A stretch of 64,000 nucleotides of DNA from the sequence record PP359570. The stretch is one strand, 5' to 3'. Positions 1-64,000 of this stretch are shown here, piece after piece. The translations under genes and the position numbers were made by a program. Source of the stretch: Escherichia phage ALITA. The notes beneath the pieces were generated by a model. It saw only the letters and a list, made by a program, of their open reading frames with translations, was not told where the DNA came from and did no database searches. Numbering within the stretch: position 1 is the stretch's first letter; each line of letters opens with the position of its first letter.

Positions 1-1
1 A

Positions 2-1726
2 GCCACCCAGTTGAAAGATACAGATGGAGCAGAGTTAATAGGACATAGAAACGCTACGGTTGGCACTACTCTGGATTCAATTGCAGTCCGCTCAGATCAA
101 TTTTCTACTATTCAGGAATGGGCATCATACCCAGCAAAGCACAAAACTTTAGCAGGCGGAACATATACTCTGGACTCTACTCTCAGTGTTGAATGTGAAT
201 CACTGACCACTGAGGGTGTAGTTACTATAAATGCTTCTGGTTCATTCATCGCTATGTATTTTGGTACAAATCAGCGAGATTTACTAACCACTCTTAGCTC
301 TGATATTTCAAAAGGGATAACCAGTCTTACTGTCGATAATGTTCAGGAAGGAGATACTTTATGCTTTTATAATCCTTCTGATTTTTCATGGTCTGGATAC
401 CGGAATTATTATCGTAGTGGAGAGTTTGTTAAGGTTGTTAGATATTCAAATGGGATTGCACACTTCAATGGAGGGACGAAAGCCGCATACCCATCTGGGA
501 CTCAAGTTTACAAGCTAAAAACAAAAAAAGTTTCTGTAAGCGGGGCTTTTGTATTTAATTTTCCTTCATACGACAAAACTGCTATGGCTATGCAATTCGA
601 GCAGATAGCTGATGGTAACTTTGACAATCTCGTTGTCACATCTCACACCGCCCCTTATGCCGTTCAGTTTAAACGTTGTTTCAATCTTACCGGTAAGGGG
701 ATGCGTCTCACACAGGAATCTCCTTCTGTAAGTTTTGGCTTAGAATATGGTTGCTACATCTGCAATAGCCAGAATATTGATTTTGAAGGTATATTCTGTG
801 CAGAGCGCCATGCAGTCACTGTTACAGGTAATGATGAAATCTGCGGTATTGTTAACAGATTTGTCAGTGTTAACGCCAGCGGTGGCGGTGCAATCATGAC
901 CACAGGGCAAGGCAAGGTTGCAGCAGCAGACTGGCACGGAAACACTGAAAAGTGCAGGTATGGTGGATATATTCAAGGGCTTGCTTGTGGTGGGTCTAAA
1001 AATAGCGCACGTGGTGCTCATATCGACCACGTACCTAACACCCCGGCATGGCCTAACATACTCGCTACGGAACTTAAGTCAATTGAGTTTGATTTAAGCA
1101 ATATCCATGTTACAGGGATAGGTGATCCATCTTCAGTAAACAGAGGTTGTATTGATTTTGGAGGTAACTCCACTGCATTTGGAGCTAATACTGTAGAACC
1201 TGGCACTTTGAATCTTTCTGGGGCTGTTATTGATTCTCCCGCAAACGTGTTGATTGAGATAAGGAACAGGGGTTCATTGGCTGCTCACACCATAAATCTT
1301 AATGGAGTTACCGCTAATGCAGAGAGCGGTAAGTACACGGTCAGGATTGCGCCAATTGGAGAAGGTATTTCCCCTTCAGATGTTTACATGGCAGGATTTA
1401 AGATGCCTGACGGCAGTATCTCACAGATAAATAACCTGTCATCAGTGAACGTACACGGGGTGTCCAAAAAAGGTAGATCTTCTATAACCATACCAAGTGG
1501 GGCCAGTTCTGCGGAGTTAACCATCCCTTTCGATTCCACTGTACTTGGTGCTCCGAAATCAGTTCAGTTTAATCGGTCAGGGCTTGTTCCAGCGGCACAA
1601 GCAAGGATTGTATTCTCTGAACGAACTTCGTCACCAACAGGGTTTCGGGTTATCGCGGCAACAGCTAACGGTAATACGCTCTCAGCAGACCTTACTATAC
1701 CGTTCTCATGGCGTGCAGATTGGTAA
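2..1726 (+). CDS. Tail fibre/tailspike-like structural protein; frame is open to window edge, so probably 5'-truncated (ORF track start at 11 is TTG without SD)
   Basis: Long ORF at head of structural block; G/S/T-rich beta-rich composition typical of fibre proteins; no SD upstream of position 11. Confidence 0.55.
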   Translation, partial: ATQLKDTDGAELIGHRNATVGTTLDSIAVRSDQFSTIQEWASYPAKHKTLAGGTYTLDSTLSVECESLTTEGVVTINASGSFIAMYFGTNQRDLLTTLSSDISKGITSLTVDNVQEGDTLCFYNPSDFSWSGYRNYYRSGEFVKVVRYSNGIAHFNGGTKAAYPSGTQVYKLKTKKVSVSGAFVFNFPSYDKTAMAMQFEQIADGNFDNLVVTSHTAPYAVQFKRCFNLTGKGMRLTQESPSVSFGLEYGCYICNSQNIDFEGIFCAERHAVTVTGNDEICGIVNRFVSVNASGGGAIMTTGQGKVAAADWHGNTEKCRYGGYIQGLACGGSKNSARGAHIDHVPNTPAWPNILATELKSIEFDLSNIHVTGIGDPSSVNRGCIDFGGNSTAFGANTVEPGTLNLSGAVIDSPANVLIEIRNRGSLAAHTINLNGVTANAESGKYTVRIAPIGEGISPSDVYMAGFKMPDGSISQINNLSSVNVHGVSKKGRSSITIPSGASSAELTIPFDSTVLGAPKSVQFNRSGLVPAAQARIVFSERTSSPTGFRVIAATANGNTLSADLTIPFSWRADW

Positions 1727-1827
1727 ATATTTATACTAAAAACTAAGACCCCAAACTATGCCTTTATTTATACATATAAAGTTTATTGTTTGTACTACCC
1801 CCATAGGATAGTGGGTGTTATGTCTAG

Positions 1828-2019
1828 ATGTCTTTCAACATACTAAGTATTATCTATGATAAGGAGACGCAAAGGGCGTATTCCCTACCTGCTGATATTG
1901 CCCCAGGTATTACTGCCATTAGTCTTAGTGCTGCTGTACTTGTGCATTCAGCGGGTTCTGTAGACCTTGGGGAATTAGCTGTATATCGTGATTTAAAAAG
2001 TAATGAGAACGCACCATGA
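1828..2019 (+). CDS. Hypothetical small protein
   Basis: 63-aa ORF, no clear SD. Confidence 0.3.
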   Translation: MSFNILSIIYDKETQRAYSLPADIAPGITAISLSAAVLVHSAGSVDLGELAVYRDLKSNENAP

Positions 2020-2261
2020 GAAAATTTTTAATAGGTATGTTTTGTACATATCCTGATAATAAAGTCAGTTCTACTAAAGTTTGGAATGCTATTGGTATGA
2101 TTGTTATGTCCAGTATGTTTATTTATTTGGGAATTGACAAAGAAATTCCTGAATGGATGGGCTGGGCTTTTGTTTTTATGATCACACCATCCAGACTAAT
2201 GAAGAATTTAATAGATTTACGTTGGGGCAGATCACCTGCCCCTGATAAGGAGGATAACTAA
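2016..2261 (+). CDS. Small hydrophobic (membrane) protein
   Basis: 81-aa ORF with two hydrophobic segments; stop overlaps next start. Confidence 0.4.
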   Translation: MRKFLIGMFCTYPDNKVSSTKVWNAIGMIVMSSMFIYLGIDKEIPEWMGWAFVFMITPSRLMKNLIDLRWGRSPAPDKEDN

Positions 2262-3748
2262 TGGCAGATTATGGTTTAACAGATGCTGGTTTTGTCATTC
2301 CAACGTTTGATGATATTCTAAATAATTATATGACAGCATTGAAAAACACTTTCGGTGCAGATACAGCTACATCTGAAGATACAGTCTTTGGTCAACTGTT
2401 TCGTATTATTGCATATACAGATTACACCCTTTGGGAAGGTATGCAAGGTGTTTACAATACCCAAACCTTAGATGGTGCAGAAGGTATTTACCTTGATGAA
2501 ATCTTCTCTAAAAGAGGTTTTTATCGTAAAGCTGCTTCTGCTGGTAGTGGTTATGCTTATGTTAAATCTAACAATAAGGCAGCTTGGACTTATGAACTAA
2601 GCACAGATGTTTATTTTAATGCCGATAACGATTTGACATATTATGTCAGTGCACCAACAATGTTGAATGCTAAGATTGGAGCATATACCATTTCTAAAGC
2701 AAACGCAACAGCTTCTGGTGAAACTTCTATTACTTTCTACATTCAAAGTGCTATTGATGGTGGTCTTAACAGTAAAACACTAAGTCCTAGCAATACAAAC
2801 TTTATTGTAGATCTCACGAATTTCATTAAAGCTAACGTATCAACAACAGATCGTGCTTTAGTATGGAATGATGCTGGTAATGTTTATATGGGTTATAATC
2901 CAGAAGATAATGTTAACCCAATAGGTCTAGTAACACCCGTGAAATTTTATGCATCTATTGCCATTGGTACAAAATGGAGTGAAATTCCAGTTACGTGTTC
3001 AGACGTTGGTTATAATCCAGTAGGTACAGAAAGTATTACAGGTATTTCTTCAACGTTTACAGGCTTTTTAGATACAGGTAACTTCTATCCGTTCTCTCCA
3101 GGTACAGATGTTGAAACAGATGCAGAATTCCGTTCTCGTTTCAATGATAATATGGATGAAGCTAATGCTGCTACTCGTGCTGCTATTGTTAAAGCTCTAT
3201 TACTGACAGATGGTGTGACAAAGGTTAAGATTTACGATAACCCTACACTACACGATCAGGAACATGCTCCAGCTATGACATTCCAGACTATTGTGTATGG
3301 TGGTACAGCAGAAGAAGTTGCACAGGTTATTTATAATACTAAGCCTATTAACACATTAACTTATGGTACGACAGCAATTACTATCGTAACAGAAGATGGT
3401 GGTCAAGAAGTAATTCGTTTTTCTCCTGGTGATAATGCGGAATACTCACTTAAACTGGTATATCAAACTGGTAATGGTAGTGTGTTAAGTACAACAGAAA
3501 GAGAAAATATTGTTTCTGCTCTTGCAAACTTACAGGCTTATTTTGAATTAGGGTCAACAGTAACTAACGATCAGATAAAAGGTGTAATTTATTCTGCACT
3601 TGCGTTCGGACGCTTGACTTCTCTCCGTGTTTATGTTAAACTTAATACTGAGGATGACAGTAAATATAATGAGGGAGATATCACTCCAGCGTACAATGTT
3701 GTACCATCCTTTGACCTTGATAATATTTCCTACGAGTACGGAGTCTAA
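2261..3748 (+). CDS. Baseplate (J-like) structural protein
   Basis: 495-aa ORF with strong SD (AAGGAGG); position upstream of small baseplate-like protein and fibre genes as in P2/Mu-type baseplate modules. Confidence 0.5.
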   Translation: MADYGLTDAGFVIPTFDDILNNYMTALKNTFGADTATSEDTVFGQLFRIIAYTDYTLWEGMQGVYNTQTLDGAEGIYLDEIFSKRGFYRKAASAGSGYAYVKSNNKAAWTYELSTDVYFNADNDLTYYVSAPTMLNAKIGAYTISKANATASGETSITFYIQSAIDGGLNSKTLSPSNTNFIVDLTNFIKANVSTTDRALVWNDAGNVYMGYNPEDNVNPIGLVTPVKFYASIAIGTKWSEIPVTCSDVGYNPVGTESITGISSTFTGFLDTGNFYPFSPGTDVETDAEFRSRFNDNMDEANAATRAAIVKALLLTDGVTKVKIYDNPTLHDQEHAPAMTFQTIVYGGTAEEVAQVIYNTKPINTLTYGTTAITIVTEDGGQEVIRFSPGDNAEYSLKLVYQTGNGSVLSTTERENIVSALANLQAYFELGSTVTNDQIKGVIYSALAFGRLTSLRVYVKLNTEDDSKYNEGDITPAYNVVPSFDLDNISYEYGV

Positions 3749-3750
3749 AA

Positions 3751-4380
3751 ATGGCAGTGAGTGTTGACCATGTGACAACGTGGGATAGTATCAATGAAGA
3801 TGTTAAAGACCTACTGATTGAAGATTTTAAATCTTCTCCGAACATTGTCAAACTACTCTATATCATTTCTAGCGAAAAACAAAAGATAGATCAGGCAATG
3901 ATCTATCTTGCCAAACACCGCTTAATCTCTACTGCAACTGGTAAGTATTTAGATCTTATTGGTGAAGAGATGGGGATGGAAAGAAATGGTGCTACAGATG
4001 AAGAGTATCGTACAATATTAAAAATCAGGGCTTATCGTGTTGCGTCTTCTGGTACGCGAGATGATATCATTGATATGTTCGCTCGTTTTACAGGAACAGA
4101 AAAAGAAACGATTAATACATACGTTGGATTAAATAAAACATTCGACGTATTCTTTTATAATTTGTGTCTACAATCCGATCAGGCAGTAGCACAGTTACTT
4201 AACGTTTTCCCGATCCTAAGTAGTTATCGCTTAGGTGCGAAAGCGGGTGCAGCCTTTGGTTTCACTTCCTATTATGCCACAACTCCACCTCATGGTATAG
4301 GTGGTTTAGGTTCTCTTTACACAGAGGCTGAAGGAGATGATACAGGGCGAATGACTATGCTGATAGCTCAAATAGAATAA
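3751..4380 (+). CDS. Baseplate/tail-fibre-associated protein
   Basis: 209-aa ORF tightly coupled to upstream gene. Confidence 0.45.
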   Translation: MAVSVDHVTTWDSINEDVKDLLIEDFKSSPNIVKLLYIISSEKQKIDQAMIYLAKHRLISTATGKYLDLIGEEMGMERNGATDEEYRTILKIRAYRVASSGTRDDIIDMFARFTGTEKETINTYVGLNKTFDVFFYNLCLQSDQAVAQLLNVFPILSSYRLGAKAGAAFGFTSYYATTPPHGIGGLGSLYTEAEGDDTGRMTMLIAQIE

Positions 4381-4393
4381 GGAGTTACTCTTA

Positions 4394-5377
4394 ATGGCAA
4401 AGCCACAATACTACCCTGACTGGGCGACACAAACAGTAACCCTCCCAGGAACGGGAAACACAAACAAGATTAGACCAAAAGAAACCATCCGTAATGTTGG
4501 TATGGACTTTGGTCAGATTATGACTTGTGAAGAAATGAACTGGATCTTAAACAATATTGGGTCTTGGATTCGCTATATGCAAGATGAATTCTTCCCAACA
4601 TTGCCTACTACATATCTTCCTATAGTCGGTACTAAAATTACAATGGCAGGTGATGCTACAGGTGAAGTTACATGGAATGGTAATGCTGCTGTAACATTAT
4701 CTATTCAAGTCGTAGATAACAGCCATAATCACTTATCAGCTAACATTACAGACGCAACATCAAACCAAGTTGTAGGGAATGTCCTTGTTAAGCGTGATAA
4801 TGGTGGTGCTATCTATGCAGGCGATATTTATACCTGTGGTACAGGTGCTACAGATCCTGCAACATTATTTTTTAGAAACTACAACGGACAAACAGTAGGT
4901 AATATGTCCTCTGAACCAGGTGCAGGTGGTCAACTCTATATTTATAGAATGAACCCATCAACTGGAGGAACATCTTGTGCAGTCCGTTTATATGATGCAG
5001 GTTATGTTTTAATAGACAACCCTCGTTCTAATTCTGGTCAAGATACTGGTAATGGTAATGCTCTTGTAAGATTAGACTATCTTAACTCCAGACTAAACTC
5101 ATTGCAAAGCACACTGCAAAATAATATTAACAACGTTAATAGTAACTTGCAAGGCCAAATTAATAGCATTAACAATAGAGTTTCTTCTGTTGTGTCTGCT
5201 ATCCGTCTTGGAACACGTATCCAAGCTGGTGTGTCTGAGTCTCGTTTCTATGCTGGTCACGTGATCACAGGTTGGGGTTTTGGTGACAAGAAAGAACTTC
5301 GTGGTGCTTGGTATTGGTCAGCCCCGCTACAATATTATATTAATGGTAGCTGGATAACAGTAACCAACGTTTCGTAA
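4394..5377 (+). CDS. Tail fibre protein with C-terminal coiled-coil/N-rich repeat
   Basis: 327-aa ORF, SD AAGGAG; N/Q/S-rich heptad-like segment LNSRLNSLQSTLQNNINNVNSNLQGQINSINN. Confidence 0.55.
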   Translation: MAKPQYYPDWATQTVTLPGTGNTNKIRPKETIRNVGMDFGQIMTCEEMNWILNNIGSWIRYMQDEFFPTLPTTYLPIVGTKITMAGDATGEVTWNGNAAVTLSIQVVDNSHNHLSANITDATSNQVVGNVLVKRDNGGAIYAGDIYTCGTGATDPATLFFRNYNGQTVGNMSSEPGAGGQLYIYRMNPSTGGTSCAVRLYDAGYVLIDNPRSNSGQDTGNGNALVRLDYLNSRLNSLQSTLQNNINNVNSNLQGQINSINNRVSSVVSAIRLGTRIQAGVSESRFYAGHVITGWGFGDKKELRGAWYWSAPLQYYINGSWITVTNVS

Positions 5378-5386
5378 GGAGAGTCT

Positions 5387-5938
5387 ATGAAAAAAGACAT
5401 TATTTTTACAGGTTTTGAATTGTATGAACCAGAATTAACAGAAGAAAATATTCTTTATCTTTCTGTTGGTGGTGGTTTTTTGCAAGACAAAGATGGTAAC
5501 GACTGGTATCAGCTTCAAAAAACTTTGATGGTAGAATATCCCGACGCTTATTTTATTACCTTAGATGATAATAATATTGTACGTGGTGCTACTAAAGATG
5601 TTACTACCTATTTCCCTGCCGGACAATCTATTTTAGTTACATATAATGTACCAGATAAAATAGAAGATGAAAGTAATATTGGCTCTTGGCAATATGTTGA
5701 AGGTAAGTTTGTTCCTCACAATAATCTTGCTATTGAAGATGCTACTCTTAGGTTAGAAAAGGAGCTAACTTGGGCTACGAATCAAGTATCTGCGATTCAA
5801 GATTTAGAGGAATTACAAGGTTTATCTGAAGAACAAAAAGATTGGTTAGGAAAAGTTAAACTCTATCGTGCAACATTAATTCAAATTAACGTTGAAGATG
5901 CACCTAATATAACTTGGCCTACAAGACCTAAGAAATAG
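5387..5938 (+). CDS. Hypothetical structural/fibre-assembly protein
   Basis: 183-aa ORF with SD AAGGAG, in fibre cluster. Confidence 0.45.
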   Translation: MKKDIIFTGFELYEPELTEENILYLSVGGGFLQDKDGNDWYQLQKTLMVEYPDAYFITLDDNNIVRGATKDVTTYFPAGQSILVTYNVPDKIEDESNIGSWQYVEGKFVPHNNLAIEDATLRLEKELTWATNQVSAIQDLEELQGLSEEQKDWLGKVKLYRATLIQINVEDAPNITWPTRPKK

Positions 5939-5947
5939 GGGCAATGT

Positions 5948-6289
5948 ATGGAGCTAACAGAAGTATGGGATATCGCTAAAGAGGCGATTATCCCTCTTAT
6001 TGGCGTAATCTGGGTGGTCTTCAAACAGAAGATAGATGATATGGCAAGTGATTTGGATAAAATGGAAGACAAATACCGCGAACTAGAAAAGAAGTTGGTG
6101 TTTGTTGAATCCACTTATGCTACCAAAGCAGAACTTGCTCAAATGCTTAACCAGATCAACTCTACATTAATGGCAAATAATACTGCCTTAGAACAGAAGA
6201 TTGAAAAAATAATGGATTTAAAAAATGCTCCTGTTCAATTAATGCTAGAGGAGATTACAAAGCGCACACAAAGTAAGGACAAAAATTAA
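5948..6289 (+). CDS. Small membrane-anchored coiled-coil protein
   Basis: 113 aa; N-terminal hydrophobic helix then charged coiled-coil; stop overlaps next ATG. Confidence 0.45.
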   Translation: MELTEVWDIAKEAIIPLIGVIWVVFKQKIDDMASDLDKMEDKYRELEKKLVFVESTYATKAELAQMLNQINSTLMANNTALEQKIEKIMDLKNAPVQLMLEEITKRTQSKDKN

Positions 6290-8703
6290 TGGCGAATTTT
6301 CCAACATATCCTGCTACGACACTAGAACAAGGTGTTGATCTGGTTATATTCTCGTCTAACCAGATGCATGATGTTATTAATGGGGATGCTACAGCAACTG
6401 TAGAAACCGAAACAGGTTTAATACCTACACTGCGTAAAGCACTTGTTGATAACTTCTTCTTTAAGAGTCCTGTTGCTTGGTCAGCAGGATCAACTGAAAC
6501 TGTATTTAACCAGTTACGTTATTTTGAAAACGGTATCTTGAGTGGGTACTATTATGCCCCATCTGCCACTACTGCGAACCCTGTACCTATGCAGGGCACA
6601 CCTGTAGGGGACAGTAACTGGACTCTGTACGCTCTTAAAACTGAACAGTTAGCTTCAGATGTGTATCCTTGGTATTTTAAAGGTGCTACAGGATATGAAA
6701 CAGAAATCAGTCCTCCTTATATCTTTGATAATGCTATTGTCACCATTAACGGTGTAATTCAGATTCAAGGTGAAGCATTTACTATCAAAGATAGTAAAAT
6801 TATTCTGGCAGAACCATTAGGTTTAGATCCGTCTACTGGTCTACCTAACAAATTGTTTGCTTTTATTGGTAAAACAACAGCCTCTACTTCTTACGTAGAG
6901 AAAAACCTTTTGTCATCTACCACTGGTGCAGCAATGGTTGGTCTTCCATCTGGAGGCAACCTGTTACAAGCTCAATACTTTGTAACGCCTGAGCAGTTTG
7001 GTGCAATTGGTGATGGAGTTACCGATGATACTCAAGCAATTTTAAAAACTATTACTTTCGCTAACACGAATAACATTCAAGTACGTGCAGATAAGAATTA
7101 TAGATTCACAAGCTCAATTGCTATGTCTGGTATTCGTTGGTATGGTGGTACATTCACTGGTAACGGTGGAACAATGATTTCTACTGTGTCCTGTTGGATG
7201 GAAAACGTTCGCTTTGAAAAATGTTATGTTAAGATGTTAGGTGGTGATTGCCGATTCTATCGTAATATCTTCTCCAACGCAACATCTACAGCAGCATTCT
7301 TAATGCAAGCAATGACAAGTGAAGGTACGTTGGACTTCAGTTACAACGAAATGTATGGTTGTAAATATGCGATCCTGCAACAAGGTACTGGAGAAGTAAT
7401 GACCTACGGGCGTTACTCTAACAACTATATTCACGATATCAAAGGTGATGCTATTGAACTTAACGTAGTTCAAAAACACTACACTGAAGGTTTGATTATC
7501 GAGAATAACCACATTGCTAACGTAGATGCTTCTGGACAAGGTGCAAACTGGGGTATTGGTATTGGTGTAGCAGGTAGTGGCCCATATGGTGTTGATGTTC
7601 CTGATTCACAATATGTACGTAATTTCAGTATCGTTGGGAATAGGGTTTACAATTGCCGTCAATGTCTACACGTTGAAATGGGTAAAAACTTCACAATACG
7701 TGATAATGAAGTTTATCCTAACACAGCAGTTTCAACAGGTACAGGTTTAACTACTTGTGGTGTTGCATTATACGGATGCCAAGATTTTGAAGTTGATGGT
7801 TTAACTGGTTATCTGCTCAATGATCCGTCTGTTTCAACACGTATGGTCTTTATTGACTGGGGTGTTAACAGTGGAAGATATGCGGGGCCACCAATTAACT
7901 TTACAATTAAGAATTTGGATATTCCAGAATCTTCAATTGAGATTGCAACCTCTGGATCAGATGCTTGGGAAAACTCTACAATTGTTAGTAATATCAATTG
8001 TAATGTTTTTAAATGGCGTGGGCTACCATCTAGCTCTACTTTTAATAATATTCGTTGCCGTAGTATTGACTTTATTGGTCAACACGGAAGCGGAGAAGGA
8101 AGTGGTGGCGGTTTCTATACTCGCAGCCAATTCACGTATATGAAGTGGGTAGGATGTACAGCACTTAGCGGAGATGAAACAACAGTTTCTTTTGCTAAAA
8201 TCTACACTGATCGTTGCGATCAGGTTGGAAATAACTTTGGTGTTCCAACTGCTGTTGATGGTACAGGTCATCGTGGGCCAGTTTTAACTACTATTTCTGA
8301 ACAATATTTTACAGCTTATGATGAATTCCCAGGTGGGCGTGAATTCCCTACTGGAACAGTTATTCATTGTGCAAGCGGTAAAAAACATGTTGTTACAGTA
8401 GGTGGTGCTTTCTTTAGTGCCAACGAGAAAATAAAAGCAACTGTTACAGGTCAAACCTATCTACAGTCTAATGCTTTAAACTGGGCTAGTAATGGCTACG
8501 CTAAAGCAGCAGGTACTAAGATTGTTATTCCAGGTGCAGGTGCAAATGGCGGCGATCTTGTGACAACTATAGCACGTGCTACATATGTGACAAATAGTTT
8601 GTACACAATAGATATTGCAGATCCAATTGTAACACCTACAGCAGAGAATACACAAATTAAAGCTCTGAATCCTGTTACTTTTGTTACTGTCAACAATGCT
8701 TAA
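6289..8703 (+). CDS. Tailspike with pectate-lyase-like right-handed beta-helix (putative polysaccharide depolymerase)
   Basis: 804 aa; motif FGAIGDGVTDDTQAIL characteristic of pectate lyase superfamily tailspikes; followed by hairpin terminator. Confidence 0.8.
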   Translation: MANFPTYPATTLEQGVDLVIFSSNQMHDVINGDATATVETETGLIPTLRKALVDNFFFKSPVAWSAGSTETVFNQLRYFENGILSGYYYAPSATTANPVPMQGTPVGDSNWTLYALKTEQLASDVYPWYFKGATGYETEISPPYIFDNAIVTINGVIQIQGEAFTIKDSKIILAEPLGLDPSTGLPNKLFAFIGKTTASTSYVEKNLLSSTTGAAMVGLPSGGNLLQAQYFVTPEQFGAIGDGVTDDTQAILKTITFANTNNIQVRADKNYRFTSSIAMSGIRWYGGTFTGNGGTMISTVSCWMENVRFEKCYVKMLGGDCRFYRNIFSNATSTAAFLMQAMTSEGTLDFSYNEMYGCKYAILQQGTGEVMTYGRYSNNYIHDIKGDAIELNVVQKHYTEGLIIENNHIANVDASGQGANWGIGIGVAGSGPYGVDVPDSQYVRNFSIVGNRVYNCRQCLHVEMGKNFTIRDNEVYPNTAVSTGTGLTTCGVALYGCQDFEVDGLTGYLLNDPSVSTRMVFIDWGVNSGRYAGPPINFTIKNLDIPESSIEIATSGSDAWENSTIVSNINCNVFKWRGLPSSSTFNNIRCRSIDFIGQHGSGEGSGGGFYTRSQFTYMKWVGCTALSGDETTVSFAKIYTDRCDQVGNNFGVPTAVDGTGHRGPVLTTISEQYFTAYDEFPGGREFPTGTVIHCASGKKHVVTVGGAFFSANEKIKATVTGQTYLQSNALNWASNGYAKAAGTKIVIPGAGANGGDLVTTIARATYVTNSLYTIDIADPIVTPTAENTQIKALNPVTFVTVNNA

Positions 8704-8744
8704 TTAAAAAGGGGCGAAAGCCCCTTTATAAAAGGAGTAGTAAA

Positions 8745-10706
8745 GTGATTTTAACACGTCCAAATAGTGCCATTGCAGACATGGTAGAGTCTCGCTATAG
8801 AAAGCGTAGAAGTTTTGCAAGTGGTTTTACCTTAAGAGATGCTCGTGAAGCATTGCTCTTTGAAACTGACGGTAACTACTATCAGTGGAAAGGTTCTCTA
8901 CCTAAAGTTGTACCTGCTAACTCTACTCCTACATCTACTGGAGGGATTTCAGATACAGCTTGGAAAAATGTGGGTAATGCAGATGACATTGCTCAAATAG
9001 AATCAGAATTAGATGCTATTGAAGCTGAAATTGAAGATCTTAGAGAATCCATTCCAGAGGCTGGTAAATCAGCTTACCAGATTGCCGTAGACAATGGTTT
9101 CCAAGGTACTGAGACAGAGTGGTTGGCTTCTTTAAAAGGTGATCCAGGTGCTCCATTAAAGCTGCTAGGGACGCTATCTAATACCAACCAATTACCTACA
9201 ACTGGAAACAATGCAGGAGATGCATGGATTGTAGGCGAGAATATGTATGCTTGGGATGGTACGGCTTGGAGAAAAGTAAACTCACAGGGGCCAGAAGGTA
9301 AATCCGCTTATCAAGTTTGGCTTGCAGCAGGAAACCAAGGTACAGAACTAGATTATCTTGCTTCAATTAAAGGTGATAAAGGGGAGCCTGGCCCAGAGGG
9401 GCCACAAGGTGTGCCAGGTAACAATGCTAATGGTTTTGATTACCAAGGTGCAGCTAATTCCGTTTCAGATCTTCCTTCTGCATCTCCTGGAAACACATCT
9501 CAAGCATGGAGTATTGGTACATATCTATACGTGTCAAACGGTGTAGAATGGATCAATATGGGTGCTATAGTGGGGCCAAAAGGAGATAAAGGCGACAAAG
9601 GAGATAAGGGTAACACTGGTGATTCTGCTTATCAAGTCTGGTTAAATGCTGGTAACGTTGGTACTATTGACGAATATATTGCCTCTCTGAAAGGAGAAAA
9701 AGGTGATAAGGGAGACAAGGGTGATCAAGGTGAGCAGGGTATACAAGGCTTGACGGGGCCAACTGGTGCAGGGTTGACCATTATTGATATTCTGACTGAC
9801 ACTTCTGAACTACCAGGAACTGGAGAAGATGGTGATGGTTATCTGATCAATAATGAACTTTGGGTTTGGTTGCAAGGAGCCACACAGTGGACAAATGTTG
9901 GTCGTTTAGCTGGTACTCCAATCACTGCAAAAGGACACGTTGCGTCTGCAAGTGCACTTCCTCCTACATCCAATTACGGTGATGCTTATCTGACGGAAGA
10001 TACAGGTCATCTTTACATTTACACCTATGATGAACAAACTCAAACTGCTGAATATGTAGATATGGGTAGTTTGAAAGGTGATAAGGGTGAGAAAGGTGAC
10101 GCTGGTACTAACGGTACGGATGGTGCAACTTGGATTGTTAAAACAACAGATCCAATCTCTAGTGATGGTAAACAAGGTGATTATGCCTTTAATATCTCCA
10201 CTGGCGAGGTGTTCTTAAAAACATCTGCAACTGTCTGGACTTCTCAAGGTACACTACCTAGCATCACAGATGCACCTAGTGACGGTAAGATCTATGCTCG
10301 TAAAGATGGAGCATGGGAAGAACTCACTAGTTCTGTAGATGGTCAAGATATAGTTCCAACAAAAGTAACAACTAATTTTATAGAGGTTACAGCATACACC
10401 AACAACTCTGTTACAGGGGACTGGACACCTCCAGGAACACATAACATGAATGTGTTGAATCTTACTGGTAACTCTACTATAAAAGCATGGCCTGGTGTCG
10501 AAGATAGCACAAAACCTAAACCATTCTCTGCAATAGTTTATCTTATCCAAGATGCCACTGGGGGTCATACTGTTACTTTAGATCCATCTTACAAAGTAAT
10601 TGGTTCTAGTGATATTAATACAGATCCTAACGGAGTAACAATACTACAACTAACATATTGTGGTGTTGGTGATTACGTGGATGCTATTGTTGCTAAACGC
10701 ACATAA
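8745..10706 (+). CDS. Collagen-like tail fibre protein
   Basis: 653 aa, GTG start after SD AAAAGGAG; multiple G-X-Y collagen repeats (GDKGEPGPEGPQGVPG, GDKGDKGDKGNTG, GEKGDKGDKGDQGEQGIQG). Confidence 0.8.
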   Translation: MILTRPNSAIADMVESRYRKRRSFASGFTLRDAREALLFETDGNYYQWKGSLPKVVPANSTPTSTGGISDTAWKNVGNADDIAQIESELDAIEAEIEDLRESIPEAGKSAYQIAVDNGFQGTETEWLASLKGDPGAPLKLLGTLSNTNQLPTTGNNAGDAWIVGENMYAWDGTAWRKVNSQGPEGKSAYQVWLAAGNQGTELDYLASIKGDKGEPGPEGPQGVPGNNANGFDYQGAANSVSDLPSASPGNTSQAWSIGTYLYVSNGVEWINMGAIVGPKGDKGDKGDKGNTGDSAYQVWLNAGNVGTIDEYIASLKGEKGDKGDKGDQGEQGIQGLTGPTGAGLTIIDILTDTSELPGTGEDGDGYLINNELWVWLQGATQWTNVGRLAGTPITAKGHVASASALPPTSNYGDAYLTEDTGHLYIYTYDEQTQTAEYVDMGSLKGDKGEKGDAGTNGTDGATWIVKTTDPISSDGKQGDYAFNISTGEVFLKTSATVWTSQGTLPSITDAPSDGKIYARKDGAWEELTSSVDGQDIVPTKVTTNFIEVTAYTNNSVTGDWTPPGTHNMNVLNLTGNSTIKAWPGVEDSTKPKPFSAIVYLIQDATGGHTVTLDPSYKVIGSSDINTDPNGVTILQLTYCGVGDYVDAIVAKRT

Positions 10707-10745
10707 TCAAAGCCCCTTCGGGGGCTTATTGTTTAAGGAGATTAA

Positions 10746-12905
10746 ATGTATCCTATTCCTTTATTTATGTCAACAACATCAGCTTCAGTAGTAACAGCTA
10801 CATCTATAACTACTTCCTCTATTGGTATTGCAATAGTTGGTGGTAAAAAACAACTGACATACACAGTTACACCCGAAGATGGTGCGTTATTTGATATAGC
10901 TTTTTCATCTTCAGATGATACCAAAATGGTTATAGATAATAGTGGTATGATGGAGTTTGTTGCCGAAGGTGGTTTTGATGCAATAATGACAGCTAAAAAT
11001 AATTTAGGTGCTGTCTTAACTGATCAATCTGGTGGTTATGCTTCAGAATTAAGTGTGTACACTGAAAGTCTATCGGCTATGGATGTAGGCACTACTCAAC
11101 AGTTGGTTGCTACAATCAGTCCAGAAGGTGCTAAAGACCTTCCAGATATGGTAATTACATACACCACAACAGATCCAGAAGTAGCTACTGTAAGCCCTAC
11201 AGGGTTAATAACTGCTCTTAAAGATGGCGGTTGCCGTATAGGTTGTACTGCAACGTATCAAGGAACAGTTGTGGCCTCTGATAGTTCTTATTTAGGTGTT
11301 AATGCTATTCCTGTTATTTCTAATGTAACAGCCGTGGCAAACAGCTATGGAGACGTTCGTGTTGCTTGGGATGTAGCTGATCCGCTAGACGGTGATACTT
11401 ATACTGTAGAAGTATTAGATTTAAGTAATAATAGTGTTCAGTGGACTACAACAACCACGAATACTTACGCCTACTTTGATATCTCTGACTCTATTCCTCT
11501 TTATGGGTTTGCTCCAACATACCTTAAAATTAGCGTTAAGAGCACCAAAGCAGCAGCCGTTATCTTTAATAACTCAATAGCTACAGATGATTCGTTCATT
11601 AAAGAAGTTATTGTCTTTGCTGGACAAGATAACGTAAATGCACACTTTACAGAACTATCTGGTGCAAATAAAGCAGCAATGGGTAGCACAACAGCCCGTA
11701 ATGCATATGCTACGCAACGTGGTTTAGCAAATGCTGAAGTTCTTCCGTTAAATACAGCTTCTGGATCATCAGCAGCAGATAAATATGCTGACGATAAAGC
11801 TGGAACAGGTACACCAGATAACTACTGGTATGATTTGGATAACACAGCAGATGGGCCATGCTTAACTAACTTTATCACTAAAGTCACACCTTATGCAAGT
11901 AAGGTTAAAGCAATTATTTGGGGACAAGGTGAAAATGATGCTGTATCAGCATCTTCGACTGTTGCAGGTAGGTACAGTAACACTACACGTTACCATGATG
12001 CTACGATAGCTATCTTTGATAAGATGCGTACAATAGTTCCTGCTTCTCAAGCAAAAATTGTTTGGCAGATCCTAGGACGTTCTTATTTATATGGTGTAGA
12101 AGTTAATGGTGTGGATTGGCAGAAGTACAGAAATGTACAAAGAACCATCTCTACAGCACGTGATGATGTTATCATTGGTTCTTGGGTAGATGGTGCTGAA
12201 CGTTACAGTGGTTATGTTTATGAAGAAGGTATTGATGGTCGTATCCATTATGTTTCTTCTGTATACCAAACAGCAGCTACAAAACTTGCTAAATCAGCAG
12301 CAGACGGTACAGACTTAACATCAACGTCACCTGTTTGGGTTGATATGGCTGTTCCAACTGGAGCAACAGCTACTTCCCAACCTAATCAAGATACAATTTT
12401 AGCATGGGATGCTCAAGGCTATAGTAAACACTACTTCCGTAATATTAACGTCTTAACCGCATCTGTATTAACTGAACAAACGCTTAATACGAACAGTTAT
12501 ACGTTTACCTATGCAGATCAAGTAGAACAATATGGTTTTGCAGCAGGAACTACTATATTTGATGTTGCATATTATGACGAAGCAAATGATGTGTTATCTC
12601 CTTTAGTACGTTTTAATGTTAACGTTACAGCAGGAACCGTAGAAGATAAACCTGTCGTGATGGACTATGATTTGACGCAAGAAACTCTTCCATCAGATGT
12701 TAAGGTTAATGGTGGGAACTCTTTTGCTCGTGCTTCTGGAGATATACTTGTAGCCACTAACACCTTGGTTGCTCCGTTGGAGTATGTTGGTAATACCCCT
12801 GTAGGTAGACGTGTAACAGCTAACACAGCTTCACAAATTTTTGTCAACAACGCCTTAACAAGTGCAAGCCCGTGGGTAAAGACCAACTTAACTGTTGCAG
12901 CTTAA
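10746..12905 (+). CDS. Tail fibre/receptor-binding protein with Ig-like (Big_2-type) domains and SGNH/sialate-O-acetylesterase-like domain
   Basis: 719 aa; SD AAGGAG; Ig-like repeats near N-terminus; esterase-like blocks FAGQDNVNAHF and WGQGENDA. Confidence 0.7.
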   Translation: MYPIPLFMSTTSASVVTATSITTSSIGIAIVGGKKQLTYTVTPEDGALFDIAFSSSDDTKMVIDNSGMMEFVAEGGFDAIMTAKNNLGAVLTDQSGGYASELSVYTESLSAMDVGTTQQLVATISPEGAKDLPDMVITYTTTDPEVATVSPTGLITALKDGGCRIGCTATYQGTVVASDSSYLGVNAIPVISNVTAVANSYGDVRVAWDVADPLDGDTYTVEVLDLSNNSVQWTTTTTNTYAYFDISDSIPLYGFAPTYLKISVKSTKAAAVIFNNSIATDDSFIKEVIVFAGQDNVNAHFTELSGANKAAMGSTTARNAYATQRGLANAEVLPLNTASGSSAADKYADDKAGTGTPDNYWYDLDNTADGPCLTNFITKVTPYASKVKAIIWGQGENDAVSASSTVAGRYSNTTRYHDATIAIFDKMRTIVPASQAKIVWQILGRSYLYGVEVNGVDWQKYRNVQRTISTARDDVIIGSWVDGAERYSGYVYEEGIDGRIHYVSSVYQTAATKLAKSAADGTDLTSTSPVWVDMAVPTGATATSQPNQDTILAWDAQGYSKHYFRNINVLTASVLTEQTLNTNSYTFTYADQVEQYGFAAGTTIFDVAYYDEANDVLSPLVRFNVNVTAGTVEDKPVVMDYDLTQETLPSDVKVNGGNSFARASGDILVATNTLVAPLEYVGNTPVGRRVTANTASQIFVNNALTSASPWVKTNLTVAA

Positions 12906-13565
12906 TCTGATAAATCTCCGGCTGGAACTACTGCCAATGTATTCAAATTAACTCCGACTACAACCTCTGGTAGTCATATCTTAACTGCAACATATACTAA
13001 CGCGTACAACATATCTGCCGGACGTAACTGGTCTGCCTCTGTTTTCTTGAAAGCGAACGGGATCACTAAGGCCAAACTAAGATTAAAAGCAGGAACTGAA
13101 GTTAATGAGGGTACTTTTGATTTAGCAGCAGGTACATTCACAGGAAGTGAAGCTAATATTATATCTATGGGCAACGGTTGGTATCGTGCTATTCTGCATA
13201 AAACAGGGATAGCCAAACAGTCCTCCATAAGTTTTGAAATAATTGCCTTGGATGCAACTGGTGCGGAGATTTTCGCTGGAGATGGTACTAGTAACCTTGC
13301 AGTTTGGTTGCCACAGCTTGAAGGTGCTTCTACAGGAGAAACATCAAAAGCTGGATCGCCTTATGTCTGCACATATCCTGGAAATTTAGGAGGAGTATCC
13401 TTCACTATACCAAGGAACGGACATACTGGTGTGGATGTTTACTATTCCAACGGAGACGTTGTTCGTGACGTATTCTCTGGTACGGCATCTACTTGGACAA
13501 TAAACTACTCCAGCTTGTACGATTGGGGATCAGTCTTTATTACAGGTTTGAAATATTACGACTAA
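12906..13565 (+). CDS. In-frame continuation of the preceding fibre gene after a single TAA (putative C-terminal distal domain; readthrough, pseudogene or error)
   Basis: Same reading frame as 10746-12905, no ATG or SD for 140 nt after the stop; ORF track start at 13047 is TTG. Confidence 0.4.
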   Translation, partial: SDKSPAGTTANVFKLTPTTTSGSHILTATYTNAYNISAGRNWSASVFLKANGITKAKLRLKAGTEVNEGTFDLAAGTFTGSEANIISMGNGWYRAILHKTGIAKQSSISFEIIALDATGAEIFAGDGTSNLAVWLPQLEGASTGETSKAGSPYVCTYPGNLGGVSFTIPRNGHTGVDVYYSNGDVVRDVFSGTASTWTINYSSLYDWGSVFITGLKYYD

Positions 13566-13598
13566 TAAAAAAGGAGCCATTAGGCTCCTTTTCTTTTA
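13566..13598. terminator. Bidirectional intrinsic terminator between convergent operons
   Basis: AAAAAAGGAGCC-ATTA-GGCTCCTTTTCTTTT hairpin flanked by A/T tracts. Confidence 0.7.
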
Positions 13599-13600
13599 TC

Positions 13601-14032
13601 TTAGTCAGTGAAAATTACGCTTACATCTTCTTTAGAAAAGAGTTTATGATCTTCACCTTTTGTCTCAAGAGTTTCATACAGATTAAGAAGTTCTGAAACA
13701 TCTTTCTCTACCAGTTTCTTCAATGTTGCAATTTTCTGTTTGCGACTCTTAATACGTTCAGCTACAACCTTACGCTGGTATCCGGCAGTACGATAACCTG
13801 AGAAAGTTACACCAGTAAGGCTTGCAGTCACAGGATCGTAGTGACGTTCAATCTGAAACTTATTAAAAGGTACAGCGTCATCACGAATAATCTTACCGCC
13901 ATTACTTACCTGACGAAGACCAGTAACTTGCTCCAGTCGTGCCATAGAAATCTTTGGAGACAGACCAGAGTCCAGGTTCATACCATTGTTAATCAGTGCT
14001 TTCAGGGTGATTTTGCTGTTCAGTGTACTCAT
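13601..14032 (-). CDS. Hypothetical protein co-transcribed with methyltransferase
   Basis: 143 aa; SD GGAGG 9 nt upstream; start overlaps end of MTase gene. Confidence 0.55.
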   Translation of the reverse strand: MSTLNSKITLKALINNGMNLDSGLSPKISMARLEQVTGLRQVSNGGKIIRDDAVPFNKFQIERHYDPVTASLTGVTFSGYRTAGYQRKVVAERIKSRKQKIATLKKLVEKDVSELLNLYETLETKGEDHKLFSKEDVSVIFTD

Positions 14033-14720
14033 TTAGTCGTTCCTCCGCTTGCTTAAAAATATTTACATCGGCTTCACAGCCTAAGTATTCTCTACCTGTT
14101 AAAAGTGCCGCAACTTGTGTTGTTGCACTTCCAGAGAAGAAGTCTAAGACTACATCTCCTTCGTTGGTGTGTATATTAATAAGGTCACAAAACAAAGTCA
14201 AGTGTTTTTGTGTTGGATGAAAACGATCTGCTCCTTGATAGATAGGATACTCAAACACACCCTTATGGTAGGAAGCATTGAAGGTTGGCTTCGAACCTTT
14301 AACACAAACAATAGCCATCTCTTTAGCGTTACTAAGGTAGTTAACACCACTGTTGATGGGTACAGGGTTTGTTTTAATCCATTCGATAGTACGGAACATA
14401 CGAAAACCAAGCGGTTCAAGGATTTCACGTAGCTCCTGGATCTTCCAGATATCATACCAAACTATGCAAGTACCACCTTTTCTAAGCACCCTGTAGGCTT
14501 CTTTGAATACTTCTTTAAAGTAAGGAATATCTACAACATCCCAATCACCGAAGTTGTAAGATACACGGAATCTATCCGTATCTTTTCCAGTCGGCTCTCC
14601 AGATTGAAAATTTGTGTCACGAGAAATAGCATATGGTGGGTCAGTAAGAATCAAATCTACACTATTGCTTTCGAGGGTTTGCAGGTAGTTTAATGCGGTG
14701 TTGTTTACAAATTCGCTCAT
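13989..14720 (-). CDS. DNA methyltransferase, beta-class amino-MTase (N6-adenine or N4-cytosine)
   Basis: 243 aa; DPPY catalytic motif near N-terminus and SAM-binding FFSGSATT near C-terminus (beta-class order); strong SD AAGGAGAT. Confidence 0.85.
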   Translation of the reverse strand: MSEFVNNTALNYLQTLESNSVDLILTDPPYAISRDTNFQSGEPTGKDTDRFRVSYNFGDWDVVDIPYFKEVFKEAYRVLRKGGTCIVWYDIWKIQELREILEPLGFRMFRTIEWIKTNPVPINSGVNYLSNAKEMAIVCVKGSKPTFNASYHKGVFEYPIYQGADRFHPTQKHLTLFCDLINIHTNEGDVVLDFFSGSATTQVAALLTGREYLGCEADVNIFKQAEERLNEYTEQQNHPESTD

Positions 14721-14736
14721 TATATCTCCTTCAAAG

Positions 14737-14758
14737 AAAAGGAGCCGTTAGGCTCCTT
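14737..14758 (-). terminator. Hairpin terminator, near-identical copy of the 13566 hairpin
   Basis: AAAAGGAGCC-GTTA-GGCTCCTT followed on minus strand by TTTTCTTTG. Confidence 0.6.
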
Positions 14759-14780
14759 ATATTCACACAATATTTAACTA

Positions 14781-15728
14781 TTAGAAACAGTGCAGGAAGT
14801 TTCGACCATACTGCAAACCAATAGGAGCAAATGGGATATCATCATCGAAATCTTGAACAACAGGTTCTGGTTCTTTCGGTGCTGGCTCTTTCTTCTCTAC
14901 TTTTTTAGTTTCTTTCTTAACTTCTTGTACCGGGGTAGACATTCCACGGATAGCAGCAGCTACTTTATCAGACAAAGCAAGAACTTCACGAGCAGCTTCA
15001 ATAATCTCTTCTGCCGTTACAGTTTTACCTGTATGATCACGACAAGCGTTAAGAATTGCGTGTCCAACTGAAGCACCAAGATCATAGTCAGTTACATCAA
15101 CGCCACGATCTTTAGCAATTTCTGCTTTCAGAGTAACAGTTGCAGATTGTACCACACCAGCCAAGTCGAAAGCATCACCTTTCACACCAGCACGTAGAAG
15201 CTCCAGAGCGCCGTTTACAGCGTGTCCTGTTTCAATCCCTACGGTATCACGTTTTTTGTAGTTAGGCTTGCTACCTTCGTTATTAGATGGCTTATTTCCA
15301 CCTTTTGAAGAAGATTGTGCTTGCTGAACACCTTCTGTTGAAAGAATAGTGATTTTACCTTTAGAGGAATTGTAGTATGTTTTGCCATTCCATTCAGAAG
15401 GTTTAACATCCATAGTTAGTTCTACACCTTTTTCGATAGTAACCCACTTATCACCATCTTTAACTTGCAGGTTTTCATGTTCTGGGTGCAGTTTAACTTC
15501 ACCTAGGCTAACCCAAACACCTTTATCATCAGCACCAGCACCTTTCTCTTTAATAAGCAGGGATGCTTTGTGAGTTGATTCAATTTTCTTATCTGGCTGA
15601 CCTGCAACCTTAATATAAGAAACTTTCATTTCATCAAACTTATCTAGTTTGACATATTCAACGATACCTTCAGCCCAGAATGCTTCTTTTTTAGTACGAC
15701 GGTCGATTTCAGAATTAATTACTGGCAT
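14781..15728 (-). CDS. Single-stranded DNA-binding protein-like
   Basis: 315 aa; acidic DFDDDIPF motif (as at bacterial SSB C-terminal tip) 15 residues from the end; G/S/N-rich linker; position beside replisome genes. Confidence 0.55.
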   Translation of the reverse strand: MPVINSEIDRRTKKEAFWAEGIVEYVKLDKFDEMKVSYIKVAGQPDKKIESTHKASLLIKEKGAGADDKGVWVSLGEVKLHPEHENLQVKDGDKWVTIEKGVELTMDVKPSEWNGKTYYNSSKGKITILSTEGVQQAQSSSKGGNKPSNNEGSKPNYKKRDTVGIETGHAVNGALELLRAGVKGDAFDLAGVVQSATVTLKAEIAKDRGVDVTDYDLGASVGHAILNACRDHTGKTVTAEEIIEAAREVLALSDKVAAAIRGMSTPVQEVKKETKKVEKKEPAPKEPEPVVQDFDDDIPFAPIGLQYGRNFLHCF

Positions 15729-15744
15729 AAATTCTCCTCTATAA

Positions 15745-16143
15745 TTACATTACTTTAACACAAAACTCTCGTAAAAGAGTAGCGTCAGTTTCTTCCAACA
15801 GGTATTTACCAAGACCAATACCAAATCCTATTTCACCACTTTCGAAATGGAGGATTTGTATCTTTTCTCCACCAAGGTTAATTACTTTTGCTTTTCCAGG
15901 ATTATCCAAAACATCTCGTATTGTATCCTGTAGTAGCATTAGTTCACGTTTTGTGATAGTGGTTTCAGATATCTCTTTGTTTTCTACTCTCACTGTTAAA
16001 CGGTTGTATCCACCAAAGAGACATAGTATTTGAATAAAAAAGGTATTATCTTGAGGTTCAACATCTTTTTTAGTTAGTTCAAGACGATTAGTTTCTCTAC
16101 TATAGAACGTCTCGACTAAGATTTTAGAACGATTATCTGTCAT
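15745..16143 (-). CDS. Hypothetical protein
   Basis: 132-aa ORF in replication block. Confidence 0.45.
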   Translation of the reverse strand: MTDNRSKILVETFYSRETNRLELTKKDVEPQDNTFFIQILCLFGGYNRLTVRVENKEISETTITKRELMLLQDTIRDVLDNPGKAKVINLGGEKIQILHFESGEIGFGIGLGKYLLEETDATLLREFCVKVM

Positions 16144-16186
16144 TCAAGTCCTCATAATAACACATAATTATAATGTTTGTCAACAC

Positions 16187-16780
16187 TTAAATTTTAAATT
16201 CTTCACTGTTAAATGAATCCAGTGTACGTACTTCTGGTTCTTTGGGAATGAAAACATCTTTTACAAAGCGGAACATAGGGAAACGTTCTGCCATTTTACG
16301 GACGTGTGCTTCTTTACCTGTGTATCGGTGATTAATAGTACAAATATTAGTTTTCAGTGCAAATTCAAAATCTGGATGATATACATAATTTTGACCGTCC
16401 CAGTAACACAGGCAAATAGCTACATCAAAGTTCCATACGATTTCACTGCGTACACCTTCTTCCATGATCATAAAGTTAAACTTAAGATCTTTATAGTATG
16501 CTTCAAATACCCATTTCAAATGTGGTAGTTCGGCATAAGTGTGTTCTGTTTGCTTAGTAAGTTGTTTAACATTACGTGCACCAACACCCAACATCAAAAA
16601 TTTCTCTACTAATACGAGTGTATTGTGGTTAGGCATACGCAAGTAAATGTCAATATCTTGCGCAGGTTTCTCTAATCGCCAGTCACGTACAGCGCCGCCA
16701 GCTACAATTGCAAACGGATCTACCAGTTGGCACATACGTAATACTTCTAAAGCTCGTACTTTTTGATCTTCAATATTCAT
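16187..16780 (-). CDS. Nucleotidyltransferase (pol-beta-like head domain; CCA-adding/poly(A)-polymerase family-like)
   Basis: 197 aa; motif FAIVAGGAVRDWRLEKPAQDIDIY resembling GGAVRD...DxD of tRNA nucleotidyltransferases. Confidence 0.55.
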   Translation of the reverse strand: MNIEDQKVRALEVLRMCQLVDPFAIVAGGAVRDWRLEKPAQDIDIYLRMPNHNTLVLVEKFLMLGVGARNVKQLTKQTEHTYAELPHLKWVFEAYYKDLKFNFMIMEEGVRSEIVWNFDVAICLCYWDGQNYVYHPDFEFALKTNICTINHRYTGKEAHVRKMAERFPMFRFVKDVFIPKEPEVRTLDSFNSEEFKI

Positions 16781-16815
16781 ATTTTCTCCTATCTCTTATG
16801 GTCTTTGCGTTATTC

Positions 16816-16833
16816 TAGATGTTCAAACATCTA
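16816..16833. promoter_or_regulatory. Perfect 8-bp-arm palindrome (candidate operator) upstream of nucleotidyltransferase gene
   Basis: TAGATGTT-CA-AACATCTA. Confidence 0.3.
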
Positions 16834-16919
16834 ATTATGAAATAGTTTAAAAGTGCGGAACAACCTTGGCAATCACAGATTGTTCCACATAAAAACTCCT
16901 TATAAAACAATATGTTAGA

Positions 16920-19499
16920 CTAATGACAAGACGCCCATGAGTTACCAACATCGTAACCAGCAGTGAGAGGTACATTAAGATTGTAATACTCACCAGCTTT
17001 ATTAACAGCGATAGATGCTAATTCTCCAGCACGACTGTAGGCTGTAAACCAACCACCTTTCGGAGATTCATGTACGTTAGCCCAAATCTTGCCAGTACGT
17101 TTCTCTTCCTCTTCTTTCCAGGCATTAACCTTATCCAAACATTCTTTATCAATTTTCTTTTGTTCTTCTGGATCATCAACTTGAGTCCAACCTAAAGATT
17201 CTTTAGAGAACCATTTAAAATGCACCAGATCACGAGTTACTTCAAGCTGTGCTTCATCGTGATATGCAATCATTTGTTGAACGAATGACTTATTTTTCCA
17301 GTCATCAACAAAAAAGTCAACAGCTAATCCTTCTTCTTCGATAAGATCGTCGTAGATAACCATTGCTCTTTTTGCACAAATAACACCACCACTCTGGAAC
17401 AGAGAGTTAAGTATTGCGTGTGCAGATCGTGTAGGTACTTTCCTACCATCAATACCAAGAATGTATTTCTTACCTGTTTTAACCCAAAAATCATGCAGAC
17501 GTTCTTTAAGAAGCGCAAGAGGTTTTGCAGCTTCCCAGAAAGCATCGTATACAAGCTGTCCTGTATACATATCACTACCTATAGTTTTTGCTACTTTTGC
17601 AGCTTGAGCACCATAAGTAATACCATACTTAACAGATTTAGCAGGGCTTCGTTCAAACTTACGACCAATAGTGTCAGAAATACGTCGAGCCATCATTGTA
17701 TGAACATCATTAGGTTTTTCCAATAATAGAGCATTACAATATTCGTGTGGTTCCTGCTCGTACCGCCAACAGTAGTGTGATTCTATTTTTGCCTCAAGAG
17801 AATCAAAGTCATAACCAATTTGGAAGTATTTTGGAACTTCTACACCAAATAAGTTACGCATTTCATATCCGTACAGAGATGTTACACGTGGGATATTTGC
17901 TACTAACCTATGTTTCATACGAGACGTAGCTGCATCACACGTTGCAGCAGGAGTTGGTATACGACCATCAGCCCTTACTGCTGCCAGATAACCTTTATCG
18001 TAATCCTCTTCATCTTCTTCCCAATCAGCACCACCCCCTAGAATAGAGTTCCTACGGTGTTTATACGTAAGATACTGCACAATCTGCGTAGCATAAGGAA
18101 ACTTTTCACCTAGTGCTTCCAAGTTAGGACAAATATCTTTCTCTTGCCCTTTTGTAAAGGAAGGGTTAGTAAGCACTTTAACACCACGACCTTTAGCTTT
18201 AGCAATACGATCTCTTAGTTTCCATTCCAAAGTTTCTGGTGTGCACTCCAGATGATCACATCTGTCCTGGCAGAAGTTAGATGCTAACGTTTGATCAACA
18301 TAGTCACGAATAGCTTTCTCCATCTGTGCTTCATCTTTCTTAATCTTAGTGCCAGATTTAAGAGTGATATCTTTATCTTTATATTCAGATGGACTCCAAC
18401 CTAAACCAACTAACCAATTTTTAATATGTGTAGTGTCGTCTAAAGTAGCAGGTACTGTAGGATCACAAATAGGTTCTTCTGCTGGAATAGGCAGTTTAAA
18501 CTCTTTACCTAATGCAAATAACCACCAACCATCTTCTTTTTGTACAAGTTCACCAGAATGTTTCTCTGCAAACTTTATCATGTTACTTGAAGGTTCACCA
18601 TTCTTTTTAAACTGTAGTTTAGGTGGAATGAATGATTTCAAATAACCTTTAGTAGCAGGTTTAGGAGGTAGCACAGGTTCTGCCTCTAAACGACATGCTT
18701 CCATTCGAGCATCCAGATCACGAATATTATCTTCTGCTTGCTTCATATTGAAAGCAAAGCCACGGTGCTCTTGACGTGTAATAATATCAGCTACACGTTG
18801 TTCTAAGTTAAATGGTTCAGACCACTTATTATAATCACCCCACTCTTCCATCAAATAACGGAACACTGCGGTGTTAGCTTTGTTATCGTAAATACAGTAA
18901 TACAGCATATCTGCTGCAAATGTTTTAAATCTTTCAGTTTCAGGGATGTTTTTTCTAAAATCAATTTTAACATCCCCTCCAGCTTTCTTAGATAACTCTG
19001 CCAGACTATGACCACCGAAGCGATCAGGGTTTAGTGTCTTACTTAAGATCATAGTATCACAAATTTCAATGTTACTATTACCCCAAGTATTGTACTTAAT
19101 ACTGTAGTTGAGTTTAAAAAATAATTTAATTGCCAGTAAGTCAAAGTTAATGATGTTATGTCCAACTACTTTGGTAATTTTATAGTTTGAATTACCTTTA
19201 AATTTACCTGTTCCATTTACAAAATCAGGAAAATCTTTAAGAGGGAAATGGGTATATTCTAAATGCTCATATTCCTCCAGTCGGTATTCATACTTTCCGT
19301 CAGTCTCAATATACGGACGACCATCGAAAAGATATTTATCACCATCATGGAAAGCAATAATCTCTCCAGTATCATGACTTTCGCACACAATACAGTGCAT
19401 TGCAAAACTATCTTTTAAACGATATGGACTTGCCAAGTAATCTACACTTTCGTCATTAAGCAAGTTGTTACTTTCAATGTCGAAAGTAAAAGCTCCCAT
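16920..19499 (-). CDS. DNA polymerase, family A (T7 gp5-like)
   Basis: 859 aa; motif A GYDFDSLEAKI, motif B RSPAKSVKYGITYG, motif C YHDEAQ; C-terminus ...NSWASCH like T7 ...NWAICH; SD AAGGAGG. Confidence 0.95.
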   Translation of the reverse strand: MGAFTFDIESNNLLNDESVDYLASPYRLKDSFAMHCIVCESHDTGEIIAFHDGDKYLFDGRPYIETDGKYEYRLEEYEHLEYTHFPLKDFPDFVNGTGKFKGNSNYKITKVVGHNIINFDLLAIKLFFKLNYSIKYNTWGNSNIEICDTMILSKTLNPDRFGGHSLAELSKKAGGDVKIDFRKNIPETERFKTFAADMLYYCIYDNKANTAVFRYLMEEWGDYNKWSEPFNLEQRVADIITRQEHRGFAFNMKQAEDNIRDLDARMEACRLEAEPVLPPKPATKGYLKSFIPPKLQFKKNGEPSSNMIKFAEKHSGELVQKEDGWWLFALGKEFKLPIPAEEPICDPTVPATLDDTTHIKNWLVGLGWSPSEYKDKDITLKSGTKIKKDEAQMEKAIRDYVDQTLASNFCQDRCDHLECTPETLEWKLRDRIAKAKGRGVKVLTNPSFTKGQEKDICPNLEALGEKFPYATQIVQYLTYKHRRNSILGGGADWEEDEEDYDKGYLAAVRADGRIPTPAATCDAATSRMKHRLVANIPRVTSLYGYEMRNLFGVEVPKYFQIGYDFDSLEAKIESHYCWRYEQEPHEYCNALLLEKPNDVHTMMARRISDTIGRKFERSPAKSVKYGITYGAQAAKVAKTIGSDMYTGQLVYDAFWEAAKPLALLKERLHDFWVKTGKKYILGIDGRKVPTRSAHAILNSLFQSGGVICAKRAMVIYDDLIEEEGLAVDFFVDDWKNKSFVQQMIAYHDEAQLEVTRDLVHFKWFSKESLGWTQVDDPEEQKKIDKECLDKVNAWKEEEEKRTGKIWANVHESPKGGWFTAYSRAGELASIAVNKAGEYYNLNVPLTAGYDVGNSWASCH

Positions 19500-19567
19500 T
19501 CTCCCTCCTTAAAATATTTCTAAAGTCTTAATTTGTTAATACTGTACCACAAATTAATTGTTTTGTA

Positions 19568-19589
19568 AAGGGGCTTTCGCCCCTTCTTG
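19568..19589 (-). terminator. Hairpin between small gene and DNA polymerase gene (attenuator or processing site)
   Basis: AGGGGC-TTTC-GCCCCT stem-loop; weak U-tract. Confidence 0.4.
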
Positions 19590-19986
19590 TTATTTATTGT
19601 CAGCACTTAGTTGTACTTTAATAAGGCAATTAGGGACACCATTGGTATTTCTCAAGCCTACACGTTCAATTTTAACAGTGCCTGTCAAACCATTAAAAGT
19701 GGAAACAATGTTATTAATGTTTTCATCCTTACTAGTGATATCAAGAATAACTTTATCACTGACATTTTTCAACATACGATCTACAAGCTCTCCCACAAAA
19801 CCACTGGTAGTTTGAATGAGAAGGTATAGACAACCATCCTCAAACCACAAATGTTCACCATAAGCATAACCGTATGGTTCTAATTCTGATCCGTCTTGAA
19901 ATTTAAACTTAGCAATAGTTTTCGTATAATCATACGCTAAAGCAGAAGGGCATACCCCATAGAGGATGTTTTCGTTGTCTTTCATA
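19590..19986 (-). CDS. Hypothetical protein
   Basis: Start reassigned to internal ATG with SD GGAGAAA (MKDNENIL...); 132 aa. Confidence 0.45.
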
Positions 19987-19995
19987 TTTTTCTCC

Positions 19996-21768
19996 TTAAT
20001 AAGAACCAGCAGAAATATTTTCTGGGTTACTTGTGTATTGATCGTAATCGTGAAGTGTAGCTGTTTTAATCTCATAGAAGAAACTACCTGCTGCACCAGT
20101 CTCTGAGAACTCACGGTTCTTTAGAATGTAGCAATATGTGCGGTTACGTTCCATAGGATCTTCAGCTTGTTTATCACGCTCCAGCGCAATTGTGATACCA
20201 GCACCTTTAGCAAGGAAGCTACTACCCATTGCATCATCTTCTACAATATGTTCATTACTATTGTTAGAAGACTTTTTAACGTGTGAAATTACAACAATGG
20301 TTATTGCATACTCTTTCATAATGCGTTTCAGCCACGTCGCAAGTTCCTCTTGTTGTGACACGTCCATACCAGAAAGCAAATCAGAATAAGGGTCGATAAC
20401 AAGAATGGTTACTCCGAAATAAATAATCATTTCCAGAACCTTCTCTTTAATCACATCTACGTTAGCTCCACGATCATCACAAACATAGAAACGTGGTGTT
20501 CCATCTTCTCGTTCGTAAAAATCACGAATCTTTTCTTCATTATCTTTTAAAATCTTTTCCTTCTCTTCTTTCGTTTTACGGTGAAGAGGGATATGCAAGA
20601 ATGAAGACAGTAAGTTACGAGAATACTTCTTATACGTTGCCTCCAAAGATAAAATACCAAGAGTATGTTCTGGGTGTGCAAGAATAATGTGTTTCGTAAT
20701 CTCGTTAACCAACAGTGTCTTACCGATACTTGTTTTTGCAAGTATAACAGTAATTTCTTCTTCTACCAAGCCTCCACCTAACATATTCGAAGCAACACGC
20801 ATGAATGGAGGAAGGGTGATCATTTTAGCTTCCAGGCATTCCAAGGCTGCTTCATATAGTACGTTAGAAGCGTAAACACCAGCAGGTGTGTACAGTTTAG
20901 CTTTGAAAAAGCGATCAATAAAATGATCAATTTTTCCTTCTACTAGTGCCTGGTTAGGATCTTTAACATCCGTTAGTTCCATCACGTAAACTTTATTACG
21001 TGGTAAGATTTTAACACATTTCTCAACTGCTGCACGTCCAGCTTCATCATTATCCATACATAGAACAATCTTTTTAAATTGATCTAAGAATTTATAACGA
21101 TGTTGAAGCTGCTTATGCAGAGATGTTTCGCCACAAGTACCAGATACTACAGCAGGAACAGGATATTTACCACCCTTGTTATAATCTTTTAGCATCTGTG
21201 TTGCAGCCAGCATATCGTGTTCACCACCAACGATTAGAATAGTACCGCTGTGGTTACGATATTTAAACTCCCCAAAAAGATCACAATCCTTTCCTGTTTC
21301 ACCGATAGGATGTGAGAAATCTTTTGGATCGATACGTTGTTTATACCCAGCAATATTGTAATCTTTAGTTGTAGGGTATAGTGTTGAAATTACTTCGCCA
21401 GTAGCTTCATCGTACATATAACGTACACCGAAAGGCTTAGAGATATCTTCACGAATACCGCGATAACCTTTTGGATTAGTTCCAGTGCTGGCTTTTAGTT
21501 TATCATGTACTTCTGGATTAAACTCACTACCCAAGATATCCTCCTCTTCAATTTCTTCGCCGTGTGCATTTAACCATTTTTGATCAGGGATAGTAAAGCC
21601 ACAAGAAAAACAATGTGCGCCTCGATGGTCTTCATCGGCATCTAAGCCATATACCATCAAATTGTTTTGTGATCGATCACGCCCTCCTTTCATACAACGA
21701 GGACACCCAGTATGTCCTTCTTGACTTAGATCAATGTTATACCCATATTTATTTACAACATAAGACAC
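19996..21768 (-). CDS. Primase-helicase (T7 gp4-like)
   Basis: 590 aa; N-terminal zinc ribbon CPRC...CFSCGF, then DnaB-like helicase with Walker A LAKTSIGKT. Confidence 0.9.
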   Translation of the reverse strand: MSYVVNKYGYNIDLSQEGHTGCPRCMKGGRDRSQNNLMVYGLDADEDHRGAHCFSCGFTIPDQKWLNAHGEEIEEEDILGSEFNPEVHDKLKASTGTNPKGYRGIREDISKPFGVRYMYDEATGEVISTLYPTTKDYNIAGYKQRIDPKDFSHPIGETGKDCDLFGEFKYRNHSGTILIVGGEHDMLAATQMLKDYNKGGKYPVPAVVSGTCGETSLHKQLQHRYKFLDQFKKIVLCMDNDEAGRAAVEKCVKILPRNKVYVMELTDVKDPNQALVEGKIDHFIDRFFKAKLYTPAGVYASNVLYEAALECLEAKMITLPPFMRVASNMLGGGLVEEEITVILAKTSIGKTLLVNEITKHIILAHPEHTLGILSLEATYKKYSRNLLSSFLHIPLHRKTKEEKEKILKDNEEKIRDFYEREDGTPRFYVCDDRGANVDVIKEKVLEMIIYFGVTILVIDPYSDLLSGMDVSQQEELATWLKRIMKEYAITIVVISHVKKSSNNSNEHIVEDDAMGSSFLAKGAGITIALERDKQAEDPMERNRTYCYILKNREFSETGAAGSFFYEIKTATLHDYDQYTSNPENISAGSY

Positions 21769-21780
21769 AGGATTCTCCTA

Positions 21781-22050
21781 CTAAAATGATTCGTTTGTCT
21801 CCATAATATATTGCATTTCCAAATCTTCCATATGTTTCTTAAATTGGTAAACAATTTCCGATGGGGAAATATCTATATCAAAAAGTTCTTTTGTACCAGA
21901 ATAAAACCTAATACCATCAACAATAAGACCACCATAATAATCCCAATCACTTTCTCGTGAGAAAGGGTTAGGTTCTTCATAATAGTAATCTACTTCAACA
22001 ATAATAGGTTCTTTATTATCTTGTTTATACTCAAAATCAAAAGTGTGCAT
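21781..22050 (-). CDS. Hypothetical protein
   Basis: 89 aa, SD GAGGA. Confidence 0.45.
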   Translation of the reverse strand: MHTFDFEYKQDNKEPIIVEVDYYYEEPNPFSRESDWDYYGGLIVDGIRFYSGTKELFDIDISPSEIVYQFKKHMEDLEMQYIMETNESF

Positions 22051-22985
22051 TATAAATCCTCGATAAGCAGTCTGCGGGTTTCATTTAAATTGTAGTTATC
22101 TCTTACATACTTAGCAAGAGCCAATCCTTTCTCAATACAAACATCAGGGGATTCGATTAAGTATTCTACAATATCTTTCCACTCTTTAACTGAATCAGCA
22201 AAGAAGATTAGATCTTTAAATTCTTCAGTATAATAGTTCTCTCGTGGCGAACAAACGAGTGGCAAACCTTTAGCACCAGCTTCAAGAATTTTTAAATTAC
22301 TTTTGGCATTATTAAAATGATTATTTACTAATGGAGCTATGGAGATTTGATGACCATCGTATGCTTCCATATAACACTCATAAGGACGAATACCTTCATA
22401 AACACAATCTGGTTGAATATTTTCTTTAATTTGCAACCATTGAGCACTACTTAACTCTTCGTGATCTCTACGAAATCCACATAAAGTTAAATCTTTACCA
22501 AAATCAGGAAGAATTGCTAAATCATGTTTATGTGTTTCACTTCCCGCCCAAACCAGTGGACTTTTAGAATAACGATCTTTAGTAAGAACAAACTGTCCTT
22601 CATCAAAAGGTAGTCCGTTAGGCACAATATGTACATTATCATTGTATTGGCTTAATTCAACCTTTAATGCCGGAGTTGTTGTAGTTACAAGATCACTTCT
22701 TTCAAGGAACCATTTTAGGTCATCTCGGATTTGATTTTCAAATAATCCTTCAAGCATATGCCCTTCAGGAATAATTAAAGAATCATCCAGATCCATTACC
22801 AATTTAAACCCAAGTTGTTTAAGAGCCAGGAAACCTGGCTTTCCACGTGTTGGTACTCCATTGAACACAAAAATATTATGCTTAGGATTAATTGTCAGTT
22901 TGCGTTTATATGGCAAAATGATTCTATGAAAATCACATACACTATACTTTTCATTTCCGCGTGTGTCAAGAATAATATTAGGCAT
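22050..22985 (-). CDS. Glycosyltransferase (GT-B fold, group-1-like)
   Basis: 311 aa; C-terminal motif ISIAPLVNNHFNNAKSNLKILEAGAKGLPLVCSP; paralog of next gene. Confidence 0.65.
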   Translation of the reverse strand: MPNIILDTRGNEKYSVCDFHRIILPYKRKLTINPKHNIFVFNGVPTRGKPGFLALKQLGFKLVMDLDDSLIIPEGHMLEGLFENQIRDDLKWFLERSDLVTTTTPALKVELSQYNDNVHIVPNGLPFDEGQFVLTKDRYSKSPLVWAGSETHKHDLAILPDFGKDLTLCGFRRDHEELSSAQWLQIKENIQPDCVYEGIRPYECYMEAYDGHQISIAPLVNNHFNNAKSNLKILEAGAKGLPLVCSPRENYYTEEFKDLIFFADSVKEWKDIVEYLIESPDVCIEKGLALAKYVRDNYNLNETRRLLIEDL

Positions 22986-22996
22986 ATATCTCCTTG

Positions 22997-23971
22997 TTAA
23001 AGACTTTCAATAACTTGACGACGCAGTTCATTGGCATCTGCAAGATTATAATTAAGACGAACGTGTTCTGCAAGCATCATACCACGATCTTCTGTGTATC
23101 TAGGGTTCCTCATTAGCTTGACAACTTCATAATGCCAAGATGCTTTAGAGTCTGCATAGATAACAGCCTTTGCATCTACCGGATTGAAGTACGGCAGCAC
23201 AGGAGAACAGATAATAGGAAGACCCTTTGCACCTGCTTCCAAAATCTTCAAATTGCTTTTACAGTTGTTGAAGTCATTATCTACCAGGGGAGCAATTGCA
23301 ATACTGTGACCGTCATACACAGACATATACTCACCTAAATTTTTAATAGCTGGTTTATACTGTGCATTTGGAATCTTACGTTTTATTTTAACCCACTCCG
23401 CAGTAGTTAGATACTGACTATTATTTCCAACAGGTGCAGAAGGATACACTTCATACCCTGCAATTGTCAATAGTGTATCATCAAATGTATTAGCTACAAG
23501 AGATAAATCAGGTTCGTGGCTTGCTCCTCCAGCCCAGATAATAGGCGTGTCAGAATTACGGTCTTTTGTCAAAGTAAATTGACCTTCGTCGTAAGGTAGT
23601 GCGTTTCTAATAACGACAACATTACGATTTAAATGACGAATTTTGTAAGCTAGGTATTCTGTTGTTACAGTAACAACATCTGCTAACTTGACCATCTCTA
23701 CAATAGTCTTTGAGTGATTAGTAAATACGCCAGCCATATAATGTTCAGGATTAAGTGAATAAAAATCATCTAAATCAACAATAATCTTAACACCTTGTGC
23801 CTTCAGGCGTTTAACCTCGTCTGCTCCACGAGAATACACTCTATTAAAAACTAAAACGTCTTTCTTAGGTTTAAACGTATTTCCAGCAAATGGCATTACA
23901 ATACGATGGTAATCACAACCACTGCCTAACTTATTATCACACTTAAGTACAGGAGTATTAGGATTTACCAT
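22997..23971 (-). CDS. Glycosyltransferase (GT-B fold), paralog
   Basis: Start set at ATG with SD AGGAGG (MVNPNTPVL...); motif IAIAPLVDNDFNNCKSNLKILEAGAKGLPIICSP. Confidence 0.65.
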   Translation of the reverse strand: MVNPNTPVLKCDNKLGSGCDYHRIVMPFAGNTFKPKKDVLVFNRVYSRGADEVKRLKAQGVKIIVDLDDFYSLNPEHYMAGVFTNHSKTIVEMVKLADVVTVTTEYLAYKIRHLNRNVVVIRNALPYDEGQFTLTKDRNSDTPIIWAGGASHEPDLSLVANTFDDTLLTIAGYEVYPSAPVGNNSQYLTTAEWVKIKRKIPNAQYKPAIKNLGEYMSVYDGHSIAIAPLVDNDFNNCKSNLKILEAGAKGLPIICSPVLPYFNPVDAKAVIYADSKASWHYEVVKLMRNPRYTEDRGMMLAEHVRLNYNLADANELRRQVIESL

Positions 23972-24644
23972 ATTTTTGAGCCTCCTCATAAGAGATAAAA
24001 GTTTTACCATTGCGAAGATCCTCCAGTGATTGTTTATATTGTTCCCAGTTTACACCAATCCCCTGTTCTTTCTCTTCTTTTGACAGATTCGCAAAAGGTA
24101 AAGGATTATCTCCAAATACATCATCAGGATGGATAAACGCCATAATTCGAATAGGACATGGCACGCCTTGAATACCTCGGTTCAAACCTGCCAGTGGAAC
24201 GCGATGAATCCACTCTGCATCTTCATATCCATAACCGTGGGTGTATGAGCGGAAATAGCCAGCTTTCTCAATAACTGCACGGGAATACATACCAAACTGG
24301 CACATACCTAGTTCCCAAATAACCACTTCCCCTTCAATACCTTTTACTTTATCTTTAAAGTATTCAGGCATACCAAAGAAATCCCAACCATTTTCCTTCG
24401 CCTGTTTTACAAAATATGTTTCCCAACCTTGAACAACAGGATAGCAATCATCATCAAAAATAAACCAGTAATCATACCCTTCATCATAAAACTTTTTCAT
24501 CAGTTCATTACGAGCATATGCAACACCTTTTCGTTCCCGATCATACTGTACAACAAAAGTAGCATTAGGATCAGTCACAAGATAATCTTTAAGAGGACGC
24601 TTACCTACAGTAATAACACCAACACCAATTTTTGTATTTTCCAA
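23958..24644 (-). CDS. Glycosyltransferase (GT-A fold, DxD)
   Basis: 228 aa; YWFIFDDDCYP DxD-type motif. Confidence 0.6.
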   Translation of the reverse strand: MENTKIGVGVITVGKRPLKDYLVTDPNATFVVQYDRERKGVAYARNELMKKFYDEGYDYWFIFDDDCYPVVQGWETYFVKQAKENGWDFFGMPEYFKDKVKGIEGEVVIWELGMCQFGMYSRAVIEKAGYFRSYTHGYGYEDAEWIHRVPLAGLNRGIQGVPCPIRIMAFIHPDDVFGDNPLPFANLSKEEKEQGIGVNWEQYKQSLEDLRNGKTFISYEEAQKYGKS

Positions 24645-24653
24645 AATAACTCC

Positions 24654-25217
24654 TTAAATAATTTTATTCATGTCTTGACAATGTAAAAGGTGTGAAATAG
24701 CTTTTCTAGGATCATCATTACCTAAACGGTATGTGTGAAATAAATATAACCCACGTAGTAAACCTAGCCTTTTATTGTTAGCGTGCAATGCTTTAGAGAA
24801 AATTATATCAAACTGTATTGATCTTTCCTCAAAAGGGATTTCATTCCACAGACTCTTACGAAAGAGAAGAAAGAATCCTGCTAAGATAGCATCTGTAGGT
24901 ACTTCCTCTATTGAGTTTCCCCATTCTAGATGTGCTCTTTTTGCAATCTCAATGTGGTGTAATATATTCGGATCTTCACTTCTTTCATTATTAAATAATT
25001 GATATGTTGATCCCAATCTATTACAAGATGCACCAAGAACATCAAAATCAGGATTTGAACGGACTATTGATTCCAGCCAAGCAGGTTGTTCTGGAAGAAG
25101 AAACATTGTATCAATGTCTCTTAGGCAAATCCAACTATCTTCTGGTAAGACACTTATTGTGTCATTGATACCTTTTCCAATATCTCCAGAAAGATAGGGA
25201 GTTATGTGAAATATCAT
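24654..25217 (-). CDS. Putative glycosyltransferase-like protein
   Basis: 187 aa; CLRDIDTMF acidic motif; adjacent to three GT genes. Confidence 0.4.
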   Translation of the reverse strand: MIFHITPYLSGDIGKGINDTISVLPEDSWICLRDIDTMFLLPEQPAWLESIVRSNPDFDVLGASCNRLGSTYQLFNNERSEDPNILHHIEIAKRAHLEWGNSIEEVPTDAILAGFFLLFRKSLWNEIPFEERSIQFDIIFSKALHANNKRLGLLRGLYLFHTYRLGNDDPRKAISHLLHCQDMNKII

Positions 25218-25274
25218 ACTCCCTCCGTATTATTACTTTAGCATTTTTAGACTAAAAAGTCCAAATGGTTTTAC

Positions 25275-25469
25275 CTATTGATTACGTTTTGCGAGTTCCA
25301 TTTGGATAGCTAAACTGTGATCTCGTGCTTCCATATACTCTTTATATGTTTCATTAAGATGATCACGACAAACATCACGCAGTTTAATCAGTTTATCTGT
25401 AGGGATACCACTAAGATCATCCCAAGATTTTACAACTTCACCAGTATCATTGATCCCAATGGTTTTCAT
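25275..25469 (-). CDS. Hypothetical small protein
   Basis: 64-aa ORF. Confidence 0.4.
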   Translation of the reverse strand: MKTIGINDTGEVVKSWDDLSGIPTDKLIKLRDVCRDHLNETYKEYMEARDHSLAIQMELAKRNQ

Positions 25470-25677
25470 CTACAACCTCCTTAATTGCTACAGCACAGTT
25501 TTTGCAGATACACTGCCCTTTACCTTTAGAAATCTGGATGTAAGGTTCATTTTCATTTTCGCCCTTACGTGAGTCATATATTACAGTATTGAAGCACACA
25601 ACGCAAATATTTTTTAAGATTGTATACTTATCAACTTTCTTTTTTGTTTTAAAGTTAACTTCAATAACATCAGCCAT
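25447..25677 (-). CDS. Small Cys-rich (zinc-ribbon-like) protein
   Basis: Start at internal ATG (MADVIEV...); CxxC...CxxC. Confidence 0.4.
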   Translation of the reverse strand: MADVIEVNFKTKKKVDKYTILKNICVVCFNTVIYDSRKGENENEPYIQISKGKGQCICKNCAVAIKEVVDENHWDQ

Positions 25678-25955
25678 CAGTGTAACACTCCCAGTATGTT
25701 GCTTTGTGACATAACCATAGAACATTCAACATTATCGTGACTACGTGAAAAACGTTCCCAAACATCTTCATCGACTCGTAAAGCTATACAAGGATAGACG
25801 TTATCATTGATCATTTCAATTGAATAAACATCCATATTGTCTTCGTCTTCGATGAACATCATTGCAAACTGTTCTAAATGTTTCCTAATGTAATGTACAT
25901 CCTCTTCTGTAAGACCAATAACAAGATAACTTGCAACGATAACGCCATCTTTCAT
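25677..25955 (-). CDS. Hypothetical protein
   Basis: 92-aa ORF. Confidence 0.45.
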   Translation of the reverse strand: MKDGVIVASYLVIGLTEEDVHYIRKHLEQFAMMFIEDEDNMDVYSIEMINDNVYPCIALRVDEDVWERFSRSHDNVECSMVMSQSNILGVLH

Positions 25956-25965
25956 CTATATCTCC

Positions 25966-26475
25966 TTAGCGATAAAATTGATGTTCTTTGTAGCGGTACA
26001 CTAGAACCATATCTTTTTCCCAGTGTGCTCTTATTGTAGATTTTTTAAAGTATAATGCTCCTTTTGTAATATCTAATGCAATTCGTAATTCTGGAAAATG
26101 CGTATCGAGATAAAGTAGACGTTCTGCTATAGCCTTAGCTTCCTTCCACTTATCACGTTCCATAACGTTGAATGTCTTTGTGTAAGAGAATTGTCCTTTT
26201 TGAAACAAAACTTCTTTTATAGTATCAGGGAAATATGAATCTCTAGCCCTATTCAATACTACATTACCAACAGCAGACATACCGCGCTTTCCTTGATTAC
26301 GACTTTCTGCATAGATTGCACAAGCTAATAGATTTTCTTTACTATCACGCTTTGTACACTTGTGAACTACTTTAGCAGTTTTTACGTTTGCAGCTTCGGC
26401 TTGCGCCACAACAGGTGTAAATGTAAAAGCAGTTAAGGATAGTAACGCAATTGCGACAAAGGTTTTTATTGACAA
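25966..26475 (-). CDS. Cell wall hydrolase (SleB/Hydrolase_2 family) with N-terminal signal peptide; putative secreted endolysin
   Basis: 169 aa; signal peptide MSIKTFVAIALLSLTAFTFTPVVAQA; motif AIYAESRNQGKRGMSAVGNVVLNRAR. Confidence 0.75.
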   Translation of the reverse strand: MSIKTFVAIALLSLTAFTFTPVVAQAEAANVKTAKVVHKCTKRDSKENLLACAIYAESRNQGKRGMSAVGNVVLNRARDSYFPDTIKEVLFQKGQFSYTKTFNVMERDKWKEAKAIAERLLYLDTHFPELRIALDITKGALYFKKSTIRAHWEKDMVLVYRYKEHQFYR

Positions 26476-26538
26476 ACTTGCCTCCTATTTTGTTAAACGA
26501 ACTTTTATTGTAACACAGAAGAGGCTGTTTTGCAAGTG

Positions 26539-26558
26539 GAGGGGGATAATCCCCCTCT
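26539..26558 (-). promoter_or_regulatory. GC-rich hairpin between genes (attenuator/processing site)
   Basis: GGAGGGGGAT-AA-TCCCCCTC. Confidence 0.35.
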
Positions 26559-26567
26559 TACATTCTG

Positions 26568-27170
26568 TTAGATGTTGTAAACCTTTGTATGAGTTACTAC
26601 ACCATCTTCTACAAAATCAATACGTTCTTGATCCGTAACTAGTGCAGACAATACTTTAAATTTAATTGTTACACGTTCAAAAGCTGGTTGACCATCTTTA
26701 AGATAATTATGTTCGGTTGTCACTGTCTTGTTTACAAAATCAACTTTCGCTTTACCGTTTTCGCGCAAGTGGAATGTTTTTCCTGCTTTATACACAATTT
26801 CAACATTACCTTCGAGAGTAATTCCTTCAAAAAGTTCACCCTCTTCTTCATTTTCTTCGCTTTTGAACAGACGACGAAACTCTTCCATATCAAGATAAAC
26901 AACATCTTCAGAATAACTATCAGTAAGGTATGTCTTACCATCCATTAACCCGAAATATTGCCAGATCGCAGAATAAACATCACTAGTTGATCCAAGGGTT
27001 TCTCTGAGTTTAGTTCCACGGATTACTTCATAAACTTCAAAATTGAAACCAGACTGCAAAGCATTAAACAGTACATCACTAACTTCTAAAGCATAATCTT
27101 CATTGTTGTCAATATCCACAAGAAAATTACCGCTGCGAATAAGTTTTTGACCTTCTAAAGTAATACCCAT
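26568..27170 (-). CDS. Hypothetical protein
   Basis: 200-aa ORF. Confidence 0.5.
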   Translation of the reverse strand: MGITLEGQKLIRSGNFLVDIDNNEDYALEVSDVLFNALQSGFNFEVYEVIRGTKLRETLGSTSDVYSAIWQYFGLMDGKTYLTDSYSEDVVYLDMEEFRRLFKSEENEEEGELFEGITLEGNVEIVYKAGKTFHLRENGKAKVDFVNKTVTTEHNYLKDGQPAFERVTIKFKVLSALVTDQERIDFVEDGVVTHTKVYNI

Positions 27171-27197
27171 TGTTTTCTCCTCTTCTATTTAAAATAT

Positions 27198-27213
27198 GCG
27201 CCCCGAAGGGCGC
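27198..27213 (-). terminator. Intrinsic terminator closing the Ter-like operon
   Basis: GCGCCC-CGAA-GGGCGC; on minus strand followed by ATATTTTAAAT. Confidence 0.6.
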
Positions 27214-27222
27214 TATGATTTA

Positions 27223-27819
27223 TTACTCGAACCAATCGTCGCCAGCGCCAAACGCTTTAACTACATCATAAATGTCAAGTCCAGCTTTACCTACACCATA
27301 TGCTTTCAGTTTCCATTCGCTATCTTCCCGCACCAGGGAGGCAACGTGGCAAATGGTATTACCTGCAAGTTCTGGAGCCAAGAAGTCAAAATCCAGCAGT
27401 TCAACGTTACGTTCATCATCGAAGATTTTAAGGAAACCTTCGGTAGCGTGACCAAGGCGTTTCTTACCCGTTTCGTCATCAATAGTGATTACGAATGCAA
27501 TTTCCTGTGCTTCAGCAGAGATATTATCCAGTGTAACATCAATCTGCTCCATTTGTCCTACACCGTCACGAACATCTTCACCTGCAAAAGTAGAACGTTC
27601 AGGATCAAATTTCTGTGCGTAGCATACCAGGTGGCGAGGAGACAACAGTTCCGGCAGACCAGATGCATTGTGTCGGCAAATCAGAGCACTAACATCCAGA
27701 TCCAGTTTTTCGTTAGATTTCCAAGAGAATTCCAGACGAATGCGTTTCAGTGCTGGTGCAATCTTTTTCAGAGAAACTTTTTCGCTAGAACCTTTTTTCA
27801 GGGAAATTTTCTGAGTCAT
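27223..27819 (-). CDS. TerD-family protein (tellurium-resistance/stress-response TerD domain)
   Basis: 198 aa; alignable by eye over full length to E. coli TerD (MTQKISLKKG..VSLKK, LDLDVSAL, IAFVITIDD, EWKLKAYGVGKAGLD). Confidence 0.85.
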   Translation of the reverse strand: MTQKISLKKGSSEKVSLKKIAPALKRIRLEFSWKSNEKLDLDVSALICRHNASGLPELLSPRHLVCYAQKFDPERSTFAGEDVRDGVGQMEQIDVTLDNISAEAQEIAFVITIDDETGKKRLGHATEGFLKIFDDERNVELLDFDFLAPELAGNTICHVASLVREDSEWKLKAYGVGKAGLDIYDVVKAFGAGDDWFE

Positions 27820-27891
27820 AATTTATTATCTCCTTTGTTGTTAATTTACGTTGTCTATTTTACTAATCTTTTCTACAAAGTCAAGCGTTTT

Positions 27892-28686
27892 TTACGCTTT
27901 TGCTCCAAATTTTTTAACCCACTCGCCAAACTCTTCGGATAGCAGTTTATCGTAAAGTTCTTCGTCAGACAAGGACAAATCTGCAATACCGATAAAATCA
28001 ACGTTATCGTATTCTTTTGCCAAGTCTTTCAGGAATTTAAAGTTTGCATTACCTACACCAACCATAAACCAGTAAACAGGAGTGTTGCGGTGTTTGTTCA
28101 GCAAACTACGTACTGCTGAAGTATCCATGTTCTCCCCGTCAGTTTGGAAGAAAATCATTGCAGGAGTACGATCAACTTGTGCATCAGTATCTACAACCTG
28201 TTCTACAACAGTACGTGTAACTTCTACACGTTCTTTTTTACCAGTTAGTTTAGCAAGGAAACCCTTAGCCGGAACTTCTTCATACTCAACGACTTCGCGT
28301 GTAATATTTTTCATAGGTACACTACCGAAGTATGTATCATAGATCTCTTGCATTACTGGAGCATAAGCTGTACCACCATTGATGCAAACATTAGACATAC
28401 AAGAGCCGACATAATCATCATATACATCAGCCGTTGCAGGAGGCAGTTCAAAAGAAGAACTATTGAAAGCCCACATGTCAATCTGTGCATTATCATCAAA
28501 CTTCATACCAAACGGCAGCAGCTTACCTACAAAATCACTAACAGTGCCATCACGATACAGCTCACACATACTACCCGAAATATCTAAGGCGCTACCGACA
28601 CGAAGAACAACATCGTTAATCTTTTTCTTACGCAGAGATACGGTAAGAGTTTCTTGACGTTTTTTAAGACTGATTTTATTGGACAT
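27892..28686 (-). CDS. von Willebrand factor A (vWA) domain protein, TerY-like
   Basis: 264 aa; MIDAS motif DISGSM; adjacent to TerD. Confidence 0.7.
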   Translation of the reverse strand: MSNKISLKKRQETLTVSLRKKKINDVVLRVGSALDISGSMCELYRDGTVSDFVGKLLPFGMKFDDNAQIDMWAFNSSSFELPPATADVYDDYVGSCMSNVCINGGTAYAPVMQEIYDTYFGSVPMKNITREVVEYEEVPAKGFLAKLTGKKERVEVTRTVVEQVVDTDAQVDRTPAMIFFQTDGENMDTSAVRSLLNKHRNTPVYWFMVGVGNANFKFLKDLAKEYDNVDFIGIADLSLSDEELYDKLLSEEFGEWVKKFGAKA

Positions 28687-28687
28687 A

Positions 28688-28957
28688 TTATTTCTCCTTT
28701 CTGAGTGTAATGTTAGTAACTTCTAAATCCACTTCTACCACTTCTGTATCATATAAAATACAGTTAAGTTGACCTCTTTGTGAACCGTTCAGACACATTG
28801 CTTGGTTTGTATTAACCTTAATAAACACTAAGTTTCTGAACGTATCTAAACCAGCATCTTGATAGGCAACATAATATACGAATGTATCACCTGTGTCAAG
28901 TTCTCCAAAACATTTAGGTTCATCTGATTTGTCGTCTTTGATATTAAATTTAAGCAC
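28688..28957 (-). CDS. Hypothetical protein
   Basis: 89-aa ORF. Confidence 0.45.
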   Translation of the reverse strand: MLKFNIKDDKSDEPKCFGELDTGDTFVYYVAYQDAGLDTFRNLVFIKVNTNQAMCLNGSQRGQLNCILYDTEVVEVDLEVTNITLRKEK

Positions 28958-29513
28958 TGTCTTCTCCTTTACCTGCTCTCAAGCCTAAATAGAAAGCCTC
29001 TCTGGTGATCTTTTGCAACTCGTTTAAAGAGATAGTTACAACTAAATCATCTTCAATTTCTAGCTTTGAGTCTTCTTCTGTCTCAATGCAAGTATTATGC
29101 ACTTTGTGGTAAGGATTGTCAACACGTTTAAATTTATTATTTTCAGTGCTGAAGAAGCAATCTGGATCTTCTTCCCCATCACCCCAACCCTGGTTAGGAT
29201 CTTCTTCAGATCTTTCTGTTGGGATCTCGCCTGTAAAGTGCTCTTCTAATACCAGAGCAATCCCATCTCCAAGATCGGAAGAGAACATCAAATTACAAAC
29301 TTCTTCCCAAGGCATAGACCACTTAAATCTTTTACGATTGCCATGTTTATCTTCTTCGTTAGAGAAAACACTACCATAGCTATCATAATTCCCATACATC
29401 TCTTCGACAACCTTACCACCTTTCAAAAGAAATAGGTAGCAAGGAGAGCCATCGAAAGAGGTAGAAAGAGCAGCATTACCAGACTCTTTGCACAAGAAAC
29501 TAAAACACCCCAT
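28950..29513 (-). CDS. Hypothetical acidic protein
   Basis: 187-aa ORF. Confidence 0.5.
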   Translation of the reverse strand: MGCFSFLCKESGNAALSTSFDGSPCYLFLLKGGKVVEEMYGNYDSYGSVFSNEEDKHGNRKRFKWSMPWEEVCNLMFSSDLGDGIALVLEEHFTGEIPTERSEEDPNQGWGDGEEDPDCFFSTENNKFKRVDNPYHKVHNTCIETEEDSKLEIEDDLVVTISLNELQKITREAFYLGLRAGKGEDSA

Positions 29514-29713
29514 TATACACCAGCCTTAAGATCAATTAAAGCCAAAGTTGTTTCAGAGTGTGTTTGCTCGTCTACAGGTGCAGTCATATGATAATACAAA
29601 AAATCTTCGGCATCATACCAATCTGATTCTTGACCTTGTTTCCAACCATCAATGAAAGCATCTTCCATAATGGTTTGCAATTCTTCACGAGTTAAGTGAA
29701 TATCTTTACTCAT
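29513..29713 (-). CDS. Hypothetical small protein
   Basis: 66-aa ORF. Confidence 0.4.
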   Translation of the reverse strand: MSKDIHLTREELQTIMEDAFIDGWKQGQESDWYDAEDFLYYHMTAPVDEQTHSETTLALIDLKAGV

Positions 29714-29919
29714 TACACATTCTCCTCTTTTACCAATTCCATTGTTGAATTGTCAAAACCATCTTTAGAAGAATAGGTATAGACAGCACGTAGTTCTCGC
29801 AGGACAGTGAATACATTAGGATCATCTAACCAAGCATCCTGGAGGAGAACATAACGATCTTCATTGTCATACTGGACAGCAATCATAGAGCCAGACAGTT
29901 TGTAAATTTTAATATTCAT
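29713..29919 (-). CDS. Hypothetical small protein
   Basis: Start at internal ATG with SD AAGGAG (MNIKIYK...). Confidence 0.4.
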   Translation of the reverse strand: MNIKIYKLSGSMIAVQYDNEDRYVLLQDAWLDDPNVFTVLRELRAVYTYSSKDGFDNSTMELVKEENV

Positions 29920-29932
29920 AATATATTTCTCC

Positions 29933-31036
29933 TTAAAGTAGACCACGTTTAACAGTTTGAATCATACCATCTTCAAGAGATTGCACTTCTTGAATGTAAT
30001 CAATACGAGCAGCACGGGCTTCAGTGTTGATTCGGTTAGTTTCTTCCAACATTTTAACTAAGTTTTCTTGATCACGACGCAATGTTTCAATATCCAATAC
30101 TTGACGATTAGCAAGTTGTGTAGCTTCAATCTGGTTTTGTGCAGCCAGATCACTACCCATTGCAATAGCAGCATTAAATTCATTCAGTACGTTGTTCTGT
30201 GTATCGGCTGCTTTCTTCTGGCGCAGACTTTCAATATACATAGAAAAGTTTGCAGAGTAAGCAGGAATAACATTGTTCACAATATTACGGGCTGATCGCA
30301 TCAAACTTGCAGATACTTTCTGCATACTTTGTACACGTGGCCCCATCTGAACGCACAGTAAGCGTAAGGCTTTCAGGTCTGCAATACGAATTTCAAGCAG
30401 ATCCATAGTGTCACGAGTACGTTGACGCTCTTCTACTTCATTTTCAGGTAGTGTATTAAGGCGAACTTCTTCTTTTTCATAAGTAGCTGTTAGAAGCTCT
30501 ATATCCCTGTTTAAGCTAAGAGCATATTTTGCAATAGCCTCCTCTAAACGTTGCAGATATCGTAAAGAATCTTCTTCTTTTTTCAAGTCTGTTTGGAGTG
30601 TCTTTACCAAACCCTCAATACGATTATTGATGGTGTCAAATTCTCCAAACAAATCTTCTTTCATACCTAATACTTTCTTAACTAACTTACCTAAACCTTT
30701 AGATTGTTTAATAGAATTAGGATCAAGTTGCTTTGCTTGCTTAATAAGTGCAGTTAAACGTTCACTCATTTCATCTCCCTGAGATGAACGCTGGTGTTTA
30801 AGCACTTCAGCATTAAGGTTACGAAGAGTAAGTCCTGCATCAGCACCAACTTGTTCAATCTCTTCACGAGACATTGGAGGCAGCATTTGTACAGGTCGTG
30901 CAACAGCAGGGGCATATACAGGACTTGCATCCATAGCACTTGGAGCAAACAAAGACTTACTTTTTTCTGTTGTTGCCGTGAATACACTCATTTCAGACGG
31001 TTTGCTTTTTACGGCACTGATAAAAGGACTGGACAT
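29933..31036 (-). CDS. TelA-like (toxic anion resistance family) coiled-coil protein
   Basis: 367 aa, extended alpha-helical/coiled-coil architecture and length typical of TelA/KlaB; context with TerD/TerC. Confidence 0.55.
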   Translation of the reverse strand: MSSPFISAVKSKPSEMSVFTATTEKSKSLFAPSAMDASPVYAPAVARPVQMLPPMSREEIEQVGADAGLTLRNLNAEVLKHQRSSQGDEMSERLTALIKQAKQLDPNSIKQSKGLGKLVKKVLGMKEDLFGEFDTINNRIEGLVKTLQTDLKKEEDSLRYLQRLEEAIAKYALSLNRDIELLTATYEKEEVRLNTLPENEVEERQRTRDTMDLLEIRIADLKALRLLCVQMGPRVQSMQKVSASLMRSARNIVNNVIPAYSANFSMYIESLRQKKAADTQNNVLNEFNAAIAMGSDLAAQNQIEATQLANRQVLDIETLRRDQENLVKMLEETNRINTEARAARIDYIQEVQSLEDGMIQTVKRGLL

Positions 31037-31104
31037 TCAATTTCCTCCATATTCTTTAGTAGATGGTGATACCTCTGTACCACCATCATAACACAAATTA
31101 AGTA

Positions 31105-31956
31105 TTAAACAAACATATCTAAATAATTTGTAGTAATAAATGCTCCATCTGCTTCCAGATTAACATAACCAGTAGCATTAGTGGTTAAGAAATCCAGATC
31201 GAAGGACTCTTTAACACCCCGTACCTCAACACGAGAGATATCGAATACAGGTAGTGTAACAGCCTCTTCGTGCAATACCGTACCTTTGTAGGTTGCCTTA
31301 ATGATAAACTTGATATTACCCGTTCCAGCATCATACAAAACACTTTCAAACCCTTTGAGAGTATATTTATCACCAGAAGTGAAGTGCAAAGTTGCTTTGT
31401 TTACAGTACGTTTTTTACGAGGAGTTCCTTTCACACGTTTATGATCACTACGTTTTTTGTATTTAGGAATGAATACAAACGATACACTCTCAAGAAAGGT
31501 ATCAACATCAAGGATTTTAATATCCTCTGTTGCAGCAAATTTTGAAGTCGTTGCATCAAAATGCTTTTCCCTGCGATCATACATAAAGATATCAAACCGA
31601 TCTTCTAAATCAAACAAATTATGTATTTTAATTTCAGAATGCTTGCGCATTGCAGCAACCTTGAACTCTTCAAAACGTGGGTGTTCTACAAGTTCTTCAA
31701 GTTTTACACCAAAGACAGTATATTGCTTCGAAGTCTTTTCTGGTGTTGGCATTACAGAAGCATAATCACCGATTGCGCTCTTAAAGCAAAATTGTTCTTG
31801 ACCTGTATTTTTACCAACGAATTTACAGTATTCGTCATTGTGCATACTTTCCTTAGTAGTACCAACAAACTCAAAACCATCTTTATTCTTCTCAAGGATT
31901 TCTTGATTAAAGATCCAACCTTCCAGGCGATATACTTTACCAACTTCTAGTTTCAT
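31105..31956 (-). CDS. Hypothetical protein
   Basis: 283-aa ORF. Confidence 0.5.
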   Translation of the reverse strand: MKLEVGKVYRLEGWIFNQEILEKNKDGFEFVGTTKESMHNDEYCKFVGKNTGQEQFCFKSAIGDYASVMPTPEKTSKQYTVFGVKLEELVEHPRFEEFKVAAMRKHSEIKIHNLFDLEDRFDIFMYDRREKHFDATTSKFAATEDIKILDVDTFLESVSFVFIPKYKKRSDHKRVKGTPRKKRTVNKATLHFTSGDKYTLKGFESVLYDAGTGNIKFIIKATYKGTVLHEEAVTLPVFDISRVEVRGVKESFDLDFLTTNATGYVNLEADGAFITTNYLDMFV

Positions 31957-31991
31957 CTGTTTCTCCTTCTTATTTAATCTGTATTAAATTA

Positions 31992-32582
31992 TTAACGACG
32001 ACGTGAGCTACTAAAACTACGTTTCGACGAAGAATAACTTTTCGAAGACTTACTATAAGAGCTAATAGGGCTTGAGTAAGACTTACGAGCAGAGTAATCA
32101 CTATTCACTTTTGTTGTTGACGGGCGTGAATACGTTTGTACACTTTGCTGCTTAATTGTGTTTTGTTTAGTGGTTGTATATTTATTTCCTTGTTTATCAT
32201 AAAAACTATGCTTTTGTGTTGTATATGCTTTACTGTTAGTTGTAGGAGCAGCGTTGTTATTAATAATTGTTGTACTGCTACCACCATCTCTATAACCGCC
32301 ACCGCCACTATTACCACTCAACATATGACCAAGAAGCATACCTGTAGCAAACTCACCTACACCAGAAGAACCACTGCCGCCTCCTTGCACAACAACTGTT
32401 GAAGGTTGTGCAGGTGCTGCTTGAACAACTTGAGGTGCAGGTTGATTTACATATTGTTCATCTACCATCTGATTTGGTGTTTGTTGGTAACGTTGATTTT
32501 GTACATTTTCAGAATCATCACAACCTACCAGCAATGCACTACCTAATACAACTGCAACAATAAAAGATTTAATGTTTTTCAT
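31992..32582 (-). CDS. Lipoprotein with glycine-zipper segment and S/Y/K-rich low-complexity tail
   Basis: Signal peptide plus lipobox LLVGC; GGGSGSSGVGEFATGMLLGHML glycine zipper; start set at MKNIKS. Confidence 0.55.
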   Translation of the reverse strand: MKNIKSFIVAVVLGSALLVGCDDSENVQNQRYQQTPNQMVDEQYVNQPAPQVVQAAPAQPSTVVVQGGGSGSSGVGEFATGMLLGHMLSGNSGGGGYRDGGSSTTIINNNAAPTTNSKAYTTQKHSFYDKQGNKYTTTKQNTIKQQSVQTYSRPSTTKVNSDYSARKSYSSPISSYSKSSKSYSSSKRSFSSSRRR

Positions 32583-32775
32583 TTGTAACCCTCTCATTTA
32601 AAGTCTCAACACAATTTTTAAAATCCCTAGAGAAACAATACATCTGTTCTCCGTTCCTGTTGATAGTAATTGTATGGTTATCAATATATGTTGTCAAGAT
32701 AAAAATCAAACAAAACAACCCTAGAGCAAAACAAATATTTTCAAACAGAATCCAAAGAACACGTAAAACCACCAT
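32569..32775 (-). CDS. Small membrane protein
   Basis: 68 aa, one hydrophobic helix. Confidence 0.4.
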   Translation of the reverse strand: MVVLRVLWILFENICFALGLFCLIFILTTYIDNHTITINRNGEQMYCFSRDFKNCVETLNERVTNEKH

Positions 32776-32790
32776 CAGATCACCTCAACA

Positions 32791-32808
32791 AAGCCCCCGA
32801 AGGGGCTT
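32791..32808 (-). promoter_or_regulatory. Intra-operon hairpin (partial terminator) after TerC gene
   Basis: AAGCCCC-CGAA-GGGGCTT. Confidence 0.4.
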
Positions 32809-32814
32809 AATGAA

Positions 32815-33792
32815 TTAAGCAACAGTCTGGTCTTCTTTTTCAGGGAAGATTAAACTTGCAATAACACCCAACCCAAGAGTACCTAACACAATATACATAC
32901 TGATCGTCGGATCAATGTGTGCTGGCAGGAAACTCACTTTTGCGTGCAGAGTTTCTGCAAACGGATGATACATCAGTTTTACACCCACAAACACCAGGAC
33001 TACGATAACTGCTTTCTCCAGATGAACCAAATACTTCAGTGCAACACTAAGAACAAAGAACAGAGCACGTAAACCTAAGATTGCACAAAGCATCGAAGAG
33101 AACACCAGCAGAGGTTCTTGTGTCACTGCAATTACTGCTGGAACAGAGTCTACTGCAAAGATTACGTCTACCATTTCCATTACAAACACACAAACCAGAG
33201 CCGGAGTTGCTACACGAACACCATTTTTGATTGTGAAGAACTTCTCACCATCCATCTGATCAGATACAGGGAACAGCTTACGAACAATACGAGTAGCCCA
33301 GTGTTTAGAGTAATCAATTTCTGCATCATTATCCCCAGCGAATACCATTTTAGCCGCACAGAAAAGGATGACAGCACCGAAGAAGATATTAACATACCAG
33401 CCCAAACTCAACAAGTAAGTACCTACTGCTACAAACACACCTCGGAAGACAATTGCACCTGCAATACCCCAAAGTAGAATCTTGTGCTGCAAGTGTGTGC
33501 TTTTAATACCAAAACTTGCGAAGACTGCCACAAATACTACTAAGTTATCTACAGAAAGAGATTTCTCCAACACATAACCACTCAAGAACAAGCTCGCAAA
33601 ATCAGCACCGTGTTGGAAGTATACAAAACCATAGTAGGCTAATGATACCCCAATCCAGAAAATTGACCAGCCAATTGCAGATTTAAATGAGATCTCTTTG
33701 TTTTCTCTGTGTCCAAAGAAGTCAATACAAATCGACAAGACTAAAATACCCACTAAAACAACCACATCAATAATTGGGAAACCCAGTTGCAT
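32815..33792 (-). CDS. TerC-family integral membrane protein
   Basis: 325 aa, multi-pass; motifs EKSLSVDNLVVFVAVF and IFAVDSVPAVIAVTQEPLLVFSSMLCAILGLRALFF. Confidence 0.85.
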   Translation of the reverse strand: MQLGFPIIDVVVLVGILVLSICIDFFGHRENKEISFKSAIGWSIFWIGVSLAYYGFVYFQHGADFASLFLSGYVLEKSLSVDNLVVFVAVFASFGIKSTHLQHKILLWGIAGAIVFRGVFVAVGTYLLSLGWYVNIFFGAVILFCAAKMVFAGDNDAEIDYSKHWATRIVRKLFPVSDQMDGEKFFTIKNGVRVATPALVCVFVMEMVDVIFAVDSVPAVIAVTQEPLLVFSSMLCAILGLRALFFVLSVALKYLVHLEKAVIVVLVFVGVKLMYHPFAETLHAKVSFLPAHIDPTISMYIVLGTLGLGVIASLIFPEKEDQTVA

Positions 33793-33810
33793 TCTTTTCT
33801 CCTCTTTAAT

Positions 33811-33829
33811 GCGGAGGACAATCCTCCGC
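33811..33829 (-). promoter_or_regulatory. Hairpin upstream of TerC gene
   Basis: GCGGAGGA-CAAT-CCTCCGC. Confidence 0.35.
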
Positions 33830-33869
33830 TCTATGTCTTATACTATAAACTGTTTTTAAAGAAAGTCAA

Positions 33870-34118
33870 CTAGTTCAGTTCTGTAATTTTAAGTTTATCT
33901 TCTTTGTTAATGATAGGGAAAGCTACAGCATCACCTACGTCATCAATAAAGCAAATAGCAATACCACCTTCCACTTTGCTAATCTGACCATTAAAGGCAT
34001 GATACGGGGCAGGAACTTGATCTCCATCTTCAAGGAGAATAGCCTCGTAAACCTTGCCGATAGTACAATCACGAGTGTTTCTAAATTTTTCAAGCACTTC
34101 AACATTTACTTTACGCAT
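33870..34118 (-). CDS. Hypothetical protein
   Basis: 82-aa ORF. Confidence 0.45.
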   Translation of the reverse strand: MRKVNVEVLEKFRNTRDCTIGKVYEAILLEDGDQVPAPYHAFNGQISKVEGGIAICFIDDVGDAVAFPIINKEDKLKITELN

Positions 34119-34132
34119 ATAAAAATCCTCTC

Positions 34133-34339
34133 TTATTTGTTAGATTGAAAGATACCACGAAGTACCGCAAGAATGAACGTCACACAGACTACACTCCAAA
34201 ACGTTACAGGAACATGATGCCAGTCTAAACCGATAATGTCAATCATATAGTTGTATGCTAAAAGCAGTAGCCAACTAGGGATTAACACAATCAAGAACAC
34301 AACAATAAAACAACCTAATACTGCTAAAACACCTGCCAT
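34133..34339 (-). CDS. Small two-helix membrane protein
   Basis: 68 aa, two TM segments. Confidence 0.45.
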   Translation of the reverse strand: MAGVLAVLGCFIVVFLIVLIPSWLLLLAYNYMIDIIGLDWHHVPVTFWSVVCVTFILAVLRGIFQSNK

Positions 34340-34348
34340 ACTTTCTCC

Positions 34349-35065
34349 TTATTTCAGTTTGTAAACAATTACATTTAAACCTTTGTTCACTAGAGTTTCT
34401 TCGATCATAAGTTTTACAATATTCCAAGAACCTCCAGCCAAACCACAACCAAGCATTGGTAAACCTACAATTTTACCGCCTGAAGATACAACATCGTCTC
34501 CCATACTATCTAACGCATTGTAGATAGCTTCATAATTCAGGTCACGCTTACCTTCCTCACGACGACTATAACCATATTGTCCATATAAATTATAAATTGT
34601 CAAATTGTTTTCTGTATATTTGGTAAACGTACCTAATTTTTTATAATCACCACGTTTAGTGGCACAATCTGCTTTAAACGCACCAGGCCACTTGCTTTTA
34701 ATTTTTGGTGCAATACCACTACCCATAGTGCAAAAACAGTTACAGCAGTGTGCTATAGCGTCTATATCGCCTCTCTCGGCTGCTGCTAAAAGATCACCGT
34801 ATACCTCAATGATACCTGCCGGATAACTTGTTACAATTTCATCTTCCCAATACATTTTCTCTACACCACCGATCAGTGCAAAGTTTTGTGTAATGCGATC
34901 ATCAATATAGTTAAGACCTGAAACATACACAGCGTATTCATCCTGTGCTGTAATACCTTGCACACGAATTCTTAAGACACCATCTTTATCTGTTGCTACA
35001 CGCCCAAAATCTTTTTCTGTAATATTGGTGATAGGATCTCCGAAAGTCATTACTTTATTAGACAT
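34349..35065 (-). CDS. Macro-domain-like protein (putative ADP-ribose/nucleotide-derivative processing)
   Basis: Start at ATG with SD AAAGGGG (MSNKVMTFGD...); DAIAHCCNCFCTMGSGIA resembles macro DAIVNAAN..GGGV block; later GLPMLGCGLAGG. Confidence 0.45.
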   Translation of the reverse strand: MSNKVMTFGDPITNITEKDFGRVATDKDGVLRIRVQGITAQDEYAVYVSGLNYIDDRITQNFALIGGVEKMYWEDEIVTSYPAGIIEVYGDLLAAAERGDIDAIAHCCNCFCTMGSGIAPKIKSKWPGAFKADCATKRGDYKKLGTFTKYTENNLTIYNLYGQYGYSRREEGKRDLNYEAIYNALDSMGDDVVSSGGKIVGLPMLGCGLAGGSWNIVKLMIEETLVNKGLNVIVYKLK

Positions 35066-35915
35066 AATAATCCCCTTTAACATTAGGTTTGTTGATAATG
35101 TTGCTTTCAAAAAATTGACGTAGGAAATCAAAGTTCTCTTTGTATTTTTCAATGTTATTGTAACCTTCTGCAAGGCAACCAAAGAACAGTTGTTCTACAT
35201 AATACAAAGGAAGTTGTGAAAGTGCAATTTTAAAATCAACTTCGCTTTGACTCATTAGATACTTAATAGGACGAACCAAACATTTAGCATCAGCTTCTTG
35301 CTTAATCATTTTAATAAAAGCTGCCAGATTATTGATATAGTTGAAGTTAAGTGCAGCTTCGGTGTTGGCTTCTGTACCTTCATACTTTGCAAAGTACAGG
35401 AAAAACGTATCGTTTTCAACACCTTCTTTGTCTAAAATTTCAATAAGTTTTTCTTCGTGTGTTCCTGTAATATTAACATCATCAATGAAAATCAGAGTTT
35501 TATTACCCCAGAAATCACGATTGATAGAGAAAGTGTCACCATCGATCAAAGCCTTACGATCTTCTTTGCTAAGAAATCCATAATCATTGATATAGCTCAC
35601 TTTACGATGAACGATATCCCACTCCACTGGTTTACCACCTTTGATAGAGATTAGGTAGTTGAGGTGATCTACAAAATGTTCAGATAACACTGTAGCTGCA
35701 TTTTTCACATAGTTATATGGAGATGGAATAACAACAAAACTTTCATTTACCAGTCGTTCTTCATACTTAGAAAAGAAACTTTCAGCCAGAATGCGCCCCA
35801 TTCTTTTTGCTGCCTGGTTACTACCAAACTTTAGTTTGGAATAATCTGCAATGTTAAATTTTGCTTCCTTCAGGTTAGTAAAAGTATTAGCAAAATGTTG
35901 AATTTGATTACGCAT
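35058..35915 (-). CDS. Phosphoribosyltransferase (PRTase) family protein
   Basis: 285 aa; PRPP-binding-type motif LIFIDDVNITGTH. Confidence 0.7.
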   Translation of the reverse strand: MRNQIQHFANTFTNLKEAKFNIADYSKLKFGSNQAAKRMGRILAESFFSKYEERLVNESFVVIPSPYNYVKNAATVLSEHFVDHLNYLISIKGGKPVEWDIVHRKVSYINDYGFLSKEDRKALIDGDTFSINRDFWGNKTLIFIDDVNITGTHEEKLIEILDKEGVENDTFFLYFAKYEGTEANTEAALNFNYINNLAAFIKMIKQEADAKCLVRPIKYLMSQSEVDFKIALSQLPLYYVEQLFFGCLAEGYNNIEKYKENFDFLRQFFESNIINKPNVKGDYYV

Positions 35916-36564
35916 TAATAAGTTCCTCTTTTTTAAGTTTAGCCAACAAGTCTTCTGGATTAATAATATGACAGAACTTCATCCCTATGTCAACAGCTTT
36001 TCCATCATAAATCAAACTATCTCCAACGTGTAAAATCTCTTCTGGTGCGAGATCAAACGTCACCATTTCATCAAAAGAGAGTTTAAAAAACCTAGGATCT
36101 GGTTTACACAAGCAAAACTCGTCAGAAAAATGCATAAAGTCAAATGGTAATTTTGTTAAGCCAGAATATACAGCTAAGAAACTACCTGGTACAAAATTAG
36201 TATTGCTCTTAATACTCAAAGAGTAGGTTGAACTTAGCTCTTCCAACTTCTTGCAAAGTTCAGGATTCAATGTTGGAGGATGTTTTATAAACATTGCCAA
36301 ACAATCTCTTTTTAACCCATCCACTTTATCAAGATCAATGTTCAAACGAGTAGAAAGTGTTACCCAAGCATCCTTAGACGTTCCACAAATGCCTTTTTCT
36401 GCTTTTAAATCCAAGAAAGTTTTTACCTCTTTGTATACGGTAGCTGCTTCTGCCTCAGAGCAAGAGGCATACTCGGCAATAACCTTGTTGCGCTCTTCTG
36501 CATACAAAGGGTTAGCAGTAATAAGAGTATTCCATACATCAAAAGAAATATGCTTAACAGTCAT
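35908..36564 (-). CDS. HAD-superfamily hydrolase (phosphatase-like)
   Basis: Start at ATG with SD GGAGG (MTVKHISFDVWNTL); HAD motif I FDVWNTL and motif IV HVGDSLIYD. Confidence 0.6.
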   Translation of the reverse strand: MTVKHISFDVWNTLITANPLYAEERNKVIAEYASCSEAEAATVYKEVKTFLDLKAEKGICGTSKDAWVTLSTRLNIDLDKVDGLKRDCLAMFIKHPPTLNPELCKKLEELSSTYSLSIKSNTNFVPGSFLAVYSGLTKLPFDFMHFSDEFCLCKPDPRFFKLSFDEMVTFDLAPEEILHVGDSLIYDGKAVDIGMKFCHIINPEDLLAKLKKEELINA

Positions 36565-36566
36565 TT

Positions 36567-36722
36567 TTAATCCTCCGTCCAAAAGAATATCATCTGCTTA
36601 ATTTTATTGATTTCTTGATGTAGTAACTTTCCAGCATGTGATTGATCTTTAATATTGACAGCAAGAATTTCAAGTTCCGTTAGTTTTTCTTGGATAGCTT
36701 TATATTCATCATCTGTAAGCAT
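36567..36722 (-). CDS. Small hypothetical protein
   Basis: 51 aa (below ORF-track cutoff); SD AAGGGGAAG; stop 2 nt before HAD gene start. Confidence 0.3.
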   Translation of the reverse strand: MLTDDEYKAIQEKLTELEILAVNIKDQSHAGKLLHQEINKIKQMIFFWTED

Positions 36723-36733
36723 TTTCTTCCCCT

Positions 36734-36925
36734 TTAGAATGGTAATCTTTGTATGTCACTTATCCCCACACCAAGAAGTCTAGCAATATCCTTATCTAAA
36801 AGCAACTCTTTTTGTTCTAAAATGTTAATCAGATCTCCTAATACTTCTTTAATGTCACGATCATTTTTAGCAACGTGACCACCTGCTGTATCAACTTTAT
36901 CTTTAAAAACAAAGTAATGATCCAT
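36734..36925 (-). CDS. Small hypothetical protein
   Basis: Start at ATG with SD GGAGGG (MDHYFVF...). Confidence 0.4.
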   Translation of the reverse strand: MDHYFVFKDKVDTAGGHVAKNDRDIKEVLGDLINILEQKELLLDKDIARLLGVGISDIQRLPF

Positions 36926-36944
36926 AATACCCTCCATATAAATA

Positions 36945-36966
36945 AAGGAGGCTTTCGCCTCCTTTT
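36945..36966 (-). promoter_or_regulatory. Hairpin between AAA ATPase gene and downstream genes
   Basis: AAAGGAGGC-TTTC-GCCTCCTTT. Confidence 0.4.
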
Positions 36967-36971
36967 ATCAC

Positions 36972-38132
36972 TTAGTAAGAACGACCACCAAACACATACT
37001 CTGTGTAGTTTTTACGTTCTTTGTTTTTAATAACAACTTCAATGTTGTTGCCTTTATCATCGGTGAACACAAAGTGATAACCGTCACCACCCATTGTACG
37101 GATGTGTTTTTCATCATACGTCAGCAAGATACGGTCTACACCCCAGTAGTAGTCACCTTCTTCATCTTTGTCTTCTACTGTAACGACCCCTTCCATTTCA
37201 GGAAGATGCTCTTCTCCTAGCTTATGGTCTACAGCTACAACATAACGATTACCGCTAAACAAACCCTGTGCTGTCATACCGTCAATATCGGTATCTGCCG
37301 AAACATCTCCTGTACGATCTACACCGTTAACTTTCAGGAGTTTAACTTCTTTTGCAGCATAGCGGTGTTCAGTAATACTGATACCCATTAATGCAAGTGC
37401 ATCAGAGAATTTGTCATTAGGGTAACGGTTAAGTTCTTCTACTAGTGACTGAACAATATCAAAGTTCAAGTCCACGGAAAGATTATAAAGCGTTTCAAAA
37501 TCTGGTAAAAAGGCTTTGTTCTCCAGATTTTTAGCCAGATAGTCATCCATAGTAGCTTTAGGTAGTTTCTTATAGCTAAAACTGTAGAAAATACGGCTAG
37601 GACGATTACGCAAAAATTCTGATACATAACCATCATTTTTAGTCAATACAAACAGCTTGTCATAGCCACCTACACCATCCAGCAGAGTAAGCAAACCATC
37701 CTGTGCATCTTTTTCAGCATACAGTTTATCAAATTCATCGATCATAATCATCACAGGTTGTGTGATTTTAGACATAAAATTGATAAAGCCTTCGCCATTA
37801 AAAGCACTACCGATAGAAATAGTAGGAATACCCATTTCACGAAGAGCAGAAGACAGCATTTTAGCTTGCAAAGTTTTACCACTACCCTTCGTACCCTCAA
37901 GGAGAACACCTGTGTTTTTACCTTTGCGGCTAAGGAACGTCTTGATAATACGTTCTGATTTATCATCAGTATCACCGTATGTTACTGAAGGGACTTCCAT
38001 ATCGTTTTTAGGATACAGGAAGAACTCACCACTTTGAGTAACACCTACACCAAAAGTTCCTGCTGGAATTTCTTCAATATCTGTACCAGATTTCTGACGC
38101 AGGAAGATTTGATTGCCGAATACTGTAAACAT
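36972..38132 (-). CDS. P-loop AAA-type ATPase (paralog of 53127-54254)
   Basis: 386 aa; Walker A LLEGTKGSGKT, Walker B MIMIDEFDK. Confidence 0.75.
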   Translation of the reverse strand: MFTVFGNQIFLRQKSGTDIEEIPAGTFGVGVTQSGEFFLYPKNDMEVPSVTYGDTDDKSERIIKTFLSRKGKNTGVLLEGTKGSGKTLQAKMLSSALREMGIPTISIGSAFNGEGFINFMSKITQPVMIMIDEFDKLYAEKDAQDGLLTLLDGVGGYDKLFVLTKNDGYVSEFLRNRPSRIFYSFSYKKLPKATMDDYLAKNLENKAFLPDFETLYNLSVDLNFDIVQSLVEELNRYPNDKFSDALALMGISITEHRYAAKEVKLLKVNGVDRTGDVSADTDIDGMTAQGLFSGNRYVVAVDHKLGEEHLPEMEGVVTVEDKDEEGDYYWGVDRILLTYDEKHIRTMGGDGYHFVFTDDKGNNIEVVIKNKERKNYTEYVFGGRSY

Positions 38133-38152
38133 AGTTTTCTCCTCTATTTAAT

Positions 38153-38623
38153 TTAGTCAGATTCCCAAATGTTGTCTTTCTTAACCCACATTCGTTGATT
38201 ATCTGAACCTCTATAACGTTTCGTTGTTGGTTGATTCATATCATACTTACCATCTATCACTATGTCAACCAGTTTTTTAATTTTCTCTGGAATTTCTTCA
38301 AAAAGATATCCTGTATATAAGACAATATCTTTTTTGTTTCCAAAACAATCTCTTACCTTCTCAAGAACATACTCTACAGTGTCAATGTTCTCTTTGTCAA
38401 GAGGTTCACCACCTAAAACTGTTAATCCTTTAATGAAAGGTCGAGATAAATCTTCCAAGATAAGATCTAATGTTTCAGTAGTGAACTCTTGTCCGTAGTT
38501 ATACGACCAGGCTTTCTGGTTAAAGCAGCCACGGCAACCGTGGCTACAACCGCTCACCCACAAAGAGCATCTTACACCATCACCGTTGAGCATGTCAACA
38601 GGTTCATATCCGGCGTAATTCAA
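38153..38623 (-). CDS. nrdG: Anaerobic ribonucleotide reductase activating protein (radical SAM)
   Basis: 156 aa; CSHGCRGCFN CxxxCxxC cluster; immediately downstream of NrdD. Confidence 0.85.
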   Translation of the reverse strand: MNYAGYEPVDMLNGDGVRCSLWVSGCSHGCRGCFNQKAWSYNYGQEFTTETLDLILEDLSRPFIKGLTVLGGEPLDKENIDTVEYVLEKVRDCFGNKKDIVLYTGYLFEEIPEKIKKLVDIVIDGKYDMNQPTTKRYRGSDNQRMWVKKDNIWESD

Positions 38624-40419
38624 AAATGTTTCTCCCTTTCTAGTACCTCTTGCATTTTACCTTTATTATAAGGGCGAGAGTTAGGGGCAGAAAGGTATCC
38701 TGACACTCTTCTGATTACAGATATAGATTCTTCCTCATGATTGCCACAACTTGGACACTCGAAGCCTTTAGCTGTTGCCTTAAATTCACCATGAAAACCA
38801 CATTTGAAACACTGATCTACAGGTTGGTTCACGCCAAAATAAGGAATTTTGTTGTAGGCATAATCTACAAGAGTTTCCAGTGCTTGCAAGTTATTTTTAA
38901 GGTTTGGTGTTTCTACATAACCTATGTTCCCACCGTTACTGATTTGTGCAAAACCTTCCTCATAATCCCACTTTTGGAACGGGGTAGTGTGCATCCACAC
39001 AGGTTGATGGAAAGAGTTTGTCAAGTAGTCACGATCAATAGAACCAGGATAGCGATCATTTAATGCTTTGGCAAATTTATAGCACAAGGATTCTGCTGGT
39101 GTTCCATACAAACTAAAAGCTAAACCAGAACGTTCTTTAAATGTGCCACAGATATCCTTCATATATTGAAGGATGTTTTTACCCATTGCTTTTGGATTGG
39201 TGTTACCTGGGTATAAAATCTCCATAGCTTCTGCTAAACCTACATAACCGATACTAATAGAGGCATAACCACCTTCAAATAGTTTACCAATCTCTTCATT
39301 AGCTTCTAGTCGAGCTAAAGCCCCTTCCATAAACAATGTAGGGTTTTGAGATGCTTTGGTATGTCTAATACGGTTAACACGTAGCATATGTGCCTTATAC
39401 GCCACCTCCATATGTTGTTCCAACAGTTCAGTAAATAAGATGCCCTTTTCACGGGACTCTGCTGCAATGATAGGTAAGTTTAAAGAAACTACGCCTAAGT
39501 TGAAACGACCATCATATTTTTCACCTTGCTCTGTTGCATAGTATGACAAGAAGCTACGGCAACCCATGCTTGTGACGCGACCATCTGAAGATCCTGTAAC
39601 TTCTTTATTTAAAGGTACAGAGATAAAATCAGGATAAATGCGTTCAGCACAACACTCCATTGCCAGTTGCTTCAAATCATAGTTTGGATCGCCAGCTTTC
39701 ATGTTAACACCATCTTCCAAGAAGAAGATAACTTTAGGAAACACAGGAGTTACCCTATCTTTTCCCAATCCTTGTTTGTGCACCATTAGGTAGTTTTTAG
39801 TGATCATTCTACCAAAAGCAGAGGTATCCAAACCTAAACTAATTGTTATAAAAGGTGACTGACCATTTACACTCATTAGAGTGTTCACCTGGTAGATTAA
39901 AGTTTGCATTGCATCATAGACCTGTTTATCTACCATACGCATAGCAATATCATAATCGCCAACATCGGCATATATTTTATTAAAACTTGCTTTAACGTAT
40001 TGACTAAGCCCAGTATCAACATGTGCACAAGTTTGTCCACCATATTGGCTAGAAGCTACTGCTTGAATAATTTGAGTTAGGACAGTAGTCGCTACACCGA
40101 TAGATTTTGGTTTTTCAATATGTGCATTACCAATACGGAAACCGTTCTCAAGCATATCTTGGTAATTTACCAGGCAACAATTAGTTAAAGGTGAGAGTAA
40201 ATAATCTAAATCGTGAATGTGACCATACCCACTTTTATGCCATTCTGCCAGATCTTCCGGTAAAATATGGGTCATTGCCATGTGCTTGCTTAGGATACCT
40301 GCTAGTAAGTCTCGGTGAGTATTAACAATCATTGCAGGTTTGTTTGCATTTTCACGAGTAAATTCTTCGGATGTTTGTTCGAGGAATCCGATTACATCCT
40401 CATATAGTTTTTGGGTCAT
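38620..40419 (-). CDS. nrdD: Anaerobic ribonucleoside-triphosphate reductase
   Basis: C-terminal zinc ribbon CFKCGF...CPSCGN and glycyl-radical motif RRVSGY; start set at ATG with SD GGAGG (MTQKLYEDV). Confidence 0.9.
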   Translation of the reverse strand: MTQKLYEDVIGFLEQTSEEFTRENANKPAMIVNTHRDLLAGILSKHMAMTHILPEDLAEWHKSGYGHIHDLDYLLSPLTNCCLVNYQDMLENGFRIGNAHIEKPKSIGVATTVLTQIIQAVASSQYGGQTCAHVDTGLSQYVKASFNKIYADVGDYDIAMRMVDKQVYDAMQTLIYQVNTLMSVNGQSPFITISLGLDTSAFGRMITKNYLMVHKQGLGKDRVTPVFPKVIFFLEDGVNMKAGDPNYDLKQLAMECCAERIYPDFISVPLNKEVTGSSDGRVTSMGCRSFLSYYATEQGEKYDGRFNLGVVSLNLPIIAAESREKGILFTELLEQHMEVAYKAHMLRVNRIRHTKASQNPTLFMEGALARLEANEEIGKLFEGGYASISIGYVGLAEAMEILYPGNTNPKAMGKNILQYMKDICGTFKERSGLAFSLYGTPAESLCYKFAKALNDRYPGSIDRDYLTNSFHQPVWMHTTPFQKWDYEEGFAQISNGGNIGYVETPNLKNNLQALETLVDYAYNKIPYFGVNQPVDQCFKCGFHGEFKATAKGFECPSCGNHEEESISVIRRVSGYLSAPNSRPYNKGKMQEVLEREKHF

Positions 40420-40436
40420 TAATCCTCCGTGGAAAA

Positions 40437-40460
40437 TAAAAGCCAGCATTAAGCTGGCTT
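40437..40460 (-). terminator. Hairpin terminator upstream of nrdD
   Basis: AAAAGCCAGC-ATTA-AGCTGGCTTT. Confidence 0.5.
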
Positions 40461-40508
40461 TAGGGTGGATCTTTATTTTAAATCTTTTTCGTAAGATTGT
40501 CCTTGATC

Positions 40509-41459
40509 TTAGTCAAGGTTTTTGGTAATACGTGTACAACCATCAGAAGTCAAACCGTCAACTTGAGTTTCCCAAGTGCCATGAATATTTCGGAACAATG
40601 TTGTTACACCTTTTGGTTCATTAATAATGATTGCCATAACAAGTTTAGGATCGATAACAGACATAATCTTTTCCTCAATACCCTCTGTAATAACATTATT
40701 ACGCACAATATTAATTACATCTTCTTGTACAGAAAGGGTACTTACGTTCTTAAGAGTATATACCTGCTGCGTAGTGTAAATGATACGAACATAACTTACA
40801 GAACGAGTAGGCACAGGTTTACGCGGTCGGCGAAAACGTGGTTTTGGTGAAGATTCAGTCTTACTTTCATTTTTTGAATAATACTCCTCAAACAGTTTAG
40901 TAAATGTTTTTACATCAACTACAAACCGATCTTTCCTATATGGAGAATTCTTATGTGCACCATTAATACCACTGTTTTCATCGAAGAAAGTAATGTTTTC
41001 TTCAGTTGAATATGTTAGATAATGGTCTGCATCTTTCCAATGTGGTTGTGGACAATGCGGATTACAAACGGAAAGCAGATAACTAATATCTTCTTCCGTT
41101 GCACTAGTATCCAGGAAACACGTATTATGCACAGTCAGTTCTACTTTTGCAACCATATCCATTTCTTTATCCTCGTTGGCAAGATATTCAGTACGAATAA
41201 TCTCCAGAAAACCTTCAGGTGTTACTTCCATAAATGTGTATTCAGGGTGAAGTTCCATATATTCAAATCCACAACCATCTAATTGCTGTAGGAAGTTAGG
41301 ATAGAAGAACAAATCATTAACACTGTGAATCAGATCATTGATTTCTGCTTCAGTTGTGTAACCAAAACTCTTGTGAATTGCTTCGTTAAGAATATGCAGG
41401 ATACCCATCTCTTCTGCTGCTTTTTTAACTTCCAGTTTATTAGCGTAAAATGCAATCAT
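40509..41459 (-). CDS. Hypothetical protein
   Basis: 316-aa ORF. Confidence 0.5.
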   Translation of the reverse strand: MIAFYANKLEVKKAAEEMGILHILNEAIHKSFGYTTEAEINDLIHSVNDLFFYPNFLQQLDGCGFEYMELHPEYTFMEVTPEGFLEIIRTEYLANEDKEMDMVAKVELTVHNTCFLDTSATEEDISYLLSVCNPHCPQPHWKDADHYLTYSTEENITFFDENSGINGAHKNSPYRKDRFVVDVKTFTKLFEEYYSKNESKTESSPKPRFRRPRKPVPTRSVSYVRIIYTTQQVYTLKNVSTLSVQEDVINIVRNNVITEGIEEKIMSVIDPKLVMAIIINEPKGVTTLFRNIHGTWETQVDGLTSDGCTRITKNLD

Positions 41460-41476
41460 TATGTTCTCCTTCTAAA

Positions 41477-41911
41477 TTAGTTTAAAATTTCTTTTGCAAT
41501 GGTAGAAGCAAGTTTTCCATCATATTGATTCGGATACTCTGCTTTAAGGTGTTTCATCATATCTGGCATTTTCTTGCCTGTCAAGGCAAATTCTTCAGCA
41601 ATAGCTCGAAGATCATCTTCAGATAGCATTTCTGGCAAATATTTTTCCAGAGTGGTGATATCACGCATAGCTCGCTCACACTTGCTAATGGAGGCATTAA
41701 CTTTCTTAAGCGAGTCTAGTTCCTCTTTAGCGTGTGCAATACCAATCTTAACAATGTTAATCATAATATCGTCTTCTGATTTGTTTAGATTTGCCTTTTG
41801 AGTACGAGCAAGGTCAAACTCACCAATAATATTAGTTAACAAAGCAAAAGCACCTTTATCGGTTGTACGTGCTAAGATACGATCTGCTTTCATTTGTGTC
41901 ACAATAGACAT
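41477..41911 (-). CDS. GatB/YqeY-domain protein
   Basis: 144 aa; alignable to B. subtilis YqeY (LEKYLPEMLSEDDLRAIA; YDGKLASTIAKEIL). Confidence 0.7.
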   Translation of the reverse strand: MSIVTQMKADRILARTTDKGAFALLTNIIGEFDLARTQKANLNKSEDDIMINIVKIGIAHAKEELDSLKKVNASISKCERAMRDITTLEKYLPEMLSEDDLRAIAEEFALTGKKMPDMMKHLKAEYPNQYDGKLASTIAKEILN

Positions 41912-41923
41912 TCTATTCTCCTC

Positions 41924-42496
41924 TTATTTGCTAATGCTTTGAATCTTATTTACAACACGGTTTATTGCCAGTGAAGCCCTAGGCTCCGCAATACCTGTTG
42001 CATAGATATAAGGATGACCTCTTGGAGACTCCCTCATACCGAATGAACCTAATTCTAAACCATATTTATCCTCTACGTCAACCCCAATATTAGTGGGTAC
42101 TAAATATGTTTTAACTCCATAATAAGTAGAGAAGAAACAGCGCATAGCGTTAGCATACTCTTCAATTGTAGCATCAGGGTAGAACTCAATCAACTCCAAT
42201 TTCAAGAAAATATTGAAATGAGTGTCATCTAAATTTTCTTCTGTACGGTAACATGGTGTTAGTGCCATATAAGGATTACCTGCTGCAAATTCAAAACCAT
42301 CCTTCTCCATTTGCAGGAAAGATTGTTCTGCACTGGCTACATAGTATTTACCGTTAGGATGCCCTAATGGGCGATCCTCTTTATTTTCTGGTAGTGTGTA
42401 CGCCAGTATATCAGCATCCACGAGATATGGAACTTCCAACATTTGTGCAAACCGACCATAGTAATCAATAGCTTGAGCTATTACTTCAACATTCAT
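41924..42496 (-). CDS. Class II aminoacyl-tRNA-synthetase-like catalytic-core fragment (function unknown)
   Basis: 190 aa; motif-2-like CYRTEENLDDTHFNIFLKLELIEF and motif-3-like GLELGSFGMRESPRG. Confidence 0.45.
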   Translation of the reverse strand: MNVEVIAQAIDYYGRFAQMLEVPYLVDADILAYTLPENKEDRPLGHPNGKYYVASAEQSFLQMEKDGFEFAAGNPYMALTPCYRTEENLDDTHFNIFLKLELIEFYPDATIEEYANAMRCFFSTYYGVKTYLVPTNIGVDVEDKYGLELGSFGMRESPRGHPYIYATGIAEPRASLAINRVVNKIQSISK

Positions 42497-42744
42497 GAGC
42501 GACCTCCATTGCGGAATGCACGTTTAGTAATGTTCGACATAGTGATCAAATCTTGAAGCGTCATATCAGGAAAATGCTGTTCAAGAACACCTTCAACAGC
42601 GCCTACAATATCTGATAACTCAATAAGTTGCATCAGCTTGCAATCTTGATCAATAGCATCCTGAAGTTCATAAAGCTCTTCTTGAATTTTAGCAATAGAA
42701 CCATATTCCTCTTTGCTAATCTCCTTCAAATGATACCCTGCCAC
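42493..42744 (-). CDS. MazG-like nucleotide pyrophosphohydrolase (small)
   Basis: 83 aa; EExxE-type acidic helices (EEYGSIAKIQEELYELQDAI). Confidence 0.45.
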   Translation of the reverse strand: MAGYHLKEISKEEYGSIAKIQEELYELQDAIDQDCKLMQLIELSDIVGAVEGVLEQHFPDMTLQDLITMSNITKRAFRNGGRS

Positions 42745-42754
42745 TTTAACCCCC

Positions 42755-45529
42755 TTAGTTTACCAGTTTATTTATATCTGGTAAAAGATTTATTTCACCT
42801 AAGAAATCACCTTCACCTTCCTCTAGCCAACTCTCATATGCTTGTGCATGATTATAGTTACCATCAAAAGAATCTGCAACAAATTTTTCTACAGTTTTTC
42901 GAGATGTGCCAGCACCAAATACACCAAGTTTAATACCATTGATCGGTAAAGTGGTGCTTGTGGGTACTTTCTCTGTTGCAACACGGTTGATATCTATAAT
43001 CTCCTGTACGGTTGTGTTCCATTGTAAGCATTTAACACAACGGGTATGCGCTACATACAGTAGGTTTCGCTCTGCCTCTTCCAGTCCTACCCATTCACCA
43101 GTCTTTTTATCATAGTTGGAAGGAAAATCATTAGCAACAATAACCTGATCCCACTCCAAACCTTTAGACTTGTGTGCTGTAGTCAGTGTGACTTTTGCTG
43201 TAGGAGAATTTCTATGCGTTCTAAGTGTATGTGCTATAGTGTTTGCCTTACCAGAAACTACGATGTTTAACAAGCGTTTAGCATCTGGATCAGCCTCTGC
43301 ACACTCAACAAATTCATCCCAGTCTGCGTAAGGTAATACAGTTTCATGTTTTACTTTCTCAATATCTCCTCTCCGAAGAGCATTAACACTATCTACCATA
43401 GAGATAAAATCCCTGGTATCTACGTTAATAATAATTTCTTCCCCATCTGCAATACGATCCATTGCCTCCATAAGCAAGGTTAAATTCTTGCGAAAGATGA
43501 TAGTGTAAGGTTTTGTATAGTCTACAACATCTGATTTGTAGCTACCTACTACAGTATCAAAGCCTTTACCAACCAAAGGATGACGCAAAGGTTCTTTATC
43601 GCTTAAAATCATATTGGCAATGTTTGCCACTTTGGGGCCAAAACGGAAGCAAGCAGTTAATGGAAGTTCTGCCCCATACTTAGCTGTTTCAATCATCATA
43701 TTAGAGCTACCTCTAAATTGATAAATGCAGTTGTGGCTAAGAATTTCATTGCCAAAGAAGTTAGCAGTATCCTCTACTTCAATATCATAATAGATACCCT
43801 CACTATCTACAATGTCCACAATCTCTTCTGCCGTTACAGTATCACCATCTTTTACCAACACAGACATGCCTTTAAACAAACCCGCTGCCGGAATTAAGTT
43901 ATATTTGGCACTGTTCACAGAGGACATGCATTCTTTTAAAGATGCAAACGGAACTATTTCAAGGATCTTTTGTGCAAAACTCAATGCTTCACGATAAGAA
44001 TTGAAATATTTACGTACACGGTAACGACCTTCCAATTTAGCAGCACTTACGCTTACACCTGCTTTAATCAGTGAAGAATAGATCGGCATTTCACTTTCTG
44101 TCCACTCAAAACTAACTTGTGTTCCTTTACAACCTTGTGCTCGCAAAGTCACTGTTAGCATTTTTCTTTCATCTACTGCACAATTGATGCTGTGCCAGTG
44201 TGGATAAGCAAAATGATAATCTTTATCCTCTAAAAGTTTAAAACCATTTTGTCCGAATTGTTCAAAGATGTTATTGATCCTTTCTTGATTAATGCCGCGT
44301 GAACTTGCTTCAAATACACAAGTAGGAATGCCATATTGTAAACTGTAAGCCATTTCTTTTTCCATAGCAGCTTCACGGTTTTCAACAATATCCAACACCC
44401 ATAATTTCTGTGCTTTTTCAGAACGTGTACGTTGCCCCAGTTTAGAAAAACCTTCTTTATCATCGAATTTGTTAGTGATCCCTACTCGGAAACCTAAATC
44501 TTTCCTCCACATTAGGTATACCACCATCTGATCATCTTTCAGAACATAGGATGAAGCCCAAATACGATGGTTATGTGTCATATCTAAAGTTTTACCTGTG
44601 GCAGTAATAATATTCCTACCTTTTGTACGTGTAGATAAAGTCTTATTTGTTACTTTTCTAAATGTAACTTTACCATTAGAATAAGACTCTACCTTATCAC
44701 CGATTTGCAGGTCTTTCATTGTAACCTGACCATTCTCGGTATTAAGTACCGTGTTTTCCGACACACATTGGAATTCATCGCCCACTACCACAATTTGTTT
44801 TGCAGATTTAGCATTTCGCAGAATAGACAAGAATGCAGGGTTAACATCCTGGAATTCATCACCAAAAATAATATCATAACCAAGATCAGCACCAGACAAT
44901 TCAAACAATTTTACATAGGTGTCATGCGTCATTAAAGTATCTGTGTTAGGATCGATGCGCTCTCGCCACAATTGTTTTGCATACTTAACTACTTCTGTAA
45001 TTAGTTTGTGTTCGTTAATACCTTTTCTTTTAATATCTGCAAGATGTACACTAGGAAAATGTTTACGGCTGATAAAAGGATCATCCGAAAATTCAAACTT
45101 ACCTACGGTTTGCTTGATCATTAAACCGATCATAGCACGAGTTAAAAGTGTTTTACCTCGTTTATCAATAAGATTATTAATCTTAAATTTCTTTGCTATC
45201 TCACTACCTGTACCTGCAACGTTAACATACTGTCCTTCTGGTCGTGACAGTTTTGCACGTAAACGATGATCCAGGAATTGATAGCAAATAGAATGCAATG
45301 TACGGCATTCTACATTTAGTGGCATCTTACGTCGTGCTTCTTCTGCCATGCTTTTATTGAAAGCTAAGTAAAGAATGCGATCTTCTGTACTGTTAGCCAG
45401 CAAATAAAGTGTTGACGTTTTGCCTGATCCAGATTTAGCTTGGATAGTTAAAAAGCGATGGTCTGGAAAAGCCTCCTTAATAGCTGTTTGCTCTTCTGTT
45501 GGAGTGAAGCTCAACTCTTTCTTAGCCAT
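42755..45529 (-). CDS. UvrD/Rep-family SF1 helicase interrupted by an intein
   Basis: Walker A AKSGSGKTS; motif II IFGDEFQDVN; motif III split as VVVGDEFQ | intein | CIYQFRGS; start set at ATG with SD (MAKKELS). Confidence 0.85.
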   Translation of the reverse strand: MAKKELSFTPTEEQTAIKEAFPDHRFLTIQAKSGSGKTSTLYLLANSTEDRILYLAFNKSMAEEARRKMPLNVECRTLHSICYQFLDHRLRAKLSRPEGQYVNVAGTGSEIAKKFKINNLIDKRGKTLLTRAMIGLMIKQTVGKFEFSDDPFISRKHFPSVHLADIKRKGINEHKLITEVVKYAKQLWRERIDPNTDTLMTHDTYVKLFELSGADLGYDIIFGDEFQDVNPAFLSILRNAKSAKQIVVVGDEFQCVSENTVLNTENGQVTMKDLQIGDKVESYSNGKVTFRKVTNKTLSTRTKGRNIITATGKTLDMTHNHRIWASSYVLKDDQMVVYLMWRKDLGFRVGITNKFDDKEGFSKLGQRTRSEKAQKLWVLDIVENREAAMEKEMAYSLQYGIPTCVFEASSRGINQERINNIFEQFGQNGFKLLEDKDYHFAYPHWHSINCAVDERKMLTVTLRAQGCKGTQVSFEWTESEMPIYSSLIKAGVSVSAAKLEGRYRVRKYFNSYREALSFAQKILEIVPFASLKECMSSVNSAKYNLIPAAGLFKGMSVLVKDGDTVTAEEIVDIVDSEGIYYDIEVEDTANFFGNEILSHNCIYQFRGSSNMMIETAKYGAELPLTACFRFGPKVANIANMILSDKEPLRHPLVGKGFDTVVGSYKSDVVDYTKPYTIIFRKNLTLLMEAMDRIADGEEIIINVDTRDFISMVDSVNALRRGDIEKVKHETVLPYADWDEFVECAEADPDAKRLLNIVVSGKANTIAHTLRTHRNSPTAKVTLTTAHKSKGLEWDQVIVANDFPSNYDKKTGEWVGLEEAERNLLYVAHTRCVKCLQWNTTVQEIIDINRVATEKVPTSTTLPINGIKLGVFGAGTSRKTVEKFVADSFDGNYNHAQAYESWLEEGEGDFLGEINLLPDINKLVN
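43730..44767 (-). mobile_element. Intein (~346 aa) inserted in helicase motif III, with a central putative homing-endonuclease region
   Basis: N-terminal Cys (CVSENTVL), block B TxxH (LDMTHNH), C-terminal ...FFGNEILSHN followed by extein Cys. Confidence 0.7.
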
Positions 45530-45530
45530 T

Positions 45531-46007
45531 TCAACCTCTCTTAATTTGTTTAACAAGCATAGGAACAAAGTCTCGTTTTAAAATTTGTTCAATAATATGA
45601 TCAGGTAGCTGTTGGAAATTATAATTAAAAGCTACTGTCTCACCTTTAGGCGTTTCTACCCGCACATATAACATGTTACGAAGTTTATCAACTTGTGCTG
45701 TATATTCTAAACCATGTAATTGATGTAATGCAAACATCAAATCATCAGTTTCAGTTTGGAATCTATCCCTTCCCTGCATCAAGGACAAGGAAAAAGGTAG
45801 ATTTTCCCTAAGAGCCACCTTCTTAGGAACTAGTGAAGGAAAATACTCACCAATAACTTCCTGTGTAAGCTGGATACACTCTTTTTCAAGTTGGTTTTGT
45901 TCCTTAAGTTCACAAACACTTTTTTGTAAAGTGTTAACCTCTTTTTGCAAAGCTGCTAGTTGAGCACTTAACTTTCTTTTTTGATTACGACCAAAACGTT
46001 TAGACAT
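45531..46007 (-). CDS. Hypothetical coiled-coil protein
   Basis: 158-aa ORF. Confidence 0.5.
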   Translation of the reverse strand: MSKRFGRNQKRKLSAQLAALQKEVNTLQKSVCELKEQNQLEKECIQLTQEVIGEYFPSLVPKKVALRENLPFSLSLMQGRDRFQTETDDLMFALHQLHGLEYTAQVDKLRNMLYVRVETPKGETVAFNYNFQQLPDHIIEQILKRDFVPMLVKQIKRG

Positions 46008-46015
46008 ATTTCCCC

Positions 46016-46531
46016 CTAGTAAAACCCTTTAACAATCTGTATTAACTCGGCACAACGGTTGACCAACTTTTCCTCATACAATACACGTTGTGGCATATGT
46101 TGTATAATATACTCCATTTGCTCATGCCATGTCCACTTTTCTTTTTTGTCTGGGATAACATCACTAGCACGAGAATTATCTTTTAATGTTTGTATAATCC
46201 AATTGCTTGGAAAGTGCTCTCCACCTTTCTTAAATGGTTTATAGTGGCCTAGAGTGAATTGAGAATCCCCTGTTAGAGCACCCAATTTATTTAGATGGAT
46301 AATCAAACTACGAAACACGTAGTATTCATAGATGTTATCCACCGTATAGCAAGCATAATATTTCAAGATGCCCTTATCTCGCGGATACTTACCAACATCC
46401 AGATTACACCAGTTGACATTTTCTGGATCATAGTTGTGTTCCTTAAGCCATATTTCTCTTTCATCAAAGTCTGGGTATATTACCGCCCTGCTTACAGAGT
46501 CAACAAGTGGAGATTGAGCATCAAAAAACAT
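46016..46531 (-). CDS. Hypothetical protein
   Basis: 171-aa ORF. Confidence 0.5.
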   Translation of the reverse strand: MFFDAQSPLVDSVSRAVIYPDFDEREIWLKEHNYDPENVNWCNLDVGKYPRDKGILKYYACYTVDNIYEYYVFRSLIIHLNKLGALTGDSQFTLGHYKPFKKGGEHFPSNWIIQTLKDNSRASDVIPDKKEKWTWHEQMEYIIQHMPQRVLYEEKLVNRCAELIQIVKGFY

Positions 46532-46552
46532 TATATTTTCCTTATTGGTTTA

Positions 46553-46915
46553 TTAAACGTTTTCTAAATCTTTTAAGGCATTACCCAACGTTAGAACAAT
46601 AACATCGTTTGCTGCCTCTTCCCCATTGATATTGGTGAAATTTGGTGTGACAAAAGTAACCATATAAAACTCGTCCACCTGGAAGACAGCAATAACACCA
46701 TCCATCTTAACATCTTGACGAAAGGAAAAACCAATCATCTTCTCTTGCAAAGGCATATCCCCTTCCTTCATTACTGCCAGGGAGTTTTCAGGAATGTTAT
46801 ATTTATCTGCTCCGATGTAGATGTACGTAATGTTATCTTTATCGTGATGATACAGGGTTGCTTTTTCCATATCTAAACCTGACAGATCAAATACGTTAAT
46901 TTCTTGTGTAGTCTT
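46553..46915 (-). CDS. Hypothetical protein
   Basis: Start moved to internal ATG to avoid overlap. Confidence 0.4.
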   Translation of the reverse strand, partial: KTTQEINVFDLSGLDMEKATLYHHDKDNITYIYIGADKYNIPENSLAVMKEGDMPLQEKMIGFSFRQDVKMDGVIAVFQVDEFYMVTFVTPNFTNINGEEAANDVIVLTLGNALKDLENV

Positions 46916-47282
46916 CATAAATATCCTCCCAAATCCAATAATCATCTGTGTAAGTAGGATGCCTTTTATCCCACTCTGTTCTAGCCCAAGCAACCGCTGC
47001 TACCAACACATCACCATGACAAGGTTGAGGTGAGCAGAAGCAAACTAAATCTTTCCCTTCTAATTCTAACAAATCTTCAAGAGTGATTTTACCACAACGA
47101 ATTTGCTCCCACAACCACTCTTTATATCTTTGTATAGTTGATCCTCGTGGTTCATCATCCTTTAACTTAAAAGGATTTGCAAACTTTGAGGCTTTTAACC
47201 CCATATGAGGCATAGCTCTGCCAATGTACACTGCACCTTCAGGTATTACTTTACCTAAATGGTAGAAATTTAATACTTTCAT
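46896..47282 (-). CDS. DUF4326-like protein
   Basis: Start at ATG (MKVLNF...) one nt after upstream stop; motifs VYIGR, ANPF, LVCFCSPQPCHGDVL. Confidence 0.5.
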   Translation of the reverse strand: MKVLNFYHLGKVIPEGAVYIGRAMPHMGLKASKFANPFKLKDDEPRGSTIQRYKEWLWEQIRCGKITLEDLLELEGKDLVCFCSPQPCHGDVLVAAVAWARTEWDKRHPTYTDDYWIWEDIYEDYTRN

Positions 47283-47283
47283 A

Positions 47284-47634
47284 TTAACCCAAACACATCT
47301 GTGCAATCAAGCCCTGTATAAATTTATTAGCTTCTTTACTGTCGTAATCAGTTTCTTCTGGATATCCATCTTCATCGTACACAACTGTACCTTCAATATA
47401 CCCTGCCTCAATTAAGGCACGGATCATATCAAATTGCCAGCATGAGTTACCAAATGGACGTTTACCATTAAAACACTCTTCTTCTCTCCATAACGTAGAG
47501 AGTAGTTGTCGGAAATATTCCCGTACAGTGACAGTACCAAGATCTGAATCCTCAAACATAACATCCAGGGCATCAGGATTGCTTTTCTCTACATAAGGAA
47601 TATATTTAACACCATTAATAGTTACATCAAGCAT
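47284..47634 (-). CDS. Hypothetical protein
   Basis: 116-aa ORF. Confidence 0.5.
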   Translation of the reverse strand: MLDVTINGVKYIPYVEKSNPDALDVMFEDSDLGTVTVREYFRQLLSTLWREEECFNGKRPFGNSCWQFDMIRALIEAGYIEGTVVYDEDGYPEETDYDSKEANKFIQGLIAQMCLG

Positions 47635-47997
47635 TTATTTCTCCTTATCATCATATTCTAGGAACATATCTGCACGATATGCTTTACGCTCTTCAAACTT
47701 AGCAGGATCTACAACAATAAGCAATACAAGGTTAACATCTAAATACTTCTTAACAAATAGAAATAAATCTTTTCCACAGTTAAAACCTACACCAGTATAG
47801 GCATCCCCATATTGATCTACTGATTTAATCTTCTTACTAACCGTACATTCTATGCTATTCTTTTCTTCTTGGTATAAGGCTTTCCCACCCCAATATGTAA
47901 AGAATTTAGTACCGTCAGCACCAAGTTTAAAACCTTCTGTTGCATGCCCAGCAAATGAAAGTAAACATAACCAAGTGATCATCAGGTACTTTAGCAT
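47635..47997 (-). CDS. Secreted/periplasmic hypothetical protein
   Basis: Start at MLKYLMITW with SD GGTGG; signal-peptide-like N-terminus ending AGHA. Confidence 0.45.
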   Translation of the reverse strand: MLKYLMITWLCLLSFAGHATEGFKLGADGTKFFTYWGGKALYQEEKNSIECTVSKKIKSVDQYGDAYTGVGFNCGKDLFLFVKKYLDVNLVLLIVVDPAKFEERKAYRADMFLEYDDKEK

Positions 47998-47998
47998 T

Positions 47999-48481
47999 TT
48001 AACCACCCAATTGCAAATGTTTAGAAAGAACAATATCCCACTGATCACCACAACCGTTATCTATGCGGAACATAATGTACGTATCATCTTCTTCTACAAC
48101 ATATAACACCTCATAGGAATTACAACAGCCTTCCCAATTTTTAACAGCCTCTGGTGTGTCATGTGTAAAAATTTCATTACCATCATACGACCAAAACAAA
48201 GGGGTGAGGTTTTCGAACGTCAGTGAAGTAGGGTTCACTTCATCTTTAACTGCTTCCTCATACTCCTTATGCGTTTGTACTGCTTTAGTTAGTGTACTCA
48301 TGTCTATCTCCTTTTCTCCTTCTTGACTATGGAGGATAGCGAACTCTCTAAACTCCACTTCACGCCATGTTTTTAGGTAGTGCTTTATAATTTTATCAAC
48401 ATCTGCCTGTTCAACATTACTTTTCAAGCAATAGTAATCATGGTCTTCGCCCATTCTACCCCATATGCTATACCTTGTCAT
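47999..48481 (-). CDS. Hypothetical protein
   Basis: 160-aa ORF. Confidence 0.5.
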   Translation of the reverse strand: MTRYSIWGRMGEDHDYYCLKSNVEQADVDKIIKHYLKTWREVEFREFAILHSQEGEKEIDMSTLTKAVQTHKEYEEAVKDEVNPTSLTFENLTPLFWSYDGNEIFTHDTPEAVKNWEGCCNSYEVLYVVEEDDTYIMFRIDNGCGDQWDIVLSKHLQLGG

Positions 48482-48749
48482 CTGATTGATCCTTTACATT
48501 GCTCTTGGTATACACAGGAATAACATCGTGTTGATCTTTATTACTTTCATCTGTTAAAGCCCAAAACAACTTACCTGCTGGATGTTTAAAGATATAGGCA
48601 ATAGGTTCCTCTTCCTGTGCTTCTTTGCTACGGATACCATCCCTCCAGGCAAGCCAAGTGTAGATCATCACTTCTTGACGTTCTTCTTCGTTAGGCCACA
48701 TATGTGGTGGGAAGGTTTTATCAAACCATTGCTTAAATTCTTCGGTCAT
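48468..48749 (-). CDS. Hypothetical protein
   Basis: 93-aa ORF. Confidence 0.45.
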   Translation of the reverse strand: MTEEFKQWFDKTFPPHMWPNEEERQEVMIYTWLAWRDGIRSKEAQEEEPIAYIFKHPAGKLFWALTDESNKDQHDVIPVYTKSNVKDQSDDKV

Positions 48750-48759
48750 AATCTACTCC

Positions 48760-48924
48760 TTAGCGTACAAAGTTAACTTCTGCTTCTTTCAGCTTTGACA
48801 CTTCTACATAACCACCATGATCATCTTTAATCCATTCTTTTCCTTTACGGATGATAACAGGGTATGTAGAGTGAGTAAGTTTAGGTACAGATCTTTTTGT
48901 TTTAGTGATAGAAATGTTTTGCAT
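48760..48924 (-). CDS. Small hypothetical protein
   Basis: 54 aa, below ORF-track cutoff; SD GGAGAC. Confidence 0.3.
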   Translation of the reverse strand: MQNISITKTKRSVPKLTHSTYPVIIRKGKEWIKDDHGGYVEVSKLKEAEVNFVR

Positions 48925-48984
48925 AGTAGTCTCCTTAGTAAATTTTACATAGAGTCTAGATTATTTAGTAGATAGAGTCAATAA

Positions 48985-49251
48985 CTAATTACTGTTAGAT
49001 CTGTATTCTGTCTTCCATTCGCAATGGTAAACTTCAACAGGTTCTAACTTCCAGTGTTCAGGAACTAATTCAGGGCAATATCTACAAAAGAGAAATAGAT
49101 AGATAATTAAGACAGGTATTAAATAGTAAAATGGTATACGATCATAACCATACTTACGAGATAACATGTAGACATATAGATAGGGTATAACAATTAATCC
49201 TATAACTATAAGTAAGAAGAGAAGTATAAACCTTAGTGTAGTAACATCCAT
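48985..49251 (-). CDS. Small membrane protein
   Basis: 88 aa, two hydrophobic helices. Confidence 0.45.
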   Translation of the reverse strand: MDVTTLRFILLFLLIVIGLIVIPYLYVYMLSRKYGYDRIPFYYLIPVLIIYLFLFCRYCPELVPEHWKLEPVEVYHCEWKTEYRSNSN

Positions 49252-49415
49252 AGTATTCTCCTATACAGTAATATACTCTGTTCCTGCCCCTCCATGAGTG
49301 ACAGGAACAATATCTATAGAGAATACTAACTCGCTTCGCTCGTCACCTTTCAGGTTTAGGGTAGCATGTTTTTCTGAAAAAGTCAATACTCTCCACAAAA
49401 CTTTACAAAATACTT

Positions 49416-49688
49416 TTACATAGGTACAACAGAGTCTGTTTTGAAGTCGTACATATGATTTACACCTGTGATTTTTGACATAGAGATTGCACGTTTAGCA
49501 CCTGCAATTACCTGGTCTGTCTTCTTAATCTCTTCACGGAAATTACGTACAGTTAGAGAGAAGAAACGATGATCCATCCATTGACGATTCACACGATCAC
49601 GCTTGAAGTGACGGAAATCTTCAATCTGTTTATTGCGCAATCGGCGCAGTACATGCAATAATTTATAGTAAGGGTGTTTATTTTTCAT
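49416..49688 (-). CDS. Hypothetical basic protein
   Basis: 90-aa ORF. Confidence 0.45.
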   Translation of the reverse strand: MKNKHPYYKLLHVLRRLRNKQIEDFRHFKRDRVNRQWMDHRFFSLTVRNFREEIKKTDQVIAGAKRAISMSKITGVNHMYDFKTDSVVPM

Positions 49689-49691
49689 AAT

Positions 49692-50120
49692 TTATTCTCC
49701 AAATCGAAAATCGTCAATATCATCAAACCATACACAATGGCGAGTCCTTTCTTTTTCTGTTGCAGACATTGTTTCAACAGCTTTAGGACTAAGCACAACA
49801 GGAATGTAACGAACAGGTCGTTCATAATAGTAGCCATACTTTTCTGTATTAGCTGCCTCAAAGACTTTACGGCGTTCTTCAAGATCTTCTATGGTGAATC
49901 CTACCATATAACCATCATGTTTGCTACCCCATCCTTCCTCACTTTCAACAATCGGGATATAAAAGCCGTTACGCGTCCCTGACGCTGGTTCTTCTTGAGC
50001 CTGAAGGCAAGCCTCCCATCCTGCTTTAAAGACGTTATAGAGCGATTTACGCACGTTATGAGTGCCGCTTTCGCTTGCTGGATAGAGTTCATTAAATTTA
50101 TCTTGGATTTGTTGCGTCAT
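49692..50120 (-). CDS. Hypothetical protein
   Basis: 142-aa ORF. Confidence 0.5.
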   Translation of the reverse strand: MTQQIQDKFNELYPASESGTHNVRKSLYNVFKAGWEACLQAQEEPASGTRNGFYIPIVESEEGWGSKHDGYMVGFTIEDLEERRKVFEAANTEKYGYYYERPVRYIPVVLSPKAVETMSATEKERTRHCVWFDDIDDFRFGE

Positions 50121-50263
50121 ACTCGCCCCTTAGTGATTATTTGACCAGCTAAACAAATAGCTTGCAGTACAGTAAAGAAGTAGCCTAATTTTACACTACC
50201 TAATACCCAGAATGCAATGTTTGCAAACAAACAGAAAGCAATATTAAGTCTAAAGAATAACAT
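50117..50263 (-). CDS. Small hydrophobic protein
   Basis: 48 aa; SD AAGGGG; ATGA overlap with downstream gene. Confidence 0.3.
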   Translation of the reverse strand: MLFFRLNIAFCLFANIAFWVLGSVKLGYFFTVLQAICLAGQIITKGRV

Positions 50264-50530
50264 TTAATCCCCTTCGTATTTAGGTAAAGGCATATATGCC
50301 ACAATAGGAGGGTAATCAAAGTGAAAATGATGGTTCACCACAATAATCTTACCAGACATACTTTTATGCACTTCACAATACCCTTTTCCACCATCTTCCA
50401 TTACCACCACATACTCACCTAGTGGGATATCGTATGGATCTTCTACTTTTACCCATTCTGTCATTTTGTAAACTCCTCGTAGTAAGGTAAAGCCTTGATC
50501 AGTTGTTCTGAAGTGCCATTTTGCACCCAC
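50264..50530 (-). CDS. Hypothetical protein
   Basis: 88-aa ORF. Confidence 0.45.
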   Translation of the reverse strand: MGAKWHFRTTDQGFTLLRGVYKMTEWVKVEDPYDIPLGEYVVVMEDGGKGYCEVHKSMSGKIIVVNHHFHFDYPPIVAYMPLPKYEGD

Positions 50531-50596
50531 GTAACACCATTGTCAACAGAAACATACCCTTTTTTGTCAATAAATTTACGCAGACAGCCAGTGAAC

Positions 50597-50776
50597 TTAT
50601 TTTTGTAGATCATTTCTTCTTTCCTTTTTGATTACAGCCCCATCACTCCCTTGCCAAACTTCCGATCTGAATTCCATCTCAAACCACTCACCACCGCAAA
50701 AACGGCTATGTTCAACACGTCTATCTTCCTTCATTGCTTCTTTAGCTTCGATAGAAGTTAGTTCGATGTTTTGCAT
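50597..50776 (-). CDS. Small hypothetical protein, first gene of minus-strand block
   Basis: Start at ATG with SD AGGAGA (MQNIELTS...). Confidence 0.4.
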   Translation of the reverse strand: MQNIELTSIEAKEAMKEDRRVEHSRFCGGEWFEMEFRSEVWQGSDGAVIKKERRNDLQK

Positions 50777-50807
50777 TTGTTTTTCTCCTTTCATTTGGTA
50801 TGCGCTA

Positions 50808-50835
50808 ATCTTAACAAAATAAAAATGTATGTCAA
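50808..50835 (-). promoter_or_regulatory. Sigma70-like promoter for minus-strand block
   Basis: TTGACA-16 nt-TAAGAT on minus strand. Confidence 0.45.
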
Positions 50836-50894
50836 TACTTGATTTGAAATTAGTTTCTGGTACTCTGTGTGTATCGTAACAAAAGAGGTTAGAT

Positions 50895-51185
50895 ATGAAC
50901 ATCACACTAGCAACTAAGAATATTACAGAAACTTTTGATGGTTTTGGCATTATTATTGCTGTTCATGGGCATAACGAAAAATGGTTAGCCTCTTTTGAAG
51001 AGGACAAAGAACGCAATGTACGTTTGAATGCACCAATCAAAGTTTTACACCAGGTAGGTGAGAATAAGAAACAATGGAGATCATACAAAGAGTGGAACAT
51101 TACGAACGAGTTAATACACAAACTTGACAAAGTGATAAACATGTTCGACAATGCACCAAGCAGTGCAAAACGTGTTTTACTATAA
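50895..51185 (+). CDS. Hypothetical early protein
   Basis: 96 aa, SD AAGAGG. Confidence 0.5.
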   Translation: MNITLATKNITETFDGFGIIIAVHGHNEKWLASFEEDKERNVRLNAPIKVLHQVGENKKQWRSYKEWNITNELIHKLDKVINMFDNAPSSAKRVLL

Positions 51186-51196
51186 AGGAGAGTGAT

Positions 51197-51550
51197 ATGA
51201 AAATTGTACACGATGAAATTCAATTTGAAGACAGTGATCTTCTTGATCTGGATGTGACACTAAGTAAACTGATCTACAACGCACTTTCTGCATATCGTGC
51301 AAAAGTGATAGCCACAAACAATGTTAAAATTCCTAGTGGGTTACTTCGTCGGATGTACCCACACGCTAAAGGTGACTATCTACCTTATATGGAAGAACGA
51401 GCAGCAGAACACTGGTTAGAAATTCTTGAAAAAATGGAGTCCTCTTTTAAAGATTCAACTCCACCGGAAGAAGTTAATGAAAAACAACGGCAAGAGCGTT
51501 TAGAAGGTCGTATTTTGTTTGCTAAGTATTTCCATAATTTGTGGAGCTAA
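51197..51550 (+). CDS. Hypothetical protein
   Basis: 117 aa, SD AAGGAG. Confidence 0.5.
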   Translation: MKIVHDEIQFEDSDLLDLDVTLSKLIYNALSAYRAKVIATNNVKIPSGLLRRMYPHAKGDYLPYMEERAAEHWLEILEKMESSFKDSTPPEEVNEKQRQERLEGRILFAKYFHNLWS

Positions 51551-51626
51551 ACATATCTGGTAAAATCACTTATATGTTCTTAGTATACTTGTGTAAAGAA
51601 GTTATCGGTCTAATTAAGGGGAAGAT

Positions 51627-51878
51627 ATGATTCAGTTTCAAAAAGGTCAAAAGATGACAGTTCACAATGCAGAGGAAATGGAATTTGCACTTAAACTTCT
51701 CGAAAATGCTGGGTTTGTGTGGATCAACGGTGGAGAGAAGCCTACAGCTTGGCTTCCACATGAGAAAATAGCCAACCACACCTTTCCTGATAGTATCAAT
51801 TGGCATTCTGATGGTAAGATTTGCCGTGGAAGTTACCCAACAGGTGTTGAGTGGACTATTAAATTAGGAGGGCTTTAA
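51627..51878 (+). CDS. Hypothetical protein
   Basis: 83 aa, SD AAGGGG. Confidence 0.5.
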   Translation: MIQFQKGQKMTVHNAEEMEFALKLLENAGFVWINGGEKPTAWLPHEKIANHTFPDSINWHSDGKICRGSYPTGVEWTIKLGGL

Positions 51879-51879
51879 T

Positions 51880-52218
51880 ATGTTTAGTAAAGAAATGAGA
51901 GAAGTAATTGCCACTTTGGTAGTTGATCATGGTGTTGAAGTTGAGCGTCACGTTTGGAACGATGAACCTCCTTTCTTCGATTTGGCATCACGAGCTAAAA
52001 GTCATATGCACCTGCTGGAAGACGGTAATGAGTTTGTTCTCCGTATGCGTTATGATCGAGAGTTTCGAATTCCGCTTGACACTGAACCAGATGGTGTAGT
52101 AATGTGGTTGGCAGAACATTTCGCATACGATGCACTACATGGAAGAAGTTTTGGTAATGAGCGTTGGGATGCCATTTGTCGTAAGCATAATATTGAACCA
52201 GAGTACGGGAGTATGTAA
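51880..52218 (+). CDS. Hypothetical protein
   Basis: 112 aa, SD AGGAGG. Confidence 0.5.
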   Translation: MFSKEMREVIATLVVDHGVEVERHVWNDEPPFFDLASRAKSHMHLLEDGNEFVLRMRYDREFRIPLDTEPDGVVMWLAEHFAYDALHGRSFGNERWDAICRKHNIEPEYGSM

Positions 52219-52469
52219 TGTTAAGTATCAAACCTAAAATGATAACGGAAGATGAAGCAGACTTTATTTTCAAATGTGGACGTGTATGGAGAGAATTCAC
52301 AAAAGGAAATGAAGTGGTTGTTGTTGTCGAACACAAGATATCTATCCAGGATCTGTTTGGACAATATGTTGATGTTATTAAATTAGGTATTGACAAGGGT
52401 TTAGTTGAGGTGTTAACATTAGATCAAGTTGAAGCAGAGCACCTCGATAAAGTAGTGGTTGAATTTTAA
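52218..52469 (+). CDS. Hypothetical protein
   Basis: 83 aa, TAATG overlap. Confidence 0.5.
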   Translation: MLSIKPKMITEDEADFIFKCGRVWREFTKGNEVVVVVEHKISIQDLFGQYVDVIKLGIDKGLVEVLTLDQVEAEHLDKVVVEF

Positions 52470-52489
52470 AATACAGACGGGAGAAAGGT

Positions 52490-52663
52490 ATGAGTTTCTT
52501 TGTTACAGTATTTATGGCTATCTGGATTGTAGTCTCACTCGTTCTTTTCCTGGTGGGTTGTCTGGAAGAGATTAAGAAAGCGGTTATTTGCGGTTTCTTT
52601 GGCTTTATTATCTCTCCTGCCTGGATGTGGTTCTTCATTATGATTGGTTTCCTTAAAAGGTAA
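52490..52663 (+). CDS. Small membrane protein
   Basis: 57 aa (below ORF-track cutoff), SD GGGAGAAAGG, two hydrophobic helices. Confidence 0.35.
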   Translation: MSFFVTVFMAIWIVVSLVLFLVGCLEEIKKAVICGFFGFIISPAWMWFFIMIGFLKR

Positions 52664-52677
52664 GTGAGGAATAAAGA

Positions 52678-53115
52678 ATGAGTAAAACAAACGCAATTGC
52701 AGATAAAGCAACGGATGTACTTCTGAACATGGTTAACGTCACTATTCAAACAATGAGTGATGTTGTAGAGTTTGGAAAACAACAAATTCCAGAAGTAATC
52801 CATCAATTATTAGTGTGGAAAGCAGTATCCGCAGGTTTATGGCAACTTTTTAGTATTTGCTTTATGTTTATTACTTTTATTGCTGTGCGGAACCTCGTAA
52901 AAGCAATTAAAGATAAAGAATGCCTGTGGTCACGAGATCGCTATGGTGAAGTATCTGCTTTACCTATTGTTGGTCTTGTTGTCTGTGCTTTCTTTTTCTT
53001 TTTAGGATTTGTTATTTTCTTTTCGAATTTTGATTGGCTAAAAATCATTATTGCACCAAAAGTGTATCTGATTGAATTTGCTGCTGATTTAATTCGTTCA
53101 TCTCAACAAAAATAA
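52678..53115 (+). CDS. Membrane protein
   Basis: 145 aa, SD GAGGA, hydrophobic helices. Confidence 0.5.
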   Translation: MSKTNAIADKATDVLLNMVNVTIQTMSDVVEFGKQQIPEVIHQLLVWKAVSAGLWQLFSICFMFITFIAVRNLVKAIKDKECLWSRDRYGEVSALPIVGLVVCAFFFFLGFVIFFSNFDWLKIIIAPKVYLIEFAADLIRSSQQK

Positions 53116-53126
53116 AAGGGGTTAAA

Positions 53127-54254
53127 ATGAAATACACGATTTATGGTGATATTGTAAGTGTAAATAAAGATATGGGCGTGGAATCTAACTATCTTCCACC
53201 TGGATTCTATACTGTTAGTCGTGATCCCCTTGGCAATTATTTTTTAAGCCGTGGTAATCTAACAGGTGTACCGGATGTTTTGTATGGTGAAACAGAAAAA
53301 CGAGCAAATCACGTTATCCGTACATTCCATCGCCGGAGTGCACAAGGTAAAAACACAGGCTTGCTTCTGACAGGAACTAAGGGCAGTGGTAAAACTATGT
53401 TAGCCAAACTCATTAGTCGTGACCTTGTAGAAGAAGGTATTCCAACTATTATGGTTACTCAAGCCTACAGCGATGCTAATTTCATTGAACTTATTAGCAA
53501 GATCACCGACAAAGCAGTGATTATTTTTGACGAGTTTGATAAAGTATATGAGAAGAAACAAGATCAAGAAGCACTTCTCACTTTGTTAGATGGTACTGGG
53601 AGTGGTAATAAACTGTTTATTCTAACTAAAAACAGTGGTTTTATCTCTGAATTCTTTTTAAATCGTCCTAGTCGTGTGTTTTATAATTTTAATTATGATA
53701 AAATCTCACTAGAAACTATGATTGACTATTTAGATAAAAACTTGGATAACAAAGCACACTTTGATAATTTCCAAAGGCTTTGGGATGTAAGTTTAGAGTT
53801 GTCCTTTGATGTGATCCAAGGTATAGTAGAAGAACTTAATTTCTACCCTGATTTATCCTTTAAAGAATGCATCTCTATGATGGGCGTTTCTTTGGGTGGT
53901 GGTAATAAATGGGATATCAGCAGCGTTGTTATTAATGGAAAACTTCAGAAAGTTAGCTGGGTATCTAGTTGGCATAACTTCACACCTGCAATCTTCTTAG
54001 GTGGCTCGTGCACACTAGACGTGTACTTGTCATCTCCAAGTGATGCAGACTCTAAAGAAGCCCTTGCTAATAGCTCTTACGTGGTTTTTGATGATGAAGG
54101 CGATGCTCGAATTCCATTGAATGCGACAAAAATGAAAGCAGATCTTATTACAGGCGGTAAAATCGTTGTGTTTAGTGATGATCCAGAAGATTCTTTCCGT
54201 ATTGTTCTGGAACCAACTATCACCAATGGTGCAACTTTGGCAAGCGTGTTTTAA
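53127..54254 (+). CDS. P-loop AAA-type ATPase (paralog of 36972-38132)
   Basis: 375 aa; Walker A LLTGTKGSGKT, Walker B IIFDEFDK; co-linear similarity to the minus-strand paralog. Confidence 0.75.
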   Translation: MKYTIYGDIVSVNKDMGVESNYLPPGFYTVSRDPLGNYFLSRGNLTGVPDVLYGETEKRANHVIRTFHRRSAQGKNTGLLLTGTKGSGKTMLAKLISRDLVEEGIPTIMVTQAYSDANFIELISKITDKAVIIFDEFDKVYEKKQDQEALLTLLDGTGSGNKLFILTKNSGFISEFFLNRPSRVFYNFNYDKISLETMIDYLDKNLDNKAHFDNFQRLWDVSLELSFDVIQGIVEELNFYPDLSFKECISMMGVSLGGGNKWDISSVVINGKLQKVSWVSSWHNFTPAIFLGGSCTLDVYLSSPSDADSKEALANSSYVVFDDEGDARIPLNATKMKADLITGGKIVVFSDDPEDSFRIVLEPTITNGATLASVF

Positions 54255-54268
54255 GTAAGCCAGCAAAT

Positions 54269-54295
54269 AAAAACCCGCTTCGGCGGGTTTTCTTG
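54269..54295 (+). terminator. Intrinsic terminator
   Basis: AAAAACCCGC-TTCG-GCGGGTTTTCTTG. Confidence 0.75.
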
Positions 54296-54328
54296 TATTG
54301 ATACCAGATTTAATAAGAGGAGTAATAG

Positions 54329-55735
54329 ATGCCAGCACCAAAATCATGGGAACAATATAAAGAAGAATTAACACCCCTTGCTAAAAATCACAACATTCAG
54401 ATTCTGGGTTATATTGGTGAATGGAAAGGGAGCAAGACTAAACTTAAGCTATCTTGCTCTGATCATGGGGAGTGGGAAAGTACCATAATCAATAGCTTTA
54501 AAACTAAAGGCGGTAAATGTTGCCCCGATTGCAATGGTCGTAGAAAAGTAACAGAAGAAAAGGAATGTATTTCCCTTGTTGATGTTGCTAAAGAAAGAGG
54601 GTTTACTTTTATAGGTCTTGCCGAAGAGTGGCGAGGTGTGCTAACAAAAATCCGCATAGTTTGCCCTAAACATGGAGAGTGGAACACCACGACCATTAGT
54701 GGTTTTAGGAAGGGACGTGGTTGTCCGGCATGTGCAAGTAATAAGCCGTTAACATGGGAAACAGAATTACCGATCTTGGAAGAGATAGCACAGAAGAAGG
54801 GGTATCAGGTGTTAGGGTACGTGGGAGAATGGAAAGGGATTGATACAAAACTTGATTTGTTGTGTCACTGTGGTAACAGATGGGATACTACAAGTATTAA
54901 CAGTTTTAAACATGATCATGGTTGTCCTTTATGTGGGTATGAGAATACAAGGAAGGCACAAACAATACCCGACGATCAACATATTGCAGATTTCTTTTCT
55001 ACAGGGAAATTTAAGGAAGGCACTATCTTTACCAATACAGGGAAACGTAGTTGTAGTAAAAACAAGGACATTATCTGGATGATCGAATGTCCTGTTTGCT
55101 CTCATGATGAGTATGTGCAAGCAGGTGTATGTGATGGTAAGTTTTATATGACACGTAGCGATCTTAAGGCTGGACACTTGCCCTGCCGCTGTGCAACTAA
55201 CTCTCATTATACAGAAAATCAGATTACCTACAGGGTAAAAAAGGAAGTAGAAGGGAGAGGGTATGTCTGGGTAGGTTGGATCGGTAAACCGTCTATAAGA
55301 CTGGGTAATTTTAAATATCTTTGTCTTGTTCATGGGGAACAAATTGGTAGTGCTTATCGCTTACTATATCAGGATAATGGTTGTCCACAATGTGCAGGTC
55401 ATAGTCAGCAGCAATTGTATGTTAATGTTGTTAAAGATAATGGTATTATAGTTGCTCTTAAGTTTGGTATATCTAAAGATAGTGCTAGGAGATTAAACAT
55501 TCAAAATAGGCGTAATATGTTTTTTATGGAGCGTATTTGTTTATATGATTTTAGTACAGTGAAGCAGTGTAAGGCTGCTGAAAGAGCTATAAAGAAAAAA
55601 TTAAAAACTGGTATCTTAACAGCAAGAGAGTTGAAAGATGGTTATACAGAAACAGTAAGTGTTTCTGATTTGGAAAATCTTCAAAAAATTATTACACAAT
55701 ATGGTGGCAAATTAGTATACAGTAAGGAGGTGTAA
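54329..55735 (+). CDS. Zinc-ribbon repeat protein with C-terminal T5orf172/GIY-YIG-like domain
   Basis: 468 aa; four or more repeats of C..HGEW...F...GCP.C; C-terminal LYVNVVKDNGIIVALKFGIS...RRL block. Confidence 0.55.
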   Translation: MPAPKSWEQYKEELTPLAKNHNIQILGYIGEWKGSKTKLKLSCSDHGEWESTIINSFKTKGGKCCPDCNGRRKVTEEKECISLVDVAKERGFTFIGLAEEWRGVLTKIRIVCPKHGEWNTTTISGFRKGRGCPACASNKPLTWETELPILEEIAQKKGYQVLGYVGEWKGIDTKLDLLCHCGNRWDTTSINSFKHDHGCPLCGYENTRKAQTIPDDQHIADFFSTGKFKEGTIFTNTGKRSCSKNKDIIWMIECPVCSHDEYVQAGVCDGKFYMTRSDLKAGHLPCRCATNSHYTENQITYRVKKEVEGRGYVWVGWIGKPSIRLGNFKYLCLVHGEQIGSAYRLLYQDNGCPQCAGHSQQQLYVNVVKDNGIIVALKFGISKDSARRLNIQNRRNMFFMERICLYDFSTVKQCKAAERAIKKKLKTGILTARELKDGYTETVSVSDLENLQKIITQYGGKLVYSKEV

Positions 55736-56287
55736 ATGCGGATTACTGATAAGTATGTGTTCTTCTTCTCGGCAAAAGATGAATTTAGCAACTGGTATCT
55801 ATCATCTTTTATTGAACCTTTAGCTCCCAAGTATAATAATTCTATTACAAGTTCTGTTGAATTTACTTGTGTGGAACAATATATGATGTGGAGAAAAGCA
55901 TGTTTGTTTTATGATTACAGTATTGCATCTTCTATTTTAACCGGAGATCTAAGATATACAGGAGAAAAAGAACAAGCATATTATAAACGACTAGGCAGAT
56001 TAGTTAAAGATTATGATGAAGATACCTGGGCTTCTTTACGGGAGAAGATTGTCAAGCGTGGTTTGTATCTTAAATACACACAAAATGAAGATCTCAAAAA
56101 TAAACTTATCGCTTACGCAGATAAGGAGTTCGTAGAGGCAAGCCCCTATGATTCTATTTATGGTATCAAAATGGGGATGTGGGATCGGGACGTGGAAAAT
56201 AAGGATTGTTGGAAAGGGCAAAATCTTTTAGGAAAATGGCATACAGACCTTGCTGTTTATCTAAAATCACAATCTGATATTTCCTGA
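55736..56287 (+). CDS. NADAR (YbiA/DUF1768)-family protein
   Basis: 183 aa; strong SD AAGGAGG; blocks FFFSAKDEFSNW, VEQYMMWRKACLF, LGRLV, FVEASPYDSIYGIKMG alignable to E. coli YbiA. Confidence 0.75.
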   Translation: MRITDKYVFFFSAKDEFSNWYLSSFIEPLAPKYNNSITSSVEFTCVEQYMMWRKACLFYDYSIASSILTGDLRYTGEKEQAYYKRLGRLVKDYDEDTWASLREKIVKRGLYLKYTQNEDLKNKLIAYADKEFVEASPYDSIYGIKMGMWDRDVENKDCWKGQNLLGKWHTDLAVYLKSQSDIS

Positions 56288-56506
56288 TATTTTGAAAATT
56301 TTTATTTTTATAAAAAGGGGTGTGGGTTTCATGTACGGAAATCCACCCTCTGAATAATATATCCAGAGTAAGTAGTATTCTGTACTCTGTTAATAAAGTA
56401 TTTAATTTGTTTGTTGGATTATGGTGGCTGATCTTTAAAAGGCATACTATCTCTTAACTACTACTTATAACAAAACAGTAAAATCCTTTTTATAAAAGTA
56501 CAAAAT

Positions 56507-56703
56507 TATTTAAAGTTTTTACAGATTTTCGGGTACAAATTTTGAAAATGAAAAGTTCAAGTTTGGTCAAAATTATTTAAAGTTTTTGTACGTATTTCTG
56601 TCCAGATTTTGAAAATGAAAACTTCAATTTTTTAAAAATTCCCCAGTTTATTTAAAGTTTTTTTGCCTTTTTCCGTAGAAAAATCAAAAATGAAAAGTTC
56701 AAT
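56507..56703. repeat. Three tandem direct repeats (~55-60 bp) in noncoding region
   Basis: Each unit starts TTATTTAAAGTTTTT and ends GAAAATGAAAAGTTCAA with a variable centre. Confidence 0.8.
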
Positions 56704-56724
56704 TTCGTGTTTTTATAGGTGTGT

Positions 56725-56841
56725 TAATGAGAATCATTTTCGTTTGTAAATGAGAATCATTATCATTTAACTATGTAAGTGATAATCATTCTCAGTAAGA
56801 GAATGAGAATCATTAGCAAATGAGAATTTTTCTCATTTACA
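56725..56841. promoter_or_regulatory. Cluster of five palindromic sites with Fur-box-like core (candidate repressor sites or origin iterons)
   Basis: AATGAGAATCATT variants; AATGAGAATCATTATCATT and GTGATAATCATTCTCAG; last copy is perfect inverted repeat AAATGAGAA-TTT-TTCTCATTT. Confidence 0.6.
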
Positions 56842-57098
56842 GAATAACGCGCAGGGGCGGTGTTTGTCTCGCGCTCCCGTGTCCCCTCGCCATACAATAA
56901 GAATAGCATAACCAATAACAAAAGCAAGCGATTATTTTTATCTTTACATTTCTTTACAAATTTATTTTAGACGAGCTACCGGCGATCAACCTTCCAACCA
57001 GTGCCCCCTGGTATGTTAGCCCCGCCTTTACGCCGTGGGGTGGCGTTTCCTCTTCTGTATGTAAAACAGTATAAGCCCGATCCCTGGGCTTGTCAAGA

Positions 57099-57365
57099 TT
57101 ATTTTTTGTTTTCTTGCCAGGATAGGACACCTAACCAAAAATACATGTCGCCCCGCGCCCCTGGTGGGATCTTGCTTTCCCCGCCGCCACTGCAAGCCCA
57201 TAAATAACCATCAGCGAACGGATCAAAGTGATCTATCTCTTCCACCTTATGATCGCCCAGGTTGAGAACGGTTTCAACCTTTAAGCCCGTTGCGCTTGCT
57301 ACCTGGTGCACCGTGCCGCCTTGCCAGCCCAGTGAGTGCATGAGATGTAAAGAAGTATTTGTCAT
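57099..57365 (-). CDS. Hypothetical protein, divergent from early array, GC-rich codon usage
   Basis: 88-aa ORF; hairpin AGCCCAGGGATCGGGCT downstream. Confidence 0.4.
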   Translation of the reverse strand: MTNTSLHLMHSLGWQGGTVHQVASATGLKVETVLNLGDHKVEEIDHFDPFADGYLWACSGGGESKIPPGARGDMYFWLGVLSWQENKK

Positions 57366-57736
57366 GGTATCGCCCTTTCTTTGTTGTGCGCCCTGGTTGG
57401 CGCGGTAGAAAGATGATAGCCGTTTCCTTCATATATAGCAAGCAAAAAAGAAATGAAAAAAAGATTAAAAAATGGTTGACGTTCCTCACCTGGTAGCGTA
57501 GTATTCATCTTGTCGAGGGGGGCAAGACACAACGACAATAAACAATAGGCGGGTGCAATGCAAGACGGGCAAAGGTGAGGATCTCCACAATCCACCGTCA
57601 CAATAACATTACTTATAAAAGGTTGATAACGATGATCAAGAAAGAAAATAGCTTGACGGTTGGAACGATTAACGCTATCATTCTTGCCGTTCCATTTTGG
57701 ATTGTAGTTGCGGTTATTATTTTCTAAAAAAATATT

Positions 57737-57764
57737 CTTGACAACGTTTTTTAATCTGATAAGA
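57737..57764 (+). promoter_or_regulatory. Sigma70-like promoter
   Basis: TTGACA-16-TAAGAT, followed by leader hairpin 57775-57794. Confidence 0.6.
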
Positions 57765-57817
57765 TGTATCACATAGGGCGGCAATAGTGCCGCTCATAAC
57801 AGAAGAGAGAAATAATC

Positions 57818-58090
57818 ATGGCATCATATAGCGCATCAATGATTGTAAAGGGTATCACTGGTAAACCTATGCGCGGTGGCGGATCTTTCGCTAACATCAA
57901 TATTGATGGACGTTTATCCCTGGACGCAGCGATCACAGTGGCACGGGAAACATTTAAAAAAGAATGTAATTTCAATAAACAAGATTATCTCGGTTTTGCT
58001 ATTGAAAAAACCGCGCGCTTTGTGGATTATAAAAGCCCGAAAATGATCGACACTACACTAAAAGCGCAAGATGTAGCGTTTTTGCTTTAA
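57818..58090 (+). CDS. Hypothetical early protein
   Basis: 90 aa; promoter-hairpin-SD unit upstream. Confidence 0.55.
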   Translation: MASYSASMIVKGITGKPMRGGGSFANINIDGRLSLDAAITVARETFKKECNFNKQDYLGFAIEKTARFVDYKSPKMIDTTLKAQDVAFLL

Positions 58091-58093
58091 GAC

Positions 58094-58122
58094 TTGACAC
58101 TGAAAAATAATTTGATAATATA
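58094..58122 (+). promoter_or_regulatory. Sigma70-like promoter
   Basis: TTGACA-17-TAATAT, leader hairpin GGCGGGGAAATGGTTTCCCGCC at 58133-58154. Confidence 0.6.
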
Positions 58123-58176
58123 TACCACATAAGGCGGGGAAATGGTTTCCCGCCAAATCAAAGAAAGGGTAATGCA

Positions 58177-58539
58177 ATGAGCAAGCAAATCAATACTATC
58201 ATGTTTAATCTGGTATCTTTCCGCGATGACGTGAAAAACCTTTCGCGTGATGCAGTGGATGCACGGATCGAAAGCTATCGCACACAGATCGCAACGTTAC
58301 CGCTGAAACGTGATCAACATGCCGCTAATATGATGCTTGATGCTATGATTAAAAAGATGATTCAATGTGATCTTACCCTGGCTTATGAATATGCTGGCGA
58401 TCTCTTTGTAACATATAGCAAGCCCGTTCCAGGTATGAGCACCACGGAAGAATTGCATGCCTTAAATCTGCGACAAGATGCATGGGATAACATGCGCCGT
58501 GTTATGGTATGGGTAGAAAGCGGTAAAATTTACGAATAA
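58177..58539 (+). CDS. Hypothetical early protein
   Basis: 120-aa ORF. Confidence 0.55.
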   Translation: MSKQINTIMFNLVSFRDDVKNLSRDAVDARIESYRTQIATLPLKRDQHAANMMLDAMIKKMIQCDLTLAYEYAGDLFVTYSKPVPGMSTTEELHALNLRQDAWDNMRRVMVWVESGKIYE

Positions 58540-58545
58540 AAACGG

Positions 58546-58573
58546 TTGACATTGCACTAAAACCTGATAAGCT
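58546..58573 (+). promoter_or_regulatory. Sigma70-like promoter
   Basis: TTGACA-16-TAAGCT, hairpin AGCGGGAATAGTTCCCGCT 58581-58599. Confidence 0.55.
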
Positions 58574-58617
58574 ATCTTAAAGCGGGAATAGTTCCCGCTT
58601 ACATAGGATAAAACTTT

Positions 58618-58764
58618 ATGAAACAATATGTAATGAGTATTCACACCAAAAACGGCGCTACTGTTACGACTCCGGCACGGTTTGCACTTGTAAACCGTTG
58701 CAAGAGACTAAAACGAGAGCTAAAAAACAACCGTGCAACGGGCTTTAAACGCTGGGGAGGATAA
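58618..58764 (+). CDS. Small basic protein
   Basis: 48 aa, below ORF-track cutoff. Confidence 0.35.
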   Translation: MKQYVMSIHTKNGATVTTPARFALVNRCKRLKRELKNNRATGFKRWGG

Positions 58765-58766
58765 TC

Positions 58767-59027
58767 TTGTTTTTTCTAAAAGTTTTTGATAATGTGATCG
58801 CTTTTGAACATGCTACAACGTTCGACCTGGCGAGATACGCTATCAGGTTTAAAGATAATGTTTATCCCCGTGCTGGCGGCGGTTACACTATTTTTAATCA
58901 TCGCAACGCGCAACTAACTGATATAACTAATCCAGATCCTGGAGTGTATCGGATAGGCTGGCTACCGTCAAAAGATGCGGCAAGCATGTTTAAGGTATGT
59001 AAACTACTAACAGAAGAGGCGAACTAA
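58767..59027 (+). CDS. Hypothetical protein (TTG start)
   Basis: 86 aa; SD GGGGAGG 9 nt before TTG; coupled to upstream small ORF. Confidence 0.4.
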   Translation: MFFLKVFDNVIAFEHATTFDLARYAIRFKDNVYPRAGGGYTIFNHRNAQLTDITNPDPGVYRIGWLPSKDAASMFKVCKLLTEEAN

Positions 59028-59028
59028 C

Positions 59029-59583
59029 ATGGGGCGTGAATATGTGATCCAGTCCTGGGTAAAGCATGATGCTAATGATCCGCGCATAATACCAGATGAC
59101 ATGATCGATCACATGGTAGGGTATAGCGGGGAGCAGATAGGAAATCGAGCGGCAAAGAGCAACGGCAACACCAGGACGCGATCCGTTCGCCCTGGATGGC
59201 TGGCAAATGGTAACGCTGACATTGCAAGCGCCGCAGATCCAAGCGATGACGCTAAAAATAATCCCTTATACAGTATTGATCCGGCTTTTAAGGTGTTGGA
59301 AGAGTATCCCGCTAAATTAGCCGCACTAGATAAAGCATACGAAGAAAAACGGGTGGCATGGACTGTATACAACACCGCTAAAATGGTGCTAGATGCAAAA
59401 TTGATTAAAGCCCAGGAGAAGATCAATAAACTTGTTACCATAGCGCAAGAGGAAGACCAGGACGACCAGGAGGAAGAGGAAGAAATCATGCCTAACCTGG
59501 AAGAGGAAGAGATCCAGCCATACACGCCGACAGAAGAGGAAAAAATACAAGCCTTAAAAAATTATAAAAATTGTATTGTGTAA
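59029..59583 (+). CDS. Hypothetical protein with acidic D/E-rich C-terminal tail
   Basis: 184 aa; EEDQDDQEEEEEIMPNLEEEE. Confidence 0.5.
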   Translation: MGREYVIQSWVKHDANDPRIIPDDMIDHMVGYSGEQIGNRAAKSNGNTRTRSVRPGWLANGNADIASAADPSDDAKNNPLYSIDPAFKVLEEYPAKLAALDKAYEEKRVAWTVYNTAKMVLDAKLIKAQEKINKLVTIAQEEDQDDQEEEEEIMPNLEEEEIQPYTPTEEEKIQALKNYKNCIV

Positions 59584-59586
59584 GGC

Positions 59587-59615
59587 TTGACATATGCAAA
59601 CAAGCCCCGTAATAT
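59587..59615 (+). promoter_or_regulatory. Sigma70-like promoter
   Basis: TTGACA-17-TAATAT. Confidence 0.5.
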
Positions 59616-59663
59616 GTACCACATAGAGCGGGGCAACCCCCTCAAAGGTGAAATAAAAATCAC

Positions 59664-59691
59664 TTGACAACTGAAATCAGTAAGCTATAAT
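59664..59691 (+). promoter_or_regulatory. Sigma70 consensus-like promoter
   Basis: TTGACA-16-TATAAT. Confidence 0.65.
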
Positions 59692-59728
59692 GCTTATATA
59701 AATTAAAGCGTTACTAAGGAATAAAATC

Positions 59729-60094
59729 ATGGCTAAAAATATCAATGTTTCTGCTTATGCTACCCTGGCTAACACTGCTAAAATTGAACTATCCAGCATT
59801 GAAGCGGTACATATTAGCGCCCGTCGCTGGTTTCAAAAGTCTTATGGTAATACTTATTTCTCTTTGATGGTTGACGTTGAGATCGGCGGTAAACTGATTG
59901 AAGTCGTTAACGTTCCGTTTCAATATGGTTATGGTGATCATTTTGATACCGTTGCCCTAGAAGAGTTTAGCAAGGTTATCAACCTGGAAGGTAAAGACTT
60001 TTCAAATTATGCTTACCTTTCCCGTTTTTGCCGTGATAATGGGATCGCTGTATACAGTCATGCAAGCGATGTTAAACGTAAAAAAGATTTATAA
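59729..60094 (+). CDS. Hypothetical early protein
   Basis: 121 aa, SD AAGGA. Confidence 0.55.
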   Translation: MAKNINVSAYATLANTAKIELSSIEAVHISARRWFQKSYGNTYFSLMVDVEIGGKLIEVVNVPFQYGYGDHFDTVALEEFSKVINLEGKDFSNYAYLSRFCRDNGIAVYSHASDVKRKKDL

Positions 60095-60100
60095 AAAGTA

Positions 60101-60128
60101 TTGACAGCACGAATAAAAAGCGTAAAAT
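60101..60128 (+). promoter_or_regulatory. Sigma70-like promoter
   Basis: TTGACA-16-TAAAAT, hairpin GGGGGAACGGTTTCCCC 60144-60160. Confidence 0.6.
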
Positions 60129-60183
60129 GTTTTATATCAGGACGGGGGAACGGTTTCCCCTCCTAACAAAGAGAGAAATAAAA

Positions 60184-60366
60184 ATGGCTAAATGCACTAT
60201 CTGTAAGAAAGAAATAGTATTAGTTCCAAGCGCCCGTGAACGTGCCGCTAAGTTTGGTGGCAAACCGTCAGACTATACAAAAATGTTCACTACCCATGCA
60301 GCTTGCCAGGTAGCGAAACGTTCACAAGAAAGCGTAGAATTAATGCGTAAACTTTCCAAAAAATAA
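60184..60366 (+). CDS. Small Cys-containing protein
   Basis: Start at ATG after SD (MAKCTICKK...), 60 aa. Confidence 0.5.
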   Translation: MAKCTICKKEIVLVPSARERAAKFGGKPSDYTKMFTTHAACQVAKRSQESVELMRKLSKK

Positions 60367-60368
60367 TA

Positions 60369-60396
60369 TTGACAAAGTATTTTATTACTATATAAT
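60369..60396 (+). promoter_or_regulatory. Sigma70 consensus-like promoter
   Basis: TTGACA-16-TATAAT, hairpin GCGGGAATAGTTCCCGC 60411-60427. Confidence 0.65.
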
Positions 60397-60451
60397 GGTT
60401 TACATCGAGAGCGGGAATAGTTCCCGCCTCACTGAAAAAGAGATTAACATC

Positions 60452-60691
60452 ATGGCTAAATCTAAAATGTACAACGGTCACAAAAACAAAACTCATTGGA
60501 ATGTAAGCCTTTGGATCAACAACGATGAAGGTTTTTATAATCTTGCGCGTGAATTTATCGCAGCTAACACCAATAAGAATGACGCAGCGCGGGATATGAT
60601 GTTATTTCTTGAAAGTATGGATCAAGATAAAACGCCAGACGGTTACAAGTTCAGTAAAACTGCAATCCGTGCCGCTATGGTTGGAATGTAA
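60452..60691 (+). CDS. Hypothetical early protein
   Basis: 79-aa ORF. Confidence 0.55.
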   Translation: MAKSKMYNGHKNKTHWNVSLWINNDEGFYNLAREFIAANTNKNDAARDMMLFLESMDQDKTPDGYKFSKTAIRAAMVGM

Positions 60692-60786
60692 AGGAGACAT
60701 AAAAATGAAACATCGTTCGACCTATCTGACAAAACGTTTTAGCTTAGATCATAAATTAGGCTATTACGGAAGAAATAGAAAATAAT

Positions 60787-60814
60787 TTGACAACGTTTAA
60801 AATTAGTGTAAGAT
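60787..60814 (+). promoter_or_regulatory. Sigma70-like promoter
   Basis: TTGACA-16-TAAGAT, hairpin GGGCGGGAAATGGTTTCCCGCC 60826-60846. Confidence 0.6.
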
Positions 60815-60868
60815 GTATCACATAGGGCGGGAAATGGTTTCCCGCCAAATCAAAGAAAGGTTATCATT

Positions 60869-61096
60869 ATGGCTATCGTTATTGTTCGCGTATCCGGTAC
60901 GGTTGGGATCTCCCAGGTAGTAGCAGTTATCACCGAGAAGAAAGGAGATGATCTTCACTCCTCCTTGAATAGCTGGGCGGTCGCTAACTTTGGGCAATGG
61001 TCGAGCGTTGAGTACATCGAATCCTACCAGGTGCCAACGATTAGCCTAACCGATCTAAATGTTGATCGCTTGTTGTGCCTGGATCAATTAAACTAA
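60869..61096 (+). CDS. Hypothetical early protein
   Basis: 75-aa ORF. Confidence 0.5.
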   Translation: MAIVIVRVSGTVGISQVVAVITEKKGDDLHSSLNSWAVANFGQWSSVEYIESYQVPTISLTDLNVDRLLCLDQLN

Positions 61097-61104
61097 AAAT
61101 AATA

Positions 61105-61132
61105 TTGACAAGATAACTAAAATCAGTAAAAT
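61105..61132 (+). promoter_or_regulatory. Sigma70-like promoter
   Basis: TTGACA-16-TAAAAT, hairpin GGGCGGCAATAGTGCCGCTC 61143-61162. Confidence 0.6.
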
Positions 61133-61183
61133 GTAATGCATAGGGCGGCAATAGTGCCGCTCCTAGTGAGAGAGATTATCAAG

Positions 61184-61399
61184 ATGGCTAATATCCGCAC
61201 ACTGTTAAAAAATGCAAGTCAAGTTTTATTTTCAGATGACGAGTATTTCAACAAAGACATTACAGGCGTGAAAAATTTAAAAGACGTGAAGGATGTTATC
61301 GGTATCCGTGGATCTTTACGTAAAGGTGACATATACGGTAACAAGGTGCAATATAAACTGTCAAAAGATTATGATTTTACTTTGACATTTATTTCATAA
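61184..61399 (+). CDS. Hypothetical early protein
   Basis: Start at ATG after SD (MANIRT...), 71 aa. Confidence 0.5.
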   Translation: MANIRTLLKNASQVLFSDDEYFNKDITGVKNLKDVKDVIGIRGSLRKGDIYGNKVQYKLSKDYDFTLTFIS

Positions 61400-61405
61400 A
61401 ACCGC

Positions 61406-61433
61406 TTGCAATACTGCAAAAATAAAGTAAACT
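61406..61433 (+). promoter_or_regulatory. Sigma70-like promoter
   Basis: TTGCAA-16-TAAACT, hairpin GGCGGTGGAATAGCCCACCGCC 61446-61467. Confidence 0.45.
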
Positions 61434-61489
61434 GTATTCATCAAGGCGGTGGAATAGCCCACCGCCTAACAAAGAGAAGAGGAAACATC

Positions 61490-61660
61490 ATGATCACTTT
61501 CGCTACCCGTGAAGCCGCTCGCAACGTTGCACGTAAAGTTAACGCCGCCAACCTGGGCGCTACGCTTAAAGCCCCGGTAAAAGATGAATCAGGTAAATGG
61601 ATCTTCCCTGGTCTGCGTCACGCTGATAAGCTGGGAACGTTAACGCTAAAAAATAAATAA
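61490..61660 (+). CDS. Small basic protein
   Basis: 56 aa. Confidence 0.45.
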   Translation: MITFATREAARNVARKVNAANLGATLKAPVKDESGKWIFPGLRHADKLGTLTLKNK

Positions 61661-61667
61661 AATCCGC

Positions 61668-61696
61668 TTGACAGTAGCATCATTTATAAGTAAAGT
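61668..61696 (+). promoter_or_regulatory. Sigma70-like promoter
   Basis: TTGACA-17-TAAAGT, hairpin GGCGGGAAATGGTTTCCCGCC 61706-61726. Confidence 0.5.
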
Positions 61697-61746
61697 AACA
61701 ACAACGGCGGGAAATGGTTTCCCGCCATCAATAAAGAGATAAGATC

Positions 61747-62106
61747 ATGAAATCAGTAAAAGCAATTAAAACTTACATTGTGTCGGCTATTTCTTTTGAT
61801 GGTACTACAACCGAAAAAGAAAAGATCACCGAACTGATGCGCCGTTTTAACTCTGAATACTGGTATCCCGATAATCAAAAACGTTACAATTATAACGTGA
61901 TCAAGGCAATAGCCTCATGGTTACAAGGTTTACCGTCAGAAATCAATATTGCTTTTGATTATAACGAGATCGATCACTTGTTAATTGAATGGAAGTACAT
62001 AAAAGAAACAAGCAAAGAAACAACCGTTACCCGTGAGCGGGAAAATTATTGGTTATATATTGCAAGCATGATCGTAATCCTGGCAAAACAGCATAACGCG
62101 GCGTAA
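61747..62106 (+). CDS. Hypothetical early protein
   Basis: 119-aa ORF. Confidence 0.55.
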   Translation: MKSVKAIKTYIVSAISFDGTTTEKEKITELMRRFNSEYWYPDNQKRYNYNVIKAIASWLQGLPSEINIAFDYNEIDHLLIEWKYIKETSKETTVTRERENYWLYIASMIVILAKQHNAA

Positions 62107-62120
62107 TTAAGAGGAAAAAA

Positions 62121-62258
62121 CATGAACGCATCACAGCAGATCGAAAAATTCAACCGCAGCAAGGCGCGTAAAGATTGGAACGAAGAGATCACCAAAAAAG
62201 GCGACAAGCGGAACAAAACAAAAAGAGATCGCAGCACAAAAAGATACTGGAACGAATA
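62121..62258 (+). CDS. Small highly basic protein
   Basis: 45 aa, K/R-rich, SD AAGAGGA; followed by terminator. Confidence 0.35.
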
Positions 62259-62260
62259 AC

Positions 62261-62289
62261 AAAAAGGGCGCAATAAGCGCCCTTTTAGC
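62261..62289 (+). terminator. Intrinsic terminator
   Basis: AAAAAGGGCGC-AATA-AGCGCCCTTTTAGC. Confidence 0.8.
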
Positions 62290-62376
62290 TTATATAGAGG
62301 CTTGTTACCCATAGGCAATGGTAACGCCAGGGCAAGCCTATAAATCAACGTTAGACGGCTTTACAGGAGCTTTAAA

Positions 62377-62559
62377 ATGAGATTAGAAGAAATAAGCAAG
62401 GCACTAGCCCAGGGGCAAAGGTTAAACGCCCGTTATCGTGATCAATATGGCTTCATAACTAGCGGCGTGATCCTGGGGATTGAAGGCAATAAGATTTTTA
62501 TTGACACGTTGAAAAACGTTGTATATAGTGACAATATAATCTCAATAAAACATATATGA
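62377..62559 (+). CDS. Hypothetical small protein
   Basis: 60 aa, SD CAGGAGC. Confidence 0.4.
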   Translation: MRLEEISKALAQGQRLNARYRDQYGFITSGVILGIEGNKIFIDTLKNVVYSDNIISIKHI

Positions 62560-62567
62560 GGCAAGAA

Positions 62568-62969
62568 ATGAAAAAATTATTGATCGCTGGTTTAATCTCT
62601 TTTGGCATGGTTGGAACATCTAGCGCGGCGATATCCTCCACAGTAGCAGAATTAAGCGCCGTTGATGCAATGGAAAACGTCATGCTTATTAATAATGCGA
62701 TCCCCGATGAAATCATGGAGGATTCACACATGATCGCTTATGGTGCTGTTACACAACTAACGGCAAAAATAGATAAATCTATTGTTAATGGCTTAAATGA
62801 AGATGTACCATGTGAAATTATTACCAGTGTGCTCACTACTCAAAATTTTACGCCGTGGTTAAAAAGTATTCAAAAAGTACACAGTACAGCCGCAGATCGT
62901 AGCAATGAAAAACTAGTGTCAGCACTTGCAACGTATACCCTAGCAAAATGCACTGAAATAAAAGATTGA
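62568..62969 (+). CDS. Secreted/periplasmic small protein
   Basis: Start at MKKLL after SD GAGG; signal peptide LIAGLISFGMVGTSSAAIS. Confidence 0.5.
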   Translation: MKKLLIAGLISFGMVGTSSAAISSTVAELSAVDAMENVMLINNAIPDEIMEDSHMIAYGAVTQLTAKIDKSIVNGLNEDVPCEIITSVLTTQNFTPWLKSIQKVHSTAADRSNEKLVSALATYTLAKCTEIKD

Positions 62970-62994
62970 CAGCATAGAAAGCACGTTATAAGAT
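62966..62994 (+). promoter_or_regulatory. Sigma70-like promoter
   Basis: TTGACA-17-TAAGAT. Confidence 0.5.
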
Positions 62995-63016
62995 ACACAC
63001 AACAAAGGAGAACTAC

Positions 63017-63319
63017 ATGAACGGCATAGCTAAAACGTTTTTTCTTTTTTCTGGTGTAAATGATCCATCAATAAAAGTCGATAGTGTAAAAGAAAACAAT
63101 ACTATCACCGCTAAATTGTTTCAAGATGAAACAAATAACGTGCTAATCATTAATCTTAAAGAAATAACTAAAGGTTATTATACTATTGCTTACCATGCGA
63201 TCTATCATGCTGGTACTAGCGAGGAAGTGCAAACAAGCAACAACGAAAGCGCGGCGCTACCTGGTGATCTGGTGCTGGGTGTTATTAGTTTAATTGTCAA
63301 TGATTTTTTTAAGGAGTAA
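63017..63319 (+). CDS. Hypothetical protein
   Basis: 100 aa, SD AAAGGAG. Confidence 0.5.
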   Translation: MNGIAKTFFLFSGVNDPSIKVDSVKENNTITAKLFQDETNNVLIINLKEITKGYYTIAYHAIYHAGTSEEVQTSNNESAALPGDLVLGVISLIVNDFFKE

Positions 63320-63577
63320 AACCATGCCCTATTTACATTTATTTTTCGGGATCTTATTGTCAGGATCTTTTTTCTTCTGTATGCTTGTTTCTATTGTAAA
63401 CCACGTTTTAAGACATTAAGGAAACAGCATGAAAATTATTCCCGTACAATATAGCGTAATAAATCCAGCATATGAGGAAGGAAGGAAAACAAGCATGGCT
63501 TTATGTTGTATTGTTACTATAGCCATGTTGTTATATATTGTGTTTTAATAGGTTTTATAGTTGTACGCTTTAAAGGC

Positions 63578-63605
63578 TTGACAATTTTTTGTTATGCTTT
63601 AAAAT
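63578..63605 (+). promoter_or_regulatory. Sigma70-like promoter
   Basis: TTGACA-16-TAAAAT. Confidence 0.5.
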
Positions 63606-63648
63606 ATATCTTGAAAACGGCAAAGGCCGCAAACAAAAGGGTAAAATT

Positions 63649-63972
63649 ATGAAATCTGTGATCGGTGTTTATTTGGATAACTCTGATTTTTTCTATCATC
63701 GCGCGCGTTTACTTGATGCTATTGAAATGATAGAATCAGGCTTTAAAGAGTATCGCCTTGCACATGATGACCTGGAAGCATTACAGGGCAATAGTGTTTT
63801 TACATTGCAAGCGAAAGCACTATGCAAAAGCCGGATCGAGATTGCAAGTAAAAAGATAGAGCGCGGCATGTCCTGGTTACGCACCGCAGAAATCAACATG
63901 GGGCAATGGTACGGCAAAAACTTAGAAAATAAACATGCTTTTGTAAATGTAGAAAATATTGAAGATTATTGA
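63649..63972 (+). CDS. Hypothetical protein
   Basis: Start at internal ATG (MKSVIGVY...) downstream of promoter. Confidence 0.45.
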   Translation: MKSVIGVYLDNSDFFYHRARLLDAIEMIESGFKEYRLAHDDLEALQGNSVFTLQAKALCKSRIEIASKKIERGMSWLRTAEINMGQWYGKNLENKHAFVNVENIEDY

Positions 63973-64000
63973 TTGACAGCACACCTGATAAGGAGTATAT

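What the first reader, a model, noticed from the sequence alone, without database searches (positions are those of the whole stretch)
25966..26475. SleB-type cell wall hydrolase with cleavable signal peptide as the likely endolysin
The only recognisable peptidoglycan hydrolase in the window has a typical Sec signal peptide, implying holin-independent export. No canonical holin or spanin pair is obvious next to it; small membrane ORFs at 34133-34339 and 32569-32775 are candidates.
Basis: partly seen in the sequence, partly recalled or inferred. Interest (0 to 1): 0.35.

Follow-up and report, generated by a model that had tools for sequence, protein, structure and literature searches.

The report
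Exported second cell-wall hydrolase of phage
The gene is real and encodes a secreted SleB-type cell-wall-cutting enzyme of a phi92-like E. coli phage, but it is an already annotated second wall hydrolase: the same phages carry a classical T4-type lysozyme and a spanin pair outside this window.

Summary
The ORF at 25966-26475 (minus strand, 169 aa, TTG start, AGGAGG ribosome-binding site) exists as described. It carries a full Pfam Hydrolase_2 (SleB/CwlJ-type) domain, an invariant catalytic glutamate (E57) and an N-terminal export sequence (K4, 22 uncharged residues, Pro at -6, A-Q-A before E27). The window is about 99.5% identical to Justusliebigvirus (phi92-like) coliphages and corresponds to roughly 21-84.5 kb of a 147-kb genome. 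Outside the window, every close relative carries a signal-less, full-length T4 gene-e-type lysozyme (E = 2e-52 to T4 lysozyme) and an overlapped Rz/Rz1 spanin pair next to the large terminase gene. The enzyme is exported without a holin, but it is the second muralytic enzyme of this phage type, not the only one. The same pairing of an exported SleB-like enzyme with a separate endolysin recurs in rV5/PVP-SE1-like, T5-like and KPP10-like phages, and it has been noted in print. Homologues were absent from two virion proteomes, so a virion role is unlikely. The two small membrane ORFs named as holin candidates have no link to lysis. The enzyme's role (auxiliary lysis or periplasmic wall remodelling) has not been tested. 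This is an ordinary, known gene with a modest open question.

The parts
25966..26475 (-). CDS of the exported SleB-like (Hydrolase_2) murein hydrolase: 169 aa, TTG start, TAA stop
   Evidence: ORF list and sequence; Pfam PF07486 E = 6.5e-20; PHROG 938; 98-99.4% identical proteins are annotated 'putative cell wall hydrolase' or 'endolysin' in Justusliebigvirus genomes.
26398..26475 (-). Codons 1-26: N-terminal export sequence MSIKTFVAIALLSLTAFTFTPVVAQA, with predicted signal-peptidase site A-Q-A|E
   Evidence: Inspection and hydrophobicity sums. Small residues at -3/-1 are kept in all 14 close homologues although the c-region varies. Export-type N-termini are also present in the rV5-like, Seunavirus, Certrevirus, T5 and KPP10 homologues. 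Cleavage itself is inferred, not shown.
25972..26295 (-). Codons 61-168: stretch matched by Pfam Hydrolase_2 (full-length profile match)
   Evidence: TIGR02869 aligns residues 39-167.
26305..26307 (-). Codon of Glu57 in the Y-A-E-S-R motif, the presumed catalytic glutamate
   Evidence: It aligns with the YGESRGE motif of SleB structures 4F55 and 4FET and is invariant in both alignments A1 and A3. Its identity with the SleB catalytic Glu rests on my knowledge of the SleB structure papers.
26320..26358 (-). Codons of Cys40 and Cys52 (26356-26358 and 26320-26322), a conserved cysteine pair just upstream of the catalytic helix
   Evidence: Invariant in 14 close homologues and kept in the rV5-like, Seunavirus and Certrevirus homologues. 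A periplasmic disulfide is an inference.
26481..26486 (-). Shine-Dalgarno sequence AGGAGG, 5 nt upstream of the TTG start
   Evidence: Sequence; conserved together with the TTG start in EF1-1 and PsgM04F.
26507..26535 (-). Sigma-70-like promoter TTGCAA-17 nt-TACAAT with TG at the extended -10 position, in the 92-nt gap upstream of the gene
   Evidence: Consensus scan. The -35 hexamer, the spacing and the TGnTA..T element are conserved in two relatives whose protein is about 75-78% identical. It is a consensus match only, and the temporal class is not inferable.
26539..26559 (.). Conserved G+C-rich stem-loop (GAGGGGGAT-A-ATCCCCCTC) between the upstream gene and the promoter
   Evidence: There is no U-tract on the minus strand, so terminator function is uncertain.
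34133..34339 (-).
   Evidence: TM scan; phrog_16065 of unknown function; lies between TerC and a Macro-domain gene in the Ter cluster; no similarity to the 2-TMD proteins linked to SleB-like genes in relatives.
32569..32775 (-).
   Evidence: TM scan; phrog_17591 of unknown function; directly downstream of TerC.

Best explanation
The gene encodes a small basic murein hydrolase of the Hydrolase_2 (SleB/CwlJ catalytic-domain) fold; the mature form would be about 143 aa with pI 9.7. It is made with an N-terminal Sec-type export sequence, so it reaches the periplasm without a holin. Most likely it is cleaved after A26, less likely it stays as a signal anchor. In the periplasm it cuts glycan strands of the E. 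coli sacculus using Glu57. It is the second muralytic enzyme of a phi92-like (Justusliebigvirus) phage, not its canonical endolysin. The canonical lysis set is a cytoplasmic T4 gene-e-type lysozyme, an Rz/Rz1 spanin pair beside terL and an unidentified holin, all encoded outside this window. The most likely role of the exported enzyme is auxiliary: to weaken or remodel the sacculus from the periplasmic side during infection, so that lysis is faster or more robust. Its output would be kept low by a TTG start codon. The domain, the export-type N-terminus, the conserved catalytic residue and the coexistence with a T4-type lysozyme and spanins are shown. Signal cleavage, lytic-transglycosylase chemistry, time of expression and the auxiliary role are inferred.
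For: Domain and catalytic Glu. Export signal, conserved in character across six divergent phage homologues; the CB7 homologue is reported to have a signal peptide and to be toxic when expressed in E. coli (PMC7344957). A second, canonical endolysin is present in all close relatives: alia gp186 is a full-length T4 lysozyme homologue (Pfam PF00959; E = 2e-52 over residues 6-165 against T4L 2-161; the E11/D20/T26 equivalents E15/D24/T30 are read from the sequence), with 55 records at 95% identity or more, including ESCO32, outra, AV123 and phi92 gp061. Spanins: and PMC6139136. The window does not reach these genes. Coexistence of the two lytic domains in this subfamily is published (PMC10793346; PMC12210895). 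The same 'exported SleB-like enzyme plus another endolysin' pattern occurs in rV5 (gp89 lysozyme, PMC3606486), PVP-SE1 (gp146, PMC3352856 abstract), T5-like phages (M15 peptidase next to the holin, SleB-like gene far from it, PMC11180984; locus) and KPP10 (ORF26 endolysin after the tail fibres versus ORF143). Not virion-associated: homologues were absent from the CB7 and PA5oct virion MS lists. The TTG start with a strong RBS is conserved, and non-ATG starts also occur in the rV5-like and Seunavirus homologues.
Against: No experiment on any phage Hydrolase_2 protein was found, so neither muralytic activity nor any phenotype is known. In Certrevirus and Seunavirus the SleB-like gene is immediately followed by a small 2-TMD holin-like gene (PMC7344957). 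That looks like a genuine exported-endolysin/pinholin cassette and would make the SleB-like enzyme a primary rather than an auxiliary lysin there. The hydrophobic core of the export sequence is unusually long, as hydrophobic as SAR domains and more conserved than the mature enzyme, which is atypical for a cleaved signal peptide. One paper on related O177 phages states that no signal peptides were detected (PMC10698182). A freely soluble, active periplasmic hydrolase made before the end of infection would risk premature lysis, and no restraining mechanism was identified. The T4-type lysozyme has not been shown genetically to be the endolysin in this phage group either.
Confidence: 0.6

Rival explanations
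1. It is the principal endolysin of this phage. On this reading it is a signal-peptide or SAR-type enzyme that accumulates in the periplasm or tethered to the membrane and is activated when a (pin)holin depolarises the membrane, and the T4-type lysozyme is redundant or serves another purpose.
For: Export-type N-terminus with SAR-like hydrophobicity and a strongly conserved hydrophobic core. In Certrevirus and Seunavirus relatives the gene is directly followed by a non-homologous 2-TMD, 57-62-aa protein, one of which has a highly basic C-terminus; this is the classical look of an endolysin-holin pair (PMC7344957). Justusliebigvirus keeps a member of one of those small-protein families (phrog_10205; alia gp156, E = 1.7e-29). 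The CB7 homologue is toxic in E. coli. PHROG and many GenBank records label it 'endolysin'.
Against: A complete, catalytically intact T4-e-type lysozyme is conserved in every relative. In this genome type the gene has no adjacent holin, and the phrog_10205 homologue lies about 51 kb away. The conserved AXA-type site with Pro at -6 argues for cleavage, not SAR tethering. The TTG start suggests low output. In T5-like phages the homologue lies far from the holin-adjacent M15-peptidase endolysin gene. That T5 has an experimentally established endolysin (an L-alanoyl-D-glutamate peptidase) and holin is from my own knowledge.
Confidence: 0.15
2. It plays no part in lysis. It would be a periplasmic wall-remodelling enzyme acting during infection, for example making local gaps in the sacculus for a phage envelope-spanning structure, altering cell shape or division, or interfering with superinfecting phages.
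For: It lies in the replication and host-takeover part of the genome, between the glycosyltransferase/DNA-replication genes and a Ter stress module, and not with lysis or structural genes. In rV5-like and Seunavirus phages it sits directly upstream of rIIA/rIIB. It coexists with a separate endolysin in four phage lineages. Small Sec-exported lytic transglycosylases serve as 'space makers' for secretion systems and flagella (my knowledge; analogy only).
Against: There is no direct evidence for any such role. The phi92-like genome has no rIIA homologue. The holin-like neighbours in Certrevirus and Seunavirus point to lysis. Genome position does not establish timing, because the same promoter type stands in front of a head gene.
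Confidence: 0.2
3. It is a virion-associated lysin used at infection to penetrate the wall. This is the alternative the first reader named.
For: None specific. Phage wall hydrolases outside lysis cassettes are sometimes virion proteins.
Against: An N-terminal Sec export signal is incompatible with cytoplasmic virion assembly. The gene lies outside the structural module. Homologues were not detected in the CB7 virion proteome (CB7_83 occurs only in the lysis section of the paper) or the PA5oct virion proteome. The 2026 phi92 whole-virion cryo-EM paper does not mention any lysozyme or hydrolase.
Confidence: 0.03

Closest known systems
SleB-like 'cell wall hydrolase' of Vequintavirinae (CB7_83, CR3_087, rV5-like Bas59 gp64) and of T5-like phages
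   Same: Same Hydrolase_2 domain, size (about 150-180 aa), catalytic Glu and N-terminal export sequence; 34-42% identity. Encoded in the replication/early part of a large virulent phage genome that also has another endolysin and spanins beside terL.
   Different: In Certrevirus and Seunavirus a 2-TMD holin-like gene follows directly, and in Vequintavirus and Seunavirus rIIA follows. Neither is the case here. None of these homologues has a tested function either.
Bacillus SleB spore-cortex lytic enzyme (PDB 4F55, 4FET; TIGR02869)
   Same: Homologous catalytic domain with the conserved Y-x-E-(S/A)-R motif.
   Different: No N-terminal PG_binding_1 domain. It scores 51.9 bits against the 236.5-bit equivalog cut-off. 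The host E. coli has no spore cortex or muramic-delta-lactam, which SleB requires as substrate (my knowledge), so substrate recognition must differ.
Exported endolysins: Sec-signal Lys44 of Oenococcus phage fOg44; SAR endolysins P1 Lyz and phage 21 R21
   Same: N-terminal hydrophobic sequence that drives holin-independent, Sec-dependent export of a muralytic enzyme.
   Different: Different catalytic fold. An AXA-type cleavage site is present, unlike SAR domains. There is no adjacent pinholin. The genome also has a canonical cytoplasmic endolysin.
T4 gene e lysozyme (the other lysin of this phage type, outside the window)
   Same: Both are small basic murein-cleaving enzymes of the same phage, and both are conserved in all relatives.
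   Different: T4-e type: GH24 fold, no signal sequence, hence holin-dependent, ATG start. This protein: Hydrolase_2 fold, export signal, TTG start.

Membership tests
Pfam Hydrolase_2 (PF07486, SleB/CwlJ catalytic domain) | Profile match above the gathering threshold over the whole domain | tested here: met
   72.1 bits against a cut-off of 27, profile positions 2-100 of 100.
Pfam Hydrolase_2 (PF07486, SleB/CwlJ catalytic domain) | Conserved catalytic glutamate in the Y-x-E-(S/A)-R-G motif | tested here: met
   E57 aligns with the SleB motif and is invariant in A1 and A3.
Pfam Hydrolase_2 (PF07486, SleB/CwlJ catalytic domain) | SleB-like three-dimensional fold | tested here: inconclusive
   The AlphaFold2 model from 14 close homologues reached only mean pLDDT 57 and pTM 0.46, so no fold search was run.
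SleB proper (spore cortex-lytic enzyme, TIGR02869 equivalog) | Score at or above the equivalog cut-off | tested here: not met
   51.9 bits against 236.5.
SleB proper (spore cortex-lytic enzyme, TIGR02869 equivalog) | N-terminal peptidoglycan-binding domain in front of the catalytic domain | tested here: not met
   Pfam finds only Hydrolase_2, and residues 27-60 are a short basic linker.
Phage endolysin (functional class) | Degrades host peptidoglycan | not testable with these tools
   Only homology is available. The toxicity of the CB7 homologue in E. coli is reported as 'data not shown'.
Phage endolysin (functional class) | Required for host lysis at the end of the cycle | not testable with these tools
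   No genetic data were found in the literature searches.
Phage endolysin (functional class) | Genetic linkage to a holin and/or spanins (usual but not obligatory) | tested here: not met
   The neighbours are soluble proteins of unknown function, glycosyltransferases and Ter genes. The spanins lie beside terL and the T4-type lysozyme about 65 kb away in alia. Linkage to a 2-TMD gene does exist in Certrevirus and Seunavirus relatives.
Phage endolysin (functional class) | The only muralytic enzyme available for lysis in the genome | tested here: not met
   A T4-e-type lysozyme is present in all 55 close relatives.
Sec-signal-peptide exported protein | Positively charged n-region, hydrophobic h-region, c-region with small residues at -3/-1 | tested here: met
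   K4; an uncharged stretch T5-A26 with hydrophobic core F6-V23; P21; A24-Q-A26|E27. The pattern is kept in 14 close and 6 distant homologues. No dedicated predictor was available.
Sec-signal-peptide exported protein | Cleavage by signal peptidase I and periplasmic location | not testable with these tools
   Needs fractionation and N-terminal sequencing. Literature statements conflict.
SAR (signal-arrest-release) endolysin | Weakly hydrophobic N-terminal TMD rich in Gly/Ala/Ser/Thr that can leave the membrane | tested here: inconclusive
   The Hessa-scale sum is +0.93, similar to P1 Lyz (+0.46) and R21 (+0.78), and the G/A/S/T fraction is 0.42 against 0.53-0.63. True signal peptides overlap on the latter measure.
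SAR (signal-arrest-release) endolysin | No signal-peptidase site; partnered with a pinholin | tested here: not met
   An AXA-type site is conserved and no adjacent 2-TMD gene is present in this genome type.
Virion-associated lysin | Present in purified virions, or encoded in or fused to tail or baseplate proteins | tested here: not met
   A stand-alone gene outside the structural module. Homologues are absent from the CB7 and PA5oct virion MS data. This is indirect, because no proteome of this phage was available.

The most novel reading that the evidence does not exclude
Exported Hydrolase_2 (SleB-like) enzymes may form a conserved functional class of their own in large virulent phages of Gram-negative bacteria (phi92-, rV5-, T5- and KPP10-like and some jumbo phages). 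On this reading they are kept alongside, and are not interchangeable with, the endolysin. They could be a second, holin-independent or pinholin-gated lysis route, or a periplasmic wall-remodelling step needed before lysis. The unusually conserved, SAR-like hydrophobic N-terminus would then be a regulatory membrane tether rather than a disposable signal peptide.
Probability: 0.25. Interest if true: 0.5.

Novelty: already known. Interest (0 to 1): 0.2.

Why it matters
It matters little for discovery. The gene is annotated in more than 50 near-identical phage genomes, and the two-lysin make-up of this subfamily is in print. It matters for annotation: 'endolysin' is a family-based label here, and a 64-kb window hid the canonical T4-type lysozyme and the spanins. 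A modest open question remains. Several unrelated groups of large lytic phages, including therapy candidates, keep a secreted SleB-type hydrolase in addition to their endolysin, and no experiment was found that says why. An answer would refine models of lysis timing and could yield an enzyme that is naturally exported and active in the Gram-negative periplasm.

Tried and rejected
1. Structure route. AlphaFold2 on the 14-sequence alignment gave mean pLDDT 57. This is too poor for a fold search, so none was run, and family assignment rests on sequence profiles.
2. Timing from promoter type. The conserved TTGCAA-17-TA(C/T)A(A/C)T promoter upstream of the gene looked like an 'early' sigma-70 promoter. 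A nearly identical one stands in front of a head gene in alia, and sigma-70-like sites precede other structural genes, so I rejected it as evidence of early expression.
3. Holin search. phmmer of the Certrevirus and Seunavirus 2-TMD proteins against all ORFs of alia and the window found nothing (E > 0.3). Only the PHROG profile links one of them to alia gp156, which lies outside the window. tblastn of gp156 finds only Justusliebigvirus records, none annotated as holin. The 47-aa ORF beside the T4-type lysozyme has no TMD.
4. rII linkage. The rV5-like rIIA has no homologue in alia.
5. Literature. The 2012 phi92 genome and proteome paper is not held. The 2026 phi92 cryo-EM paper does not mention lysozyme or hydrolase. 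No RNA-seq for this or the rV5-like subfamily was found. No biochemical study of a phage Hydrolase_2 enzyme was found.
6. Lipoprotein reading of the N-terminus. Rejected, because there is no Cys in or after the c-region.
7. Alternative internal start giving a cytoplasmic isoform. Rejected, because the next Met is M66, after the catalytic Glu.

Full report
**What is in the sequence.** On the minus strand of the window, 25966-26475 is an ORF of 169 codons. It starts at TTG, the first possible start after the upstream stop, 5 nt downstream of AGGAGG, and it ends in TAA. The next gene starts 10 nt after the stop, with its ribosome-binding site in that short gap. Upstream is a 92-nt gap that holds a G+C-rich stem-loop (26539-26559) and a sigma-70-like promoter with an extended -10 element (TTGCAA-17-TG-T-TACAAT, 26507-26535). 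The stem-loop, the promoter hexamers and their spacing, the AGGAGG and the TTG start are all conserved in two relatives whose protein is only about 75-78% identical (EF1-1 and PsgM04F).

**The protein.** Pfam Hydrolase_2 (PF07486, 'cell wall hydrolase', the SleB/CwlJ catalytic domain) matches residues 61-168 over the whole profile (E = 6.5e-20, 72 bits against a cut-off of 27). PHROG 938 'endolysin' matches at 1.5e-20. The only solved structures found by sequence are the SleB catalytic domains of B. cereus and B. anthracis, aligned across the catalytic motif (query AIYAESRNQG against AVYGESRGEP).
- Glu57 is invariant in 14 close homologues and in seven sequences spanning five phage lineages at 28-75% identity.
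- The protein is not an equivalog of SleB itself. It scores 51.9 bits against the 236.5-bit cut-off of TIGR02869 and has no peptidoglycan-binding domain.
- A structure prediction from the shallow alignment was poor (pLDDT 57), so I did not use it.

**The N-terminus.** The sequence MSIK-TFVAIALLSLTAFTFTPVVAQA|EAAN has one basic residue, 22 uncharged residues, Pro at -6, and Ala at -3 and -1.
- Among 14 homologues the c-region is the most variable part of the protein (column identity 0.54), yet it always offers small residues at -3/-1.
- The homologues of an rV5-like phage (VKIKIFAIILSAFLSLPVVA|AP), of T5 (MKAALLLVAALTFSFSSQA|SH), of a Seunavirus and of a Certrevirus all have signal-peptide-like N-termini. 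The KPP10 homologue has an N-terminal TM-like segment.
- Conservation of character across these lineages, without sequence conservation in the distant ones, is what an export signal looks like.
- Cys40 and Cys52, which flank the helix leading to Glu57, are invariant in the enterobacterial myophage homologues. This fits a periplasmic disulfide (inference).
- Two features are unusual for a cleaved signal peptide. Within the close relatives it is also more conserved than the mature enzyme (0.88 against 0.79).
- Published statements conflict. The CB7 homologue 'possesses a signal peptide' and is toxic in E. coli (data not shown) (PMC7344957). A paper on related O177 phages says no signal peptides were detected (PMC10698182).
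- I conclude that export is well supported and cleavage is probable but unproven.

**Where the window comes from, and what it misses.** The region is 99.5% identical to Justusliebigvirus (phi92-like, Stephanstirmvirinae) coliphages such as ESCO32, outra, AV123 and alia. By shared 25-mers the window is collinear with alia from about 21.0 to 84.5 kb of 147 kb. I read the whole alia annotation. Outside the window it has two relevant features.
- gp186 (112599-113099). Its 166-aa product is a full-length homologue of T4 lysozyme (Pfam Phage_lysozyme; E = 2e-52, residues 6-165 against T4L 2-161). It has the catalytic triad equivalents E15/D24/T30 and no hydrophobic N-terminus.
- An overlapped spanin pair directly upstream of terL. 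The i-spanin has an N-terminal TMD and a coiled coil (phrog_4297 'Rz-like spanin', 4.9e-40). The o-spanin is a lipoprotein with the lipobox MTGC (phrog_1267). This phi92/phAPEC8 spanin family is catalogued by Kongari et al. (PMC6139136).

The T4-type lysozyme is present at 97-100% identity in all 55 close relatives, including every top match of the window, and at 60-90% in about 77 more distant Stephanstirmvirinae. These counts mirror those for the SleB-like gene (54 and 77).

**The same duality elsewhere.**
- rV5: gp89 (Phage_lysozyme) is called 'an obvious lysin', with a distant 2-TMD holin candidate (PMC3606486).
- PVP-SE1: gp146 is a biochemically characterised modular endolysin (PMC3352856 abstract).
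- T5-like Salmonella phages: an M15 peptidase lies next to the holin and a SleB-domain protein lies far from it (PMC11180984; T5 locus).
- KPP10: a 'putative endolysin' follows the tail fibres (ORF26) and the SleB-like ORF143 lies among replication genes.

An exported Hydrolase_2 enzyme kept in addition to another endolysin is therefore a recurrent trait of large virulent phages of Gram-negative hosts.

**Evidence that points back towards lysis.** In Certrevirus (POP18, CB7, CR3 and others; 13 records) the SleB-like gene is overlapped at its 3' end by a 62-aa 2-TMD gene, which the CB7 authors propose as a class II holin. In Seunavirus and relatives (60 records) it is followed after 4 nt by an unrelated 57-aa 2-TMD gene whose product ends in a basic tail (RKARKRNP), and then by rIIA. 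Non-homologous small 2-TMD genes at the same position next to a muralytic gene are typical of lysis cassettes. The Certrevirus protein belongs to phrog_10205, and so does alia gp156 (98475-98687; E = 1.7e-29). That gene lies about 51 kb from the SleB-like gene and outside the window. Direct sequence searches do not connect them.

The ORF at 34133-34339 has two TM segments and the one at 32569-32775 has one. They are two of at least ten small membrane proteins encoded on the coding strands of this genome type. They match PHROGs of unknown function and sit inside a Ter-type stress module (TerD, vWA-TerF, TelA, TerC, Macro, PRTase, HAD). Nothing ties them to lysis.

**Virion association.** An export signal does not fit cytoplasmic assembly. 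The gene is outside the structural module. The homologues CB7_83 and PA5oct gp368/gp447 were not found in virion mass spectrometry.

**Timing.** I could not establish when the gene is expressed. It lies at the head of a leftward block with three small ORFs, four glycosyltransferase-like genes, primase/helicase and DNA polymerase. However, its promoter type also precedes a head gene, and I found no transcriptome for this subfamily. The conserved TTG start, together with non-ATG starts in two other lineages, suggests restrained translation. That would suit a potentially self-damaging exported hydrolase (inference).

**Conclusion.**
- Observation: confirmed.
- Interpretation: partly supported. 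The enzyme is exported without a holin, but it is the second muralytic enzyme of a phage that also has a T4-type lysozyme and Rz/Rz1.
- Most likely (confidence 0.6 for the overall statement): it acts in the periplasm as an auxiliary wall-degrading or wall-remodelling enzyme.
- Rivals: it is the primary endolysin (0.15); it has a non-lytic periplasmic role (0.2); it is virion-associated (0.03).
- Novelty: the gene and its context are already annotated and discussed in the literature, but its function has not been tested.

Noticed in passing
window 27223-36582 (minus strand): A complete Ter-type stress-response module lies next to the hydrolase gene. It comprises TerD (27223-27819), vWA-TerF-like (27892-28686), TelA (29933-31036), TerC (32815-33792), a Macro-domain protein (34349-35182), a ComF-like PRTase (35058-35915) and a HAD hydrolase (35908-36582). 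Its role in a lytic phage is unclear.
   Followed up: partly
window 31992-32597 (minus strand): A predicted lipoprotein (from Met6: MKNIKSFIVAVVLGSALLVGC|DD) with Asp at +2, the classical inner-membrane retention signal, and a long Gly/Ser/Gln-rich region. It matches phrog_21570 of unknown function and sits between TelA and TerC.
   Followed up: no
window 26398-26460 (codons 5-21 of the hydrolase): The hydrophobic core of the export sequence (ALLSLTAFTFTP) is more conserved among 60-80%-identical homologues (0.88) than the mature enzyme (0.79). It is also as hydrophobic as SAR domains. Both are unusual for a disposable signal peptide.
   Followed up: partly
L008:2524-2697 (Salmonella phage SalP219) and L007:2519-2707 (Pectobacterium phage POP18): In Seunavirus and Certrevirus relatives the SleB-like gene is immediately followed by non-homologous 57-aa and 62-aa 2-TMD proteins (phrog_24442 and phrog_10205). 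This layout resembles an exported-endolysin/pinholin cassette. In SalP219 rIIA follows next.
   Followed up: partly
L002:48475-48687 (alia gp156, outside the window): A 70-aa 2-TMD protein of phrog_10205, the family of the Certrevirus holin candidate. It is a better holin candidate for phi92-like phages than the two ORFs named in the finding, but it is unlinked to either lysin.
   Followed up: partly
window 1-2200: The first ~2.2 kb share no 25-mers with phage alia, although the rest of the window is collinear. The ORF at 11-1726 is a tailspike with a Gp49 pectate-lyase-like domain, which suggests a receptor-binding-protein swap among phi92-like phages.
   Followed up: no
window 5948-6289 (plus strand): A 113-aa protein with an N-terminal TM segment followed by a coiled coil lies between the tail-fibre assembly gene and a tailspike gene. 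It is annotated 'lipoprotein' in alia but has no lipobox and no Pfam match. Its topology superficially resembles an i-spanin.
   Followed up: no
phage collection records MG065639, MG065645, MG065656, MG065689, MG065662, MG065642: Records named 'Campylobacter phage' with host C. jejuni are about 98% identical to E. coli phi92-like, rV5-like or T5-like phages in these genes. They are probably host mislabels or contaminants in the public collection.
   Followed up: no
window 22050-25217 (minus strand): Four consecutive glycosyltransferase-like genes lie directly downstream of the hydrolase operon and upstream of primase/helicase. One gives a weak TET-associated glycosyltransferase match. This may indicate DNA or surface-glycan modification.
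   Followed up: no

Follow-up and report, generated by a model that had tools for sequence, protein, structure and literature searches.

A conserved block of Ter genes with a HAD-phosphoribosyltransferase pair in Escherichia phage ALITA and other phi92-like coliphages

The minus-strand genes at positions 27,223 to 36,564 of the window (the whole 64,000-nucleotide stretch of PP359570 analysed here) are a conserved accessory block of phi92-like coliphages, equivalent to phi92 gp172-gp189, whose downstream unit is a minimal TerC-TerD-vWA-TelA hub plus three small envelope proteins. We tentatively read the block as encoding an early inner-membrane Ter complex, protective or excluding, with a ligand made by a phosphoribosyltransferase (PRTase) and a HAD protein, and a macrodomain standing apart. 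The window shares 99.7% identity with Escherichia phage inny (phi92-like Justusliebigvirus), the DNA of the locus is 98-99.7% identical in at least 50 Justusliebigvirus records, and gene order is kept in Phapecoctavirus (phAPEC8 gp046-gp066) at about 50-80% amino-acid identity. Block genes are under purifying selection, with dN/dS values (0.07-0.25) like those of nrdD and the endolysin, and these values together with the phAPEC8 synteny indicated that the genes matter to the phage.

A known phage group carries this assemblage as one of its ordinary conserved blocks, and the block is syntenic in Phapecoctavirus. Genes of the Ter block are already annotated in the records (phi92 gp172-187), which carry the labels 'tellurite resistance', 'TerC', 'putative phosphoribosyltransferase', 'macrodomain' and 'HAD-like'. 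The Ter gene block itself, known and annotated, is therefore nothing new; the new detail, read from aligned sequences, is that the HAD family has an invariant Trp at the position of the Asp+2 general acid of phosphatases.

Genes of the downstream unit

All ORFs named initially were found on the minus strand with the coordinates first given, and profile searches supported every assignment. The downstream unit comprises:

27223-27819, minus strand: single TerD-domain protein (PF02342, E 5e-28)
27892-28686, minus strand: vWA protein of the TerF C-terminal type (PF10138 vWA-TerF-like, E 7e-39)
28688-28957, minus strand: 89-aa ORF, duplicated in phAPEC8
28950-29513, minus strand: 187-aa protein whose N-terminal ~135 aa are a conserved phage domain
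29513-29946, minus strand: two small ORFs of 77 and 66 aa
29933-31036, minus strand: TelA-family protein (PF05816, E 5e-34)
31105-31956, minus strand: 283-aa protein, poorly conserved in phAPEC8
31992-32582 (or to 32597), minus strand: lipoprotein (PHROG 21570; lipobox LVGC)
32569-32775, minus strand: 68-aa single-pass membrane protein with a weak DUF6693 match
32815-33792, minus strand: TerC inner-membrane protein (PF03741, E 1e-38)

TerC scored 322 bits against TIGR03718 (cut-off 246). The TelA-family protein was modelled by AF2, at low confidence, as all-helical, with three helices of ~80 residues and a disordered N-terminal segment of ~56 aa. The vWA protein has a ~50-aa insertion and, by eye, an intact MIDAS motif (DxSxS..T..D); the vWA/MIDAS part of the earlier description stood, and its assignment to the TerY type did not, the protein being TerF-type. 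The TerD-domain protein aligned to Klebsiella TerD 2KXT (E 9e-15), its Ca2+-site motif being degenerate. The glycine-zipper lipoprotein was also recovered, with its lipobox, a Gly-rich segment, a Ser/Lys-rich tail and an Asp at +2, a residue that signals retention in the inner membrane in E. coli; the phAPEC8 homologue is 35% identical. The ~135-aa domain of the 187-aa protein (MGCFSF..NYDSYG..DPNQGWG) is strongly conserved, lacks a Pfam entry and is not confined to Ter contexts.

These genes could alternatively serve metal homeostasis, with TerC acting like Alx or MeeF/MeeY to export or chaperone Mn2+, Zn2+ or Ca2+, and with TerD and the vWA/MIDAS protein as metal-binding regulators; during infection they would adjust the supply or toxicity of metal to the needs of phage enzymes or of exported proteins. 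The 'TerC/Alx family metal homeostasis' model is passed by TerC, the vWA MIDAS motif is intact and the adjoining endolysin has a signal peptide; moreover, Klebsiella TerC has been tied to Zn and Mn resistance, and Alx is described as a Mn2+ exporter and MeeY as a TerC-family metal chaperone. Against this, no Rfam riboswitch and no Mn riboswitch was found in the region upstream of terC, the TerD Ca2+ motif is degenerate, TelA and the PRTase-HAD pair would be left unexplained, and the SleB-type hydrolase has no known metal requirement. We consider metal homeostasis improbable.

Transcription signals and the upstream unit

The following signals were located in and around the block:

27198-27213, minus strand: GC-rich hairpin GCGCCCTTCGGGGCGC after terD, with a weak T-tract
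27884-27857, minus strand: promoter-like site TTGACT-16-TAAAAT between the vWA gene and terD (sequence scan)
33829-33811, minus strand: 5'UTR hairpin GCGGAGGATTGTCCTCCGC, followed by the terC Shine-Dalgarno (sequence scan)
33869-33842, minus strand: sigma-70-like promoter TTGACT-16-TATAGT, directly upstream of terC
36944-36965, minus strand: hairpin AAAGGAGGCGAAAGCCTCCTTT, then ATTTAT; matched in position by terminators in the annotation of phage Paula

phAPEC8 shares the -35 element of the terC promoter and, with compensatory changes, the hairpin, and its record has a promoter annotated at this position. Because this near-consensus promoter and 5' hairpin precede terC immediately, the block is probably not the one operon initially proposed, and would consist of an upstream unit and a downstream unit with its own promoter. 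The promoter-like site between the vWA gene and terD is not conserved in phAPEC8, and the promoter scan overall gave no enrichment over shuffles. As for the terminator claimed after terD, the hairpin is present and the T-tract is weak; it may be a terminator or an RNA-stabilising element. The hairpin at 36944-36965 likely marks the upstream boundary, where it would terminate transcription of the AAA-ATPase gene that comes before. From there to the terC promoter we found:

33870-34118, minus strand: 82-aa ORF, absent from phAPEC8
34133-34339, minus strand: 68-aa protein with two hydrophobic segments, conserved in phAPEC8 (60% identity)
34349-35065, minus strand: macrodomain protein, TARG1/DarG-like (T4 Tk.4/AdfM family; PF01661)
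35058-35915, minus strand: PRTase_3, of a ComF-like, Ter-associated phosphoribosyltransferase family (PF15610, E 1e-41)
35908-36564 (ORF to 36582), minus strand: HAD-fold protein (PF00702)
36567-36722, minus strand: 51-aa ORF
36734-36937, minus strand: 67-aa ORF, phi92 gp189 (PHROG 17780; 'putative transcriptional regulator' in Paula)

The 67-aa ORF opens the upstream unit and has a 49% identical homologue at the same phAPEC8 position. The HAD hydrolase of the initial annotation was upheld as a HAD-fold protein: it scored 26.2 bits against PF00702, just below the cut-off of 26.4, with HAD motifs visible in the alignment, and its start is likely the ATG at 36564. Motif I is the non-canonical FDVWNT, in which the nucleophile Asp is kept and a Trp replaces the Asp+2 general acid, a pattern invariant in 49/49 homologues. 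Lacking this general acid, the protein makes a step in which a phosphatase yields a nucleoside doubtful. The phosphoribosyltransferase has an intact PRPP loop, IFIDDVNITGTHE, invariant across five phage lineages. The end of the HAD gene and the beginning of the PRTase gene share 8 nt, and the two genes form a translationally coupled pair. Of six phage contexts with gene calls, five have a HAD gene immediately ahead of PRTase_3; in L017 none was flagged beside it.

We considered whether the neighbourhood could be an incidental adjacency of a HAD-PRTase_3 pair for nucleotide or RNA metabolism (extending nrdDG), an anti-DarT macrodomain and a Ter membrane module, with no shared pathway. The separate conserved promoter between the two units fits such an arrangement, as does the position of the pair directly after nrdD-nrdG in both genera. 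In CcrColossus (a Caulobacter phage), Xanthomonas phage XaC1 and Rhizobium phages the Ter genes are in the same genome but 25-165 kb from the pair, and in several jumbo phages the pair lies far from Ter genes, beside RNA-repair or nucleotide-metabolism genes; in L016, L018 and XaC1 it adjoins a DUF2828/DUF7788 protein (called by Pfam in L016 and L018, and by size and position in XaC1) near an RNA ligase. On the other hand, every checked phage lineage with PRTase_3 also has Ter-domain genes, these lie <10 kb from PRTase_3 in three further, independent metagenomic phage contigs, and PF15610 was defined from bacterial Ter contexts. Incidental adjacency seems to us rather unlikely as an account of the whole block. 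Phages of unrelated lineages repeatedly combine HAD-PRTase_3 pairs with Ter genes, which, together with the Ter association of the PF15610 family, bears out the earlier link to the comparative-genomic idea joining Ter genes with PRTase and HAD enzymes.

The macro-like protein was confirmed by PF01661 (E 3e-7) and DarG models (about 1e-13), both within ORF 34349-35182; its start is likely the ATG at 35065 (238 aa), as in phage Paula, rather than the TTG at 35182. Its sequence is closest to TARG1-like and SCO6735-like macrodomains and carries GCGLAGG where TARG1 has its catalytic Asp. It is homologous to the DarG macrodomain and to T-even Tk.4 (29-37% identity, E 1e-9 to 6e-16), differing from T4 Tk.4/AdfM by an N-terminal extension of ~88 aa that is Justusliebigvirus-specific. 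T4 Tk.4/AdfM counters DarTG2 and so protects T4 (bioRxiv 10.1101/2025.11.20.689424). The family is a generic phage one, with 2,908 phage records of which most lack Ter genes, a spread that also fits incidental adjacency. Placing the macrodomain in one enzyme set with PRTase and HAD was probably wrong; judged by homology, an independent role against DarTG2 is more likely.

Possible role during infection

For the Ter complex that we tentatively favour, host RNA polymerase would express the block ahead of the late genes, a timing that only promoter-like sequences suggest. TerC would insert in the inner membrane and, depending on metal, TelA, the vWA protein and TerD would come together on the cytoplasmic side. 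The complex might then alter ion flux or the state of the membrane, making the infected cell resistant to secondary insults until programmed lysis; among these would be envelope or metal stress, pore-forming colicins and the injection of DNA by superinfecting phages. The PRTase would condense PRPP with some base and the atypical HAD protein would process the product, giving a nucleoside-like ligand of the complex; the macrodomain, most likely acting separately, would strip ADP-ribose from phage DNA and so counter DarTG2. Bacterial ter operons inhibit phages and protect against pore-forming colicins, loss of terC lowers phage resistance, and in CcrColossus TelA-vWA-TerC-TerD form a compact four-gene operon. 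Against the Ter complex stand the degenerate TerD Ca2+ site, the jumbo-phage pairs far from Ter genes and the absence of TerB, which in bacteria counts as a core partner of TerC. A further point against it is that we found no experimental work on phage Ter genes, a gap that the literature itself states.

The earlier statement that the phage carries the whole assemblage was too broad, for the block holds a minimal hub and lacks TerB, further TerD paralogues and the biosynthesis genes of the E. coli ter island. This bears on the possibility that these are literal resistance genes (morons) from which the host gains tellurite or xenobiotic resistance, for example in pseudolysogeny. Such a role agrees with the GenBank label 'tellurite resistance' and was raised as an extra possibility for jumbo phages (PMC7824862), but the phages are virulent and carry only a subset of ter genes, and the authors on phiPsa374 thought it unlikely that an incomplete ter set gives tellurium resistance. 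We regard it as very improbable.

Comparison with known Ter systems

The locus is the same in phi92, Justusliebigvirus and Phapecoctavirus (Stephanstirmvirinae), with minor differences: inny, phi92 and Paula have an AAA ATPase, the 82-aa ORF and a 200-aa ORF, all three missing from phAPEC8, and the inny macrodomain has the extra 88-aa extension relative to phAPEC8.

In Acinetobacter phage ME3 and Caulobacter jumbo phages, Iyer, Anantharaman, Krishnan, Burroughs and Aravind (2021, PMC7824862) had already described Ter systems that include PRTase and HAD, and had proposed a role in superinfection exclusion. These systems share with the window TerC, TerD, a TerF-type vWA, TelA and the PRTase and HAD 'signal biosynthesis' enzymes, as well as the proposed logic of competition with superinfecting phages; CcrColossus likewise combines TelA-vWA-TerC-TerD with HAD-PRTase_3. 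In contrast to those systems, the window phage is a ~147-kb non-jumbo myovirus, its two modules are contiguous, between nrdDG and the endolysin, and genes for additional envelope proteins, along with unrelated genes, are interspersed.

With the terZABCDEF island (IncHI2 R478, E. coli O157, Klebsiella) the block has in common a clearly orthologous TerC (47% identity to that of E. coli O157), a TerD-domain protein, a TerF-type vWA domain and a PRPP-dependent biosynthesis module. The island has five or six TerD-domain proteins where the phage has one, and TerB and TerW/X/Y, which the phage lacks; its biosynthesis module is made of PRTase_2-TRSP, StiP-PELOTA, ATPgrasp_Ter, HpcH and DUF4236, whereas that of the phage is PRTase_3 plus HAD. 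Finally, the phage block includes TelA, which in plasmids belongs to a separate system.

Gene content and identity of the Ter block

The locus is a block already known and annotated, conserved within an established phage group, and does not constitute a new kind of system. Escherichia phage inny (MN850601, a phi92-like Justusliebigvirus whose name we also use for the window's own block) was 99.7% identical to a 10-kb query covering the block, and more than 50 further phi92-like phages (Justusliebigvirus, Stephanstirmvirinae) matched this query at 98-99%. The window 27000-37000 block is also 98% identical to several GenBank 'Campylobacter phage' records with C. jejuni as host (MG065639, MG065645, MG065656, MG065689), records that probably name the wrong host or stem from contaminants. 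The record of phage Paula cross-references the block genes to phi92 gp172-gp189 and gives them labels such as 'putative stress protein', 'toxic anion resistance protein', 'membrane bound tellurium resistance protein', 'orotate phosphoribosyltransferase', 'phosphatase' and 'hydrolase', and the BASEL record of EmilieFrey names the three upstream genes HAD-like, phosphoribosyltransferase and macrodomain. What the window adds is a corrected annotation and two small leads, an atypical HAD motif and a likely independent macrodomain.

The gene content described in the initial annotation was essentially right. All the named ORFs were present at the minus-strand positions claimed for them, and TerD, TerC, TelA, vWA, PRTase and macro scored above the Pfam cut-offs, with the HAD protein just under:

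27223-27819, minus strand, TerD-domain protein
27892-28686, minus strand, vWA/MIDAS protein
29933-31036, minus strand, TelA
32815-33792, minus strand, TerC
34349-35065, minus strand, macrodomain protein
35058-35915, minus strand, PRTase_3
35908-36564, minus strand, HAD protein

TerC matched PF03741 (Pfam, E 1.4e-38) and NCBIfam TIGR03718 (322 bits, cut-off 246), and its full length aligned at 47% identity with the TerC encoded in the E. coli O157 ter island. A recent capture of the phage gene from host alx was considered and rejected, the E. coli DNA-level matches being short (~200 nt, ~70% identity) and confined to ter-island terC. The TerC gene is also mosaic between genera: the proteins of Phapecoctavirus P3322, REC and phiWec190 are 94-95% identical to inny TerC, those of most Phapecoctavirus records being at about 72%, a pattern that suggests recent inter-genus recombination at this gene (32815-33792, minus strand). 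The TerD-domain protein matched PF02342 (E 5e-28, profile positions 3-178 of 187) and aligned along its whole length with Klebsiella TerD (2KXT, phmmer E 9e-15); the window segment aligned with the acidic Ca2+ motif GDN.TGEG.GDDE, GEDVRDGVGQME, keeps the acidic residues in part. TelA covered positions 13-330 of the 332 of PF05816 (E 5e-34), and its AlphaFold2 model from single-sequence input (pLDDT 59) supports 'long helices' only. A PDB sequence search gave nothing usable for TelA or PRTase_3.

The vWA protein, previously described as TerY-like, is instead of the TerF C-terminal type (PF10138, vWA-TerF-like, E 7e-39). Its MIDAS residues D-I-S-G-S, T and D are kept, the generic VWA profile reached 21 bits, under its cut-off, and Pfam scans of the cluster revealed no kinase or PP2C domain, the partners in the TerY-P triad. 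In the glycine-zipper lipoprotein of the initial annotation, a lipobox, LVGC, is followed by Asp. Among PADLOC models there was no match to the Ter proteins; the macrodomain alone was matched, to DarG.

The HAD-PRTase_3 pair and the macrodomain protein

The phosphoribosyltransferase belongs to PF15610 (PRTase_3, E 1e-41), a family on whose biochemistry we found no literature. Its PRPP loop pattern (hydrophobic residues, DD, two residues, (T/S)G.T) is intact (IFIDDVNITGTHE), and the loop residues D145, D146, T150 and G151 are invariant in the alignment. The HAD protein scored 26.2 bits for a Pfam cut-off of 26.4, its motifs being clear in the alignment, where the nucleophile D9, S117/S120 of motif II, K154 of motif III, and D182 and D187 of motif IV are invariant. 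Motif I reads FDVWNT within KHISFDVWNTL and is not the canonical DxDx(T/V), with Trp at Asp+2 in all five divergent phage homologues and in 49 of 49 database homologues, down to 33% identity. The Asp+2 residue of motif I is the general acid/base in canonical HAD phosphatases. As judged from the alignments, the invariant Trp speaks against a canonical phosphatase mechanism for this HAD family, which leaves insecure the reading in which the PRTase would make a nucleotide that the HAD enzyme would then dephosphorylate to a nucleoside. A 257-aa 'hypothetical' protein of O157 was considered as a possible equivalent of the phage HAD protein and rejected, showing no similarity to it.

The macrodomain (Pfam E 3e-7) matched DarG in PADLOC (1e-13) and in NF048014 (5.5e-13), in the latter case with a score far under the equivalog cut-off because the macro part alone matches. 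TARG1-like structures were among its matches, and tblastn recovered tk.4 of JS10, VR7 and T4. Translation probably begins at the ATG at 35065; the ~88-aa N-terminal extension (34802-35065, minus strand), without a detectable family, is found only in ~69 Justusliebigvirus-type records, phage homologues outside these being macro-only. Tk.4 of T4, now called AdfM, is required for resistance to DarTG2, removal of ADP-ribose from DNA and protection from DarTG2 having been demonstrated for T4 only (bioRxiv 10.1101/2025.11.20.689424). Given the DarG- and TARG1-like matches, the tk.4 homologues within a family of 2,908 records and the AdfM finding, the macrodomain is best read as a putative independent anti-ADP-ribosylation factor, and not as a partner of the PRTase-HAD pair.

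Conservation, transcription and gene neighbourhoods

Gene order is shared with the Phapecoctavirus phAPEC8, starting with nrdD, nrdG, a small ORF, HAD, PRTase, macro, a small membrane protein and TerC, continuing with a small membrane protein, the lipoprotein, a weak partial match to the 283-aa ORF and TelA, and ending with small ORFs, a 187-aa ORF, an 89-aa ORF, vWA, TerD and the endolysin. Amino-acid identities lie at about 35-81% overall and at 49-81% for the named proteins (Ter, enzymes and macro). With synonymous sites at or near saturation in this comparison, dN/dS was 0.07-0.25 for every block gene, values comparable to those of nrdD (0.05) and the endolysin (0.15), which argues that the phage needs the block genes. 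An AAA ATPase gene (36972-38132), an 82-aa ORF and a 200-aa ORF (26568-27170), all outside the core, are not in phAPEC8. In Justusliebigvirus this AAA-type ATPase (minus strand, 386 aa, PHROG 2376) lies between nrdG and the block; near its position phAPEC8 has, flanked by the small ORF and the HAD gene, a gene for an unrelated 'putative hydrolase' of 201 aa.

The view of the block as a single operon is doubtful. The HAD and PRTase genes, and likewise PRTase and macro, overlap by 8 nt, so these three genes are expected to be co-expressed, but terC has a predicted promoter of its own, a near-consensus TTGACT-16-TATAGT in the gap before it, followed by a 19-nt 5'UTR hairpin. The phAPEC8 annotation has a host-type promoter at this position; there the -35 element is kept and the hairpin is maintained by compensatory substitutions. 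As promoters were not enriched in the overall scan (46 found, 37±7 expected from shuffles), only intergenic, conserved sites were used. Bacterial TerC/Alx genes are often preceded by a yybP-ykoY Mn2+ riboswitch. A riboswitch before terC was considered here and rejected, Rfam (E<=1) having found none in 25-39 kb of the window and the 5' element being a simple hairpin.

The terminator placed at 27198-27213 does exist as a hairpin, but its T-tract is weak. In phAPEC8 (stretch L002, 20430-20540), a hairpin, GAGGGGGA..TCCCCCTC, directly follows terD and precedes a TTGCAA-17-TAnAnT promoter and the endolysin gene; inny has the same hairpin-promoter element at 26500-26560, with the 200-aa ORF (26568-27170) and the GCGCCC hairpin inserted between it and terD. 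The SleB-type endolysin (25966-26475, minus strand) has a signal-peptide-like N-terminus.

Records matched by tblastn among 50,697 phage records
PRTase_3 query: 156
TelA query: 244
TerC query: 174
TerD (window query): 147
TerD (Caulobacter-phage query): 253
Macrodomain query: 2,908, T-even tk.4 included

A HAD gene stands directly upstream of PRTase_3 in Stephanstirmvirinae, Rhizobium phages, Xanthomonas phage XaC1, Caulobacter phages and four metagenomic contigs, the only exception among the contexts examined being metagenomic contig L017, with no HAD flagged beside PRTase_3. Three independent metagenomic phage contigs have Ter genes no more than 10 kb from PRTase_3. CcrColossus has its TelA-vWA-TerC-TerD genes in a compact operon 25 kb from the HAD-PRTase_3 pair; in XaC1 and the Rhizobium phages TerD is elsewhere in the genome, and in metagenomic contigs L016 and L018 there is no Ter gene within 10 kb of the pair, which in both adjoins a DUF2828/DUF7788 protein. 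At the level of gene neighbourhood, linkage of the pair to Ter is recurrent, not obligatory. An incidental adjacency of independent modules, compatible with the pairs that stand apart from Ter genes, seems somewhat unlikely when set against this recurrence.

The DUF2828/DUF7788 neighbour (~470-530 aa; L016 10967-12562, L018 7152-8555, XaC1 stretch L004 15941-17527) lies near an RNA ligase gene; in XaC1 the protein is unannotated and was matched to this family by size and position only. Genes for a tRNA nucleotidyltransferase (CCA-adding-type) are also near the pair in L016 and XaC1, and the contigs are of T4-like or jumbo phages. In Otagovirus phiPsa374 (L006 1-10500), TelA, vWA, TerC and TerD are just downstream of genes for a macrodomain, a nicotinamide phosphoribosyltransferase and a PRPP synthetase. 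This is the second instance in which phage Ter genes adjoin macro and PRPP-linked enzymes; no PRTase_3 was detected in the 15-kb stretch examined.

Possible roles and relation to known Ter systems

As the most likely mechanism we tentatively favour an early, TerC-centred membrane complex that protects the infected cell and excludes competitors. Host-type promoters would drive early expression of the block, and TerC would form the centre of a complex in the inner membrane, on whose cytoplasmic side TelA, TerD and the vWA/MIDAS protein would sit. By altering membrane state or ion flux, this complex would shield the cell from secondary insults and keep competitors out until lysis. The PRTase/HAD product would be its ligand, and the macrodomain would act apart, against DNA ADP-ribosylation.

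Metal homeostasis as the role of the Ter genes would agree with TerC-family proteins being described as metal exporters or chaperones, and is in our opinion unlikely. Literal xenobiotic resistance, as the tellurium and toxic anion labels of the Paula record would have it, is hardly credible. In the literature we found no phage-side experiment on Ter phage, colicin, tellurite or membrane-stress resistance. Quite improbable, too, is a Ter module that would serve as a broad counter-defence keeping the inner membrane energised against membrane-depolarising abortive-infection effectors, pore-forming colicins and superinfecting phages. It would be switched on by a previously unknown small molecule made by PRTase_3 and the atypical HAD enzyme, the invariant Trp at Asp+2 then implying chemistry beyond simple dephosphorylation.

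Ter genes occur widely, in bacteria and plasmids and in many virulent phages, phi92-like members of therapeutic cocktails among them. Their link to phage and colicin resistance goes back more than 30 years. The phage set is stripped-down (a single copy each of TerC, TerD, the vWA protein and TelA, plus a two-enzyme module), and because its carriers include E. coli K-12 phages amenable to genetics, BASEL Bas61 for one, it offers a convenient model for the Ter hub and its presumed metabolite.

The initial interpretation, a phage-run membrane-linked metabolic or signalling system, was reasonable but not new. Phage ME3 has a Ter system with PRTase and HAD, Caulobacter jumbo phages have shorter TerD-TerC-TerF-TelA operons, and Ter systems were noted in 'certain other related smaller tailed phages', the role proposed being competition with superinfecting phages (Iyer et al. 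2021, PMC7824862). Other genome papers have noted ter genes in virulent phages and call their function unknown. In bacteria, ter confers inhibition of phages and resistance to colicins, and a mutant of Klebsiella terC is more sensitive to phage. TerC, TerD, TelA, TerF-type vWA, and linked PRTase and HAD, components of the Ter stress-response hub (sensu Anantharaman, Iyer & Aravind 2012), are all in the block. The claim that the phage carries the whole assemblage, however, does not hold. The O157 island has TerZ, A, B, C, D, E and F together with a biosynthesis arm of ATPgrasp_Ter, PRTase_2-TRSP, StiP-PELOTA, HpcH aldolase, DUF4236 and TerW. When all its proteins were searched by tblastn against the 64-kb window, TerC was the sole match: TerB, TerZ, TerA and TerE matched nowhere in it, the biosynthesis proteins were missing both there and from the cluster Pfam scans, and these scans found no TerB in any cluster ORF. 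In contrast to the multiple paralogues of terZABCDEF (TerZ, A, D, E, F), the window block has a single TerD-domain gene. By its predicted gene content, the block is a minimal TerC-TerD-vWA-TelA hub combined with a different, putative two-enzyme biosynthesis variant.

Follow-up and report, generated by a model that had tools for sequence, protein, structure and literature searches.

What kind of ATPase is encoded at 36972..38132 of the window, why is a relative of it kept elsewhere, and does it belong with the Ter-like genes that lie beside it? The window is a stretch of 64,000 nucleotides from Escherichia phage ALITA (sequence record PP359570), and the two genes, ORF A (386 aa, minus strand, 36972..38132) and ORF B (375 aa, plus strand, 53127..54254), were found exactly where the initial annotation had placed them. 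Both carry the quoted Walker A sequence GTKGSGKT, starting at aa 80 in ORF A and aa 83 in ORF B, and the Walker B strings (MIMIDE and VIIFDE, respectively); the co-linear core segments offered as an example of their similarity (KNTGVLLEGTKGSGKTLQAKMLS in ORF A and KNTGLLLTGTKGSGKTMLAKLIS in ORF B) are also present. Across 36000-39000 the DNA is 100% identical to phage inny (MN850601.1) and 98.6% identical to phi92, which belongs to the genus Justusliebigvirus in the subfamily Stephanstirmvirinae. ORF A and ORF B are the same genes as phi92 gp190 and gp221, from which nothing of substance differs, and both are annotated there as ‘ATPase; predicted AAA domain fold; putative ATPase or Zn metalloprotease’; in the inny record ORF A is labelled only ‘hypothetical protein’. 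The presence of two related ATPase genes was thus already known from existing annotation, and the pair falls in a catalogued family, PHROG 2376. What we add is the placement of this family in the classical AAA clade, its large size, its near-complete confinement to phages, and two accessory domains that have no description elsewhere.

We compared the two proteins with each other and with the family profile. BLASTP aligned aa 2–253 of ORF A with aa 3–256 of ORF B at 47% identity and 70% positives (E 1e-81, 2 gaps), an alignment of about 254 residues that takes in the N-terminal β domain, all of the AAA core and the lid, and so extends well beyond a generic P-loop. Over the C-terminal ~125 aa, BLASTP found no similarity between the two, but the profiles of the two ortholog groups are co-linear there when compared with hhalign (probability 90.6%, E 1.3e-6, 109 columns, 18% identity), suggesting that the C-terminal domains are probably homologous as well. 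The initial annotation, which described similarity through the ATPase core, had therefore recognised the paralogs correctly while understating how far they resemble each other. PHROG 2376 matches both proteins end to end (ORF A, E 3.6e-104, aa 1–376 on profile positions 2–359 of 363; ORF B, E 6.6e-108, aa 1–367 on positions 1–357) and, since the profiles are also co-linear, we regard ORF A and ORF B as divergent paralogs whose homology runs from end to end, the C-terminus being the part that evolves fast. Between inny and phi92, ORF A differs at 13 nucleotides and 2 amino acids (dN/dS 0.05), and ORF B at 23 nucleotides and no amino acid (dN/dS 0); on these small substitution counts, both genes appear to be under purifying selection.

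The AF2 monomer models (pLDDT 85.9 for ORF A and 84.6 for ORF B) comprise three parts: a five-strand N-terminal β domain, an AAA α/β core with a helical lid, and a β-rich C-terminal domain. In ORF A (all features on the minus strand), the AF2 secondary structure places the N-terminal domain at aa 1–55 (37968..38132), where it ends in Y52-G53, and the C-terminal domain at aa 255–386 (36975..37370). The AAA core and lid between them (aa 57–252, 37377..37964) were delimited from motifs, conservation, profile alignment and Foldseek, and contain Walker A (G80–T87, 37872-37895), Walker B (M128–E133, 37734-37751) and R177-P-S-R180 (37593-37604), together with the pore-loop motif F111-N-G113, L147-LTLLDG153 and the sensor-1 residue N166. 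The corresponding elements of ORF B, on the plus strand, are Walker A at 53373-53396, Walker B at 53517-53534, RPSR at 53664-53675 and a C-terminal domain of aa 257–375 (53895-54251). Foldseek matched the ORF A model best to Bcs1, YjoB, Rpt and FtsH. For the accessory domains of ORF A and ORF B, profile searches of the PDB with three domains returned nothing significant, and neither C-terminal domain nor the N-terminal domain of ORF A has a match in Pfam.

Conservation was assessed over 149 relatives with no more than 50% mutual identity (median 38% identity to ORF A). Eight residues, K86, D132, E133, G153, N166, R177, P178 and R180, are conserved in 149/149, with D152 and Y52 each in 148 and G53 in 145. 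The LLTLLDG segment is present in both ORF A and ORF B, and the Deep Blue and SAC12B relatives carry RPGRF at the position of RPSR. The lid invariants are F224, D225, E232, E233 and N235, with no arginine among them. Position 111 is aromatic (F, Y or W) in 115/149 relatives and G113 is kept in 132; in ORF A the loop reads AFNG, and its AFNGEG segment aligns with KYVGDG of spastin and KWVGEG of fidgetin-like-1, while in ORF B it reads AYSD, with D at the third position where ORF A has G.

By its motifs and profile matches, the family belongs to the classical AAA clade (p97, FtsH, Bcs1-like). Both proteins exceed the PF00004 cutoff of 21.2 bits (ORF A 29.4, ORF B 38.9), and they combine Walker A and B with the sensor-1 asparagine, the two arginines and the inter-subunit signalling motif. 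When the family profile was searched against all PDB sequences, the top 60 matches were all classical AAA proteins (E down to 4.6e-12), including Cdc48/p97, VAT, NSF, Rix7/NVL, Afg2 and Pex1. The alignments extend from Walker A to RPsR and include LLtllDG; these last two motifs lie opposite RPGR and LLTLMDG of Cdc48/p97, respectively. The family has its motif set and fold in common with Cdc48/p97 D2, the FtsH AAA module, Bcs1 and Bacillus subtilis YjoB. It differs from these classical AAA proteins in being only 15–20% identical to them, in N- and C-terminal β domains that are unmatched in Pfam and PDB sequences, and in consisting of a single AAA module, without a membrane anchor or protease domain, that is essentially restricted to phages. 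A similarity of ORF B to influenza NS1 was judged to be due to chance.

The main rival to a protein-directed role is one linked to DNA, in which the family would be a replication or recombination accessory AAA+ protein of the helicase-loader or clamp-loader type. It is suggested only by the gene order in the distant crAss-like relatives cr115_1 and cr118_1, where the ATPase lies in a replication/recombination module (helicase, Sak4, primase, ATPase, RuvC/Mre11, exonuclease), and by weak profile matches to clamp-loader and DnaC-like families of PHROG (for ORF B, E 1e-8 to 1e-6) and to Hda of NCBIfam (29.8 bits against a cutoff of 194.8). These loader-like matches all fall far below the family thresholds, whereas PF00004 is the top Pfam family in 43/43 aligned family members, none of which matched a DnaA, DnaC, IstB, pol III δ′ or clamp-loader family in Pfam. 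The PDB matches to classical AAA proteins point the same way, as does the presence of LLxLxDG and the double-arginine RPxR in proteins that have no invariant lid arginine able to serve as sensor 2. Although the ‘SR’ of RPSR is reminiscent of the SRC position, we read the alignments as showing the classical-clade pattern, given the invariant R177 that precedes it by three residues. Outside the crAss-like phages, at 11 phage loci that we inspected, the gene sits among small uncharacterised genes and not in replication modules. Overall, a DNA-linked role is unlikely.

The phi92 annotation raises a second alternative, that ORF A and ORF B are FtsH-like Zn metalloproteases, and FtsH AAA modules are indeed among the structural matches. 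The sequence contradicts this: the HExxH motif is missing, there is no transmembrane segment that could act as a membrane anchor (maximum 19-residue Kyte-Doolittle score 1.0), and Pfam identified neither Peptidase_M41 nor any other protease family. The C-terminal domain is β-rich, whereas the M41 protease is helical. We rejected an FtsH-type identity and find the metalloprotease half of the phi92 wording unsupported and barely credible.

On balance we favour a reading in which ORF A and ORF B are catalytically competent paralogs, as their intact active-site residues predict, and act as phage classical-clade AAA proteins that form ring-shaped remodellers or unfoldases, with the C-terminal domain picking the client. 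The mechanism is taken from the motif set, namely the trans-acting double arginine, the DG signalling motif and the aromatic-x-Gly pore loop. Subunits would form a ring, with R177 and R180 of each acting in trans on the next subunit's ATP. Driven by ATP hydrolysis, the pore loop would pull on a protein client, unfold it or remodel it. The choice of client would fall to the variable C-terminal domain, possibly together with the N-domain. Two paralogs would then amount to one motor with two specificity modules, directed at different clients or combined in a mixed ring, and the suggestion in the initial annotation that the two ATPases have different partners fits a shared motor with very different C-terminal domains. 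Neither kind of accessory domain has a PDB or Pfam match, so that their role in substrate choice is conjecture. Against a remodeller stand the D at the third pore-loop position of ORF B, the crAss-like gene order described above, and the lack of a conserved partner gene that would point to a client. For the last of these, all-against-all ORF clustering of 37 diverse family loci recovered no shared neighbour gene.

The position of ORF A had been described as the head of a Ter-like operon, and the cluster itself is real. Pfam identified seven gene types on the minus strand downstream of ORF A (27223..36582): TerD (27223-27819, E 5e-28), vWA-TerF (27892-28686, E 7e-39), TelA (29933-31036, E 5e-34), TerC (32815-33792, E 1e-38), Macro (34349-35065, E 2e-7), PRTase_3 (35058-35915, E 1e-41) and HAD (35908-36582, E 1e-5). 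These match components of the Ter stress-response and defence system (Anantharaman, Iyer and Aravind 2012), for which TerD, TerC, TelA, vWA-TerF, PRTase and HAD are among the components given in PMC7824862; an AAA ATPase is absent from those given there. ORF A lies directly 5′ of the array of a gp189-like gene, HAD, PRTase and others through TerC and TelA to TerD, all on one strand; Klebsiella phage KP13-26 retains the arrangement despite a different upstream neighbour. ORF A could on this ground be a working part of the Ter-like system, as a regulator or chaperone.

Comparison with other phages weighs against this. The sister phage phAPEC8 has the same cluster without an ATPase, its only copy lying ~15 kb away at the ORF B position, and the linkage of ATPase and Ter-like genes was not conserved beyond phi92-like and KP13-26-like phages. 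Acinetobacter phage ME3, which is reported to have a fairly complete Ter system (PMC7824862), has no Ter gene annotated within 12 kb of its ATPase gene in a sparsely annotated record, and at the other family loci that we inspected Ter genes are not annotated near the ATPase. Ter linkage did not recur across lineages in phAPEC8, at these loci or in the 37-locus clustering. Within the window, a conserved terminator-like hairpin separates ORF A from the Ter-like cluster. On the comparative synteny and the intervening hairpin we rejected a functional link, and a role for ORF A within the Ter-like system has very little likelihood. Position and cluster stand as first described; the functional sense of ‘head of the operon’ does not, given the hairpin, the phAPEC8 synteny and the other loci, and membership of ORF A in a Ter-like module appears to be a misleading link that should be dropped.

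The transcription signals around ORF A were examined by consensus scan and folding. The hairpin, AAAGGAGGC-GAAA-GCCTCCTTT followed by ATTTAT (36944..36965, minus strand), lies 7 nt past the ORF A stop, folds with -18.8 kcal/mol, and is GC-rich with a tetraloop and a T-rich tail. The KP13-26 ortholog has CAAGGGGGC-GAAA-GCCCCTTTG in the same place, and ORF B is followed after 16 nt by AAAACCCGC-TTCG-GCGGGTTTT (54270..54291, plus strand). Comparable hairpins with different stems lie 3′ of the ATPase gene in KP13-26, phAPEC8, Tr1, L006 and ORF B, and we infer that they act as terminators. With a hairpin after its stop codon, ORF A looks like the end of a unit and not the head of the next. On its other side only 20 bp, holding nothing but a ribosome-binding site, separate it from nrdG. 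We rejected a dedicated ORF A promoter: the sole strong upstream site, an 11/12 sigma-70-like sequence at 38268-38240, lies within the nrdG coding sequence and recurs in phAPEC8, whose nrdG is not followed by an ATPase gene. Across the region, promoter-like sites show no excess (35, against 28.7 ± 6.4 in shuffled sequence). ORF A is probably the last gene of the nrdDG unit, transcribed with nrdDG and not with the Ter-like genes. The analysis bears out that the two paralogs are divergent and lie on opposite strands, in transcription units of their own.

The origin of the two copies can be read from synteny. ORF B is the last gene of a plus-strand run of small genes, beside a divergent intergenic region, and has full-length orthologs in phAPEC8 (gp014, 64% identity) and Citrobacter phage Tr1 (71%). 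Its upstream small genes are common to the phAPEC8 and Tr1 loci, and a downstream ‘endonuclease’ gene and a 183-aa gene are shared with phAPEC8. Because of this orthology and these flanking genes, we consider ORF B to be the ancestral, syntenic Stephanstirmvirinae copy. In phAPEC8, a Phapecoctavirus, and in Tr1 the single ATPase is the ORF B ortholog, there too with a terminator-like hairpin, and a counterpart of ORF A is missing even though phAPEC8 has both nrdDG and the Ter-like array. In phAPEC8, nrdD and nrdG are followed, after a gap of 12 bp, by gp046, hydrolase, HAD and PRTase and further on by TerC and TelA, and the ATPase is missing; phi92 and inny carry the ATPase and its hairpin precisely in the interval from nrdG to the gp046/gp189-like gene. 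This arrangement indicates that ORF A is an extra copy whose insertion between nrdG and the gp189-like gene brought in a terminator-like hairpin of its own. ORF A-type proteins were confined to Justusliebigvirus and KP13-26-like Klebsiella phages (71–75% identity), and their nearest relative outside this group is a 368-aa group with 46% identity. In a tree built by neighbour-joining only, the A and B clades appear as old sisters, which may reflect either an old duplication or a transfer between phages.

The family as a whole is very large and essentially phage-restricted. A profile search of 1.84 billion representative proteins gave 3,238 clusters at E <= 1e-30, nearly all of 350–440 aa, and none of the cluster members has an informative name. 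In cellular genomes we found only 30 loci among 185,579 bacterial and archaeal species genomes, nearly all on MAG contigs, and in a phage collection 302 records contain the family. Among these are Stephanstirmvirinae, GAP32/BF-type jumbo phages, Herelleviridae, Lactococcus 949-like phages and crAss-like phages. Full-length structural matches in BFVD were solely to uncharacterised phage ‘ATPase’ proteins, and a full-text literature search found nothing on the function of the PHROG 2376 family. The longer relatives P0200 (617 aa) and P0235 (523 aa) have no additional Pfam domain, so that domain fusions were not found. tRNA genes flank the ATPase gene in phages BF and 949; the 64,000-nt window has no tRNA gene anywhere, and a tRNA linkage was not borne out.

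Many profile matches end near position 260–310 of 382, indicating that the C-terminal domain is variable across the family. This variability, the 3,238 clusters, the restriction to phages and the intact catalytic residues fit a more specific and more tentative version of the remodeller reading, in which PHROG 2376 would be a phage unfoldase family retargeted by its hypervariable C-terminus to dismantle host proteins, for takeover or anti-defence. Phages with two copies, such as the phi92-like phages and SAC12B, might then hit two targets. A search for defence and anti-defence families (PADLOC and NCBIfam) gave only sub-threshold P-loop matches and no specific family. A conserved ATP-driven remodeller in many unrelated tailed phages would be a reasonable experimental target.

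A final alternative concerns the pair itself, in that ORF A and ORF B could be subunits of a single hetero-oligomeric ring of the Pex1/Pex6 or Rpt1-6 kind, displaying both types of C-terminal domain, and would then not act separately. The AAA cores are 47% identical with fully conserved interface and arginine-finger residues, and purifying selection keeps both copies. Set against this, the two genes lie in different transcription units, and most carriers of the family, phAPEC8 and Tr1 among them, possess just one copy, which requires that a homo-oligomer be functional. We hold a co-assembly of this kind to be improbable. Lactobacillus phage SAC12B offers a second example, with two copies whose N-domain, AAA core and lid share 35% identity and whose C-termini are unrelated; the two-copy pattern arose independently there, which would also suit a mixed ring. 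In the phi92-like phages a two-copy system occurs naturally, in an Escherichia coli host that is tractable.

In six lineages, the genes of this ATPase family (PHROG 2376) share a feature past their 3' ends. Folding of the sequence past the stop codon in six lineages (ORF A/phi92 gp190, ORF B/phi92 gp221, KP13-26, phAPEC8, Tr1 and the further relative L006) gave a GC-rich hairpin with a T-rich tail within ~25 nt of the ATPase stop codon in all six. After ORF A the hairpin lies at window 36944–36965 (minus strand) and after ORF B at 54270–54291 (plus strand), with the others at ~7175–7200 of the KP13-26 locus (L009), ~6150–6170 of the phAPEC8 locus (L002), ~8127–8147 of the Tr1 locus (L007) and ~9113–9135 of L006. 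The loops are GAAA, UUCG or UACG tetraloops, except in L006, where the loop is 5 nt, and the stem sequences are not the same from lineage to lineage. From these predicted folds, the family ATPase gene and its own putative terminator appear to move together.

The unrelated Lactobacillus phage SAC12B (Herelleviridae) carries two family members (L045 19941–21095 and 24203–25303), which are 35% identical from the N-domain through the AAA core to the lid but have diverged C-termini, repeating the pattern of ORF A and ORF B in the window. Short relatives of 303–322 aa, without most of the C-terminal domain, are present in the crAss-like phages cr115_1 (L041 6992–7903) and cr118_1 (L042 6899–7867). 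These are flanked by a primase on one side and RuvC/Mre11/exonuclease genes on the other, the one gene context with informative annotation that the family yielded.

In a phmmer search, residues ~200–295 of ORF B (window 53727–54011), which take in the lid helices of the AAA module and the first strands of the C-terminal domain, matched the effector domain of influenza A NS1 at a borderline level over ~90 aa (E = 2e-4, 24.6 bits). The predicted secondary structure of this stretch is at odds with that of NS1, and the resemblance is most likely due to chance. Downstream of ORF B, the ‘endonuclease’ (window 54329–55735, plus strand) has 468 aa, compared with ~396 aa in phi92 and phAPEC8. Its three tblastn matches to one and the same phAPEC8 segment point to tandem Cys-rich repeat modules (CPxC...), the copy number of which, as the sequences indicate, probably differs among phages.

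The phi92 record places a ‘hypothetical tRNA’ antisense within gp190 (phi92 117581–117668, corresponding to window ~37404–37491, plus strand). ARAGORN predicted no tRNA there or elsewhere in the 64-kb window, and Rfam gave no match above threshold across window 36000–39000. The window nrdD (38620–40449, minus strand) is a single unbroken ORF of 609 aa, whereas phi92 nrdD (L001 18798–20876) is annotated as two joined pieces separated by ~246 bp (‘spliced variant’); the intervening element is thus missing from the window. In the Ter-like cluster, a Macro-domain protein gene directly follows the ComF-like PRTase and HAD phosphatase genes (window 34349–36582, minus strand), a position suggesting that the phage version of the Ter-like module includes an ADP-ribose or nucleotide-derivative step.
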